The notes beneath the pieces are model-generated. The model worked only from the letters and a program-made list of their open reading frames with translations. It did not search any database and was not told where the DNA came from. A stretch of DNA of 64,000 nucleotides from NCBI GenBank assembly GCA_030390025.1, contig CM059431.1:157296001-157360000 (forward strand). The letters are read 5' to 3'. The stretch's first letter is position 1. Every line of letters begins with the position of its first letter. Both the position numbers and the translations under genes were made by a program. Positions 1-64,000 of the stretch are shown here, piece after piece. Source of the DNA: Squalus acanthias. Taxonomy: Eukaryota.

Positions 1-307
1 TTGTCCTTGCCGGCTGCCGCGAATTGGACACGGGGCAGAGCTTGTAATTGTGACTTTCTAATTGTGAAATCAATTTAAATTTGCTGATTTGATTGGGCAT
101 GTGTTTTTACATCTCTTGCGATTTCGACTTCCATTCGCTTTACTATTTTCGATTCGCTATCGCCCAGTTTACATCATCACACGATGCCAATATTACATCA
201 TCCCTGCGCCAAAAAGGGGAGGCCTGAGACACCCCCAATATTGAGGTTTACAGGATTGAATTTAAATAATTGCGATTATATCAGTTCAAAAGAAAGAGTA
301 AACTCAC

Positions 308-868
308 CGGATGTGTATAATCGTTTGTCAACCATGGTGGCTCCTTTTTCTTGCAGCCGTGAATGTTGATCTTCTTTCAATATGGGTGTGGGGCTCATGT
401 CGTGAGTATTCGTGCTGAGCACAGTTTCCATCGGAGCGGTTTCCTCTTGGTTAGGATGAAATATTTCAGGCTTGATACTGACAGGACTGCTCTTTATTGA
501 TATATTGGTGTGAGACTCGTTTCCAGTGGGAACATTTTCTTCCAATTCTTTGTTGTGACATTTAACCATGTCACCAGCTGTCGCGGTGTTCCTGTCAGTT
601 ACTGCAGGGATATTCTCCGCTTTGCCCTTTTCTTTATGACTCTCATTGTTTGTAGATAAAGTGACTTTATCTTTGAACAATCCTCCGACAATGACATTCG
701 GTTCTGTGTCTGGTCTCTTGTGCCAAAGTTCACTTCCATCATCGGGATTAGTTTTGACAACATGCAGTTCGTCACAATGATGAATGCATTCGAGCGAATC
801 TTTTGTTCCCCGGGAGTTCTCTTTCGGATTCTCAGCCATTATGTCTCCAGACGGAGAATCTTCTCTTT
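308..868 (-). CDS. Candidate coding exon (561 nt, phase 1-1), hydrophilic low-complexity peptide; gene continues beyond position 1
   Basis: ORF 276..839 (MAENPKENSRG...RLYTS). Strong donor CCG|GTGAGT at 308/307 and acceptor tttgatttag|AA at 869/868. An in-frame ATG at 839 begins MAENP, like the MAEGP leader exons elsewhere in the window. Confidence 0.6.
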
Positions 869-2214
869 CTAAATCAAAGACTCAGATATTCAGCAATAAC
901 ATTGGTAGACCTGATCTTATATATCTGTAACTGGACAAGACAGATCTTAAATAATATTTCAAGAAATTCACGCGTTTCATATTTTTACAATACCTGGTAT
1001 GATCCAGTATTGATTGGGCTCCATCACACTAAATTGAGGGCAATAGGAAGAAGGATAAAGCGTAGCATTACCCGTGCCACGTGTAAATGAAGACACACTG
1101 GAGTAATTAGCGGGCCAACGCGTGGTTAGTACTTAAGTGTACGGAATTCGGATATTTCGTTTCTTTATACAATGGGACACCGAAGCGGGGCGGGTGCTGT
1201 ACAGAACTGTTGGTCTGCAACTAAACAGATCATCGTGGCAGGGTAGATATAATGGAGGGGGGAATATTTCAACCAGATGCAGGGGCTGTTGTGGTAAGTG
1301 TCAGAGAAACCCCTTACTGATTATAGCATACCTTCATTTATGCCAGAGCATATATAAATTAACTTTTAATAACTCTAATACCAAAGTTGGGAGAACATGA
1401 ATATAAAATGTTAATAACGTAAATGCGAGACATAACAAAAAACAATAGAGCTTTGCTTGAAATAATGAAAAATGTTTCACAAGTAAGATCTGTGACCTGG
1501 AACTTTATTTTAGGGGATTATAGATTGGAAATGATTATCTTCACGCATACATGTTGGAATGATTCAAATCGCTCGATTAAATATCTGTAACAATAATTGT
1601 TTTGGATGTATTTATCGACAATGGCCTAGAGATTGGTTCTTGCTGGTTGTTGCGAACTGAGCAACGCGAGGAGTGTTTTATTGTGAATTTCTTACAGTGA
1701 GATGAAATTAAAACTTGCTGAAGTGAATGGGCTGCCAGTTTTACAACTCTCACGATTTTGGTTTCCATTGATTACAGTCGCTAGTAGTGTCGATTCACCA
1801 TCACCCATTTTACAACATCACCCAACGTCAAAGTTACCGCCGACACATCCGATATTGGGCCTCGGGCCTCGTTTACAGCAGACTGGGGCGGTGCAGAGAC
1901 CTGCTGAGCTTTAGCAGGAAACTGGCCAATGATCATGATTTTAAGATCGATGGTCTGAAATGGGCAACTGGGACAGTTCAGTGATTTCGCGAAGAAGGGC
2001 GATCAGATGAGAGCGAGAGAGAAGTGGTCGGCTGAGAGAGTGTGGGACTGGTAGAAGAGCGAGGGATGCAAACGTCGAGCGAGTGAGAGTGGCAATCGAG
2101 ATTAGTGACCAAGATCTTTGTGTGAAGCACACTATTGGGCTAACAGCAAACGCCTCTGCTTCTTCGCTGACTGCAAATTCCGGCTCATTCTTTATTTGAT
2201 AGTGGTATCCTGGG

Positions 2215-2965
2215 AACGGTAGCTTAGTGGTAATGTCACTGTGCGAGTTATACAGCAGGTCTGGATCTGTGATGATTCAGAGACGTGAGGTCAAACCCCA
2301 CCACAGCAGCTGCGGAATTTATATTTAGTTAATTAAATGAATCTGGAATAAAAAAGCCATTATCTGCCGTTCTTATCTGCCTATATGTAACTCCAGAACA
2401 ACAGCAATCTAATTGCATCTTAAGTGCTCTCTGAAATGGCATGGCAAGCCACACAATAATAAGAAGGAAACCGGGCAAACCACAGGCATCGAACTCGGCA
2501 CCAGCTACGGACATGGCAACGGCACACCTAGCCCAGTGGAACCTGCAAAGGCATCATCACCAACATTGGGGACTGGTGCAAAAATTGGGGAGATGTCTCA
2601 CAGGCGACTAAAGCAAAAGCTTAATATTGTCATCCTCACAGAATCATACCTTTCAGACAATGTCCCACACTCCTCCATCGCCATCCCTGGGTGGCGGCAC
2701 AGAGGTATAAAATCGGCAAGGAGTGGCCCCTAGCTGTCCTTAACATTGACTCCGGATCCCATGATGCCTTAGGCTTCACGTGAAGCATGGTCAATGAAAC
2801 CTCTTACTACCTAACGCCCTTCCTCAGCTGATGAATCAGTACTCCTCCATACTGAACACAACTTGGAAGAAGCACTGAGAGTAACAAGGGCACAGAATGT
2901 ACTCTGGTTGGGGGTCTTTAATGTCCACCAAGAGTGCCTCGGTGGCACCACTAATGACCGAGCTA
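2215..2965 (+). mobile_element. 5' fragment of a CR1-group LINE with a tRNA/SINE-like head and the start of an APE endonuclease
   Basis: A-box-like ggtagcttagtggt and B-box-like ggtcaaaccc, followed by peptide GEMSHRRLKQKLNIVILTESYLSDNVPHSSIAIPG (ORF 2413..2733), typical of a LINE endonuclease start. Confidence 0.65.
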
Positions 2966-3257
2966 CTCACCCCATTGGAATTTAATTTGTCTCTTTAATT
3001 TTTAGCTTCGCTGGAACAAGGCCTTTATACCAAGGGCCCATATCAGCGCTGTTTCACCATTCTTGAGTTTCCCAGGAGTAATGAATGGTAATATTATTTG
3101 GTCAATGGCTACACTACATATATGATTCTCGTCTACTAAATATCCCTAGATATCAGACTTTCGTACAAAATGCTGCTGCTCTAAAAGTTAGTTCAAATTA
3201 TTAATTGCTTCAAAGCGGACACTGTGATTTAACCTGTGCTCTTTTACACTTTTGCAG

Positions 3258-3427
3258 ATAATTCAGATACTAAAATATTACTAATGTTGGCGAGCTACAC
3301 GGATATCCAGCTGGGAAAAATAATCGGTTTCTACCTTCAGAGACTAGAACAGTAAATTGAAGAATTCGTGGAAGCTGTTAGTCAGTCGCTCTTAGATGCA
3401 AACGTGTTTACTGAAACAATTCATAGG
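3258..3427 (+). pseudogene. Inverted, inactivated copy of CARD/death-fold-like exon A
   Basis: Acceptor ttttgcag|AT, then NSDTKILLMLASYTDIQLGKIIGFYLQRLEQ*IEEFVEAVSQSLLDANVFTETIHR. TAA stands where paralogs have TCA, and the donor is lost. Confidence 0.8.
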
Positions 3428-3870
3428 ATACACTACAAATATGTTGGAATCGTCCAAATGGTCCCCTAAATTAGAGACAGGTTGGTGGTAGATGTTCAAG
3501 TAGGTCTGGAGCGGCATGTCTTTGCGGTGTTGCGGTTGCATTCTCTGGGGAGTGTATTTTCGCGGCTTAGGTGTGGTGGTGCGATGTTTGCAAGCACAGG
3601 CACCCACGGTGCTGCTGTTGATAAAAGTGTACCGATGATAATTATCATAACAGAGTTCAGCTGCACATCAACGGATTTAACATGCGGACTTGATCGCCAT
3701 GGGGTTGATAATAATAGCTTTCTCACGGCCCACCCTTTTATGTGGTCTTAGATTACATCTAATATCGTCTCAAAGGACACATAACTTGTCGTTTTTAATG
3801 CATTACATTATATGTGAAAAGCATCTCATTGTAAAACCATGAGTTCATCGTCGAAGAATCCTCGACACAA

Positions 3871-3911
3871 TCAGCTCGCCAACATTAATAATATTTTAGT
3901 ATCTGAATTTT
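3871..3911 (-). pseudogene. Truncated exon A copy
   Basis: Acceptor ttttacag|AA, peptide NSDTKILLMLAS, then TGA at the end of the inverted-repeat arm. Confidence 0.7.
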
Positions 3912-4208
3912 CTGTAAAAGTGTAAAAGAGAACAGATTAAAATACTGTGCCCGCTTTGAGGCAATGAATAATTTTTAATAACTTTTAGAGCAGCAGCTTT
4001 TTGTACGAAAGGCTGATATTTAGAGATATTTAGTAGACGAGAATCATATGTGTATAACTTCAAGTGTTGCCATTGACAAAATAATAGTACCATTAATTAC
4101 TCCTGGGAAACTCAAGACTAGTGAAATAGCGCTGATATGGGCCATTGGTATAAAGGCCTTGTACCAGGGGAGCTAAAAACGAAAGAGATAAATTAAATTC
4201 CAATGGGG

Positions 4209-6430
4209 TGAAAAACTATGAACAAGATAACACTGAACATGGCAAAGTTGGTGGAAAAATACTGGAAAGGCGGGATGCTAACTTAGTCTCAGTGACAATG
4301 ATATGTTGACCATTAGAACCAATTATAAAAGGTGATTTTGTTAAAGACCATATATGGACAGTGGCCAAACGAACTGTTGATAAGAAAAGGGTTAAAACCG
4401 CGGTACTCAAGAACAACTTTACACAGACATACTGCGAGAACAAAGGAACAGACTTAAGACAAAGTAATCTGTATCCGAGAGGGTCCAGAGACCAAAGACT
4501 GCGAGCTACTAGTTGAACTATCGTCTAATATTAAGTATATTACGCTGGATGCTTAATAAATCTTGATCTACTGCTCAAACATACTGGCTGCTGCCTATTG
4601 GTTTATTGTCCAAGAAATCAGAGATCATTAAGACCTTACAAATTGGCACCCTCCAGATGGGTCAAGACAAAGCGGCTAGTATTGTGTAATACATCGGACC
4701 TCGAAAGTAGCTTCCTGATCAGCTGCTGCTCTTGAGGAGGGATAAACCCAATGGGGAGTGGAGAGTGCCTGTGAATTGCGCGCCAAAAGTAATTGAGGTT
4801 AGAGGTGTGTTCAGAAAATCACCAAATGGCTAGTAAAAGTTGTGTTAATGCACATAAGAGTACGCTAGACAGAGGCCCATAGCGGAGCAAGTGCAGGTAT
4901 TATTGACGGAACGTTTAATCAAAGGAGACGGAGTCCCCTTTGAAAAAGTGATAAACTTTATTCCGGAAATCTGTCTCAGAAAAAACACAACGTGTTACGA
5001 GATAAACATAGCCAGGATGGTTAAGCATAAAGTGCAGGAGAGAGAGGGAGAGATAAAGAAGGAAAAAAATCTAATTTGCAGGCTAACCAATCTGAAAACT
5101 CAGCAAAGGAAGGGAAAAAACAGGGATTTGGAAAGCAAGGAAAAGCTGCTGAGACGCCAATTTAAAAAGAGGAAAAAAAAGAGAAATTTAAAGTTTTCCT
5201 GACATGGAAGTTATTAACATCTGTGCTGAGACAAATAAAACTCAAGATTTGCTGAGTGAAAGGAAGGTTAAAAAAGTGTTGGAATTTCAGTTTGTGTGAA
5301 AGTGCATGTTTTAATGATGAAAGTTTTCCTCATTATGAATGTTTAAGAAGTTACAGCATTTCTTTTGTCTGAAAGTCTGTTTTTAAAAATTGTCTGTTAT
5401 GTGTTTTAGCTCCACCCACTTCTCTCTGCTAAAAGCCTTTAAAACTTCTGTCTTCTCTTGGATTTTGGAAGTTTAAAGAATGTGCGAATAAAATTTTGCC
5501 CCAAGAATTGAAAATAAAACTTTGAACTACAATTTAAGTTAAGCTGGTGTGTAATTCTGAGAAGAACAACTAAAAGTTTGTTCAACAAAAATTAAGTTTC
5601 AGTCTAAGATTTAACCTTGGAATTGCGATTGCTATTGTGAAATCTTCCAAAGCAGTTTCAGTTGATTTGTTTAAATGTGAAAAAATAATTTTTCTCCAGT
5701 TATATTCAATATTTTTTAGAGTTTTTTGCAAAGGCATCTGAAGAAAGGACAATAAGAAATATGACGTTATTTTCAGTTTTCTGCAAGCATGTGTTATTTT
5801 GTTTAGTTTTGTTCTGTTCATGTTTAGTTAAAGTGTGAAAACGAACTGCCTTTTTCGATCGAGAAAGTTTTTTTAAATTTACGTGTAGTGACGCAATTGC
5901 GAGCGCCTGACAATGTTTTGCTCCACCTTCTTAAAAACTTGCAAAGGAGTTAACCCTTTCCACTGACAGCTGTTTAAGTTCACCAAGCAACAACTTTAGT
6001 ATGAAATTTAAAGATATTGGTCCTTATTACATTTAAGTTTCTTAACTTAAATTAATATTTGCCCACAGTGACAGAAGGAAAACTATTAAGCAGAGTCACA
6101 ATGGATTATTTTCTTTCTTTTGTTATATGGAAGTTACCTTATAAACTAATTGCAGCAACTCTGTCTCTAATGTTAAAACACTGTGTAAACCACCTAGCCT
6201 GGGAATCACTCGTTTCTGAAATTGGAAATGGAAGATAAAGTGACAGAAATGAAATTTAACATTGACAAAACCTGTCAGTTCAACAATGCTGCTGTTTGCA
6301 TTTTGGGATAATTTTGTAATAACAAATTGGACTCAGGCACTATATATTGGGTTGCTTTTGGGAAAATAAAAGTTCCTCTAAAATAATGATAATAAAAGTG
6401 TTAAAAAGTTGGACCAAGTTTGAAGGCTTG
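4209..6430 (+). mobile_element. Truncated LTR retroelement/ERV: 5' LTR (~4209-4640), PBS (4644-4663), degenerate internal region
   Basis: TG...CA termini, AATAAA at ~4555, and TGGCACCCtcCAGATGGGTC 3 nt after the CA, resembling the complement of the tRNA-Arg(CCT) 3' end. A Lys/Glu-rich ORF remnant (4891..5202) follows. No 3' LTR seen; right boundary approximate. Confidence 0.6.
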
Positions 6431-7199
6431 ATCTAAGTTTTCAATCGTTTCGAACAAATATTCAATACGTGTAATATTGCCTCTGCCCAATTTTCTTTTA
6501 AAATGCACGGATTCCACCTTAATATAGCTCCCAGGAACATCCTTCTGTTCATAAAAATTCTCTTTCCACCTTTGAGTAGCTCCTAAAACCAACAGCTTTG
6601 AAGAAGCTTTTGTTCACCTTTCCTAATATCTCCTTATGTTGCTCGGTGTCATATTGTGTTTGATAACGCTCCTGTGAAGAGCCTTGGGACGTTTTAACGC
6701 GTTAAAGCTGCTATAGAAATGCAAGAGTTTTTTTCTTCTCCTAGCGCTGTCCTGGAACCCTTTATTAATTCTGGTGTCCACAATTATTTTTCTCTCTCAT
6801 CAAAATGTTATGTCCAGGAACATTTATCTTATTCCAGTGAAATCCCAGGCCCTGTCCTATAGTGAATAAATCGTATCTCTCATGCCTCTGACTTTCCAAT
6901 TGTCTTTGGAATTATTTGTATATTTATAGGCACAACAGTCAATACTAAATCCAATTCTTTGGATTGTTGACCCTTTTTTATTTTCCATTTATTTTTAACA
7001 CCAAGTCACTTCATGTCTCACTACTCGAAAACAACCTTCCTTTTTCCTGCTAATAAATTTTCACTATTTCATAAATACTCTGTTTCCGCTCCGATAATTT
7101 CATTAATTCTGCTCTGTTGTCTCAGCGGATAATTCCCACCCGAAAGTCATATCAGCTGATACCCTTCCCACTGCTCCATTCACTTATTCTTTAAAACCA

Positions 7200-7780
7200 T
7201 TGTTGGTGGGTTCAGATGGCGGCCATCCAATCCCTTCTCCCCGAACTCACTCTAGTGCCCCAACAACGTGAACCCTTCCCTCCTACTCCAGCCAAGCAGC
7301 CACACATTGATCTGCCTCATATTTCCCGCATTAAGCAAAACAATCCAGAGATCTCCACATTGAGGTCTTGTCTTTAGTCTAGTGCCTCATTCACAATATT
7401 CCCTCTATAAACATATTTCCAACCGTGTTACTGATTTCTACCATGGTTAATTTCTGCTCCCTTTTCCTTCCCAGACATGTTACCACCTGTTCCAGGATGT
7501 TCATCCCTCTGGCACCAGGAATGCATCTTACCATTCGGGACCTGCTCAGGGCTGCAGACGAGTCTGTATATTCCTCTGACCAGAGAATCTCCCACCGCTA
7601 ATGAACTCCTTTTCCTGTGCCCCACCTGACTTCTACCCCACTCGGGATGACCTGCTGCTCCCTGGTACTACACTGTTGCTCAGTAAGGCTCTCATCTGTC
7701 TCTATCCACATCATGGTCTCCAATGCCAGGTATCTATTGGACAGTCCCAGTATTAAGAGCTCCTCCATCTGTGACGGCGG
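7200..7780 (-). mobile_element. Old CR1 ORF1 (SGNH esterase-like) remnant; paralogous copies at ~23990-24580 and ~31440-32050
   Basis: LAVGDSLVRGIYRLVCSPEQ (ORF 7428..7625) matches the GDSIVRG motif of CR1 ORF1. Confidence 0.7.
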
Positions 7781-7914
7781 TGCCGCTCTAGAGGGTCACT
7801 TTGTACTCATCCCCTATCCTGTTCCATCTTCCTGTGTGAGCTGCAGGTTGAGGCATGAGATGTGGTCCCTTTGTCGTGACAGAAATTATATTTTCAAGAT
7901 TTTTGGTTACTTAG

Positions 7915-10224
7915 CTATGCCGTTTCTCATTATTCTTGAATTCTTGTTCCAGAACTTAAATAAGGGCAACTTTGAGGGTATGATGCGTGAATTGGCGAGG
8001 TTAGATTGGCAAGCGATATTTAACGGGTTATCAGTGGTAGGGCAATGGCAGACATTTAGAGATCGCATGGATGAACTACAGCAATTGTACATCCCTGTCT
8101 GGCGTAAAAATAAAAAAGGGAAGGTGGCTCAACCATGGCTAACAAGGGAAATCAGGGATATTATTAAAAGCAAGGAAGTGGCATACAAATTGGCCAGAAG
8201 TAGCAGCAAACCCGGGGACTGGGAGAACTTTAAAACTCAGCAGAGGAGGACGAAGGGTTTGATTAAGGCAGGGAAAATAAAATATGAAAGGAACATTAAA
8301 ACGGACTGCAAAAGCTTCTATAAATATGTAAAAAGAAAGAGGTTAGTAAAAACACACGTAGGTCCCCTGCAGTCAGAAACAGTGGAAGTCATAATGGGGA
8401 ACAAAGAAATGGCAGATCAATTGAACAAGTACTTTGGTTCGGTGTTTACTGTGGAGGACACAAACAACCTTCCGGAAATAAAAGAGATCAAAGGATCTGG
8501 TAAGAGGGAGGAGCTGAGGGAAATCCTTATCAGTCTGGAAAAGGTGTTGGGGAAATTGATGGGACTGAAGGCTGATAAATCCCTAGGGCCTGATGGTCTG
8601 CATCCCAGAGTACTTAAAGAGTTGGCCTTGGAAATAGTGGATGCATTGACGATCATTTTCCAACATTCCTTAGACTCTGGATCAGTTCCGAAGGAGTGGA
8701 GGGTGGCTAATGTAACCCCTCTTTTTAAAAAAGGAGGGAGGGAGAAAGCAGGGAATTATAGACTGGTCAGCCTGACATCGGTGGTGGGTAAAATGATGGA
8801 ATCAATCATTAAAGATGTCATAAATCACCATTTGGAAAGTGGCGACATGATAGGTCCAAGTCAGCATGGATTTGTGAAAGGGAAATCATGCTTGACAAAT
8901 CTTCTGGAATTTTTTGAGGATGTTACCAATAGGGTGGACGGGGGGGAACCAGTAGATGTGGTGTATTTGGACTTTCAGAAGGCCTTCGAAAAGGTCCCAC
9001 ACAAGAGATTGGTGTGCAAAGTTAAAGCACATGGGATTGGGGGTAATGTGTTGACGTGGATTGAGAACTGGTTAGCACACAGGAAACAAAGAGTAGGAGT
9101 AAATGGGTACTTTTCAGAATGGCAGGCAGTGACCAACGTGGTACCGCAGGGTTCGGTGCTGGGGCCCCAGCTGTTTACATTATATATTAATTATTTGGAC
9201 GAAGGGATTAATTGTAATATCTCCAAATTTGCGGATGACTCTAAATTGAGAGGCAGTGTGAACAATGAGGAGGATGCTAGGAGGCTACAGATTGTCTTGG
9301 ACAGGTTGGGTGAATGGGCAAATATATGGCAGATGAATTACAATGTGGATAAATGTGAGGTTATCCACTTTGGTGCTAAAAATAGGGAGGCAGACTATTA
9401 CCTGAATGGTGGCAGATTAGGGAAAGGGGTGGTGCAACGAGACCTGGGCGTCATGGTACATCAGTCACTGAAGGTGGGAAGGCAAGTGCAGCAGGCAGTC
9501 AAGAAAGCAAATGGCATGATGGCCTTCATAGCAAGGGGATTTGAGTACAGGAGTAGGGAGGTGATGCTACAGTTGTACAGGGCCTTGGTGAGGCCACACC
9601 TGGAGTATTGTGTGCAGTTTTGGTCTCCTAACTTGAGGAAGGACATTCTTGCTATTGAGGGAGTGCAACGAAGGTTCACTAGATTGATTCCTGGGATGGC
9701 CAGACTGACATATCAAGAAAGACTGGATCAACTGAACTTGTATCCTCTGGAGTTCAGAAGAATGAGGGGGGATCTTATAGAGACGTTTTAAATCCTGACT
9801 GGTTTAGACAAATTAGATGCGGGCAGAATGTTTCCAATGTTAGGGAAAACTAAAACCAGGGGTCACAGTCTAAGGATAAAGGGGAAGCCATTTAAGACTG
9901 AGATGAGGAGGAACTTCTTCACCCAGAGAGTGGTGAATCTGTGGAATTCTCTACCACAGAAGGTTGTTGAGGCCATTCCGCTAAATATATTCAAAAGGGA
10001 GTTAGATATAAGACTCACAACTAGGGGGATCAAGGGGTATGGCGAGAAAGCAGGAATGGCCTACTGAGTAGCATGTTCAGCCATGAACGCATTAAATGGC
10101 GCTGCAGGCTCGAAGGACCGAATGGTCTACTCCTGCACCTATTTTCTATGTTTCTATGTTTCTATGTTGGATCCTTTCCCCTCTTTGCTCCATCGGCCAT
10201 GCCGGTGACAGCAGTTCCCAGGTT
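7915..10224 (-). pseudogene. Leader exon copy 1 (MADGAKRGKDP...SRIMRNGI), split by a CR1 insertion
   Basis: ATG at 10200; exon halves at ~10165-10224 and 7915-7948. The donor reads CTAAGT where paralogs have GTAGG. Confidence 0.7.
7949..10166 (+). mobile_element. 5'-truncated young CR1 LINE with a nearly intact reverse transcriptase region
   Basis: RT motifs [26 protein letters not shown] in ORF 7617..9791; (TTTCTATG)n tail; absent from the paralogous units; possible TGTT target duplication. Confidence 0.97.
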
Positions 10225-10273
10225 CTGATGCTCTTTAACAAATATATCAATAGGAGGGTTAGGCGGATATATT

Positions 10274-11013
10274 GGCCCAGAAATTGATCTCGCTCTGTTA
10301 CCGCGGGGGTAAGGCTTCCCCGCGATCTCTCACTCCGCTTGTGCTTTTTCAGATCCAGCTCGCACGAACTTGATGTTCCAGACATCAGCTGGGCAGTGCT
10401 TGCGTATCCCACCGGCGTAGTGAATTCGTGCGAGCTGTGGGATCACGTGACTCAGTTAGAGCCAATGGCAGCACGCAATCTTCCATTCATAAGTTTCACA
10501 GCACTGCTGTGAAATCTATGAATGTTACACCCCCCCAAAATAACAGCTAAACCTCAATTAAATTAAAAAAAACATCACCTTAATAAAATAAGTATAGTTA
10601 AATAAATTAACCATTTTAAATAAAAAATTAAATTGTTGAAAAAATTTAAAATCTTTTAAAAAGTTATAAAAATAAACTTACCTGTCTTTAAAGTCTCTAA
10701 AAAAGATATACCTGTTAAAAAAAATTCAAAAAAATACTTAATTCACTACTTACCTTGTTAAAAGTGGGTCTTACTCCTCCTTTTTCCATTTCCAAAATCT
10801 TCCGTACTTACCTGCGCGTCCAAAGCATGAAGTGCACAGCGTGCGCGCAGCCTGTAGCGCGCACGCGATGCACCGAGGAACCGCCCCCTTTTCAAAAGAC
10901 CAAGTGCCGGTTTTCAGCGCATGCGCAGGGCATGCAGAAAACCGGCAATTGGAGAGAGATTACGCGAGAGTACGCAGTGCGTACTCTCGCGTCGCGGGAT
11001 GAATTTTTGGCCC
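10274..11013 (+). mobile_element. Non-autonomous DNA transposon (MITE), PIF/Harbinger-like
   Basis: Imperfect TIRs GGCCCAGAAATT / AATTTTTGGCCC, ATT target duplication, empty site in paralog (ggaaatattaagatg ~24848). Confidence 0.85.
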
Positions 11014-11329
11014 ATTAAGATGAGAAACAGAACGTTGCCTTATTAAACATGATAGCAAGTCCCTCCTCCCCCATCAATACAGTGAACTGTTAGTTCTGGG
11101 TACCAGCATTTCCCGAGTGTTACGATCACCACTCCAGATCATGTGCGACACAAGCAGCTACCCAGTGAAATCCAGTGAGTCCCGCTGATCTTGCGTTTGC
11201 ATTTTGTTAGCCGCTCCAGACCCGAGCCGTTTACTTCTATTTCCACTGTTTTCTCCCCTCTTTTCCTTTTCTCTCTAAACCTACCTGATCGCTTTCTCCA
11301 GTCGTCATACCTCCTTTCATCTCTCTTCT

Positions 11330-13390
11330 TTCGGATACGCTGCCCTCCCCAATCCGTACAGCATCCTTCCACATCGCCCTTCTCCCTCAAACTTACTTCA
11401 TTCTATGTCGTAAAAGCTGTCTTCCAACTCTCTTAACATTTGCACTTACGAAATTCCAGCTATCCAGCTTTTGGTCCTCCATTCACCACAACATTTCTAC
11501 AGCTCCTGATCAGCTCAACCACACCTTCACCGCCACCTTCGATGCCCTAGTTCCGATTAAGTAAATCACATGTCCCACCCTGGCTTTCCAACTGGTACAT
11601 CCCTCATCTTCGCTCCCTTAATTCCAAGAGGCGCACACTTGAACGGATATGGCGGGCAACGCGTTTAACCATTTGCCGCCAGATCTGGCTGGATCACATA
11701 ACGCATTATCGGGTCCAGCTCTCGTATGCCAAAATTGCTCATTATACCAGAATCATTCTGGAATGCAACGATAAAACCCGGCTTCTATTCGCCACTGCTA
11801 ACAATCTTCTCAAACCCCTCTCCCCTGTCTCCTCCACGCTCACCTCCAACAACAAGTGCGAGGAGCTCTTGAACTTCATTGTCTCTAAGATTAAGACTAG
11901 CCGATCAGCTGCCTCTACCACTTCTCATCCTTTCCCTAACTCAGCGGGCCAAACTTCCTCTAAGGCACCCCCTGCCCTAGCCCTGAACTCCCATCTTTTT
12001 CCAGCTTCTCACCGATGTCCTCACCAGAACTCTTCGCACTCATCTCGTCCATGAAACCCAATTCCTACTCGCTCGAATCTATTCCCACCAAACTGCTGAC
12101 CACTAAAATTCCTCTTCTGGCTCCCATGTTAGCTGACATTGTTAACTGTTCTCTCTCCTCAGGTACTGTCCCTTTCTCCTTCAAATCTGCCGTCATCAGC
12201 ACTCTCCTCAAAAAAACAACCCTCGACTCCTCCTTCCTTGCAAACTATCGCCCCAATTCCAACGTCCGTTTCCGCTCCAAAGTCCTTTATCATGTTGTCA
12301 CCTCCCAAATCAATTCCCATCTTTCCCGGAACTCCATGTTTGAGACCCTCCAATCGGGTTTCCGCCCCTGCCACATTACCGTCACGCCTCTCATCAAGGT
12401 CACAAATGACATCCTTTGTGACTGCGACAAAGACGAACGGTACACCTTCGTCCTTCTCGACTTCTCAGCAGCCTTTGACACGGTTGCCCACTCCACACTC
12501 CTCCAACGTTTTTCCACCTTCGTCCAGCTGGGTGGGACTGCAATCGCCTGGATCCATTCTTATCTATCATTGCCTGAAAATCCCCTTCAATTCCTTCTCT
12601 TCCCACTCCCGGAACACTACCTCTGGTGTGCCCCAAGAATCTATTCTTGCCCCCCTCCTATTTCTCTTCTACATTCTGCCCCTTGACGACAACGTCGGAA
12701 AACATAGCTTTATTTTCCACATGTACGCTGACGTCACCCAGCTCTACTTCACTAACACTCCTCTCGAAACCTCCACTGTCTCTAAATTGTGAGATTGCTT
12801 GTCCGACATCCAGTTCTGGTAGAGCAGAAATTTTCTGCAGTTCAATATTGGGAAGACATTGTTTTCATTCCCCATCACTGACTCCATCCCTCTCCCTAAC
12901 ATCCGTCTGAGGCAGAACCACACTGTTCACAACCTTGGATTCATATTTGACCCTGAAATGAGCCTGCGACCACATATCCACAGCATAACTAAGACCACCT
13001 ATTTCCAACTCCATCATCGCCTATCTCCGCCCCTGCAACAGCACATCTGCTGCTGAAACACGCATTCATGCCTTTGTTACCTCTAGAATTGACTATTACA
13101 AAACACTCCTTGCTGGCCACCCACGTTCTACCCTACGTAAATTAGAGGCCATCCTAAATTCGGGTGCCAGTGTCCTAACTCGCACAAAGTCCCATTCACC
13201 CATCACCCCTGTGCTCGCTGACATACGTTGGATCCCGGTTAAACAACGTTTCGATTACAAAATTCTCACCCTTGTTTTCAATTTCCTCCTTGGCCTCGCA
13301 TCTCCATACCTCTAATCTCTTTGACCAAGTTTTTAGTCATCTGCCCTAATTTTTCCTTATGTGTCACGGTGTCAAATGATTGTCTTGTAA
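11330..13390 (+). mobile_element. Degenerate L2 LINE ORF2 and 3' end; paralogs at ~25180-27215 and ~32650-34257 + 38981-39478
   Basis: [30 protein letters not shown] (ORFs 12015..12686 and 12139..12792), with frameshifts. Confidence 0.92.
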
Positions 13391-13860
13391 CCAGAACTTG
13401 CATTTGTATAGCGCCTTTAATGTAGTGAAACGTCCCAAGGCACTGCACAGGAATATTGTAAGACGCAAAAATTAACACCGAGCCACATAATAATAAATTA
13501 GTGCAGGTGATCAAAAGCTTATTCAAAGAAGTAAGTATTAAGGAGCATCTTAATGGAGGAAAGAATGGTAGCGAGGCAGAGAGCTTTAGGGAGGGAATTC
13601 CAGAGCTGAGGGCCGAGGCAGCAGTGAGAGTTTATAAACAGCGTTGCTCAAGAGGGCAGAATTAGAGGAGCACAGATATCTCGGGAGGTTGTTGGAATAA
13701 AGGAGATTACAGAGATAGGGAGATGCGAGGGCATGCAGGGATTTGAAAACAAGGATGACAAGTTCGAAATCGAGGCGCTGCTTAACCGGGAGGCAATGTT
13801 GGTGAGCGAGCACAGGGGAGATGGACGGACGGGCCTTGGTGCGAGTTGGGATACTCCTGT
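13390..13860 (-). mobile_element. L2 3' fragment, antisense; paralog ~27215-27685
   Basis: LPVKQRLDFELVILVFKSLHALASPYL and reversed L2 tail acttgcatttgtatagcgcctttaa. Confidence 0.85.
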
Positions 13861-13897
13861 GAAACGCATTGGGGCATTTTACTACGTTAGAAGCAAT

Positions 13898-14638
13898 GGC
13901 CCAGAAATTGATCTCGCTCTGTTCCCGCGGGGGTAAGCCTTCCCCGCGCTCTCTCACCTCGCTTATGCTTTTTCAGATCCAGCTCGCACGAACTTGATGT
14001 TCCAGACATCAGCCGGGCAGTGCTTGCGTATCCCACCGGCGTAGTGAATTCGTGCGAGCTGTGGGATCACGTGACTCAGTTAGAGCCAATGGCAGCACAC
14101 CATCTTCCATTCATAAGTTTCACAGCACGGCTGTAAAATCTATGAATCTTACACCCCCCCAAAATAACAGCTAAACCTCAATTAAATTTAAAAAAAAAAC
14201 CATCACATTAATAAAATAAGTATAGTTAAATAAATTAACCATTTTAAATAAAAAATAAAATTTTTGAAAAAATTTAAAATCTTTTAAAAAGTTATAAAAA
14301 TAAACTTACCTGTCTTTAAAGTCTCTAAAAAAGATATACCTGTAAAAAAAAATTCAAAAAAATACTTAATTCACTACTTACCTTGTTAAAAGTGGGTCTT
14401 ACTCCTTTTTTTCATTTCTAAAATCTTCCGTACTTACCTGCGCGTCCAAAGCATGAAGTGCACAGCGTGCGCGCAGCCTGTAGCGCGCACGCGATGCACC
14501 GAGGAACCGCCCCCTTTTCAAAAGAGCAATTGCCGGTTTTCAGCGCATGCGCAGGGCATGCAGAAAACCGGCAATTGCAGAGGGAATACGCGAGAGTACG
14601 CAGTGCGTACTCTCGCGCAGCAGGATGAATTTTTGGCC
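13898..14638 (+). mobile_element. MITE, near-identical to 10274-11013
   Basis: Same TIRs and body; AAT/ATT flanks; empty site gttagaagcattatata at ~27713. Confidence 0.85.
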
Positions 14639-14746
14639 ATTATATAAATACAAGTTGTTTTTGTTGATCTCAACAAACGAGTTCCAGATGGGCTCCCGTC
14701 GGCCGAGACTCCGCACTGGGATCGCCCATTGGTGAGATTTACTCAC

Positions 14747-14791
14747 ACAGTGCATGCCAAAATCAGCGTTTTTCCTGAGGTAGAGAATAAT
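14747..14791 (-). other. 45-nt micro-exon, copy 1
   Basis: tttccctgcag| ... |GTGAGT; phase 0 translation IILYLRKNADFGMHC. Confidence 0.6.
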
Positions 14792-15519
14792 CTGCAGGGA
14801 AATATGGAGCGGGTGATCATTGATGAATTAAATGACCCTTCACTCGATTTTACAGTCTGACGGTATATTATTATGTTATTCATAGACAGTTGTTTATTAA
14901 TTTGGATTTGCTGAGTTTTGACGTTAAATTCTGGTATTTGATGAATATGATATATACAGCTCGGTGTGATCCATCTGGTCTATATGGGCCGTGACATTGT
15001 CCGTGTGTTCATGGAGATGTGTCCTGGTTGGTGCTTCTATTTGAATATATTTACCGTATCTCTCATGGTGTCAGCACCTGACTAACCAACACTGTAGGAG
15101 GTAAGGACATTTATCACTGTTCCACTAATATTAACATTAACTAATAATGTTACGTCACTTTAAAGAGTGAGGTGATGCACAGCATTGATTAGTGGAATAT
15201 ATTTAGCGGTCTGACTTTCTCTTAATTGGCCATAAATAGACAAGAGGTAGATTTAACTACTGTTTTTACAACCACAATTCTCCACTTGTGTGTGTGTGTG
15301 TCTCGTTGTGTGTGTGTCCACACACGATCGTCAAATTAAACTATCAGTCGCGTAATTTCAATTCCTCACTGCGGAAATGTAAAAGCGATTCAGTCTCGTA
15401 TCATTAATTTCTCCAAACTAAGGTCAAAGATATTTTCCAGAATTAATTTATAACTAAGTTTGAATCCTTGAAATATTCAGTTCTCTGCTGTTTCATACCT
15501 AGTATAATAAACACATAAG

Positions 15520-16400
15520 TCACAACAACAACTTGCATTTCCACAGCTATTTAAACATTGACAAACATCCCAAGGTGCTTCACAGGAGCCGAATCATAGA
15601 CAAAAGATGGGCGCTGAATAAAGGAGGTAGAAGGAGGAGTGGACCAAAAGGTTGTTAAAACAGGTCGGTTTTAGGAGCATCTTAAAAGGAGGAGATGAAG
15701 CTGGCGAGGTTTAGGTGGGGAATTTCAGAGCAGAAAACCGGGACAGCAGAAGGCACAACCGCCATAGATGTCTGAGGAGAGGGTGAAATGCACTCGAGGC
15801 CAAGGCCGGTAGAACTGAGATATCTTGGTGCTCGGGGCTTGTAGGGCTGGAGGGGGTTACAGAAACAGGGATTAACAGGACCATGAAGGGATTTAAACGA
15901 GGATGAAAATGTTACTTTGGAGGTGCTGGGGGACCGGGAGCCAATGTAGTTTCGCAAGGACAGGGGCGATCGGTGAGCAGCATTTTTGATCCACCCAAGT
16001 TTACGGTGGGTGAAAGGAGCAAGGCCGACCCGGAGAGCACTGGAAAAATCGAGTCGACAGCTGATAAAAGCATGGATGAGGAATCCAGCAGCAGATGGGC
16101 TGAAGCAGGGATAAAGATGGGCGATGTTGCGGAGGTGTAAGTAGGATTTTGTGATGGAGAGAATATCGGGTCAGAAGCTCAGCTTGGCGTCATATAGAAC
16201 GCGGAGGCTGTAAACAGTCTGGTTCAATCCGAGACACTGGCTGGAACGGGGATGGAATCACCGACAAGTGAAGAAAATTTAAGGCGGTGGTTGAAGACCA
16301 TGCGTATATGTGAAACTGTACACTTGCCTTTGGAGAATGTCTCCAAGGGCCAGCACATAGATGAGAAATTGGAGAGTGCGAGGGGGGAACTATGGGTACT
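15520..16400 (-). mobile_element. Old L2 fragments, antisense; paralog ~28575-29445
   Basis: Reversed L2 tail (caacaacttgcatt...) and FKSLHGP-like peptide (ORF 15682..15957). Confidence 0.7.
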
Positions 16401-17910
16401 CTTGTGTTAACTTCCTTTTCTGGCTCCCATGTTGGCTGACATTGTTAACGGCTCTCTCGCCTCAGTTACTGTTCCACTTTCCTTCAAATCTGCCGTCATC
16501 ACCACTCTCCTCAAAAAAAACATCGACTCCTCCGTCCGTCCAAACTACCGCCCATCTCCAAACTCCCTTTCTGCTCCAAAGTCCTTGAACGTGTTGTCAA
16601 ATCTCAAACCCATGCCCATCTTTCCCGGAACTCCATATTTGAGTGCCTCCAATCGAGTTTCCAACCCTGCCACAGTACCTAAACGGCTCTCATCAAAGTC
16701 ACAAATGACATCTTTTGTGAATGCGACAAATACAAACTATCCTTCCTCGACCTTCTCGACTTCTCAGCAACCTTTGACACGGTTGACCACTCAGCACTTC
16801 TCCAACGCCTCTCCACCGTCGTCCAGCTGGGTGGGTCTGCACTCACCTTGCCCCATTCTTATCTACCGTAGCCAGAGCAATGGCTTCTCTCCCCGCTCAC
16901 GCATCATTACCTCTGGTGTCCCACAAGGATATATCCGTGGCCGCCTCCTATTTGACATCTACATGTTGATGACATCCTCGGAAAACATAGCATCAGTTTC
17001 CACATGTATGCTAACGACACCCACCTGCAACTCACCAACACTTCTCTTGACCCCTCCCCGATTTCTAAATTGTTAGACTGCTTTTCCGATATCCAGTTTT
17101 GGTTGAGCAGAAATTTTCTACAGTCAAATATTGGGAACATCAAAGCCATTGTTTTCGTTCCCCACCAAATATTCCATTCCCTTGCCTCCGACTGCATCCC
17201 TCTCCATAACATATGTCTGAGGCTCAACCACACTGTTCGCAACCTTGGTGTCACATTTGAACCTGAAATGAGCATCCAACCACATATCCGCAGCATAATA
17301 AAGATCGCCTTTTTAACCGCCGTAACAACGCCCATCTCCACCCCTGCTTGTGAAGCAATCATCCATAACTTTGCTACTTCTAGACTTGACTATTCCAACG
17401 CGCTCATGGCTGGACTGCCACGTTCAAACCGACGTAAACTTGAGGTCATCCAATACTCGGCTGCCAGTTTCCAAACTCACACCAAGTCCCGTTCGCCCAT
17501 ATCCCCTGTGCTCGCTGACCTACATTGGCTCCCGGTTAAGCAACGCCTCGTTTTCAAAATTCTCATCCCTCCCTACCTCTGTAATCTATTCAAGCCCAAA
17601 AACTACATCCCTGAGATAAATGAGCTGTTATAATTCAGCCCTCTTGAGCATCCCTGATTATAATCGCTCAAACATTGACAGTCCTGCTTTCAGTTGCTCA
17701 GGCCCTAATTTCTGGAATTCCCTCCCTAAACCTCTCCACCTCTTTCCTACTTTAAGACGCTCCTTATAACCTACCACTTTCAACAAACGTTTGTTCACCT
17801 GACTAATATTTCATGTGGCTCGGTGTCACATTGTGTTTGATAACGCTCCTGTGAAGCGCCTTGAGATGTTTTACTACGGTAATTATGCTATAGAAATCCA
17901 AGTGTTTTGT
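16400..17910 (+). mobile_element. Degenerate L2 LINE; paralogs ~29450-30975 and 3' end at ~6440-6730
   Basis: MYANDTHLQL...SRLDYSNALMAG...LHWLPVKQR (ORF 17004..17633) and L2 3' tail. Confidence 0.9.
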
Positions 17911-18882
17911 TGTTCTAGTGCTCTCCTGGAACACTTTATTAATTCTGGCATTATCAATTATTTTTCTTTCTCCTCAAAATGTTATGACCAGGAACATTTC
18001 TGTTAGTCCTGTGAAATCCCAGGCCCTGTCCTATAGATACTAAATCACATCTTTCATGCCTCTGACTTTCCAAGTGTCTTTGGAATGACTTGTACATTTA
18101 CAGGCACATCAGCCAATCCGAAATCCAATTCTTTGGAATAGAGTCATAGAGTTATACTGCACAAAAAGATGCCCTTCGGACATCGTGCCTTTGCCCGCCA
18201 TCAAGCCCTGTCTATTCTAATCCAATTTTCCAGCACTTGGTACCTAGCCTTGTATGCTATGGCCTTTCAAGTGATCATCTAAATGCTTCTTGAATGTTGT
18301 GAGTGTTCTTGCCTCTACCACCCTTTCAGGCAGTGAATTCTAGATTCCAACCACCCTCTGGGTGAAAAAGGTTTTCCTCAAATCCCCTCTAAACCTCCTG
18401 CTCCTTACCTTGAAACTATGGCACCTGGTTATTGACCCCGCTTCGAAGGGGAAAAGTTCCTTTCTGTATACACTATCTATTCGCCTTATTATTTTGTACA
18501 CCTCAATCAGGTCCCGCTCACCCTTCGCTGCTCTAAGGAAAACAACCCCAGCCTGTCCAGTCTCTCTTCATAGCTGAAGCGCTCCGGCCCAAGTAACATC
18601 CTGGTGAATCTCCTCTGCACCCTTTCCAAAGCAATCACGTCCTTCCTATAGTGTGGCGACCAGAACTGCACACAGTATTCCAGCTGTGGTCTAACTAACG
18701 TTTTGTACCGTTCCATCATAACCTTCCTGCATTTATATTCTGTGCCTCGGCTAATGAAGTCAAGAATCCCAGATGCCTTTTAAACCACCTTATCTAACTG
18801 TCCTCCTGCCTTCAGAGATCTATGTATATGCACACCAAGGTTCCTCTGATTCTCTGCCCTTCCTACGGTCCTACCATTCATT

Positions 18883-19636
18883 GGCCCAAAAATTCGGCCG
18901 TTCTCGGGTGAGTACCCGCTGCGTACTCACCCGTATTCGTTCCCGAAGTGCCGGTTTCCTGCATGCGCGGGAAACCGGCACTTCCGGTATGGAGTAGGGG
19001 GCGGTTCCGAGGTGAACCACGTGCGCACCAGAGGCTGCGCGCACGCAGGACACTTAGGTATTTTTTCAGTTTTCAACGCGAGGGTAAGTATGGAAGATTC
19101 TGTGCAAGTAAAAAGGAGGCGTAAGACCACTTTTGAAAAAGGCAAGTAGTTAACTAAGAATAATTTAAATTTTTTTTCAACAGGTTTATCTTTTTTAGAG
19201 AATTTAAAGAAAGGTAAGTTTATTTTTATAACTTTTAAAAAGTATTTTAATTTTGTCAAAAATTTAAATTTTTGTTTAAAGTGGTTAATTTATTTAACTA
19301 TAGTTATTTTATTAATGTGATGGGTTTTTTAAAAACATTATTTGAGGTTTAGCTGTTCTTTTGGATCCGATTTCAATTCACAGATTTGACAGGTCTCCTG
19401 TCAAATCTATGAATGAAAGATGGTCTGCTGCCATTGGCTTTCCAAGGCGCACGTGATCCCAGGGGTCACATCACACTAACTGCGCCCCTGGAACACACAA
19501 GCACTGCGTGCCGGCACTAGGGAGAGGCCTAGGACCTGAAGTTCCTGTGGGCACGAAACACAACGGCAGGCCCGTTAGGTAAGAGCGCGCGCGATCCTTA
19601 GCCCCGCGGCAAGCCGGCCACCCGAATTTCTAGGCT
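18883..19636 (-). mobile_element. MITE of a related subfamily, inverted, nested in a CR1
   Basis: GGCCCAAAAATTCG ... CGAATTTCTAGGCT ends, ATT duplication, homologous AT-rich core and hairpins. Confidence 0.85.
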
Positions 19637-22600
19637 ATTATTCATTCCCGTGCCTTCTTAGCCCTCCCAAAATGCATCACCTCACACCTTTCAGGGTTAA
19701 ATTCAATTTGCCACTGTTGTGCTCATCAGACCAACCCATCCATATCGTCCTGTAGCCTGAGACTTCCCTCCTCGCTATTTACCACTCCAGCAATTTTCGT
19801 GTCATCTGCGAACTTACTGATCATACCTCCTACATACATATCTAAATCATCAATGTACACTACAAACAGCAAGGGACCCAGCACCGAACCCTGCGGTACA
19901 CCACTGGACACAGGCCTCCAGTCACAAAAACAGCCTTCGACCTCACCCTCTGCCTCCTGCCACTAAGCCAATTTTGGATCCAATATGCCAAATTGCCCTG
20001 GATCCCATGGGCACTTAACTTCTTCACCAGTCTCCCATGCGGGACTTTGTGAAAAGCCTTACTGAAGTCCATGTAGACTACATCAACTGCACAACTCTCA
20101 TCCACACACCTATTCACCCCTCGAAATATTAAATCAAATTGGTTAGACATGTTCTCCCCCTGGCAAAGCCATGCTGACTATCCTGGTATAATTATTGCCT
20201 CTCGAAGTGAAGAATAATTCTGACACTCAGAATTTTTTTCCAATAATACCACTGATGTTAGGTTCACTGGTCTGCAGTTCCCTGGTTTATCCCTACTACC
20301 CTTCTTGAATAATGGTACTACTTTACCTGACCTCCAGCCCACTGACACCTCCCCTGTGGCCAGAGAGTTTCTGAAAATTTGTGTCAGATCCCCTGCAATC
20401 TCCTCCCTTGCCTCACACAGCATCCTGGGATACATCTCGTCTGGGCCTGGGGATTTATCCACATTTAAGCCGACTAAAACCGCTAGTACCTACTCCCTCT
20501 CAATGATAATTTGTTCAAGTATATCACAACACCCCTGCCTGATTTATATGACTACTTCGTCCTTCTCTATAATGAACACAGATGCAAAATATTCATTTAA
20601 AACCTCACCTACATCTTCCAGCTCTACACACAGATTGCCACTTTTGTCCCTAATGGGCTCTACTCTTTCCCTGGTTATCCTCTTGCCCTTTATATACTTA
20701 GATAACACCTTGGGATATTCCTTCAGTTTGCCCACCAGTGTGTTTTATTGACCCCTCTTCGCACTCCTAATTTATTTCTATTACCCCCCCGCACATTCTA
20801 TACTCCTCTAGGGCTTCCCCTATTTTAGCTCCTTTGTATCGGCCAAAAGCCTCCATTTTTTCCTAATCCATTCTTGTATATCCCTTGACATCCAGGGTTC
20901 CCTGGCCTTGTTCGTCCCACCCTTGACCTTTATGGGAAAATGTTGGCACTGTACTCTCTCTATTTCCTTTCTGAATAACTCCCACTGCTCTGATATGGAT
21001 TTTCCTGCAAGTAGTTGATCTCAGTCCACTTTGGCCAGGTCCTCCCTTATCATATTAAAATCGGCCTTCCCCCAATTTAGAACCTTTATCTCCGGTCCAT
21101 CTTCGTCCTTTTCCATGACTTCCTTAAATCTCACCGAATAAAGATCAATCTCACCAAAATGCTCTCCGACTGACACTTCTACCACTTGCCCGGCTACATT
21201 CCCTAGAATTAGTTCTAGTACTGCCCCCTCTGTTGTAGGACTTTCTACAAGCTGGCTCAAAAAGGTCTCCTGGATGTACTTTAAGAATTCTGCACCCTCT
21301 AAGCCTTTCACACTCTGACTATCCCAGTTAATATTGGGGAAGTTGAAAACCCCTACTATTATTATCCTATTATATCTACACTCCTCTGAGATTTGCCTAC
21401 ATATCTGTTCCGCTATCGCCCCTGAATGTTTGGGGGCCTATTGTACACTCCTAGCAAAGTGCTTTCCTCCTTTTTGATTTTAAGTTCTACCCATATTGCC
21501 TCATTAGAGGAACCTGCTGTGATATCATCCCTCCTTACTGCAAAAATTGTCTCCTTGATTAATATTGCGACATGCCCTCCTCTTTTACACCCACATCTGT
21601 CTCGCCTGAAGATTCTATACCCCGTAATATTGAGCTGCCAGTCCTGGCCCTCCCTCAACCTTGTCTCCGTGATAGCAACAATATCATACTCCCAAGTGTT
21701 CATCAACAACTTCAATTTATCTGCTTTACTCGCAAGACTACTTGCTTTGAAATGAATGCCCGCCAGACTTGCCATACTCTCTTGTGCCGTTACATATTTG
21801 CTCTGACTTCCAAACTGACTTGTTTTTTCCTTTATATTTGGCTGCGTATCACCCCTACTATAGCTCCACTCCGTATCCCATCCCCAGCCAAGTTAGTTTA
21901 AATTCCCCCTAACAGCACTAGCAAACCTCCCCGCAAGGATGTTGGTCCTGTTCCGGTTCAGCTGCAACCCGTCCGACTTGTACAGGGCCCACCTTCCCCA
22001 GAAACAGACTCAATGATCCAGGAAACTAAAGCCCTCCCTCCTGCACCAAATCTTTAGCCTCGCATTCATCTGCTCTACCCTCCTATTCCTATACTCACTA
22101 GCACGTGGCACCGGGAGTAATCCAGAGATTACAACCTTTTCAGTCCTGCTTTTTAATCTGTTAACTAGCTCCCTAAATTCTTGTTGCAGAACCTCATCTC
22201 TCTTTCTAACTATGTCCTTGTTCCCAATATGAACCACGACCTCGGACTTTTGGCACGGCCCCTTCAGAATGCCCTGCAGCCGTTCAGTTACATCCTTGAC
22301 CCTGGCACCAGGGAGGCAACTTACCATGCTGGAGTCACGTCTGCGGCCGCAGAACCGCCTGTCTGCACCGCTCACTATTGAGTCTCCTACCACTATTGCC
22401 CTTCCACTTTTACTCCTCCCCCCTTGTGCAGCTGAGCCACCCACAGTGCCGTGAACTTGGCTCTGGCTGCTCTCCCCAGAGGAACCGTCACTTTCACGGG
22501 TTTCCTACACGGAAAAACAGTTGTTGAGTGAGATGCACTCTGGGGCTTTCCTGACGACCGGCCTGCCGCCCTTCTTCTGACTGGTTGTCTCCCATTCCCT

Positions 22601-23177
22601 CTCTGACTGCACTTTATAATTCTGCGGCGTGACCACGTCCACAAACGTGCTATCCATGTAAGGCTGAGCTCGCGGATACACCGCAGTGCCTCCAGCTGAT
22701 GGTCGAGCTCCGAAAACCGGATCTCCAGTTGGCCAAACCATTGGCAATTATTGCACATGTGGTCATCCTGACTACAAGAAGCGTCTAGGAATTCCCACAT
22801 GCTGCACGACGTGCAACGCACGGGACTGAGGTCCCCTGCCATAACCTTAATTAAAAAACTCAAACCTCAAATTTAAACTCCCGGATTCTCGCTCTCCCGA
22901 ACTACCTTAATTATGAACGACCTTAAAAAAATAGACTTAAAATTGAAGAAAAAAAAGCACTCAACCACTATTCACTAATCAGCTTCTTCCCCTGCGCCGA
23001 CGTCACTTTGGAACACGTAGATCTTTTAATCTACACCAAGGCACTTACATTTAGACGCCCAGGTTTGGAAAAAGTGAGAAATTGAGAAATACTCATCAAC
23101 CAATCATTTACCTGCTTACTGGTGACGTGAAACTTCGATTACTTTTTACTTCTTTACACTCACCGATCCTTAGTATC

Positions 23178-23747
23178 TCAGCCACTCCCGCTGCTTTTAC
23201 TGCCGCCGAAGTCTGGCGCTCTCCAGCCGCTCCCGCAGTTCTTACTGCCGCCGAAGTCTCGCGCTCTCCAGCCGCTCCCGCAGCTCTTACTGCCCCCGAA
23301 GTCTCGCGCTTTCCAGCCGCTCTCTTTGTATTTGCTGCGCTCGAAATCTTGCGCTCCAAAGCTGCTGTCTCTGCTTTTACTTCCCCCGAAGTCTCGCGCT
23401 CTCCAGCCGCTCCCGCAGCTCTTACTGCCCCCGAAGTCTCGCGCTTTCCAGCCGCTCTCTTTGTATTTGCTGCGCTCGAAATCTTGCGCTCCAAAGCTGC
23501 TGTCTCTGCTTTTACTTCCCCCGAAGTCTCGCGCTCTCCAGCCGCTCCCGCTGCTTTTACTGCCCCCGAAGTCTCGCGCTCTCCAGCCGCTCCCGCTGCT
23601 TTTTCTGCCCCCGAAGCCTCGCGCTCGCCAGCCGCTCCCGCTGCTTTTACTGCCGCCGAAGTCTGGTGCTCTCCAGCCGCTCCCGCTGCTTTTACTGCCG
23701 CCGAAGTCTGGTGCTCTCCAGCCGCTCCCGCTGCTTTTACTGCAACC
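23178..23747. repeat. 45-bp GC-rich tandem array (~12.5 units) at the 5' end of the CR1
   Basis: Unit gctgcttttactgccgccgaagtctggcgctctccagccgctccc, with an internal three-unit (135 bp) duplication. Confidence 0.95.
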
Positions 23748-24718
23748 GAATATTGACACTTTTTTATTTCATATTTTTTTTAACACCAAGTGACTTCATC
23801 TCTCACTATTAGAAAACAACCTTCCTTTTTCCTGCTCAAAATATTTCACTATTTCATAAATATTCTGTTTCAGCTCCAACAGTTTCATTAATTCCACTCT
23901 GTTGTCTCAGACGCGGATATTTCTCACACTAGTCAAATCAGCTGATACCCTTCCCACTGCTTCATTCACCTATTCTGTGAAACCATTGTTGTTGGTGGGT
24001 TCAGATCGCGGCCGTCCCTTCCCTTTTCCCTGAACTCAACCTTCATGTCCCAAGAATTTGAACCCTTCCCCCTTACTCCAGCCAAGCAATCTCACATTGA
24101 CCTGCCTCATACATCCCTCATTAAGCGGCCCAGTGCAAAATAATCCAGAGATTGCCACTTTGAGACCTTGTCTTCAGTCTAGTGCCTCAATCTCTTATAT
24201 TCGCTCTATAAACGTATTTCTATCTGTGTTACTGATTCCGACCATGGGTAATTTCATCTCTCCTTTCCTTCCCAGATTGTTCTTCTCTCTGGTACCAGGG
24301 ATGCATATTCCCACTTGGCACCTGCGCAGCACTGAAGACGAGTCTGTCTATTCACCTGACTATAGAATCTCCCACCACTATCGCTATCCTAATTTTGTTC
24401 CCACCTGCCTCTCACCACTGCCCAACTCGGGGTGGCGTCCTGCTTTCTGGAGTCACACTGTTGCTCAGGAGGACCCTCCTTCGAGTCACTAGCTCTATCC
24501 AACTTACTGTACCCAAAAAACAGGTATCTATTGGTCCGTTCCAATACTCAGGACTCCCTGCACCTGTGACTGCGGTGCCCCTCTAGAGGGTCACTCACTT
24601 TAACTTTGTACTCAGCCCCTGTCCTGTTCCCTCTTCCTGTGTGAGCTGCAGGTTCAGCACGAGATCTGCTCCCTTTGTCGGGACAGAAATTATATTTTGA
24701 TGAATTTTGTGAACCTAC

Positions 24719-24806
24719 CTCTGTTATTTCTCATTATTCCTGTAATTGTTGGATCCTTTCCCCTGTTTGAACCTTCGGCCAAGCCGGTGACAGGCGTTCC
24801 CAGGTT
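24719..24806 (-). CDS. Leader exon copy 2 (88 nt), NLR-like N-terminal peptide; ATG position is TTG
   Basis: cag|NLGTPVTGLAEGSNRGKDPTITGIMRNNR, donor G|GTAGGT (phase 1); acceptor is weak. Confidence 0.5.
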
Positions 24807-27789
24807 CTGATGCTCGTTAATAAATTTATTAATAGGAGGGTTAGGCGGAAATATTAAGATGAAAAGCAGAACGTTGCCTTATTAAACATGATATCAAGGC
24901 CCTCCTCCCCCATCAGTACAGCAAACTGTTAGTTCTGGGTACCAGCATTTCTCGAGTGTTACGATCACGACTCCAGATCAGGTGCGACACAGACAGCAGC
25001 CCATTGCAATCCAGTGAGTCCCGCTGATCTTGCGTATGCATTTTGTATGCCGCTCCAGACCCGAGCCGTTCACTTCTATTTCCACTTTTTTCTCCCATCT
25101 TTTCCTTTTCTCTCTAAACCTACCTGATCGCTCTCTCCAGTCGTCATACCTCCTTTCCTCTCTCCTCTTTCGGATACGCTGCCCTGCCAAATCCCTATCT
25201 CAATCCTTCCACATACCCCTTCCCCCTCAAACTTACTTCATTCTGTGTCGAAAATGCTCTCTCCCAACTCTCTTCACAACTGCACTTACGAAATACCAGA
25301 TATCCAGCTTTTGGTCCTCCATTCACCACAACATTGCTACAGCTCCCGATCTGCTCAACTACACCCTCACCACCACCTTCGATGCCCTACTCCCTATTAA
25401 AACAATCACATTGTCTCACCCTGGCTTTTCCAATTGGTACAGCCCTCATATCGCTCCCTTATGTCCAAGAGACGCAGACTTGAACGGATATGGCGGACAA
25501 TGGGTTTAGCCATTTGCCGCCAGTTCTGGCTGGACCACATAAAGCATTATAGGGTTCTGCTCTCGTCTGCAAAAATTGCTCACTATTCCAAAATCATTCT
25601 GGAATGCAACGACAAACCCCGGCTTCTATTTTCCACTGCTAAACATCTTCTTAAACCTCTCTCCCCTGTCTCCTCCAACTTCACCTCCAACAACAATTGC
25701 GAGAGGCTCATGAATTTCTTTGTCTCTAAGATTAAGACCATCCGATCAGCTGCCTCTACCACTTCTCATCCTTCCCCTAGCCCACCGGGAAAATATCCCA
25801 TAAGGTTCCCTCTGCCCTAGCCCTGAACAGCTTCTCTCTGGTCTCCTCCCCTGACCTCTCCCTCGCTCATCTTGTCTATGAGACCCAGTTCCTGCTCGCT
25901 CGATCCTATTCCCAGCTAACTGCTGATCACCCAACTTCCTTTTTTGGCTGCCATGTTAGCTGATATTATTAATGTCTCTCTCTCCTCAGGTACTGGCACT
26001 CTCTCCTTCAAATCTGCCGTCATCACCATTCTCCTCAAATAAATAACTCTTGACTGCTCCGTCCTTGCAAATTTCCGCCCCAACTCCAACCTCCTTTTCC
26101 GCTCCAAATTCCTTGAACATGTTGTCGCCTCCCAAAGCCATTCCCATCCTTCCTGGAACTCCATGTTTGAGTGTCTCCAATCGGGTTTCCGCCCCTGCCA
26201 CAGCAATGACACGGCTCTCATCAAGGTCACAAATGACATCCTTTGTGACTGCGAAAAAGACAAATTATCCCTCCTCGGCCTTCTCGACTTCTCAGCAGCC
26301 TTTGACACGGTTGACCACTCCACACTCCTCCAACGCCTTTCCACCGTCGTTCAGCTGTTTGGGACTGCACTCGTCTGGTTCCATTCTTATTCATCATAGA
26401 CAGAGAATCACCTGCAATGGCTTCTCTTCTCACTCGCGCATCACTACCGCTTGTTTCCCCCAAGAATCTATCCTTGACCCCTACCTATTTTTCATCTACA
26501 TGCTGCCCCTTGACAACATCATCGGAAAACAAAGCTTCAGTTTCCACGTTTACGCTGACGACACGCAGCTCCAGCTCACTATCACATCACTCGACCGCTT
26601 CACTGTCTTAAATTGTCAGACTGCTTGTCCGACATCCTGTTCTGGATGAGAAGAAATTTTCTCCAGATAAATATTGTGAAGGCATTTTTTTCATTCTCCG
26701 TCACTGACTCCATCCCTGTCCCTAACATCTGTCTGAGGTTGAACCACACTTTTTGCAATCTTGGATTCAGATTTGACCTTGAAAGGAGCCTCCGATCACG
26801 TATCCGCGGCCTAACTAAGACCGCCTATTTCCACCTCCACCATCGCTTGTCTCCAAACCTGCATCAGAACATCTGCTCCTGAAACCCGCATCCATGCCTT
26901 TGTTATCTCTAGACTTGACTTTTCCAAAACACTCCTGGCTGACCACGCAGGTTCTACCCTACGTAAACTAGAGGCCATCCTAAACTCGTGTGCCAGTGTC
27001 CTAACTCGCACCAAGTCCCATTCACCCATCACCCCTGTGCTCGCTGACCTACGTTGGATTCTGGTTAAACACCATTTCGATATCAAAATTTACACCCTTG
27101 TTTTTAGTTCCCTCCTTGGCCTCGCATCTCATTACCTCTAATCTCTTTGAACAAACTTTTAGTCATCTGCCCTAATTTCTCCTTATGAGTCACGGTGTCA
27201 ATTTTTTGTCATATAAACCACAACTTGTATTTGTATAGCGCCTTTAACGTAGTGAAACGTTCTAAGGCACTGCACAGGAGTATTATAAGACATAAAAATT
27301 AATACCGAGCCACATAATAATAAATTAAGGCAGGTGACCAACAGCTTTTTCAAAGAGGTAGGTTTTAAGCAAAATTCTTAATGGAGGAAAGTGTGGTAGC
27401 GAGGCGGAGAGGTTTAGGGAGGTAATTTCAGAGCTGAGGGCCGAGGCAACAGTGAGCGATTCTAAACAGGGTCGGTCAAGAGGGCAGAATTAGAGGAGCG
27501 CAGATATCTCGGGGATTTGTGGGGACAAAGGTGATTACAGAGATAGGAAGGGGCGAGGCCATGCAGGCATTTGAAAACAAGAATGAGAACTTTGAAATCG
27601 AGGCGCTGCTTAACAGGAAGGTAAAGATGGTGAGCGAGCACAGGGGAGATGGACGGACGGTCCTTGGTGCGAGTTGGGCACTCCCGTGAAACGCATTGGG
27701 ACATTTTACTACGTTAGAAGCATTATATAAATACAATTTGTTGTTGTTGATCTCCACACTGGGAGCGCCCATTGGTGAGATTTACTCAC

Positions 27790-27834
27790 ACAGTGCAGGC
27801 CAAAACCAGCCTTATCCCTGAGGTAGAGAATATT
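27790..27834 (-). other. 45-nt micro-exon, copy 2
   Basis: Same splice signals; NILYLRDKAGFGLHC. Confidence 0.6.
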
Positions 27835-30800
27835 CTGCAGGGAAATATGGAACATATGATCATTGATGAATTAAATGATCCGTCATGCGGTTTTACAGTC
27901 TGGCACAATAATATTATATTATTCACAGACAGTGGTGTAATATTTAGAATTTGCTGAGTTTTGACTTTAAATTCTGGTAATTTATGAATATGAGATCTAT
28001 CCACACACAATATACAGCTGGGTGTGATCCCTCTTGTCTCTATGAGCTGCAACACTGTCCGTGTGTTCATGGAGATATGTTCTGGTTCGTGCTTCTATTT
28101 GAATATATTTACCATATCTCTCATGGTGTCAGTACCTTATCAATGAGCACAGTAGGAGGTGAGGACATTTACCACTGTTTCACTAATATTAACACTAATG
28201 TCTAATGTCAAGTCACTTTAAACAGTGAGGTGATGCACAGCATTGATTAGTGGAATATATTTAGGGGTCTGACAATCTCATAATTGGCCATAAATAGACA
28301 AGAGGTAGATTTACCTTTTGTTTTACAATCACAATTCTCCACTTGTGTGTGTGTGTGTCTCGTTGTATGTGTGTTCACACACGAGCCTCCAATTAAACTA
28401 TGAGTCTTTAAATTTAATTTCGCCACTGCGGAAATGTAAAAGCGATTCAGGATCGGATCAGTAATTTCTCCAAACTGAGGTCAAATTTAATTTCCGGAAA
28501 TACTTTAGAACTAAGTTTGAAACGTGGTAATGTTCAGTTATCTGCTGTTTAATACCTAGTATAATAAACATATATTGCATTTCCACAGCGACTCTAAAAT
28601 TGACAAACATCCCAAGGTGCTTCACAGGAGCCGGATCAAAGACAAAAGATGGGCGCTGAATAAAGTAGGCAGAAGAAGGAGTGAACCAAAAAGGTTGGTC
28701 AAATAAGTCGGTTTTAGGAGCATATTAAAGGGAGGGGTGGAAGCTGGATATGTTTAGGTGGGGCATTTCAGAGCAGAGCACAGGGTCAGCAGAAGGCACA
28801 ACCGTCATAGATGAGCTGAGGAGAGGCTGAAATGCACTAGATCCCAGAGCCGGAGGAACAGAGAGGTCTTGGTGGTCGGGGCTTGTAGGGCTGGTGGGGC
28901 TTACAGAGACAGGGTAGAACAGGACTAAGAATGGATTTAAACGAGGATGAGAATGCTAATTTGGTGGTGCGGCGGGACCGGGTGCCAATGTACGTCGCAA
29001 GGACATGGGTGATCGTTGAGCAGCATTTTCCATCCACCCAAGGTTACGTTGGGTGAAAGGAGCAAGGCCGACCCGGAGAGCACTGGAAAACTCGAGTCTA
29101 CAGTAGATAAAAGCATGCATGAGGATTTCAGCAGCAGATGGGCTGAAGCAGGGATAAAGATGAATAATGATATGGACGTGGAAGTAGGTCTTTGTGATGA
29201 AGAGAATATCGGTTCGGAAGCTCAGCTTGGCGTCTTATAGAACGCGGAGGCTGTAAACTGTCTGGTTCAATCCGAGACACTGGCTGGGACGGGGATGGAA
29301 TCACCGACAAGGGAATAGAATTTGCGCTGTGTGTTGAAAACCATGCGTACATGTGAAAGCTGTACACTTGCCTTTGGATAATGTCTCCAAGGGGCAGCAC
29401 ATAGATGAGAAATTGGAGAGGGCAGGTAAGTGGTCTATGGGGCACAATTTTCTAAACGTCTTTTTCTGGCTCCCATGTTGTCTGACATTGTTAACAGCTC
29501 TCTCTCCTCAGTTACTGTCCCCCTTTCCTTCAAATCTACCGTCATCAGCACTCTTCTAAAAAAAAACCTGGATTCCTCCAACCCTGCAAACTACAGCTCC
29601 ATCTCCAACCTCCCTTTCCGCTCGAAAGTCCTTGAACATGTTGTCACCTCCCAAATCTATGCCCATCTTTCCCGAACTCCAGACTGTGTCCCACCAATCG
29701 AGTTTCCAACCCTGCCACAGTAACTAAAGGTTTTTGTAATCAATGTCACAAATAACATCCTATGTGACTGCGACAATTACAAACTATCCCTTCTCGTCCT
29801 TCTCGACTTCTCAGCAGCCTTTGACAGGGTTGACCACTCAGCACTCCGCGAGAGCCTCTCCACCTTCATCCAGCTGGGTGGGACTGCTCTCACCTGGTTA
29901 CATTCTTATTTTTCGCAGCCAGAGAATCATCTGCAATGGCTTCTCTTCGCGCTCTAGCATCATTACCTCTGGTGTCCCACAAGGAGCTATCCGTGGCTCC
30001 CTCCTATTTTTCAGCAACATGCTGCCACTTGATGACATCATCGAAAAGCACAGCGTCCGTTTCCACATGTATGCTAACGACACCCACCTCCAACTCTACA
30101 CCACATCTCTTGAACCTCCACGATTTCTAAATTTTCAGGCTGCTTGTCCGACATCCAGTTTTGGGTGAGCAGAAATTTTCTCCAGTTAAATATTGGGAAG
30201 AACAAAGTCATTGTTTTCGTTCCCCACCTTAAATTCAATTCCCTAGCCCCCGACTCCATCCCTCTCCCTAACATATGTCTGAGGCTGAACCACACTGTTC
30301 GCAACCTTGGTGTCACATTTGACCTGAAATAAGCATCCAACCACATATACGCTGCATAATTAAGACCGTTTATGTCCACCGCCGTAACATCGCCCATCTC
30401 CACCCCTGCTACGGAAACCCTCATCCATACCATTGTTACCTCTACACTCGACTTATCCAACGCGCCCCTGGCTGGCCTTTCACGTTCGACCCTACGTAAT
30501 CTTGAGGTCATCAGAAACTCGACTGTCAGCTTCCATATTCACACCAAGTCCCGTTTGCCCATATCCGCTGTGCTCGCTGACCTACATTGATTCCCAGTTA
30601 AGCAACACCTCGATTTCAAAATTCTCCCCCCTCCCTAAGTCTGTAATCTATTCCAGCCCAACAACTACATCCACCGAGATAAATGAGCTGTTATAATTCA
30701 TCCCTCTTGAGCATCGCCGATTATAATCGCTCAAACATTGGTAGTCCTGCCTTCAGTTGCCCATGCCCTAAGTTCAGGAATTCCCTCCCTAAACCTCTCC

Positions 30801-32192
30801 ACTACTTTCCTACTTTAAGACGCCCCTGAAAACCTATCTCTTTGACGAAGCGTTTGTTCACTTGTCCTAATATTTTATGTGGCCCGGTGTCACATTGTGT
30901 TTGATAGCGCTCCTGTGATGAGCCTTGATACGTTTTACCACGTTAAAGATGCTATAGAAATCCAAGGGTTTTTGTAGTTCTGTGCTGTCCTGGAACACTT
31001 TATTAATTCTGGCGTTAACAATTATTTTGTTTCTCCTCAAAATGTTATGACCAGGAACATTTCTCTTAGTCCAGTGAAATCCCAGGCCATGTCCTTCAGA
31101 TACTATTTCACATCTTTCATGCCTCTGACATTCCAAGTGTCTTTGGAATAATTTGTGCATTTACAGACACAACAGTCATTTCTAAATCCAATTCTATAGA
31201 ATGTTGATTCTATTTTATTTTACATTTGTTTTAACATCAAGTGACTTCATCTCTCACTACTCGAAAACAACCTTCCTTTTTTATGCTAATAATTTTTCAC
31301 TGTTTCATAAATATTCTGTTTCAACTCCAACAGTTTCATTAATTCCGCTCTGTAGTCTCAGACGCGGATATTTCTTACACTACAGTCATATCAGCTTATA
31401 CCCTTCCCACTGCTCCATCACCTACCTGTGAAACTATTGTTGTTGGTGGGTTCAGATCGCGGCCGTCCCATCCCTTTTCCCTGAACTCACCCTCGGGCCC
31501 CAAGAATGTGAACCCTTCCCCCTTACTCCAGCCAAGCAGGCTCACATTGATCTGCCTCATATTTCCCTCACTAAGTGGCACAGTGCAAAACAATCCAGAG
31601 ATAGCCACCTTGAGGCCTTGTCTTTAGTCTAGTGCCTCAGTCTCGATATTCACTCGATAAACGTATTTCTATCCGTGTTACTGATTCCGACCGCAGGTAA
31701 TTTCTCCTCTCCTTTACTTCCCAGAGATGTTCCTAACTTTTCCAGGATGTTCTTCTCTCTGGCGCTTGGGAGGCATCTTCCCACTTGAAACCTGAACAGG
31801 GCTGCAGACGAGTCTGGTTATTCACCAAACTATAGAAACTCCCACCACTATCGCTATCATATTTTTGTTCCCCACCTGCCTCTCACCCCCGCCCCACTCG
31901 GGGTGGCCTCCTGCTCCCTGATGTCACACGGTTGCTCAGGAGGACCCTTCTCCATGTCTCTGCCTCTATCTAGCTTACGATCCCCAAAAACCATGTATCT
32001 ATTGGACAGTTCCAGTACTCAGTGGCTCCCTGCACCTATGACGGCGGTGCCTCTCTAGATGGTCACTCACTTCCCACTTTGTACTCATCCCCTGTCCTGT
32101 TCACTCTTCCTGTGTGAGCTGCAGGTTCATGCAGTATATCCGGTCCCTTTGTCGGGACAGAAATTATATTTTAAAGATTTTTGTGATCCTAC

Positions 32193-32280
32193 CTGTGTCC
32201 TTTCTCCTTCTTGTTGAAGATGTTGGATCTTTTCCCCTGTTTGGACCTTCAGCTATGTCGGTGACAGGCGTTCCCAGGTT
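32193..32280 (-). CDS. Leader exon copy 3 (88 nt); ATG position is ATA
   Basis: cag|NLGTPVTDIAEGPNRGKDPTSSTRRRKDT, donor G|GTAGGA (phase 1). Confidence 0.5.
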
Positions 32281-34257
32281 CTGATGCTTTTAATAAATAT
32301 ATTAACAGGAGGGTGAGGTGGAAATATTAAGATGAGAAGCAGACGATGTCTTGTTAAGCATGATATCATGTCCCTCCTCCCCCATCGGTACAGCAAACTG
32401 TTAGCTCTGGGTACCAGCATTTCCCGAGTGACACGATCACCACTCCAGATCAGGTGCGACACAGACAGCTGCCGAGTGACATCCAGAGAGTTCCGCTGAT
32501 CTTGAGTGTGCATTTTGTATGCCGCTCCAGACCCGAGCCGTTCACTTCTATTTCCACTTTTTTCTCCCCTCTTTTGTTTTCTCTCTAACCCTACCTGATC
32601 GCTCTCTCCAGTTGTCTTGCCTCCTTTCATCTCTCTTCTTTCGGATATGTTGCTTCCCAAATCCCTACCCCAGACCTTCCACAACCCCCTTCCCCCTCAA
32701 ACTTACTTCATTCTGTGTCGAAAAAGCTCTCTCCCAACTCTGTTACAACTGCACTTACGAAATCCCAGCCATCCAGCTTTTGGCCCTCCATTCACCAGAA
32801 CATTTCTGCAGCTACCGATCTGATGAACCACACGTCCACCACCACCTTCGATGCCCTAGTCGGTATTAAAACAATCACACTGTCTCACCCTCGCTTTTCC
32901 AACTGGTATAGCTCTCATCTTTGCTCCCTTAATTCCAAGAGACGCAGACTTGAACTGATATGGCGGACAACTGGTTTAGCCATTTGCATCCAGATCTGGC
33001 TGGAAAACATGAAGCATTAATGGGCCCTGCGCTCGTCTGCAAAAAATGCTCACTATTCCAGAATCATTCTGGAATGAAAAGATAAACCCCGGCTTCTTTT
33101 CTCCACTGCTAACCATCTTCTTAAACCCCTCTCCCCAGTCTCCTCCACGCTCACCTCCAACACGTGCGAGGAGCTCATGAACTTCTTTGTCTCTAAGATT
33201 ACGACCATACGATCAGCTGCCTCTGCCACTTCTCATTTTTCCCTAGCCCACCGGGCCAAACTTCCCCTAAGGCTCCCCCCTGCACTAGCCCTTAACTCGC
33301 ATCATTTTCCAGCTTCTCTCTGGTCTCCTCCCCTGACCTCTCCGCGTTCATCTTGTCCATGAGACTCACTTCCTGCACGCTCAACCCTATTCCCACCAAA
33401 ACGCTGACCACCCAACTTCCTCTTCTGGCTCCCATGTTAGCTGACATTGTTAATGGCGCTCTCTCCTGATGTACTGTCACCCTCTCCTTCAAATCTTTCA
33501 TCATCACCACTCTCCTCCAAAAATTTCCGCCAATGCTACATTAAGTAAACGGCTCTCATCAAATTCACAAATGACATCCTTTGTGACTGAAACAAATATA
33601 AACTATCCCTCCTCGTCCTTCTCGACTTCTCAGCAGACTTTGACACGGTTGATCATTCCACACTCCTCCAAAGCCTCTCCACCAACGTCTTATCTATCGT
33701 AGTCAGAGGTTCACCTATAATGGCTTCTCTTCCGGCTCACACATCGTTACCTCTGGTTTCCCACAAGGATCTATCTGTGGCTGCCTCCTATTTCTCATTA
33801 ACATGCTGCACCTTGAAGACATCTTCAGAAAACACAACATCAGTTTCCACATGTATGCGAACGACGCACACCTCGACCTCACAAACCACTCTCTTGACCC
33901 CTCCACGGTCTCTAAATTGTCAGACTGCTTGTCCAACATGCAATTCTAGATGAGCAGAAATTTTCCCCAGTTAACTATTGGGAAGACAGAAGCCATTGTT
34001 TTTGTTCCCCGCCACGAACTCCATTCCCAAGCAACCGACTCCATCCCTCTCCGAACATGTGTCTGAGTCTGAACCACACTATTCGCAACCTTGGTGTCAC
34101 ATTTGACCCCGATATGAGCTTCCTACCATATATCCGCAGCAGAACTAGAATCGCATATTTTCACCACGGAAACATCGCCCAACTCCACCACTGCTACTGA
34201 AAACCTCATCCATACCTTTGGTAAGAAGAGAAGACCTCTAGAATTGACCATTCCAAC

Positions 34258-37200
34258 GCGAGTCAGCAGAGGGTGCTGTGAGTTTGGGTAAGTGTGAGAG
34301 TTCTTTAATTGTTAGTTCTCTTTAAATCATTATTGATAAGAGTACTTAAGCAGTTTAAGTGAAGGGGGTAAATTACATATTTGGGATTATGTTGGTTTAA
34401 GAAGAGTCAAACAAGGTTACACAGCAGTAGGATTAAATTAGCACAGCAGGCAGTTGAAACCAGTTTTCTAACCAATCAGCAGCGGTGATTCATTTGGCTG
34501 TAAACAAACAAACAGTATAAAAAGACCAGTGCTCGTGCGAGCACTGAGTGCGAGTCAGCAGAGAGTGCTGTGAGTTTGGGTAAGTGTGATTTCGGGTGAG
34601 TGGGGTGTAGGGTGCTCTTTTTAAACTTTAACTCTGCGGGTTGTAGTTAATAAGGCCTTTCTGGTGCAGAGTGCAGTTGGTAAGCCATTTCACTGGTGTA
34701 ATTTAGAGGGATTAATTTAATTTCAATTCAATTAATTAAAGGGGATACTAGCATCTATAATCGGGCAGAGAGTGTCGATAACTAACAATAAAAAATTTAA
34801 TTAATTACATAGAATGGAGCAGGTGTTGTGTTACTGTTACGAGATGTGGGAGCCGGTGGACCCCATTGAGGCTCACGGTGATTACATCTGTGACAAGTGT
34901 CTGCTCCTACAGGAACTCCAGCTCCGTGTTATGAGCTGGAGTCTGAGCTTCAGACACTGCGACATATCAGGGAGGGGGAGAAATACCTGGAATCTGTGTT
35001 TCAGGAGGTGGTCACACCTATGAAGTTTATTAATTCAGATGTAGCCCATGGTCAGGGACAGGACGGTGTGACTACGAGTGAGGCAGGTACGGGGATCCAG
35101 GAGGTAGTGTTGGAGGAGCCGCAGCCCTTGCTCTTGTCCAACAGGTTCGAGGTTCTTACTCCCTGTTGGGTCAGGAGCAGGGACTGCAGGGAGGATGAGC
35201 AACCTGGCCAAAGCACCGTGGAACGGGGGCCCATTCAAGAGGGGGGAGTAAATAGAAATGTTGTAGTGGTAGAGGATAGTTTTATTAGGGGGATAGATAG
35301 ACTTCTCTACAGCCGAGAGCGAGAGTCCCGTAGGCTGTGTTGCCTGCCCAGTGCCAGGGTTAAGGACATCTCCTCTGGGCTGGAAAGAAACTTGCAGTGG
35401 GAGGGGGTGGATCCAGTTGTCGTAGTCCATGTTGGTACAAACGACGTAGATAGGACAAGGACGGCGGTTCTGTTAAAGGAGTATGAGCAGCTAGGGGTCA
35501 AATTCAAAATCATAACCTCAAGGGTAATAATCTCTGGATTATTACCTGAGCCACGAGCAAATTTGGATAGGACAAATAAAATTAGAGAGTTAAATGAGTG
35601 GCTCAAAGACCGGTGTGTGCGAAATGGGTTTTGGTTCCTGGGACACTGACACCAGTACTGGGGAAAGAGGGAGCTGTTCCGTTGGGACGAGCTTCACTTG
35701 GCCAGTGCTGGGACTAGAGTCCTGGCGGATCAGAAAACTAGGGTTGTAGAGAGGGCTTTAAACTAACTAGTGGGAGTGGAGGTTCCTAGAGAGCAAATAA
35801 TAAAAATGACAACAGAGAAGGTCATAGACTTAGGTAGCAGTGAGGAAATTAAAAAACAGAGTGTGTCAGGAAGGGGCAGAAGGTATGGAGTAAAAGGTAA
35901 AGTAATAAAATTAGCAAAAGCAGGAACTAAGTGTCACAAAACATATTTGAAAGTTCTCTATCTGAATGCACGCAGCATTCGTAACAAAATAGACGAGTTT
36001 ATGGCACAAATAACGACATATGGGTATGATCTTGTGGCCATTACAGAAACATAGCTGCAGGGTGACTATGCCTGGTAATTAAACATACCAGGTTATTTAA
36101 CGATCTGGAAGGACAGGCAGGAAGGAAGGGGAGGTGGGATGACAATGTTAATAAAGGAAGGAATCACTGTAATACAGAGAAATAATATTGGGTAAAAAGA
36201 TCAGGATAATGAAAGAGTTTGGGTGGAGATAAGGAATAATAAGGGGAAAAAACATTAGTGGGTGCAGTCGATAGGCTTCCGAACAGTTGCAAATCTGTTG
36301 GACGGAGTATCAATCAGGAAATAGTTGAGGCTTGTAATAAGGGAACAGCTTTAATTATGGGTGATCTTAACTATCATATTAATTGGACAAATCAAATTGG
36401 GCAGGGCTGCCTTTAGGATGAGTACATTGAGTCTATTAGGGATCGGTTTCTTGAGCAGTATGTAACTGAACCGACCAGGGGGCAAGCAACCTTAGATCTG
36501 GTCCTGCGTGAGGAGACAGGATGAATTAAAAATGTCCTAGTAAAGGATCCCCTTGGAATGAGAAACCATAACATGGTTGAATTGCATATTCAATCAGAGG
36601 GTGAGAAGGTTGGATCTCAAACAAGCGTGCTAAGATTGAATAAAGGAGACTATGAAGGTATGCGAGTGGATTAGAGGAGAGAGGATTGGGAAAAAAGATT
36701 AAAGGGTAAGGCGATATATGATCAGTGGTGTACATTTAAGGATTTACTTTACAACTTCCAAAAAATATATATTCCACTGAGAAGAAAAGGGTGTAAAAGT
36801 AAAGACAGTCATCCGTGGATAATTAAAGAAATTAAGGAAGTATTCGACTGAAAACAAGGGCTATTCAGGTAGCCAAATCTAGTGGGAGGATAGAGGATTT
36901 GGAAAACTTTAAAAGACAGCAAAAAATAACAAAAAGATTGATTAAGAAAGGGAAGATAGATTATGAAAGTACATTAGCAAAAAATATAACAACAGATAGT
37001 AAGAATTTTTATAGTTATATAAAAAGAAAAAGGGTGGCTAAAGTAAATGTTGATCCCTTAGAGGATAAGACCGGGAAATTAATGGTGGGAAATATGGAGA
37101 TGGTAAAAACACTGAATGAATATTTTGTATCAGTCTTTACAGTAGATGACACTAAGAATATCCCAACACTGGACAAACATGGGGCTATAGTGGGGAGGAG

Positions 37201-38980
37201 CTAAAAACGATCAAAATCACTAAAGAAGTGGTACTCGGTAAAATAATGGCACTCAAGGCGGATAAATCACCTGGACCTGATTGCTTACATCCTAGGATCT
37301 TGAAGGAAGGGGCGGTAGGGAATGTGGATGCATTGGTAATAATTTTCGAAAACTCCCTGGACTCAGCAAAGATCCCGGCAGACTGGAAAACTGCTAATGT
37401 AACACCCTTATTTAAAAAGGGCAGTAGAGAGAAGGTTGGAAACAATAGCCTAACATCTGTGGTAGGTAAAATGTTGGAGTCCATTATTAAGGAGACAGTA
37501 ACGGGACATTTGGATAATCATAATTTAAGAGGACAAAGTCAGCATGGTTTTATGAAGTGGAAGTCATGTTTGACAAATTTGCTGAAGTTATTTGAGGAAG
37601 TAACATATAGTGTGGATAAAGGGGAACCAGTGGATGTGGTGTATTTAGACATCCAAAAGGCATTTGACAAGCTGTCACACAAAAGATTATTGATTAAGAT
37701 AAAAAATCACGGGATTGGGGGTAATATACTGGCATGGATAGAGGATTGGCTATCTAACAGAAGGCAGAGAGTTGGGTTAAATGGTTCATTCTCAGACTGG
37801 CAATCAGTAACCTGTGGTGTTCCGCAGGTGTCAGTGCTGGGTCCCCAAATCTTTACAATCTATATTAACGATTTGGAGGAGGGGACCGAGTGTAACATAT
37901 CAAAGTTTGCAGATGACACTGAGATGGGAGGGAAAATAGTGAGTGAGGAGGACATAGAAAATCAGTAAGGGGACTTAGACAGGCTAAGTAAGTGGGCAGA
38001 GATTTGGCAGATGGAATACAATACTGGGAAGTGTGAGGTTATGCACTTTGGCAGGAAAAATAGTAGAGCAAGTTATTACCTAAATGGCAATATACTGGAA
38101 AGTACTGAAGTACAAAGGGATCTGGGGATCCTGGTGCACGAAACTCAAAAGGTTAGTATGCAGGTGTAGCAAGTGATTAAGAAGGCCAACGGAATGTTTA
38201 CTTTCATTGCTAGGGGGATAGAATATAAATATAGGGAGGTATTGCTTCAGTTGTACAATGTATTGGTGAGACCGCACCTGGAATACTGAATACAGTTTTG
38301 GTGTCCTTACTTAAGAAAAGACATACTTGCTCTCGAGTCAGTACAAAGAAGGTTCACTCGGTTAATCCCGGGGATGAGGGGATGAACATATGAGGAGAGG
38401 TTGGGTAGATTGGGACTCTACTCATTGGAGTTCAGAAGAATGAGAGACGATCTTATTGAAACATATAAGATTGTGAAGGGGTTGGAACGGGTGGATGCGG
38501 GGAGGATGTTCCCGAAGATGGGTGAAACTAGAACTAGGGCGCATAGTCTTATAATAAGGGACTGCTCTTTCAAAACTGAGATGAGGAGGAACTAGTTCAC
38601 TCAGAGGGTGGTAGGTACATGGAATACGCTGCCCCAAAAAGCTATAGAAGCTACATCATTACATAAATTTAAAACAGAAATAGGCAGTTTCCTAGAAGTA
38701 AAGGGAATTAAGGCTGTCGGGGAGCGCACAGGAATTTGGGCATGAGTCTCGGTTCGGATCGGTCATGGCCCTGTGGGTAGCGGATTGGGCCCAGGGGCCG
38801 TGTAGCCTGATCCTGCTCCTATTTCGTGTGTCCAATTCTGTTAGATTCAGGAGATGGTTCTGTGATAGTAGATTGGCGGTTAGGATCAGATCAGCCATGA
38901 TCTTATTGATATGCGGAGCAGGCTCGAGGGGCCAATTGGCCGACTCCTGCTCCTATTTCTTATGTTCTTATGTTCTTATG
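34258..38980 (+). mobile_element. Near full-length degenerate CR1 LINE inserted in an L2
   Basis: ORF1 (CYCYEMWE...CDKC; esterase VHVGTND; 34814-35649), endonuclease YLNARSIRNK, RT (37228..37968), (TTCTTATG)n tail; L2 sequence resumes at 38981. Confidence 0.96.
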
Positions 38981-39557
38981 CTACTGTCTGGTCTCCCACG
39001 TTCGACCCTACGTAAACATCAGATCATCCACAACGCGGCTGCCAGTGCGCTAACTCTCCCGTCTCCCCTGTGCTCGCTGACCGACATTGGCTCCCGGTTA
39101 AGCTGTGCCTCGATTTCAAAATTCTCCTCCCGCCATACCTCTAATCTCTTCCAGCCCAACAACTCCATCCCCGGAGGTAACTGAGCTCTTATAATTCTGC
39201 CCTCTTGAGCATCCCTGCTTATAATCGCTCAACAATTGGCAGGCCTGCCATCATTTGCCCAGGCCCTAAGATCTGGAATTCCGTCCCTCAACCTCTCCAC
39301 ATCATTCCTCCTTTAAGACGCTCCTTTGCAACTACCTCTTTGATCAAGCTTTTGCTCATCTGCACTAAGTTCTCTTTATGTGTCTCGATGTCAAATTGTT
39401 GTCTTATAATACTCCTGTGAAGCGCACAGACACGTTTTTCTAAGTTTCAGGCGCTATATAAATACACGTTCTTGTTGATCTCCAAAACCGAGTTCTAGAC
39501 TGGCTGCAGTCGGCCGAGACTCCGCATTGGGAGCGTCCATTGGTTCTATCTACTCAC

Positions 39558-39602
39558 ACAATGAAAGCCAAAACCAGCCTTATTCCTGAGGTAGAGAATA
39601 TT
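39558..39602 (-). other. 45-nt micro-exon, copy 3
   Basis: Same splice signals; NILYLRNKAGFGFHC. Confidence 0.6.
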
Positions 39603-39694
39603 CTGCAGGGAAATATGGAACGGGGTCAGCATTGATGAATTGAGTGATCCACCGCTCGGTTTTACAGTCTGGCGGTATAATACTATATTTATTC

Positions 39695-41500
39695 ACCGAT
39701 TGTTGAGAAATAAAAGAATGACCAGGGTGAGGGTAGGGCCGGTCAAGGACAGTAGTGGGAACTTGTGCATGGAGTCAGAAGAGATATGAGAGGTGATGAA
39801 TGAATACTTTTCGTCAGTGTTCACCGAGGAGAGGGGCCATGTTCTTGAGGATGAGAGTGTGATAAAGGTGGATAGGCTGGAGGTGGTAGATGTTCTGAGG
39901 GAAGATGTTTTAGCAATTTTGAAGAACCTGAGGGTCGACAAGTCCCCTGGGCCAGATGGGATATATCCTAGGATTCTTTGGGAGGCAAGGGAGGAGATTG
40001 CAGAGCCTCTGGCTTTGATCTTTGGGTCCTCACTGTCCACGGGAATGGTGCCAGAGGACTGGAGAGTGGCGAATGTTGTTCCTCTCTTCAAGAAAGGAAA
40101 TAGGAATGACCCTGGTAATTATAGGCCGGTTAGTCTTACTTCGGTGGTTGGTAAGATAATGGAAAAGGTCCTGAGGGATAGGATTTATGACCATTTGGAA
40201 AGGGGCAACTTAATCAGGGAAAGTCAACACGGATTCGTGAAGGGTAAGTCTTGCCTAACAAATTTGATTGAATTCTTTGAGGAGGTAACTAAGTGTGTAG
40301 ATGAAGGTAGAGCAGTTGATGTCATATACATGGATTTTAGTAAGGCGTTTGATAAGGTTCCCCATGGTCGTCTCATGAAGAAAGTAAGGAGTTGTGGGAT
40401 AGAGGGAAATTTGGCCGATTGGATAAGTAACTGGCTATCTCATAGAAGGCAGAGGGTGGTGGTGGATGGAACATTTTCGGACTAGAGACCAGTTACCAGC
40501 GGTGTGCCACAGGGGTCGGTGCTGGGTCCTCTGCTGTTTGTGATTCTTATCAATGACTTGGAGGAGGGGACTGAAGGGTGGATCAGTAAATTTGCTGATG
40601 ACACCAAGATTGGTGGAGCAGTGGATGAGGTGGAGGGCAGTTGTAGGCTGCAAAGAGACATTGATAGGATGCAGAGCTGGGCCGAAAAATGGCAGATGGA
40701 ATTTAACCCTGATTAGTGCGAGGTGATTCATTTTGGTAGGGCAAATTTGAATAAGGATTACAGGGTCAACGGCAGGGTTCTGAGGAACGTGGAGGAGCAG
40801 AGGGATCTGGTGGTTCATATCCACAGATCTCTGAAGGTTGCCACTCAAGTGGATAGAGCAGTAAAGAAGGCCTATGGTGTGTTGGCGTTTATTAACAGAG
40901 GGTTTGAGTTTTAGAACCGTGAGGTTATGCTGCAACTGTACAGGACCTTGGTGAGACCACATTTGGAATATTGTGTGCAGTTCTGGTCACCTCACTATAG
41001 GAAGGACGTGGAAGCATTGGAAAGAGTGCAAAGGAGATTTACCAGGATGCTGCCTGGTTTGGGGGGGAGGTCTTATGAGGAAAGATTGAGGGAGTTGGGG
41101 CTTTTCTCTTTAGAGAGGAGGAGGATGAGAGGCGACTTAATAGAGGTTTATAAGATGATGAGGGGGATAGATAGAGTGGATGTTCAGAGACTATTTCCTC
41201 GGGTAGAGGCAGCTGTTACAAGGGGGCATAACTATAAGGTGCATGGGGGGAGATATAGAAGGGATGTCCGAGGTAGATTCTTTACTCAGAGAGTGGTTGG
41301 GGTGTGGAATGGACTGCCTGCTGTGATAGTGGAGTCGGACACTTTAGGAACTTTCAAGAGGTTATTGGATAAGCACATGGAGCACACCAGAGTGATAGGG
41401 AGTGTGATAGCTTGATCTTGGTCTCGGACAATGCTCGGCACAACATCGAGGGCCGAAGGGCCTGTACTGTGCTGTACTGTTCTATGTTCTATGTTCTATG
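39695..41500 (+). mobile_element. 5'-truncated young CR1 LINE
   Basis: RT ORFs 39793-41415 broken only by a few stop codons; (GTTCTAT)n tail. Confidence 0.96.
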
Positions 41501-42209
41501 TTGTTTAATATTTTGGATTTGCTGAGTTCGAGGACATAAGCTGGCAGGAATCAAGGCATTAGTTTGCATATCCAATAGACTGGATGAATGTTGCGAGTCC
41601 TTGTTGATACGTGAGATAATGCAGATTGTGAGAGGTTAGAAATTAAGAAAGTGTTTAGTTCGATGTTAATATTGTTGCAGGGAAAGTGTTAGAAAGGCAG
41701 AGTGAGGCAGCCATGATGTGATGTGCAAAGTAGCAGAGAAATCGAAGCAAAGATTTGAGACGTTCACTTGAACTCTCCAGAGATCCGCGCCACCGGCAGT
41801 GGCTCAAACCAATCAGATGGTTCACTGGAAAAATAGAGCTGCTTTGATAGAGAATAAAGGAAAACTCAAGGGCTTTAATGCGACAGTTTAGCTTTTATAC
41901 ATCAGTAAATATCTTCCCGTGAGATTAGAATTATATCGCTATTACAAGTTTTATCTAACTCCAGAATTTCCTTTGGGGCTGAGCTGAGGACGCATGATGG
42001 TTACGCTGCTACTAAATTATTACATTATTCATTTCGATTCGTCTGGGCTTGCCCCTTGCCATCCTGTAATTTGGGGTAATTGATCAATTGATACGACAGC
42101 CTCTATGTCCGCTTTCCGAAACTACAATAAACCAATCCCATGCAGAAATATGGGCACTGAATTACCTTAACAGCGAGACGTTGCACAGTGAATTAACAGA
42201 CCTGGATTC

Positions 42210-42535
42210 AGTCCTGGCCCCCAGGTTGTTGATTGTGGCCGATTCGCCGATGGTAATGGCATTAAATATCAAGGGGTGCTGATGTGACTCTCTCTTGTTC
42301 GAGATGTTCATTGCCTGGCACTTGAGTTGCGCAAATGTTACTTGCCACTTATCCGGCCAAACCTAGATGTTGTCCAGGTATTACTTCATACGGGGATAGA
42401 CTGCTTCATTATTGGTGGAATTGCGAATGGAGCTGATCACTGTGCAATCATTAGTGATCAGCCCCAATTCTGAACTTATAATAGATGGCCATTGAAGAAG
42501 CACTTACCGATAATCGGGCCTTGGACGCTGCCAAG
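42210..42535 (-). mobile_element. Old CR1-group RT fragment; paralogs ~56385-56710 and ~62655-62980
   Basis: WPDKWQVTFAQLKVQAMNISSKRESHHLSLIFNGITI (ORF 56356..56562). Confidence 0.8.
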
Positions 42536-42790
42536 AAGCAAACATAATTATACCATGAGATGATGTTCTCTCATTATTTAATGCATTAATTGAAGATTAA
42601 AGAACAGATTAGTTTACCAGAGATATATTTCAGTAGTGCGCTTCAAATGTTGTTTTCATTGGCATCGGACTCAATTTCAGCGTCACTATTGAGTACTGCT
42701 TATATCGATGGGTTGCACGAAATACAGTTAATCTAAAACTGACTCATGACTCATTTAACACTATGAGATTCCACCTTATGTGTTGCATAC

Positions 42791-42951
42791 CTCATGATCT
42801 GCTTCAGTAAACACGTCTCCATCAAAAGGCTTCTGACTAACAGCCTCCACGTTTTCTTCAATTGAATGCTCTAGTCTCTGATGGCAGCACTCGATAATTC
42901 TCCGCAGCTGGATATCCGTGTACCTCTGCAGCGTCAGCAAGGTTTTAGTAT
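42791..42951 (-). CDS. CARD/death-fold-like exon A (161 nt, phase 1-0)
   Basis: ttcag|AT ... GAG|GTATGC; open frame TKTLLTLQRYTDIQLRRIIECCHQRLEHSIEENVEAVSQKPFDGDVFTEADHE. Fold assignment is from helical pattern and recalled similarity to shark NLR N-termini. Confidence 0.7.
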
Positions 42952-44341
42952 CTGAATTTAATGTCAAGTTGTAAATGAGAACAGATTAAAATACTGAGCC
43001 CGCTATTAAACAATGAATTATCTGGACCAACTGATATAGCAACAGCTTTTATTAAAGCCTTTCAAGCAGTGATAACGCCAGTGGCGCCTCACAGAGGAGG
43101 AATTAAGAATCAATGCTGTCTCTTTTTGGTATAGTTCGGAGGACCGACCCAGGACTTGCAGCATTCGGAGATTGGTTAAACTAAGTAAGAAGTAGAAAGA
43201 GGGGGGTCCTTAGGAATGGAGTCAGTGGGATTGACGTCTTTGCCTGGAGTGCAGAGCAGAAGATCCGATACACTATTGTCCACAGCGAAGGAGAAGTGTG
43301 TAACAGAGGGGATGTTAAGAATACTGTTGGGTTAAGATGGGCGGGGCCGTAGATTTTGTTGAAGATCACTAGGACCATTTCACACATGATCAGTTTGGGA
43401 GAAGAAGTGAATGTAAGTCAGTAACTAAGCATTTTACGGATCAATGGAACTGAGGGTGAATTGGAATTTAAGCAATAGAGCTGTGGAAAAGCTGGAGCTC
43501 GGCCCACATGTCGTTTGAGGTATCCTTTCTAAAGCTCACCAAAGCATCGATAAAGTACCAGCAAATATTCTTATGGAGTGCGTGTCCAGAAAATTAACTT
43601 ATAATTTTTCCTGACGGTGATCTGAGACTCCAGTTTGAATTAATGTCTTGGAATCAGCAGATGCTGTTGAGCAATTAGACATAGTCGGGCCTTTCACATG
43701 TTTGCTTGAAGAGCAAATAAATAATGTACAAATATTGGAAGTATGAAACACTAAATGCAACTTCATTCGTGCTTCTCTTTTTCCTTCTTTATTTCAAGGA
43801 AAATTAAATTTTGAAACAGGAACTGAGAAATGGAAAAATTGTGAAGCAAAAAGGCAGTCACAATAAACTTTACGATTATCAATACACTGAGTACAGGAAA
43901 CAAAACATTGGGAAATTGTTTTCATTATCAATAGAAAATAATTACAGAAAAACAAATACTTTAGCACAGAAATGACTGCAGCAAGTACAGTTCCGCAATT
44001 AAATGTACACGAGCATAAAACATCAAAGGAATGGGGCGAGGAGGGTGTTGGAGAAAGTCGTGAGAGGTAGCACTACTAAATAAAAACAATACCTCATCAA
44101 CAACAACATAAATATTTATATGGCACCTTTAACGTTAAAAAAAATATTGCAAGGCGCCTGAAGGAATTTTAATGAGGCGTGAACACATACATTCAGGCCG
44201 AAGGAAGTTATCGTAAGGGTTTAGGATGAATAACATTGTTTGTAATCAAAAAAGTGCGTTTTAAGTAGACACTTAAGTAATTAACCGGGGTATAGAGGCG
44301 GAGGCATTTAGGGAATGAATAACAGAGACCGAAAATGTAAC

Positions 44342-44545
44342 TCTTTTCTTCATTATTTGTATTTCCTGCATCACGAGTGCCCGCATTGTTTGCCGCATCA
44401 AGCTGTGCGTAATCTATTCTCCGATGAGATCTCCGCTTTGCCCACCAACAAGTCACAAAGATTCCTAGTGCGTCCAGCAGTATTTCACCGATAAATGCGA
44501 GGGGAATTGTGAATCGTTCGTACATTATTTCAGTATCGTCAATCA
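44342..44545 (-). CDS. Transmembrane and juxtamembrane exon (phase-1 acceptor; donor uncertain)
   Basis: gatttacag|TG; hydrophobic FTIPLAFIGEILLDALGIFVTCWW, then basic AKRRSHRR, then IDYAQL. Possible weak donor A|GTTACA at 44342/44341. Confidence 0.6.
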
Positions 44546-46074
44546 CTGTAAATCATAGTACAGGTTTTGAGCTGTTGTTATGCAAGTATTCATTGACAAT
44601 CCAAACAATCTAAACCAATTTTAACAGCTACAGAAGCGTTAACTTTCGTTTATTGGTTGCGTATCACATTGTTCAGTTCGCTTTTTAATATCCTCTGCTG
44701 TTTTCACGGTTTTTCTTTGTCAGGTAATCGCAATCTTGTGCATTTCTCTACTTTTCCTAAATAACGGATTTATAAGGTGTCGCCTAGAGGTTTATCAATG
44801 ATATTTGCGACCTGTGGCTGAATTGACTGTGCACTTATTTTCATCTATCAGTTCAAAAGTTAGCATTATTGTCACTCAACAATGAACAATCTGTAATATA
44901 TTGGAGCCAATACTTAATAGGATATCGCCAATTAGTTCTGCTTTTGGATTCTGATCCATTAGGATTTTCCTGTTAAAATTGCAATCGAAATAATTCACTG
45001 CTGCAGCTGTTTGCTTCTGCTACAAGGTTGGTCTGCTTAGAGGCAGGAGCTGCATTTTCACAAGTTATATTCCTACAAGAGTTGAATGTACTTTTAGAGA
45101 GATGTGCTTGCATCAGATTCCCCACGAAATACCCGCTAATTCTATTTAGCTTTTATTTATATAACTGTCGTTTCAAATACATGAACAATTGATTAAAAAA
45201 TTGAATTAACCAGAAGCGATTCTGAAATCGGCTGTTGAAATTAAGACTCTTCAGTGGCACTTGAAGTCTTTTAAACGTATAATTAGCAATCATTCGTGGT
45301 TTAATTGTACATTGTTATTGTGTGTCTAAATATCCAATCATATTTAAAACCGCGGCTTCACCAGCATTTTTACCAACTGTTCAGACGGCTAAACCTTGTT
45401 AATTCGATATCCCTAATACTTGTGAATCAACATCCGTATTTCAAATATACGAATTGAAACGTTATCACAACAAACATCCGATCCTGTCAACAGAATAATC
45501 ACGTTTACCGTAAAGTAACGGGATTCGAGTAATTGAGGGGTAAGGGAATAATTTGGCTCCTAATGGCTGGTAGCTGAAGACGAAATTTAAAATACGCTGC
45601 AGATAAGCATTCTAAAATAAAAAATATATGTTTCAGATATGAAGCAGATTTAAATCACTTTGCCGTGCCAGGTACTTATTGGGATTTCTCATTGTTAATT
45701 GTTGCCTGAAACAGAATACAGAAAGTAACATCCTTTGCGATCAGAGACCACATTAGGTTTTACCGCTAGCAAGGTTATTCAGTCACTCCGTTCATGCGTC
45801 AGCACCTTTTTCACCGCTCAGGTTTTATGCAATAAACCAAGTTCCACATTATTCCGTTTGTCTTTTCAATCCCATTACCAGCTGATCAACCCCATCTTCA
45901 CTCAGAATTCGTTTCACTTCGTTACTCTGCTTCCTCCAGATTTCTGCCCACTTGCTCTTATTTAATTTTTGACATTCCATTCTTCACTCCCTCCTTATAA
46001 GTCACGTTGTTTTTGCTTTTCCCTCCTTTCTCCTCGTCGGTACCGATGTTTCCTCTTGACGTTCCTCACTTAAC

Positions 46075-46248
46075 CGGGATCCTGTTGTGATTTAACTGAA
46101 CTTAATTTGTCAGCTAATAAAAGTAATCTCTTCCCTTTATTGACAGGAATGTTGCAGGGGCCGTCTACTACGGTGGCCGAATCAATATCCACCGCCTGAC
46201 AAATTTCTACACGTTTAGTTCCCCTTAGCACCAAGATCAAGCAGGTAG
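46075..46248 (-). CDS. Candidate 174-nt exon (phase 1-1), possible signal-peptide end and short ectodomain
   Basis: Good acceptor gtctttcatttttag|CT; open frame TCLILVLRGTKRVEICQAVDIDSATVVDGPCNIPVNK...SQQDP; weak donor G|GTTAAG. Confidence 0.4.
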
Positions 46249-47129
46249 CTAAAAATGAAAGACAAACCATCTAAATGAATGACCAAGAGGGTTAGCAACT
46301 TGGATTGTGAATTTATTCCACTTAAACCGGTCCGCAACATCAGCCGATATCCCCTCGAAATTCCTTCCCAAGTTTCCACTAGTCTTTTGCTCAAACGGAA
46401 ATTGGATTTGGTCAAGTGCCCCCTGGACCGTGGCCTTCTAATAGGTGGTAAAATGTGCCAGTGCACTCGTGGAGTAATTTTGGCTATTCCCGATAGTGTA
46501 AGACGGGCGATAATTGCTCGGAGATAAACCTATCGATCTCGAATATCGTCCGTTTTACACTAGCTCCAAAGTCTAAAGTTTCCCACAACAGTTAGAGATG
46601 GATTCATCCCGTTATGATAATTCACAGGGGATGTTGAAAACGTGTCCTTAGAGACTTCGCCAGGCGGCAATATGTAGCTTGATAGAATTTGAAAGCTATC
46701 ATAATACTGTAGCATTCACGGACAGGCTTGTTTATCCCTCAGCCTCCGTTTCCGGGTTCGCTAACACAGTTTTTTTTTTCTGGCACAGTAGGAACAAATA
46801 AAGCAAAAGGATGTATATACAGAAATAGCAGGGGTGTGGGACTACTTGTCTAGCTCTTCCTTTCAGCCAGCAGAGGAACGATTGGTCGAAAGGCATCCTT
46901 CAATGTTAAGATTCTATCCAGCGATTTACCGTCAGTTTTCTAACAGCAGTAGGCGATTCAGAATCTCGAGCACGTTTCGCCATTCAATTCGATCATTGCT
47001 TATCTGCATCTTAACTCAATAAAATCGCCTTTGTTCTGTATCCATTAATAGCCTTAGCTTGCAAAAATCTATCGAACTCAGGTTCAATATTATGTCGTCT
47101 CTATTTGCAACAGCAAATTTCTGATTGGA

Positions 47130-47500
47130 GCATTGTAGGACAATTCCACACTTTTTCCATTGTTTTCCTCTCTCTCACATGGCGGCTGTCGATCATTCTG
47201 CCATTGCCTTTTACATTTGATCTAGAGCCATCTTTTGTCCGATTATCATCTGCTTGTGCCTTGCACCACCATCCCTTTTGTCTCTTAATCTCTCCTGCCT
47301 TCCATCCTATCACGAACCATCCCTTCTGTTCTGCCCTCACCTCCCTCCTTTCCCTGCTTCTGAACTTGCTTAAAAACCTGTTCTATCTCCAGCCTTTTAC
47401 AGTTCGGACGAAGTGTGATCGACCTGAAACTTTAACTCTGTGTTTCTGCTCCACAGATGCAGCCTGAACTGCTGTGTATATCCAGCTTTTTCTGTTTTTA
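47130..47500 (+). mobile_element. Penelope-like element terminal fragment
   Basis: Pyrimidine-rich tract ending cggacgaagtgtgatcgacctgaaactttaactctg...ccacagatgcagcctgaactgctg, a pattern typical of fish PLE termini. Confidence 0.55.
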
Positions 47501-47554
47501 TCTATGGGTTAATAGTCGAGTAACATAAAAACTATGCTTCCGTTCCATTAGCAG

Positions 47555-47860
47555 ATGTGTATGGAGATTTACAGTGTATCGGGATCCTGTCAAATTTGTA
47601 TGCGGATAGCGTTTATTGGGATCCTGCCAGATGAGTCTCGGAGAGTTAGTGTAACAACATTCAGACAGATGTGCACAGTGAATCGCAGCCTAACAGGTTA
47701 CATCCTGATGTGTACGTGGATTCACAGTTCATCAGCATACTGTCAGTATGGGGTTTCACAGTGTATCAGCATACTGCCTGTTCAGTATGGATCTTCGAAG
47801 TTTATCGGGTACCGGACAGGTGTGTATGCTGTTTCACGGTGTAACGGGATGCTCCAGCTG
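47555..47860. repeat. Degenerate ~35-39 bp tandem repeat (~8 units)
   Basis: Recurring gtgtatggxgxttxacagtgtatcgggatcctgxcag-like units. Confidence 0.6.
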
Positions 47861-47887
47861 GGCACACAAACGTTTCTTTATATTCAG

Positions 47888-47895
47888 TCATATAC
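47888..47895 (-). CDS. Coding part of a candidate terminal exon (phase 1: G-I-stop)
   Basis: tgcatttattttcag|GT ATA TGA, compatible with the phase-1 donor of exon B at 53570; (TA)n at 47909-47932 lies just upstream. Confidence 0.35.
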
Positions 47896-49786
47896 CTGAA
47901 AATAAATGCATATATATATATATATATATATACATCATTATCAAAATAAGAAGTTGCCATATTTGGGAGAGCAGTGGAGCTGTATTACACCCACGAAAAG
48001 CAGGAATGTGCAGGTTGAAATCTCCGCTTCAAATAGGTAAACACATTATCGGATCAGAGCAGAACACAATCCGCACAAACTTCAATCGTACCGCTATTGA
48101 ATTCTATTGAAACTGATGGAAGGGCTCATCAGACCGAGCGCTTAACGGACAGCAGAGAATCATAAATTGTTACAGCACAGAAGGAGACCATTTGGCCCGT
48201 CGAGCCGATGCCGGATCTCCGGAAGAGCACTGCAGCGAGTCCCACAGCTCAGCGTTTTCCCCTTAGCTCTGCACATTTTTTTTTACTTCAGGAAATTACC
48301 CAATTACCTTTTGAAATCCACGATTGAGTCGGCCTCCAAAATCCTTGCAGACAGCGCATTTGAGACTCTAACCACTTGTTGCATGAAAAAAGTTTTTCCT
48401 CATGTCGCCTTTGGTACTTCTGCCCATCACCTTAAATCTGTGATCTTTGGTTCGCGACCCTTCCACCAATAGGAACAGTTTCTTTCTCTCTTTCTACTCT
48501 GTCTAGAACCCTCATGATTTTGAACACATCTATCAAATCTCCTCTCAAACTTCTCTACTCTAAGGAGAACACAGCCAGCTTTTCCAGTCAATCCACATAA
48601 CCAAAGTCGCTCATCCCTGGAACCATTCTTGTAAATCTTTTCTGCAGTCTCTCTAAGGCCTTCACATTCTTCCTAAAGTGCGGTGCCCAGAATTGGGCAC
48701 AATTCTCCAGTTGTGGTCGTGGCAGTGTTTATTAAAGCTTCTTTATAACTTCTTTGCTTTTGTACTCTATTACTCTATTTATGAAGCCGAGTTTACCGTA
48801 AGCTTTTTAAACACTTTCTCAGCCAGCCCTGATACCTTCAAAGATTTGTATTCATATACCCCCAGGTATTACTGATCATGTAGCCCGTTTAGAATTGTAC
48901 CCTTTATTTTATATTGCCTCTCCTCGTTCTTCCTACCAAAATGTATCATTCGCACGATTCTGCGTTAAATTCATCTTCTACCACATGTCCGCCCATTCTA
49001 CCAGCCTGTCTATGTCCTCTTGTAGACTTTCACTATTCTTCTCACTGTCAGTATACTTCCAAGTATTGTGTGATTTCCAAATTTTGAAATTGGGCCCGGT
49101 ACACTCAAGTCCAAATTATAACTCTATATCCAGAAAAGCAGTGGTCCTCGTTCCGCCCACCGGGAAACACATTCCTCCAGTCCAAAAAACAAACGTTCCC
49201 CAATACTATCTGATTCCTGTTACTAAGCCAATTTCGCATCAACGCTGCCACTGTCGCTTTTATTCCATGGGTTTCAACTTTGCTGTCTAGCCTACTAAGT
49301 GGCATTTTATCAAACGTCTTTTGGAAGTACATGTACGCCACGTCAACCGCATTGCTCTCGACAGCAAAACTACCCTCTCTGTTGCAGCATCAATTTTTTT
49401 TAAGTTAGTTAAACACGAGTTGCCTTTGACAAATCCGTGCTGACTTTACTTCATCAATCCACACTTGTCCAAGTGACTGATAATTTTGTCCCCATTTTTC
49501 GTTTATAACAGCTTCCCCATTACCGGGTTAAATTGACTGATCTGTAGTTGCTGGATGTAACATTTGCAATGTTGCAGTCCACTGGCACCACTCCCGTACA
49601 TAAGGATGATTGGAAGATTATGGGTAGTACCTCCACAATTTTCACCCTTACCTCCCTCAGCATCCTAGGATTCATCCCATCCGATCACCCAGCCTTTTAG
49701 TACCTCCTCTTTATCAATATTTATCCCATTCAGTATTGCAACTACTTCCTCTTTCACGTGACGTTGACAGCATCTTTTTCCTTAAC

Positions 49787-52700
49787 ATAAGAAATAGGAG
49801 CAGGAGTAGGCCAATTGGCCCCTCGAGCCTGCTCCGCTATTCAATAAGATCATGGCTGATCTGATCCTAACCGCCAATCTACTATCACAGAACCATCTCC
49901 TGAACCTAACAGAATTGGACACACGCAATAGGAGCAGGATCAGGCTACACGGTCCCTGGGCCCGCTACGCTACCCACAGGGTCATGACCGATCCGAACCT
50001 AGACTCATGTCCAAATTCCTGCCCGATCCCCGTAACCCTTAATACCCTTTACTTCTAGGAAACTGTCTAATCCTGTTTTAAATTTATGTAATGATTTTGC
50101 TTATGCAGCTTTTTGGGGCAGCTTTTTCCTTGGACCTACCACCCTCTGAGTGAAGTAGTTCCTTCTGATCTCAGCCCCTTCTTCTAAGACTATGCCCCCT
50201 AGTTCTAGTTTCACCCATCATCGGGAACATCCTCCACGCATCCACCCGATCCAACCCCTTCACAATCTTATATGATTCAATAAGATCGCCTTTCATTCTT
50301 CTGAACTCCAATGAGTATAGTCCCAATCTACACAACCTCTCCTCATATGTCCATCCCCTCATCCCCGGGATTAACCGAGTGACCCTTCTTTGTACTGACT
50401 CGAGAGCAAGTATACATTTTCTTAAGTATGGACATCAAAACTGTATGCAGTATTCCAGGTGCGGTCTCACCAATACCTTGTACAACTGAAGCAATACCTC
50501 CCTATTTTTATATTCTATCCACCCAGCAATAAAAGCCAACATTCAATTGGCCTTCTTAATCACTAGCTGCACCTGCATACTAACCTTTTGAGTTTCGTGC
50601 AGCAGGACCCCCAGATCCCTTTGTACTTCAGTACTTTCCAGTTTCTTGCCATTAAGATAATAACTTGCTCTTCTATTTGTCCTGCCAAAGTGCATAACCT
50701 CACACTTTCCAGTATTGTATTCCATCTGCCAAATCTCTGCCCACTTACTTAGCCTGTCTATGTCCCCTTGCAGATTTTTTATGCCCTCCTCACTCACTAC
50801 TTTCCCTCCCATCTTAGAATCATCTGCAAAATTTGATATGTTACACTCGGTCCCCTCCTCCAAATCGTTAATATAGATTGTAAAGAGTTGGGGACCCAGC
50901 ACTGACCCCTGCGGAATACCACTAGTTACTGATTGCCAGTCTGAGAACGAACAATTTATCCCAACTCTCTGCCTTCTTTTAGATAGCCAATCCTCTATCC
51001 ATGCCATAATATTACCCCCAATCCCGTGATTTTTTATCTTAAGCAATAATCTTTAGTGTGGCACCTTGTCAAATGCCTTTTGGAAGTCTAAATACACCAC
51101 ATCCACTAGTTCCCCTTTATCCACCCTGTATGTTACTTCCTCAAAGAACTCCAGCAAATTTGTCAAACTTAACTTCCCCTTCATATAACCATGCTGACTT
51201 TGTCCTATTAAATTATGATTATCCAAATGTCCCGTTACTGTCTCCTTAATAATGGACTCCCAAATTTTACCTACCACAGATGATAGGCTAACTGGTCTAT
51301 AGTTTCCAGCATTCTGTCTACTGCCATTTTTAAATAAGGGTGTGACATTAGCAGTTTTCCAGTCTTCCGGTATCTTTGCTGAGTCCAGGGAGTTTTGGAA
51401 AATTATTACCAATGCATCCACAATCCCTACCGCCACTTTCCTCAAAACCCTAGGATGTAAGTCATCAGGTCAAGGTGATTTACCCGCCTTGAGTCCCATT
51501 ATTTTGCCGAGTACCACTTCCTTAGTGATTTTGATCTTGTTTAGCACCTCGCCCCCTATAGCCCCCTGTTTGTCCAGTGTTGGGATATTCTTAGTGTCCT
51601 CTACTGTAAAGACTGATATAAAATATCCATTTAGTGTATTTGCCATCTCCATATTTCCCACCATTAATTTCCCGGACTCATCCTCTAAGGGACCAACATT
51701 TACTTTAGCCACCCTTTTTCTTTTTATATCACGATTAAAACTCTTACTAGCTGTTTTTATATTTTTTGCCAATTTACTTTCATAATCTATCTTCCCTTTC
51801 TTAATCAATCTTTTTGTTATTTTTTGCTGTCTTTTAAAGTTTTCCCAATCCTTTATCCTCCCACTAGATTTGGCTACCTTATAAGCTCTTGTTTTTAGTC
51901 GATTACTATCCTTAATTTCTTTACACTAGACACGGATGACTGTCTTTTCTTTTACACCCTTTTATTCTCAGTGGAATATATATTTTTTGGAAGTTGTAAA
52001 ATTATTCCTTAAATGTACACCACTGATCATGTATCGTCTTACACTTTAATATATTTTCCCAAGCCACTCTGCTTAATTCCTTTTGCATACCTTCAAAGTC
52101 TCCTTTATTCAAGCTTAGCACGCTTGTTTGAGATCCAACCTTCTCACCCTCTCATTGAATATGGAATTCAACCATGTTATGGTCACTCATTCCAAGGGGA
52201 TCGTTTACTGGGACATTTTTAATTAATCCTGTCTTGATACACTGTACCAGATCTAAGGTTGCTTGCCCCCTGGTCGGTTCAGTTACATACTGCTCAAGAA
52301 ACCCATCCCTAATACACTCAATGAACTCATCCTCAAGGCAGCCCTGCCCAATTTGATTTGTCCAATTAATATGATAGTTAAAATTCCCCATAATTAAAGG
52401 TGTTCCCTTATAACAAACCTCAACTATTTCCTGATTGATATTCCGTCCAACAGAGTTGCAACTGTTCGGAGGCCTATAGACTATGCCCACTAGTGTTTTT
52501 TTCCCCTTATTTTTCCTTATATCCATCCAAACTGTTTCATTATCCTGATCTTTTGACCCAATATCATTTCTCTGTATTACAGTGATTCCTTCCTTTATTA
52601 ACATAGCCACCCCACCTCCCCTTCCTTCCTGCCTGTCCTTCCTGATCGTTAAATAACCTGGTATGTTTAATTCACAGGCATTGTCACCCTGCAGCCATGT

Positions 52701-53034
52701 TTCTGTAATGGCCACAAGATCACACCCATATGTAGTTATTTGTGCCATTAACTCGTCTATTTTGTTACGAATGCTGCGTGCATTCAGATAGAGATCTTTC
52801 AAATATGTTTTGTGACACTTAGTTCCTGCTTTTGCCCTTTTTATTACTTTACCTTTTACTCCATACCTTCTGCCCCTTCCTGACACACTCTGGTTTTTAA
52901 TTTCCCTCTGCTACCAAAGGCTATGACCTTCTCTGTTGTCATTTTTATTATTTGCTCTCTAGGAACCTCCCCCCCACTAGTTAGTTTAAAGCCCTCTCTA
53001 CAACCCTCGTTATATTATCCGCCAGGACTCTTGG
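49787..53034 (-). mobile_element. 5'-truncated CR1, same family as 34258-38980, opposite orientation
   Basis: EN and RT ORFs 50171-52886 nearly identical to those of 35770-38595; TAAC target duplication at 49783-49786 and 53035-53038. Confidence 0.96.
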
Positions 53035-53184
53035 TAACGTCAGCTGCAAAGTACTCAGTTAGTAAGTCAGCCATGCCCTCTGTCTGCATGCATAGGTATC
53101 CGTTTTGGTCCATCGTCGGCCCCACCCCTTCTCTTGCTATCTGTTTATTATTTATATGCATACAGAAGACTTTTGGATTCCCTC

Positions 53185-53218
53185 TTAGGGTTAGGGTTAG
53201 GGTTAGGGTTAGGGTTAG
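53185..53218 (+). repeat. Interstitial telomeric repeat (TTAGGG)5 TTAG
   Basis: Read directly from the sequence. Confidence 0.95.
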
Positions 53219-53569
53219 TTGCCAGTCTATTCTCATCCTCTCTCTTTGCGCCTCTCATTTCCTTTTTCTCTTCCACTCTTAAATTTCTGTGCTCAGTAGC
53301 GATGCGGCCCGTTCTTGGCGAAGCTATACGACAGGCGATATTGCATTGATGGCCTATTTTGCACTTCGCCCGAATAAACTTGAATATAACTGAATACCGG
53401 GCGTGCTTTAACACGTTCGGCAAATGCGAATCCGCCTGTTTTGTTTATCCACCCATGTAGAATTTCAACCTCACAGACTTACTTAAATAAGGTCCTCGCC
53501 ATAAATAATGAACTTTATTTCTCTGACAGTAAACACGATTTTTGCATGTTAGATTTGGACACAACATAC

Positions 53570-53762
53570 CTTTTAGGTCATTTTGTACCTCTGTACCACT
53601 GTTCCGTATCTCTGACAATGTCGCTTTCAGCTTGGGATTTGTATCCAGCAGACATATGTTCCAGATTGGTCTTACTGCCCGAGCTCCTTTTTCTACCACG
53701 TTATTGACAATCTGTCGTGAAGCATGGCTTCTGCAGTGTCTTTGAACAAGGGTTCTGTTTCT
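53570..53762 (-). CDS. CARD/death-fold-like exon B (193 nt, phase 0-1)
   Basis: ttttttttag|AGA ... AAA G|GTATGT; open frame RNRTLVQRHCRSHASRQIVNNVVEKGARAVRPIWNICLLDTNPKLKATLSEIRNSGTEVQNDLK. Confidence 0.75.
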
Positions 53763-56700
53763 CTAAAAAAAATTGCAATCACATTGAGCCAAGTAACACA
53801 GTGATCAGTGAAGAAATTCTTTTCACTTTCTCCCTCTCTTTATGATATGAATGAACAGGAAATCTCACAATCGTGTGTTCAGAAGCTTGTTCAAAGTGGA
53901 AAGATTTAAGGAGCTTCATAATGGACAGGATTAGCGAAGGGATTTCAGAGCTTAGGGCCGAGGCAGCTGGAGACACTGCTGCCAATGGTGAGGCGAAGAA
54001 CATCGGGGATGAGCAAATGCGCAGAATTGGATGAGCACAGAGATCACGGAGTTTTGCAGAGACAGAGAGGAGCATCGTTGAGCCATCCAGGAAAACACTA
54101 AATTCTCAGCTAATAAATGCAAAAGGATAAAGTGCTGAATAAAAGGGGGAACATTAAGTTCGCAGGAATAGGATTCTACCAAAATCAAGAATTATTGGTT
54201 GTCAGTAACAGTAATGATTTGGAAAGCTCACAACGTGGTTAAAGAAACTCAAATTGCAGAAATTGAAAAACATAAAAATGTGTGTGAATTTTTTGTAGCT
54301 AGCAGCACGAAAGGTGCTGATAGCGAATCGCTGGCCCACTTTACGCCGCGTTGGAGCTTTCATTCTATTTGCTTCATTGAGCCTTTAACTCATTCCAAGT
54401 ATCACTTTCATTCATCGAAACATTAGCAATAGCTGATCAGTCACTCCTTCATGCTCTATATGAAACACCTAGTTTACATCTGCAAACAGCTCTGTCCTTT
54501 GATTAACAGTTTTTGGAGGAGTTTATGAAATATGATAATTGTCACTAATTCTGACACATGCCACTCATTCGTTTCATACAATATGAACGTTTTCGCTTCT
54601 ATTTTATATTCTCCATGTTTTCTTGATTTGCTTTGCTTAATCAGCCTTACTACCCTATATTTCCTTCAAAATCTCTTTTTTCGGTCATTTTCTATGCACC
54701 TCCAAGCGATTCTCGTTTGTGCTGCACCTCTTTTATTCTCGTGTATTTTGTGTATCTTCTATGGCAATATTCTCCTATTTGGCAGAGTCTTATTGTTTCT
54801 CCGTGGCTTTTTCTGGACATTAACGTGCCAATATATCTGGGCAAGTATTTTAGGTTCGTTAAAATTAGTTTTATTCCTGTAAAATGTATATTGCTTTGAT
54901 TGTCACGTTACCTACTACAGCTTATATGAATCCTAATGATACCATATTTTCCTGGATGCTCCACTTCCCTTAGATCAATTACTACTCCCTCCCCGTTTCT
55001 AGAAATTGAACAAATTCACATTCATTCCTTGTTTTCCTAAAACCGTAGCAATCTAAACAAACTACCGTACAGGGTGCAAATACCATGCCCTTTCTCCCAC
55101 ACTTATGTTACTTCTATCATTTGGATATTTAAAGTCACCAGTCACTCTGTTACTGTTATTGCTGCACTTTCTCAATGTTTCTCTATTTCTCTTCTTCTAT
55201 CCATTCCCCACTATTCGATGCATGATAATAGCTCCTTTATTATTCTGTAACCCCAAACTTATAGATTAATTTTGCGAAGCATTCCTTATATCAGTCCTGA
55301 GTTCCCGTGCTGCAATTGAATCTTTTAATAATACCTTCTCCCTATTTTCTTTGAAATTTGATTCCCCATTAATGTATAATAACATGACACGTTAGCTTCT
55401 AATCCTGTCCTTACCTAAATCAGATAAGCTATTAATGTCTGTACATCATAATTTATAGCATATCCCCAGACAGTCTGTGCATTCAACTAACCAGCTATAT
55501 TCGGACCATTTTGTATATGCATGTGTTAGGTAAAGGTAGGAGTTATTCGGAAAAGCGAGCATCTGGACATATTAGCTGAGTCCAGAGATTGTTTTTATTA
55601 AATGGGTCATTATAACAGTTTTACGTCAGAGGATGATGACTCAGGAGAGGCCAGTATTTGTGACGACACTGAGTAGTGAGCCGAAGAAGGGGCTTGACCT
55701 GAGCTGGCCAGGAATCAAGGCATTATGTTGAATATCCCATAGACTGGATGATTGTTGCGTGTCTTCAATGATACGGGACATAATGCAGATTGTGAGAGTT
55801 CAGAAAATAAGAAAGTGTTTATTTCCATTTAAAGATTGTGGCAGGGAATGCATTAGAAAGGCTGAGAGAGGCAGCCATGCTCTGAAGTGCAAAGGAGCAC
55901 AGAAATCGAAGCAACGATTTAGATACGGTCACTACAAATTTCTAGGGATTCGTGCGACCGGCAATGGATAAAACCAATCAAATGATTCACTGGAAAAACA
56001 GCGCTGCTTTGATAGAGAATGTGCGGAATCTCACGGCCTTTTATTCCGAAAGTTCAGCTTGTATACGTCAGTTAATTTCATCATGTGATATTAGAAGTAT
56101 GTAACTATTACAAGTTTTATCTTTCTCCAGGTTTTCCACCGCGATTATGCTGAGCACGCATGATGGTAGTGCTGCTAGTGGTGTCTTATTACATTATTAA
56201 TTTCGATTCGTCTTGGCTTGGCTCAAGCAATCCTGCAATTTGGGGTAATTGATCGATTGTTAGGACGCCCTCTATGCATCAGCTTTCAGAAACTGGAGTA
56301 AATCCATCAACCTGCAGAAATTCAACCACTGGAATTACCTTAACAGCCGCACGTTTTACAGTGAATTCACAGAGCAGGTTTTAGTCATGTCCTCCAGGAT
56401 CTTGATGGTGGCCGAATCGCCGATCGTAATTCCATTAAATATCAGGGAGAGATGATGTGACTCTCTCTTGCTGGAGATGTTCATTGCCTGGACCTTGAGT
56501 TGCGCGAATGTGACTTGCCACTTATCCGGCCAAACCTGGATGATTTTCAGGTCTAGCTTCATATGGGGATCGGCTTTTTTATAATTGGAGCAAATTGTGA
56601 ATGTATCTGAACTCTATGCAATCATCAGAGACTAGCCCCAATTCTGACCTCATGAGGGATGATCATTGAAGAAGCACTCAACGATAGTTGGGCCTAGTTC

Positions 56701-56964
56701 GCTGCCATGAAGCAAACATAGTTAAACCATGAGATGCTGATCTCTCACTATTTAATTGATTAATTGAAAATTAAAGAACACGTTAAATTACCAGAGATAT
56801 ATCTCAGAGGAGCACTTAAGAAAGTGTTTTCAATGGCATCGGACTGAATTTCAGCGTCACTATTGACTACTGCTTATATCGTTGTGTTGCACGTAATTCA
56901 GTTAATCTAATTCTGACTCATGACTCGTTTAACACTATGAGATTCCATCATATATGTTCCATAC

Positions 56965-57125
56965 CTCATGATCTGTTTCAGTAATCACTTTTACATCTAA
57001 AAACATCTGACTAACAGCCTCCACGAGTTCTTCAATTGAATATTCTGGTCTCTGACGGCAGTACTCGATAATTCTCCGCAGCTTGATATCCATGTTGCTC
57101 TTCAGAATCAGTAAGGTTTTATTAT
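56965..57125 (-). CDS. CARD/death-fold-like exon A (161 nt, phase 1-0)
   Basis: ttcag|AT ... GAG|GTATGG; open frame NKTLLILKSNMDIKLRRIIEYCRQRPEYSIEELVEAVSQMFLDVKVITETDHE. Confidence 0.72.
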
Positions 57126-59890
57126 CTGAATTTAATGTCAAGGTGTAAATGAGAAAAGATTAAAATACTATGCCCGCTATAAAACAATGAATACTCTGGA
57201 CCAATTGATAAAACAAAGCCGTTTATTAAAGCCTTTAAAGCAGTGATACCGCAAGTGGCGCCTCAAAGAGGAGGAATTAGGAATTAATGTTGTCCTTTTC
57301 TGTCATAGTAAGGAAGAACGACCCACTCGTGGCAAAATTCGGAGGCTGGTTAAAGTAAGTAAGAAGTAGAAAGAGGGGGGCCCTTAGAAATGGAGTCAGT
57401 AGGATTCACATCTTTGTCTGGAGAACAGAGCAGAAGAACCGATACACTAGAGACCGCAGCGAGGGAGAAGTGTGTAACAGAGGTGATGTCAAGAAGTCTG
57501 TAGGGATAAGGTGAGTGGGGCCGTAGATTTAGTTGAAGATGAGCAGGACCATTTCACACATGATCAATTTGGGTTAAGAATTGAATGTAAGTCAGTGACC
57601 AAATGGTATACGGAACTGAGGGTGAATTTGAATTGAAGCAATAGAGCTGTGGACAAACTGGAGTTTATTATGGGCTAGGTCCACACGTCGTTTGAGGAAT
57701 CGAGTCTGAATCTCACAAGAGCGTGGATAAAGTACCAGCAAATATTCACATGGAAGTGCATGGCCAGAAATATAACCTATAATTGTTCCAGACGGTGATC
57801 TGAGACTCCAGGTTTGATTTAATGATTTAGATTCAGCAGATGCTGTTGAACAATTAGACATATTCGGGCCTTTCACATGTTTGCCTGAAGAGCTAATAAA
57901 TAACATACAGAGATTAGTAGTATAAAACACTAAGTGCAACTTCATTCGTGCTTCCATTTTCCCTTCTTTATTCCAAGGAAGACTAAATTTTGAAACAGGA
58001 ACTGAGAAATGGAAATATTGTGAAGCCAACAGGCAGTCACACTAAACTTTACAGATATCAATACACCGAGTACAGGAAACAAATCTTTGGGAAAAAAGTT
58101 TTCATTATCAATAGAAACTAATCACACAAAGACAAATACTTTAGCTTAGACATGACTGTAGCTAGTACAGTTCCACAATTAAATCTCCGGTCAACCGTCT
58201 CTGCTCTATGAAGAACACAACCACCTTCTCCAGTCAATCCAAATAACCAAAGTCTCTCATCCCTGGAATCATTGTTGTAAATCTTTTCTGCACTCTCTCT
58301 AAGGCCTTCACATATTTCCTAAAGTGCGGTCCCAGAATTGGACACAATACAGCAGTTGAGGTCGAGGCAGTGTTTAATAAATGTTCATTATAACTTATAT
58401 GCTTTTGTCCTCTATTCCTCTATTTATGAAGCCCGTCTCCCATAAGCTTTTTAAACTCGTTATAAACCTGCCCTGATACCTTCAACGAAATGTGCTCATA
58501 TACCCCCAGGTGTCTCTGATAATGCTGCCCGTTTAGAATTGTACCCTTTATTGTATACTGCCTCTCCTCGTTCCTCCGAACAAAATATATCATTTCGCAC
58601 GTTTCTGCTTTAAATTTATTCTACCACGTTTCCGCCCATTTCACCAGCCTGTCTATGTCCTCTTGAAGTCTATCACTTTTCTTTTCACTTTTACCTATAC
58701 TTCCAAGAATTTTGTGATCTGCAAATTTCGAATTTGTGCACGGTACATCCAAGTTCAAATCATAATTATATATCCAGAAACGCAGTGGTCCTAGTACGGA
58801 TCCAAGGGGAACACCTTCCTCCAGTCCGAAAAACAACCGTTCCCCAATATTATCGGTTTCCTGTCACTGAGCCAATTTAATATGGATGCTGCCACTGTCC
58901 CTTTTATTCGATGGGTTTCAATTTGCTGTCAAGCATATTAAGTGGCACTTTACCAAACGACTTTTGGAAGTCGATGTACATCACGTCAACCGCATTGCCC
59001 TCACCATTCCGCCACAACACCCCACCCCCGCACCCTCTCTGTTACCGCATCAGAAAAATCAATCAATTTCGTTAAACACGATTTGCTTTTGTAAAATCCG
59101 TGTTGACTTTCCTTAATCAATCCACATTTGTCGAAGTGGCTGTTAATTTTGGCAAGATTTATCGTTTCTAAAAGCTTCCCCATTAAACAGTTTAAACTGA
59201 CTGGTTCGTAGTTGCTGGGTTTATCCGTACACCTTCTTTTGAACGAGGGTGTAACATTTGCAATGTTCCAGTCCTCTGGCACCTCCCCATATCTAAGAAT
59301 GATGGGAAGATTATGGCCAGTAACTGCGAAATTTTCAACCTTTCCTCCCTCAGCATCCTGGGATTCATACCATCCGGTCAGCCAGCCTTTCTAGTACCTC
59401 CTCTTTATCAATTTTTATCCCATCCAGTATTGCAACTACCTCCTCTTTCGCTATGACCTTTACAGCATCTTATTCCTTTTTAAAGTCAAATGCAAAGTAC
59501 TCATTTAGTAACTCAGCCATGCCATCTGCCTGCATGTGTAGGTCTCTTTTTTGTTCCCTAGTTGGCCCCACCCCTTCTCTTACTAACAATGTATTATTTA
59601 TATGCATATAGAAAACTTTTGGATTCCCTTATATGTTAGCTGCCAGTCATTTCTCATCCTCTCTCTTTGTCCCTCTTACTTCCTTTTTCATTCCCCTCTT
59701 AAATTTCTATGTTCAGGTGTGATACCGCCCGTTTTCGTGGAAGCTCTACTACAGGCGGTATTGCATCGATCGCCCATGTAGAATTTCATCCTCACAGACT
59801 AATTTAAATAAGATCCTCGCCATAAATAAAGAACTTTTTACTCTAACGGTAAACACGGTCTTTTGCAAGTTATAATTGGACACCACATAC

Positions 59891-60089
59891 CTTCCAGATT
59901 ATTTTCTAACCATTTATTAATTTTCTGTATCTCTGAAAGTATCACTTTCAGCTGGGGTTCGGTGTTCTGCAGTTGAAGAAATATGTTCCAGATTGTTCTT
60001 TCTCCCCGAGCTCCTTTTTCCAGCACGATATCGAAAATGTGTCTGGAAGCGTCGTTTCTGCTCTGACTTTCCGCGAGAGATCTGATTTT
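59891..60089 (-). CDS. CARD/death-fold-like exon B (199 nt, phase 0-1)
   Basis: tttttattttag|AAA ... GAA G|GTATGT; open frame KIRSLAESQSRNDASRHIFDIVLEKGARGERTIWNIFLQLQNTEPQLKVILSEIQKINKWLENNLE. Confidence 0.78.
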
Positions 60090-63000
60090 CTAAAATAAAA
60101 ATTGCAATTCCATTGAGCCAAGTAACACAATAATCAGATAATAAACGTATTTTATCTTTCTCCCTCTCTTTATGAGATGGATGAATAGAACATCTCACAA
60201 TCGGGTCACCAGAAGCTTGGTCAAGGGTTAAGATTAAAGGAGCTTCTTAAAGGACATTATCAGGTAAAAAAAATTCAGAGCTTAGGGCCGAGACAGCTGA
60301 AGGCTCTGCTGCCAATAGTGAGGCGAAGAAAATCGGGGAGGAGCAAATGCCCATAATTGGATGAGCACAGAGATCACGGAGAGTTGCAGAGACAGAGAGG
60401 AACATCGTTGAGCCATCCAGTGAAAAACTAAATTCTCAGCTAATAAATGTAAAAGGAAAACGTGCTGAATAAAAGGTGGGACCTTAATTCTGCAGGAATA
60501 GGATTCGACCAAAATCAAGCATTATTGTTTGTTAGTAACAGTAATACTTTGGAAAGCTCACAACGTGTTTTCAGAAATTCAAATTGCAGAAATTGAAAAA
60601 CATAAAATCTTGTGTGAATTGTTTTGTAGGTCAGTAGTATGAAAGGGGCTGATAGCAAATCGGTGGCTCACTTTACGCCGCATCCGATTTTCATTCTATT
60701 TACTTTAATGAGCCTTGCATTCATTCCAAGTATCACCTTCATTCATCGAAACAGTAGCAAAAGCTTATCAGTCACTTCTTCGTGCTCTATATGAACCATG
60801 TAGTTTGCATCACTACCAGCTCTGTCCTTTGATTAACTGTTTTTTTGAGGAGTTTATGAAATATGATAATTGTCTCTAATTCTGCCACTTGCCACTCATT
60901 CGTTTCATAAATTTTGAATGTTTTCGCCTCTATTTTATATTCTCCATGTTTCCTTGATTTATTTTACTTAATCAGCCCTGCTACCCTAAATTTATTTTAA
61001 AATCTCTTTATTCGGTCATTTCCTATGCACCTCCAAGCAATTCTCGTTTGTGCTGCTCCTCTTTTATTCTCGTGTAATTTTTGTATCTTCTATGGCAATC
61101 TTCTCCTATTTGGCATATTCTTATTGCTTCTCCGCGGCCTTTTCTGACCATTAACGTGACAATATATCTGGGCTAGTATTTTAGTTTCGAAATAATTAGT
61201 TTTATTCCTGTAAAATATATCTTGCTTTCATTGTCCTGTTATCTATTACGATTCATATGAATCCTAATGATATCCTATTTTCCTGGATGTTCCACTACTC
61301 TTAGTTCACCTAAGAGTCCCTCCCCGTTTCTAGAAATTGATCCAATACTGATTCCTTTCTTGATTTCCTAAAGCCATATTAATATAAACAACGAACCGGA
61401 CAGGCTGCAAATACCATGCCGTTTCTCCCACACTTATGTTACTTCTATCCTTTGGATATTTAACGTCGCCAATAACCATGTTACATTTATTGCTGCACTT
61501 TCTCAATGTTTCTCCATTGATCTTCTTCTATCCATTTACCACTATTCGATGCATGATAATAGCTCGTTTATTATTCTGATTCCCCAAACTTTTGGATTAA
61601 TTTGGCGAAGCAATCTTTATATCAGTCATGAGTTCCCGTGCTGCAATTGTCTCTTTTAATAATACCTTCTCCCTTCTAATTCTGTCCTTGTCTAAGCCAG
61701 ATAAACTATTAATGTCTCCATATCATAATTTGTAGCATATCCCCTGACAATCTGTGCCTTCAACTAACCAACTATAATCGGAAAGCTTTGTAAATATATG
61801 TGTTAGGTAAAGGTAGGAGATATTCGGAAAAGCGAACATGTGGACATTATAGATGAGTCCAGAGATTGTTTTTATGTAATGTGTCATCATAGCATTCTTG
61901 TCGTCAGAGAATGATGACTCAGGAGGGGTCAGTATTAATGACGACATTGAGTGGTGAGCCGAAGAATGGGAATGACCTGAGCTGGCCAGGAATCAAGGCG
62001 GTAGGTTGCATATCCCATAGACCGGATGAATTTTGCGAGAGCTCGGTGATACGTGAGATAATGCAGGTTGTGTGAGTTTAGAAATTAAGAAAGTGTTTAG
62101 TTCGATGTAAAAATTGTGGCAGGGAATGTATTATAAAGGCAGAGAGAGGCAGACATGCTGTGAAGTGCAAAGGAGCAGAGAAATCGAAGCAACGATTTAG
62201 AAACGTTCACTACAAGTTTCTCGAGATTCGAGCCACCGGCAATGGATAAAACCAATTAGATGGTTCACTGAATATACAGGGCTCCTTTGATAGAGAATGG
62301 ACGGAAACTCACGGCCTTTAATTCCGACAGCTTAGCATTTAAATGTCAGTTAATTTCTTCATCCAATATTAGAAGTATGTCGCTATTACAAGTTTTATCG
62401 TTCTCTAGGTTTTCCACTGGATCTATGCTGAGAACGCATGATGGTAGTTCTGCTAGTGATGTCTTATTATATAATTAATTTCGATTCAGCTGGGCTTGAC
62501 CCGTACAATCCTGTAATTTGGGGTAATTGATCAATTGCTAGCACGCCCTCTTATCCGCTTTCAGAAACTGGAGTTAATACAACCCCTGCAGAAATGCGGC
62601 CACTGGAATTACTTTAACAGCCGCACGTTTCACAGTGAATTCAAAGAGCTGGTTTTGGACCTGTCCTCCAGGATGTTGCTGGTGGCGGATTCCCCGATGT
62701 TAATTCCATTAAATATCAGGGAGAGATGATGTGACTCTCTGTTGTTGGAGATGGTCATTGCCTGGAACTTGAGTTACAAGAATGTTTCTTGTCACATAAC
62801 CGGCCAAACCTGGATGTTGTCCAGGTGTAGCTTCATATGGGGATGGACGAATTCATTAACGGAGGAATTGCAAATGAAGCTGAACACTGAATCATCAGTG
62901 ACTAGCCCCAATTCTGACCGCATGAGGGATGGCCATTGAAGAAGCAATTAGAGATAGTTGGGTCTCGGACGCTGCCATGAAGCAAACATAGTTAAACCAA

Positions 63001-63234
63001 GAGATGCTTTTCACTCATTATTTAACGCATTAATTGAAGATTAAAGAACAAATTAATTTACCAGAGATATATCTCAGAGGAGCACTTAAAATGCTGTTTT
63101 CATTGGAATCGGACTCAATTTCAGAGTCACTATAGATTACTGCTTATATCGTTGGGTTGCACGGAATACAGTTAATCTAACTCTGACTCATGACTCATTT
63201 AACACCATGAGATTCCACCATATATATTGAATAC

Positions 63235-63395
63235 CTCATGATCTGCTTCAGTAAACACTTTTACATCAAAAAGCGACTGACTAACAGTCTCCACGAATTC
63301 TTGAATTGAATGTTCCAGAATCTGACGGTGGCACTCGATAATTCTCCACAGCTGGAAATCCGTGTAGCTCCTCAGCATCAGTAACGTTTTATTAG
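63235..63395 (-). CDS. CARD/death-fold-like exon A (161 nt, phase 1-0); upstream exons lie beyond the window
   Basis: ttcag|CT ... GAG|GTATTC; open frame NKTLLMLRSYTDFQLWRIIECHRQILEHSIQEFVETVSQSLFDVKVFTEADHE. Confidence 0.72.
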
Positions 63396-64000
63396 CTGAA
63401 TGTATTGTCAAGGTGTAAATGAGAACATATTAAAATACTGAGCCCGCTATAAAACAAAGAATACTCTGCACCAACTGATATAGCAACAGCGTTTATTAAA
63501 GCCTTTCAAGCAGTGCTACCGCAAGTGGCGCCTCACAGAGGAGGTATTAAGAATTAAAGCTGACTCTTTTTTGGTATAGTTAGGAGGAACGACTCAGTCC
63601 TTGCAACATTCGGAGGCTGGTTAAAGTTAGTAAGCAGTAGAAAGAGGGGGATCCTTAGGAACGGAGTCAGTGGGATTGATATCTTTAACTGGAGTGCGGA
63701 GCAGAAAAACCGATACACTAGAAATCACCGCGAAGGAGAGTTGTGTAACAGAGGGGATGCAGAGAAGACTGTAGGGATAAGGTGGGTGGGGCTGTACATT
63801 TATTGTAAATTGAGTAGGATCATTTCACACATGATCAATTTGGGATAAGAAGTGAATGTAAGTCAGTGACCAAGTGGTTTACGGACTTGAGAGTGAATTT
63901 GAATTGAAGCAATAGAGCTGTAGAAAAGTTGAAGTTTAAGACGGGCAAAGCCCAAATGTCGTGTGAGGATTCAAGTCTAAAGCTCACAAAAGCATGGATA

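Follow-up and report, generated by a model that had tools for sequence, protein, structure and literature searches.

Does the minus strand of this 64,000-nucleotide stretch of Squalus acanthias DNA (hereafter the window) encode a small membrane receptor that carries an NLR-type CARD without a NACHT domain? Three candidate exons raise the question: a proposed ectodomain exon (exon '1', hereafter E1), an exon for a transmembrane helix (the TM exon), and one copy (A1) of exon A, which together with exon B makes up the two exons of one module; positions below are window coordinates unless prefixed by C7 or given in Mb. A first-pass annotation of this DNA proposed that the ancestral repeat unit was a small gene lacking NACHT, reading short ectodomain, TM, death fold, stop. 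The locus is unlikely to be a novel small receptor gene. The feature is, on balance, probably what remains of the 5' part of a decayed paralogue, from an NLR subfamily of cartilaginous fish with duplicated CARD exon pairs.

Exon layout and the tandem CARD module

The exon positions and phases in the first-pass annotation were confirmed by direct reading of the sequence. E1 (46248-46075, minus strand, 174 nt, phase 1-1) follows an acceptor AG at 46250-46249 and ends at a donor G|GTTAAG; its coding status is doubtful. The E1 ORF (46073-46270) opens with an ATG (46270-46268) and a signal-peptide-like hydrophobic stretch of 14 residues with a mean hydropathy of 2.86. The TM exon (44331..44545, minus strand) has the acceptor tttacAG|TG and an uncertain donor, its ORF staying open as far as a stop at 44211. 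Exon A1 (42791..42951, minus strand), the first half of the CARD module comprising the pre-helix and first CARD helices, has a phase-1 acceptor ttcAG, a donor GAG|GTATGC, and an ORF and both splice sites that are intact. On the same strand, exon A2 (56965..57125) is followed in its unit by exon B2 (53570..53762), a second half of the module with a phase-1 donor, and exons A3 (63235..63395) and B3 (59891..60089) lie further upstream; the plus strand holds an exon-A pseudo-copy (3269..3427; C7:157299272) with one in-frame stop, a TAA. B2 is an outlier, 24.5% diverged versus 9-12% for its flanks. E1 and the TM exon are single-copy within the window, with none upstream of A2. As phase 1-1 is found throughout, in-order and phase-compatible exons are weak evidence for a gene model, and in such families deleted-exon scars and paralogue decay need checking. 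With all exons in phase 1-1, a gene predictor could also chain neighboring genes.

Exon A (161 nt) and exon B (199 nt) add up to 360 nt, or 120 codons, with intron phases of 1, 0, and 1. Counted with single-exon queries, the genome holds at least 113 copies of A, seven of which have stops, and at least 150 copies of B, three with stops; the C2044 and 155.77 Mb loci were assessed by coordinate lists only, and elsewhere the sequences comprised exons and flanks. In the window together with its sister array, which has nine modules, 12/12 A and 11/11 B copies have open frames and conserved splice sites. Neutral simulation rarely left all copies stop-free (P = 0.0002 for A; 0/5000 runs for B). Arrays of at least 12 modules are also present, the last B being followed within ~2 kb by an intact NACHT exon (e.g. 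C7:153798536). Being in frame with itself, the module would have multiplied in tandem inside genes ending in NACHT and LRR exons.

A profile of exon B found 42 proteins, and all ten that were looked up by name come from sharks, rays, or a chimaera. NACHT is present in 18 of the 42, and the matches carry NACHT, NOD2_WH, NLRC4_HD2, and LRR_6 domains. The resemblance of A and B to the effector domain of shark NLR-like proteins, proposed in the first-pass annotation, is borne out by these proteins, the motifs it gave occurring in matches such as P0017. AlphaFold models of two homologues were compared with known structures. The model of P0023 (pLDDT 89.2) aligns over 82-94 residues with the CARDs of NLRC4, ARC, CARD8, and NOD1 (VIA-align Z 10.5-11.6), spanning nearly the whole CARD chain for most of them, and 34 of its 35 rows with Z of at least 6 are CARDs or CARD-containing entries. 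The second module of P0004 (residues 160-261; pLDDT 86-98) shares 44-52% identity with A1-A3 and ~50% with B3; on CARDs it scores Z 10-12, with 87/87 ARC residues aligned, and non-CARD rows reach at most Z 4.1. Homologues this close to the window's A copies thus fold as CARDs in these models, in keeping with the death fold proposed earlier. The Pfam CARD family (PF00619) scores 30.3 bits on P0005, 23.4 on P0003, and 22.9 on P0004, with a gathering cut-off of 23.9. Window exons scanned singly against Pfam gave no match, a PDB sequence search with the A and B profiles found no CARD, and the exon-A profile scored none of 123 candidates among longer proteins. Read from the homologue models P0023 and P0004 rather than from the window's own spliced product, A and B together are predicted to encode one CARD-fold domain. 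These data support its assignment to the expanded shark NLR family, as the putative CARD-type domain at the N-terminus.

A conserved TM exon beside an unconstrained E1

The TM exon encodes 24 hydrophobic residues including one E and one D (44442-44513), then the basic stop-transfer sequence AKRRSHRR (44418-44441). Over 19 residues its hydropathy (Kyte-Doolittle) averages 1.92, and five of the next 12 residues are K or R, as expected of a predicted hydrophobic TM helix with a positive-inside flank. Only 1/89 hydrophobic ORFs in the window (at least 40 aa) has four or more K/R in the 12 residues that follow, and this is the TM exon. The exon encodes, in order, an acidic membrane-adjacent stretch, the helix, and the stop-transfer segment.

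The same genome contains 18 matches to the TM exon, and the TM part is open at 16/16 loci. These divide into a close and a distant subgroup, with the acceptor conserved in 8/8 close and 7/7 distant copies. Close-subgroup TM exons sit 1.3-5 kb upstream of an exon A, an arrangement found in 7-8 of nine close-group copies including one at window coordinate ~67.1-67.5k, so that the order given in the first-pass annotation, TM exon before exon A, holds in this subgroup, including just beyond position 64000. The distant copies form a 129-nt phase 1-1 cassette with a canonical donor, G|GTAAGA, and splice sites in 7/7 copies; at three loci the cassette lies ~2.2 kb downstream of a B exon. In this distant subgroup the TM exon is 7.7% diverged, versus 5.0% for the downstream flank. 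In the window the canonical donor of the distant copies is destroyed, and compared with copies L002-L004 the exon has lost 24 nt, among them a GGTGGAG site.

Two proteins have a TM region that resembles the window exon. The first is Mustelus asterias XP_078087540.1 (P0002; 'NACHT, LRR and PYD domains-containing protein 3-like', an NCBI automatic model), which has the same A+B modules, its A being 48-54% identical to the window copies, and which places a TM helix, a basic cluster, and a Y..L motif right before the first A, collinear with the window TM exon. The second is P0004, Cetorhinus XP_078390056.1. When the TM exon was aligned with the TM regions of both, 3, 7, 0, and 3 of 2000 composition-preserving shuffles scored as high, the 0/2000 and 3/2000 belonging to P0004. 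BLASTP of the TM ORF against P0002 and P0004 was not significant, alignment of the TM exon with longer proteins gave no match, and neither did P0002 residues 1-140 against shorter proteins. An attempt to read the P0004 N-terminus as a TM-exon remnant starting at a conserved Met was ruled out as not significant. Judged by its sequence conservation, the TM exon appears to be a real exon of the NLR family, placed upstream of exon A in the close subgroup.

E1 differs in its pattern of decay. Its matches in the same genome number 25 and lie ~1.5 kb ahead of TM exons of the close group; 14/25 contain stops versus 7/113 for exon A (Fisher p = 5e-8); open frames likewise number 16/16 loci for the TM part versus 11/25 matches for E1 (p = 1.4e-4). 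The stop falls within the exon body in 9/17 aligned copies, and the ATG is absent from many. The N-terminus of P0002 shows no similarity to E1 (1919/2000 shuffles score as high), and Pfam gave no match to E1, including the cysteine-rich repeats of death receptors. Two further candidates were set aside: E1 as a degenerate LRR exon, ruled out as the E1/TM region has no homology to LRR exons of neighboring loci, and an ORF at 46735-46899 as the leader exon of P0002, ruled out as not significant. E1, though conserved as DNA beside the TM exon, appears to behave like unconstrained DNA. Of the proposed order of short ectodomain, TM, and death fold, the placement of TM before A stands in the close subgroup, and the 'ectodomain' exon is not supported.

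A deleted NACHT exon and the state of the A1 copy

The unit upstream of A1 was said to proceed from B to a phase-1 acceptor at 47895 followed by G-I-stop, in place of a NACHT exon. The AG and the G-I-stop are present; however, they lie inside deletion filler, and the sister array shows no conservation of the site. The surrounding segment (47281..48156, minus strand) is a scar whose flanks match two independent NACHT loci, L038 and L036: 48156-47938 matches DNA upstream of NACHT exons, and 47500-47281 matches DNA just beyond their 3' end. Between these flanks lie a (TA)n tract and then ~400 nt of minisatellite-like filler holding the 47895 acceptor. The flanks are 2586 nt apart at L038 and 2572 nt apart at L036, versus 438 nt in the window, and the sister array has the same NACHT deletion. 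Neither NACHT nor LRR Pfam domains were detected in 198 window ORFs (at least 75 aa), and tblastn with P0002, P0007, and P0010 found no NACHT or LRR either in the window or within 20 kb to each side of it. From these matches, the NACHT exon between B2 and the next unit appears to be deleted with its flanks kept, and because the flanks are retained the loss would be secondary. An ancestral small gene without NACHT is thus not supported, given the kept NACHT flanks, the intact NACHT exons after the last B of long arrays, the unconserved GI-stop, the decay of E1, and the Mustelus model, which goes on to NACHT-LRR.

Between B2 and the scar, LINE insertions occupy 48532..53031 and contain RVT_1 and Exo_endo_phos ORFs; 49784-53031 is an inverted copy of 35716-38966, and 48532-49783 is similar to 58178-59478. 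Reads from three small sequencing runs labelled as this species (X1-X3), of presumed kind and with no bearing on expression, covered only the repeats and LINE sequence of 42000-61999, with essentially nothing on exons and all joints inside repeats.

Downstream of A1, an exon B is absent anywhere in the window. The homology of the A1 unit with other A units stops at 41533, and the next minus-strand family exon is 62 kb away. The A1 copy does not encode a complete CARD domain. Its donors are weak or lost, and the earlier remark that this copy lacks exon B and has two weak donors agrees with our window search and donor comparison. Exon divergence in the study copy is no lower than flank divergence, with dN/dS of 1.1-2.6. 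Because exon B is absent and the conserved donor is lost, the study copy is most likely a truncated pseudogene fragment of the shark NLR family, judging from sequence comparison; unable to make a whole CARD, it would most likely yield no functional protein. The E1, TM, and A1 ORFs are all open, and the TM segment is among the best preserved of its subgroup. Such open ORFs are somewhat unexpected for an old pseudogene.

Readings of the locus and known CARD systems

Under the decayed-paralogue reading, the window minus strand would hold two consecutive units of this type. The first would comprise a stop-bearing E1, a TM exon that has degenerated, A3, B3, A2, B2, and then the deleted NACHT exon; the second, the feature under study, would comprise E1, TM, and A1, broken off 1.3 kb beyond A1. 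In one subgroup the TM exon would stand in front of the first A. An intact member would be membrane-tethered with its CARD array and NACHT-LRR in the cytosol, by topology rules and the one Mustelus model, in which TM is followed by (A+B) x3, then NACHT and LRR. The Mustelus protein differs from the window in going on, through three complete modules, to NACHT, a winged helix, HD2, and LRR, and in its first ~76 residues, which have no counterpart in E1 or, by one query (residues 1-137), in the genome of the window. A membrane-anchored architecture is predicted for 2/42 representatives, both automatic gene models.

The NACHT-less A-B arrays of the window and sister array still have open frames, so that a NACHT-less product may be in use. 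We raise, as a possibility of low probability, that some sharks make membrane-anchored NLR members in which the TM exon tethers cytosolic tandem CARDs, with or without NACHT-LRR, and that NACHT-less arrays (A3-B3-A2-B2 and the nine-module sister) are selected as CARD-polymer scaffolds or decoys. If true, NLR signaling would here take a membrane-bound or multivalent form that is not known from other vertebrates. The usual account of NLRs is of cytosolic sensors with a single effector domain, at most two; this cartilaginous fish appears to carry NLR genes whose in-frame arrays reach a dozen CARD modules or more, and a subgroup also with a conserved TM exon before the array. Should transcripts confirm these structures, they would bear on how valency and membrane tethering tune CARD filament nucleation, and on how exon-pair duplication and NACHT loss yield CARD-only derivatives.

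It is unlikely that the E1-TM-CARD units are self-standing small type I membrane proteins without NACHT, acting as tethered CARD adaptors or decoys, some of them functional. Two E1-TM-A-B units do follow each other in tandem in the window, at C7 155.77-155.79 Mb, and at C7 156.64-156.67 Mb, but the front exon of such a protein accumulates stops far in excess of exon A, and in the upstream unit E1 is interrupted by a stop and the TM is cut to ~13 hydrophobic residues with no basic cluster. The window topology would fit, with a signal-like start, an acidic outer flank, TM, and a basic inner flank, as would the open frames and splice sites of the NACHT-less A-B arrays and the mammalian precedent of CARD-only proteins from partial duplication; against these stand the NACHT flanks, which point to secondary loss, the unconserved terminal GI-stop, and a study copy without exon B. 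Among annotated proteins, no short one was found with the TM-CARD front end of P0002, which is weak evidence.

We give an equally low probability to a MAVS-like reading in which the TM exon is a 3' exon after the last B, giving tandem N-terminal CARDs and a C-terminal anchor. The window would then read A3-B3-A2-B2, the TM exon, and the stop at 44211, with E1 skipped and A1 left over; the B donor and TM acceptor are both phase 1, and neither the weak donors nor E1 would be needed. The Cetorhinus protein, with (A+B) x2, TM, and a 45-residue tail, has this order, whereas the Mustelus model has TM before A, and the tail past the TM is 76 residues in the window, long for a tail anchor. At three loci the distant cassette does lie downstream of B, but it has a strong donor and hence is no last exon; in the close subgroup, no B occurs in the 15-20 kb upstream of the TM copies that belong to unit 3 and the sister array, and helix charges that are acidic before and basic after would put preceding CARDs outside the cell. 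That E1 and the TM exon are non-coding, their ORFs having arisen by chance in AT-rich intergenic DNA that was duplicated, and that both TM gene models are prediction artefacts, is very improbable: E1 decays like neutral DNA, the distant TM exon is no better conserved than its downstream flank, and the TM exon has no protein-database matches, but the open TM frames, the kept acceptors and canonical distant donors, the shuffle-resistant likeness to P0002 and P0004, and the sole basic stop-transfer among the window's hydrophobic ORFs argue against it.

The whale shark genome paper describes an expanded 'NLRP-related' NLR family, with the expansion described, in the available part of that paper, by the NACHT domain only (PMC8455134). 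The decayed paralogue would belong to the same lineage-specific expansion, as far as that part of the paper allows comparison; it mentions neither tandem CARD arrays nor a membrane exon (PMC8455134). Nor did the wider literature, available in part, yield any account of such arrays or of a TM exon for shark NLRs.

The shark arrays resemble systems in which CARD signaling is tethered to a membrane (MAVS) or uses tandem CARDs (RIG-I, MDA5, NOD2), and CARD entries of RIG-I and MAVS are among the structural matches of the models (Z 9.8-11.4). MAVS combines a single CARD with a tail anchor, and RIG-I and NOD2 carry two CARDs but lack a TM, whereas the window subgroup places the anchor before the CARDs and module numbers in the arrays run from nine to at least 12. 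Death receptors of the TNFR superfamily have the layout proposed by the first-pass annotation (ectodomain, TM, cytosolic death fold), but carry cysteine-rich repeats, of which E1 has no Pfam match, and a DD rather than a CARD. CARD-only proteins formed by partial duplication are known in mammals (ICEBERG, CARD16-18). ICEBERG and CARD16/17/18 are truncated duplicates of CARD-coding 5' exons beside the parent gene, as here; they differ in being expressed with a whole CARD, whereas the window copy has half a CARD and a TM segment. The structure of ICEBERG is itself among the matches of the models.

Window layout and the CARD identity of exons A and B

The window (contig C7:157296001-157360000) is LINE-rich vertebrate DNA. 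Among its 198 ORFs of at least 75 aa, only reverse transcriptase, endonuclease and GDSL-lipase/OSK families reached the curated Pfam cut-offs, the last possibly of LINE origin too; a few sub-threshold matches were to unrelated families, and none of these ORFs matched NACHT, LRR or CARD. Direct reading of the minus strand confirmed the coordinates and phases proposed in the first-pass annotation for the putative ectodomain exon E1 (46248-46075, 174 nt, phase 1-1), the membrane-anchor (TM) exon starting at 44545, exon A1 (42951-42791) and, in the neighbouring unit, exons A2 (57125-56965) and B2 (53762-53570). Self-comparison of the window revealed three copies of an A-bearing unit (41533-44004, 55696-58184 and 61974-64000; ~82% identity) and two of an A-to-B unit (53452-57729 and 59773-64000; 84% identity). 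E1 and the TM exon are each single-copy within the window, and neither lies upstream of A2. An additional exon-A copy with an in-frame stop is present at 3269-3427 (plus strand), near a short inverted exon-A fragment (~3880-3936, minus strand). A 728-aa open frame at 7605-9788 (plus strand) has a strong RVT_1 match (E = 2e-31) and may be a young LINE copy, and at 23179-23750 a minisatellite with self-matches offset by 45-nt multiples carries long open frames over both strands.

Single A or B exons found no match in Pfam or in PDB sequence searches. When 1.84 billion representative proteins were searched with a profile built from B2 and B3, 42 matched at E <=0.001. Ten were looked up by name, of which nine are from sharks, rays or chimaeras (Scyliorhinus, Mustelus, Cetorhinus, Hemitrygon, Hypanus, Pristis and Callorhinchus) and one is a record without a name. 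NACHT is present in 18 of the 42 homologues, usually with NOD2_WH, NLRC4_HD2 and LRR_6, and the A and B motifs that the first-pass annotation likened to shark NLR-like proteins do occur in these proteins, e.g. the homologue P0017. Pfam CARD scores were 30.3 bits for P0005 (cut-off 23.9), 23.4 for P0003 and 22.9 for P0004 (Cetorhinus XP_078390056.1). The AlphaFold model of another homologue, P0023 (pLDDT 89.2, from a 32-sequence alignment), aligns over essentially whole chains with the CARDs of NLRC4, ARC, CARD8, NOD1, Apaf-1, RIP2 and others (VIA-align Z 9-11.6); its Foldseek E-values are weak (0.28-4), with target-normalised TM-scores of 0.71-0.81 for the leading stand-alone CARD chains. P0004 represents the subgroup nearest the window, and its second module (residues 160-261) is 44-52% identical to A1-A3 and ~50% identical to B3; in its AlphaFold model this module matches CARDs at Z 10-12, while non-CARD rows fall to Z <=4.1. 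With both models matching CARD chains, A plus B is a CARD, in line with the death fold first proposed, with A encoding the pre-helix and first helices and B the remainder.

Exon A (161 nt) and exon B (199 nt) total 360 nt with intron phases 1, 0, 1, and splicing from B to the next A therefore stays in frame. The A-B pair is a repeat module inside genes, not a gene by itself. The top-scoring proteins are chains of this kind: P0001 (Scyliorhinus) carries three A-B modules and then one extra A, P0002 (Mustelus asterias XP_078087540.1) has three ahead of its NACHT-LRR region, and P0003, P0004 and P0005 have two each. Across the 3.7-Gb assembly we found at least 113 copies of exon A, of which seven contain stops; for exon B at least 150 copies were scored out of 433 candidates, and three of these contain stops. 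Nearly all copies lie within C7 153.7-159.6 Mb, alternating A, B, A, B. Arrays of at least 12 modules stop ~2 kb 5' of open-frame NACHT exons, for example at C7:153798536, 154712648 and 155517705. The first (C7:153719776-153800260) shows strict B/A alternation, with 13 B and 12 A exons listed, and ~2 kb beyond it lies a NACHT exon that is open over 614 aa; on this exon order the gene would encode an NLR whose CARD modules, a dozen or more, stand in tandem. Further such arrays lie at C7 154.61-154.71 and 155.45-155.52 Mb, and the second resembles a segmental duplicate of the first, ~0.9 Mb apart. The available portion of the whale shark genome paper (PMC8455134) reports an NLR expansion and describes neither tandem CARD arrays nor the TM exon; neither feature appears for shark NLRs in the available portions of the literature searched, including a death-fold atlas.

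The membrane-anchor exon and E1

A basic cluster following the hydrophobic stretch is found in the TM exon alone, 1 of 89 hydrophobic window ORFs. The exon has 18 matches in the genome, its TM part is open at 16 distinct loci, and it is a genuine exon rather than a chance reading. Nine copies form a close subgroup, in which the acceptor tttacAG is conserved (8/8) and a same-strand exon A lies 1.3-5 kb downstream in 7-8 of the nine. One of these is at C7:157363135-157363488 (window ~67.1-67.5k), upstream of A3, where a copy just past position 64000 and ahead of exon A had been anticipated. At the seven loci of the distant subgroup (L009, L010, L011 and L013-L016, C7 154.0-159.3 Mb) the exon forms a compact cassette of 129 nt, phase 1-1, and both acceptor and donor (G|GTAAGA) are canonical in 7/7.

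TM-like segments outside the NACHT/LRR region occur in only 2 of 42 representatives, P0002 and P0004. BLASTP of the TM exon against these two annotated proteins gave no significance. Local alignments did reach significance: with the P0002 N-terminus, the window TM exon was matched by 3 of 2000 composition-preserving shuffles and the distant TM exon by 7 of 2000; with the P0004 C-terminus, the counts were 3 and 0 of 2000, respectively. The position of the exon varies: it is 5' of A in P0002 and the close subgroup, the TM segment follows B in P0004, and the distant-subgroup exon lies ~2.2 kb past a B exon at three loci. In the distant subgroup an E1-like piece sits 0.45 kb downstream of the TM exon, the reverse of the window order, and this DNA is a circular permutation of the window arrangement. 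Right past the basic cluster, window 44391-44408 (minus strand) encodes I-D-Y-A-Q-L, which fits the ITIM pattern and may well be chance; in P0002 the corresponding position is occupied by a Y..L motif.

E1 co-occurs with the TM exon, ~1.5 kb upstream of it in the close subgroup. Stops interrupt 14 of its 25 genome matches, and fall in the exon body in 9 of 17 aligned copies. They are far commoner in E1 than in A (p = 5e-8), in B (p = 1.5e-11) and in the TM part of the anchor exon (p = 1.4e-4). E1 shows no similarity to the P0002 N-terminus. These comparisons make it a doubtful coding exon, and the short ectodomain of the proposed receptor is equally doubtful.

Loss of the NACHT exon and the state of the E1-TM-A1 copy

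The first-pass annotation had proposed that the ancestral unit was a small NACHT-less gene ending in a terminal GI-stop exon (acceptor 47895). Between B2 and E1 lie LINE insertions (53031-48532), followed by two minus-strand blocks: one (48156-47938) matches the 5' flank of the NACHT exon at each of two neighbouring loci, and the other (47500-47281) matches DNA just beyond the 3' end of the same exons. At those loci a NACHT exon lies between the blocks, which are separated by 2586 and 2572 nt; in the window the spacing is 438 nt, taken up by a (TA)n tract together with minisatellite-like repeats. Retention of both flanks argues against the ancestral NACHT-less gene, and NACHT was lost secondarily, not missing originally. 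The acceptor at 47895 falls inside the deletion filler. A sister array in mirror orientation (C7 158.02-158.09 Mb) carries the same deletion at 86% identity, and the G-I-stop reading is not conserved there. An E1 stop and a TM segment cut to ~13 hydrophobic residues and lacking a basic cluster are common to the sister array and the unit 5' of the scar; these lesions are therefore older than their duplication.

In the E1-TM-A1 fragment itself all three exons have open frames. Homology to other units ends 1.3 kb beyond A1 and, as first noted, no exon B follows A1 in the window; minus-strand family exons resume only after 62 kb, and the closest NACHT exon on this strand is 112 kb off and carries one stop. 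Its donors are weak or lost: that of E1 is GTTAAG, and in the TM exon the canonical donor of distant copies is destroyed and a 24-nt deletion takes out the alternative donor of the paralogous loci L002-L004. Conservation of the window A exons does not exceed that of the DNA flanking them (dN/dS 1.1-2.6). In coordinate lists, the closest paralogue (C2044) has a TM exon with 91% identity, and after it come A, B and a one-stop NACHT exon. The best reading of E1-TM-A1 is a probable truncated, decaying paralogue of a TM-(CARD)n-NACHT-LRR subfamily. Sequence logic and two automatic gene models suggest that intact members would be membrane-anchored; such models may chain adjacent genes because every exon is phase 1-1. 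Inverted LINE copies, 91% identical, flank the fragment (35716-38966 and 49784-53031) and could promote inversion or deletion of the intervening DNA.

Frame conservation in the window and sister array

The sister array (C7:158020678-158089490; loci L041, L047-L061 and L035) begins with a stop-bearing E1 and a degenerate TM exon; nine intact A-B modules follow and, after them, the NACHT-exon deletion also seen in the window, with two frameshifted NACHT exons 13 and 36 kb past it. Its E1 stop is the same as that of the E1 copy past position 64000. Across window and sister array, 12/12 A and 11/11 B exons have open frames with conserved splice sites and zero frameshifts. Divergence is 10.5% in A vs 15.3% in its flanks, and 9.1% in B (excluding B2) vs 20.9%; pooled dN/dS is ~0.9-1.2. 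In neutral simulations on a star-shaped tree, which overstates the independence of copies, the probability that all copies stay stop-free was 0.0002 for A and 0/5000 runs for B. Frames are kept and amino acids are free to vary, which suggests coding constraint with diversification. B2 (53570-53762, minus strand) is 24.5% off the array consensus vs 9-12% in its own flanks. Synonymous and non-synonymous changes are both elevated and 6 nt are deleted in frame, as though the exon had been patched with sequence from a less closely related paralogue.
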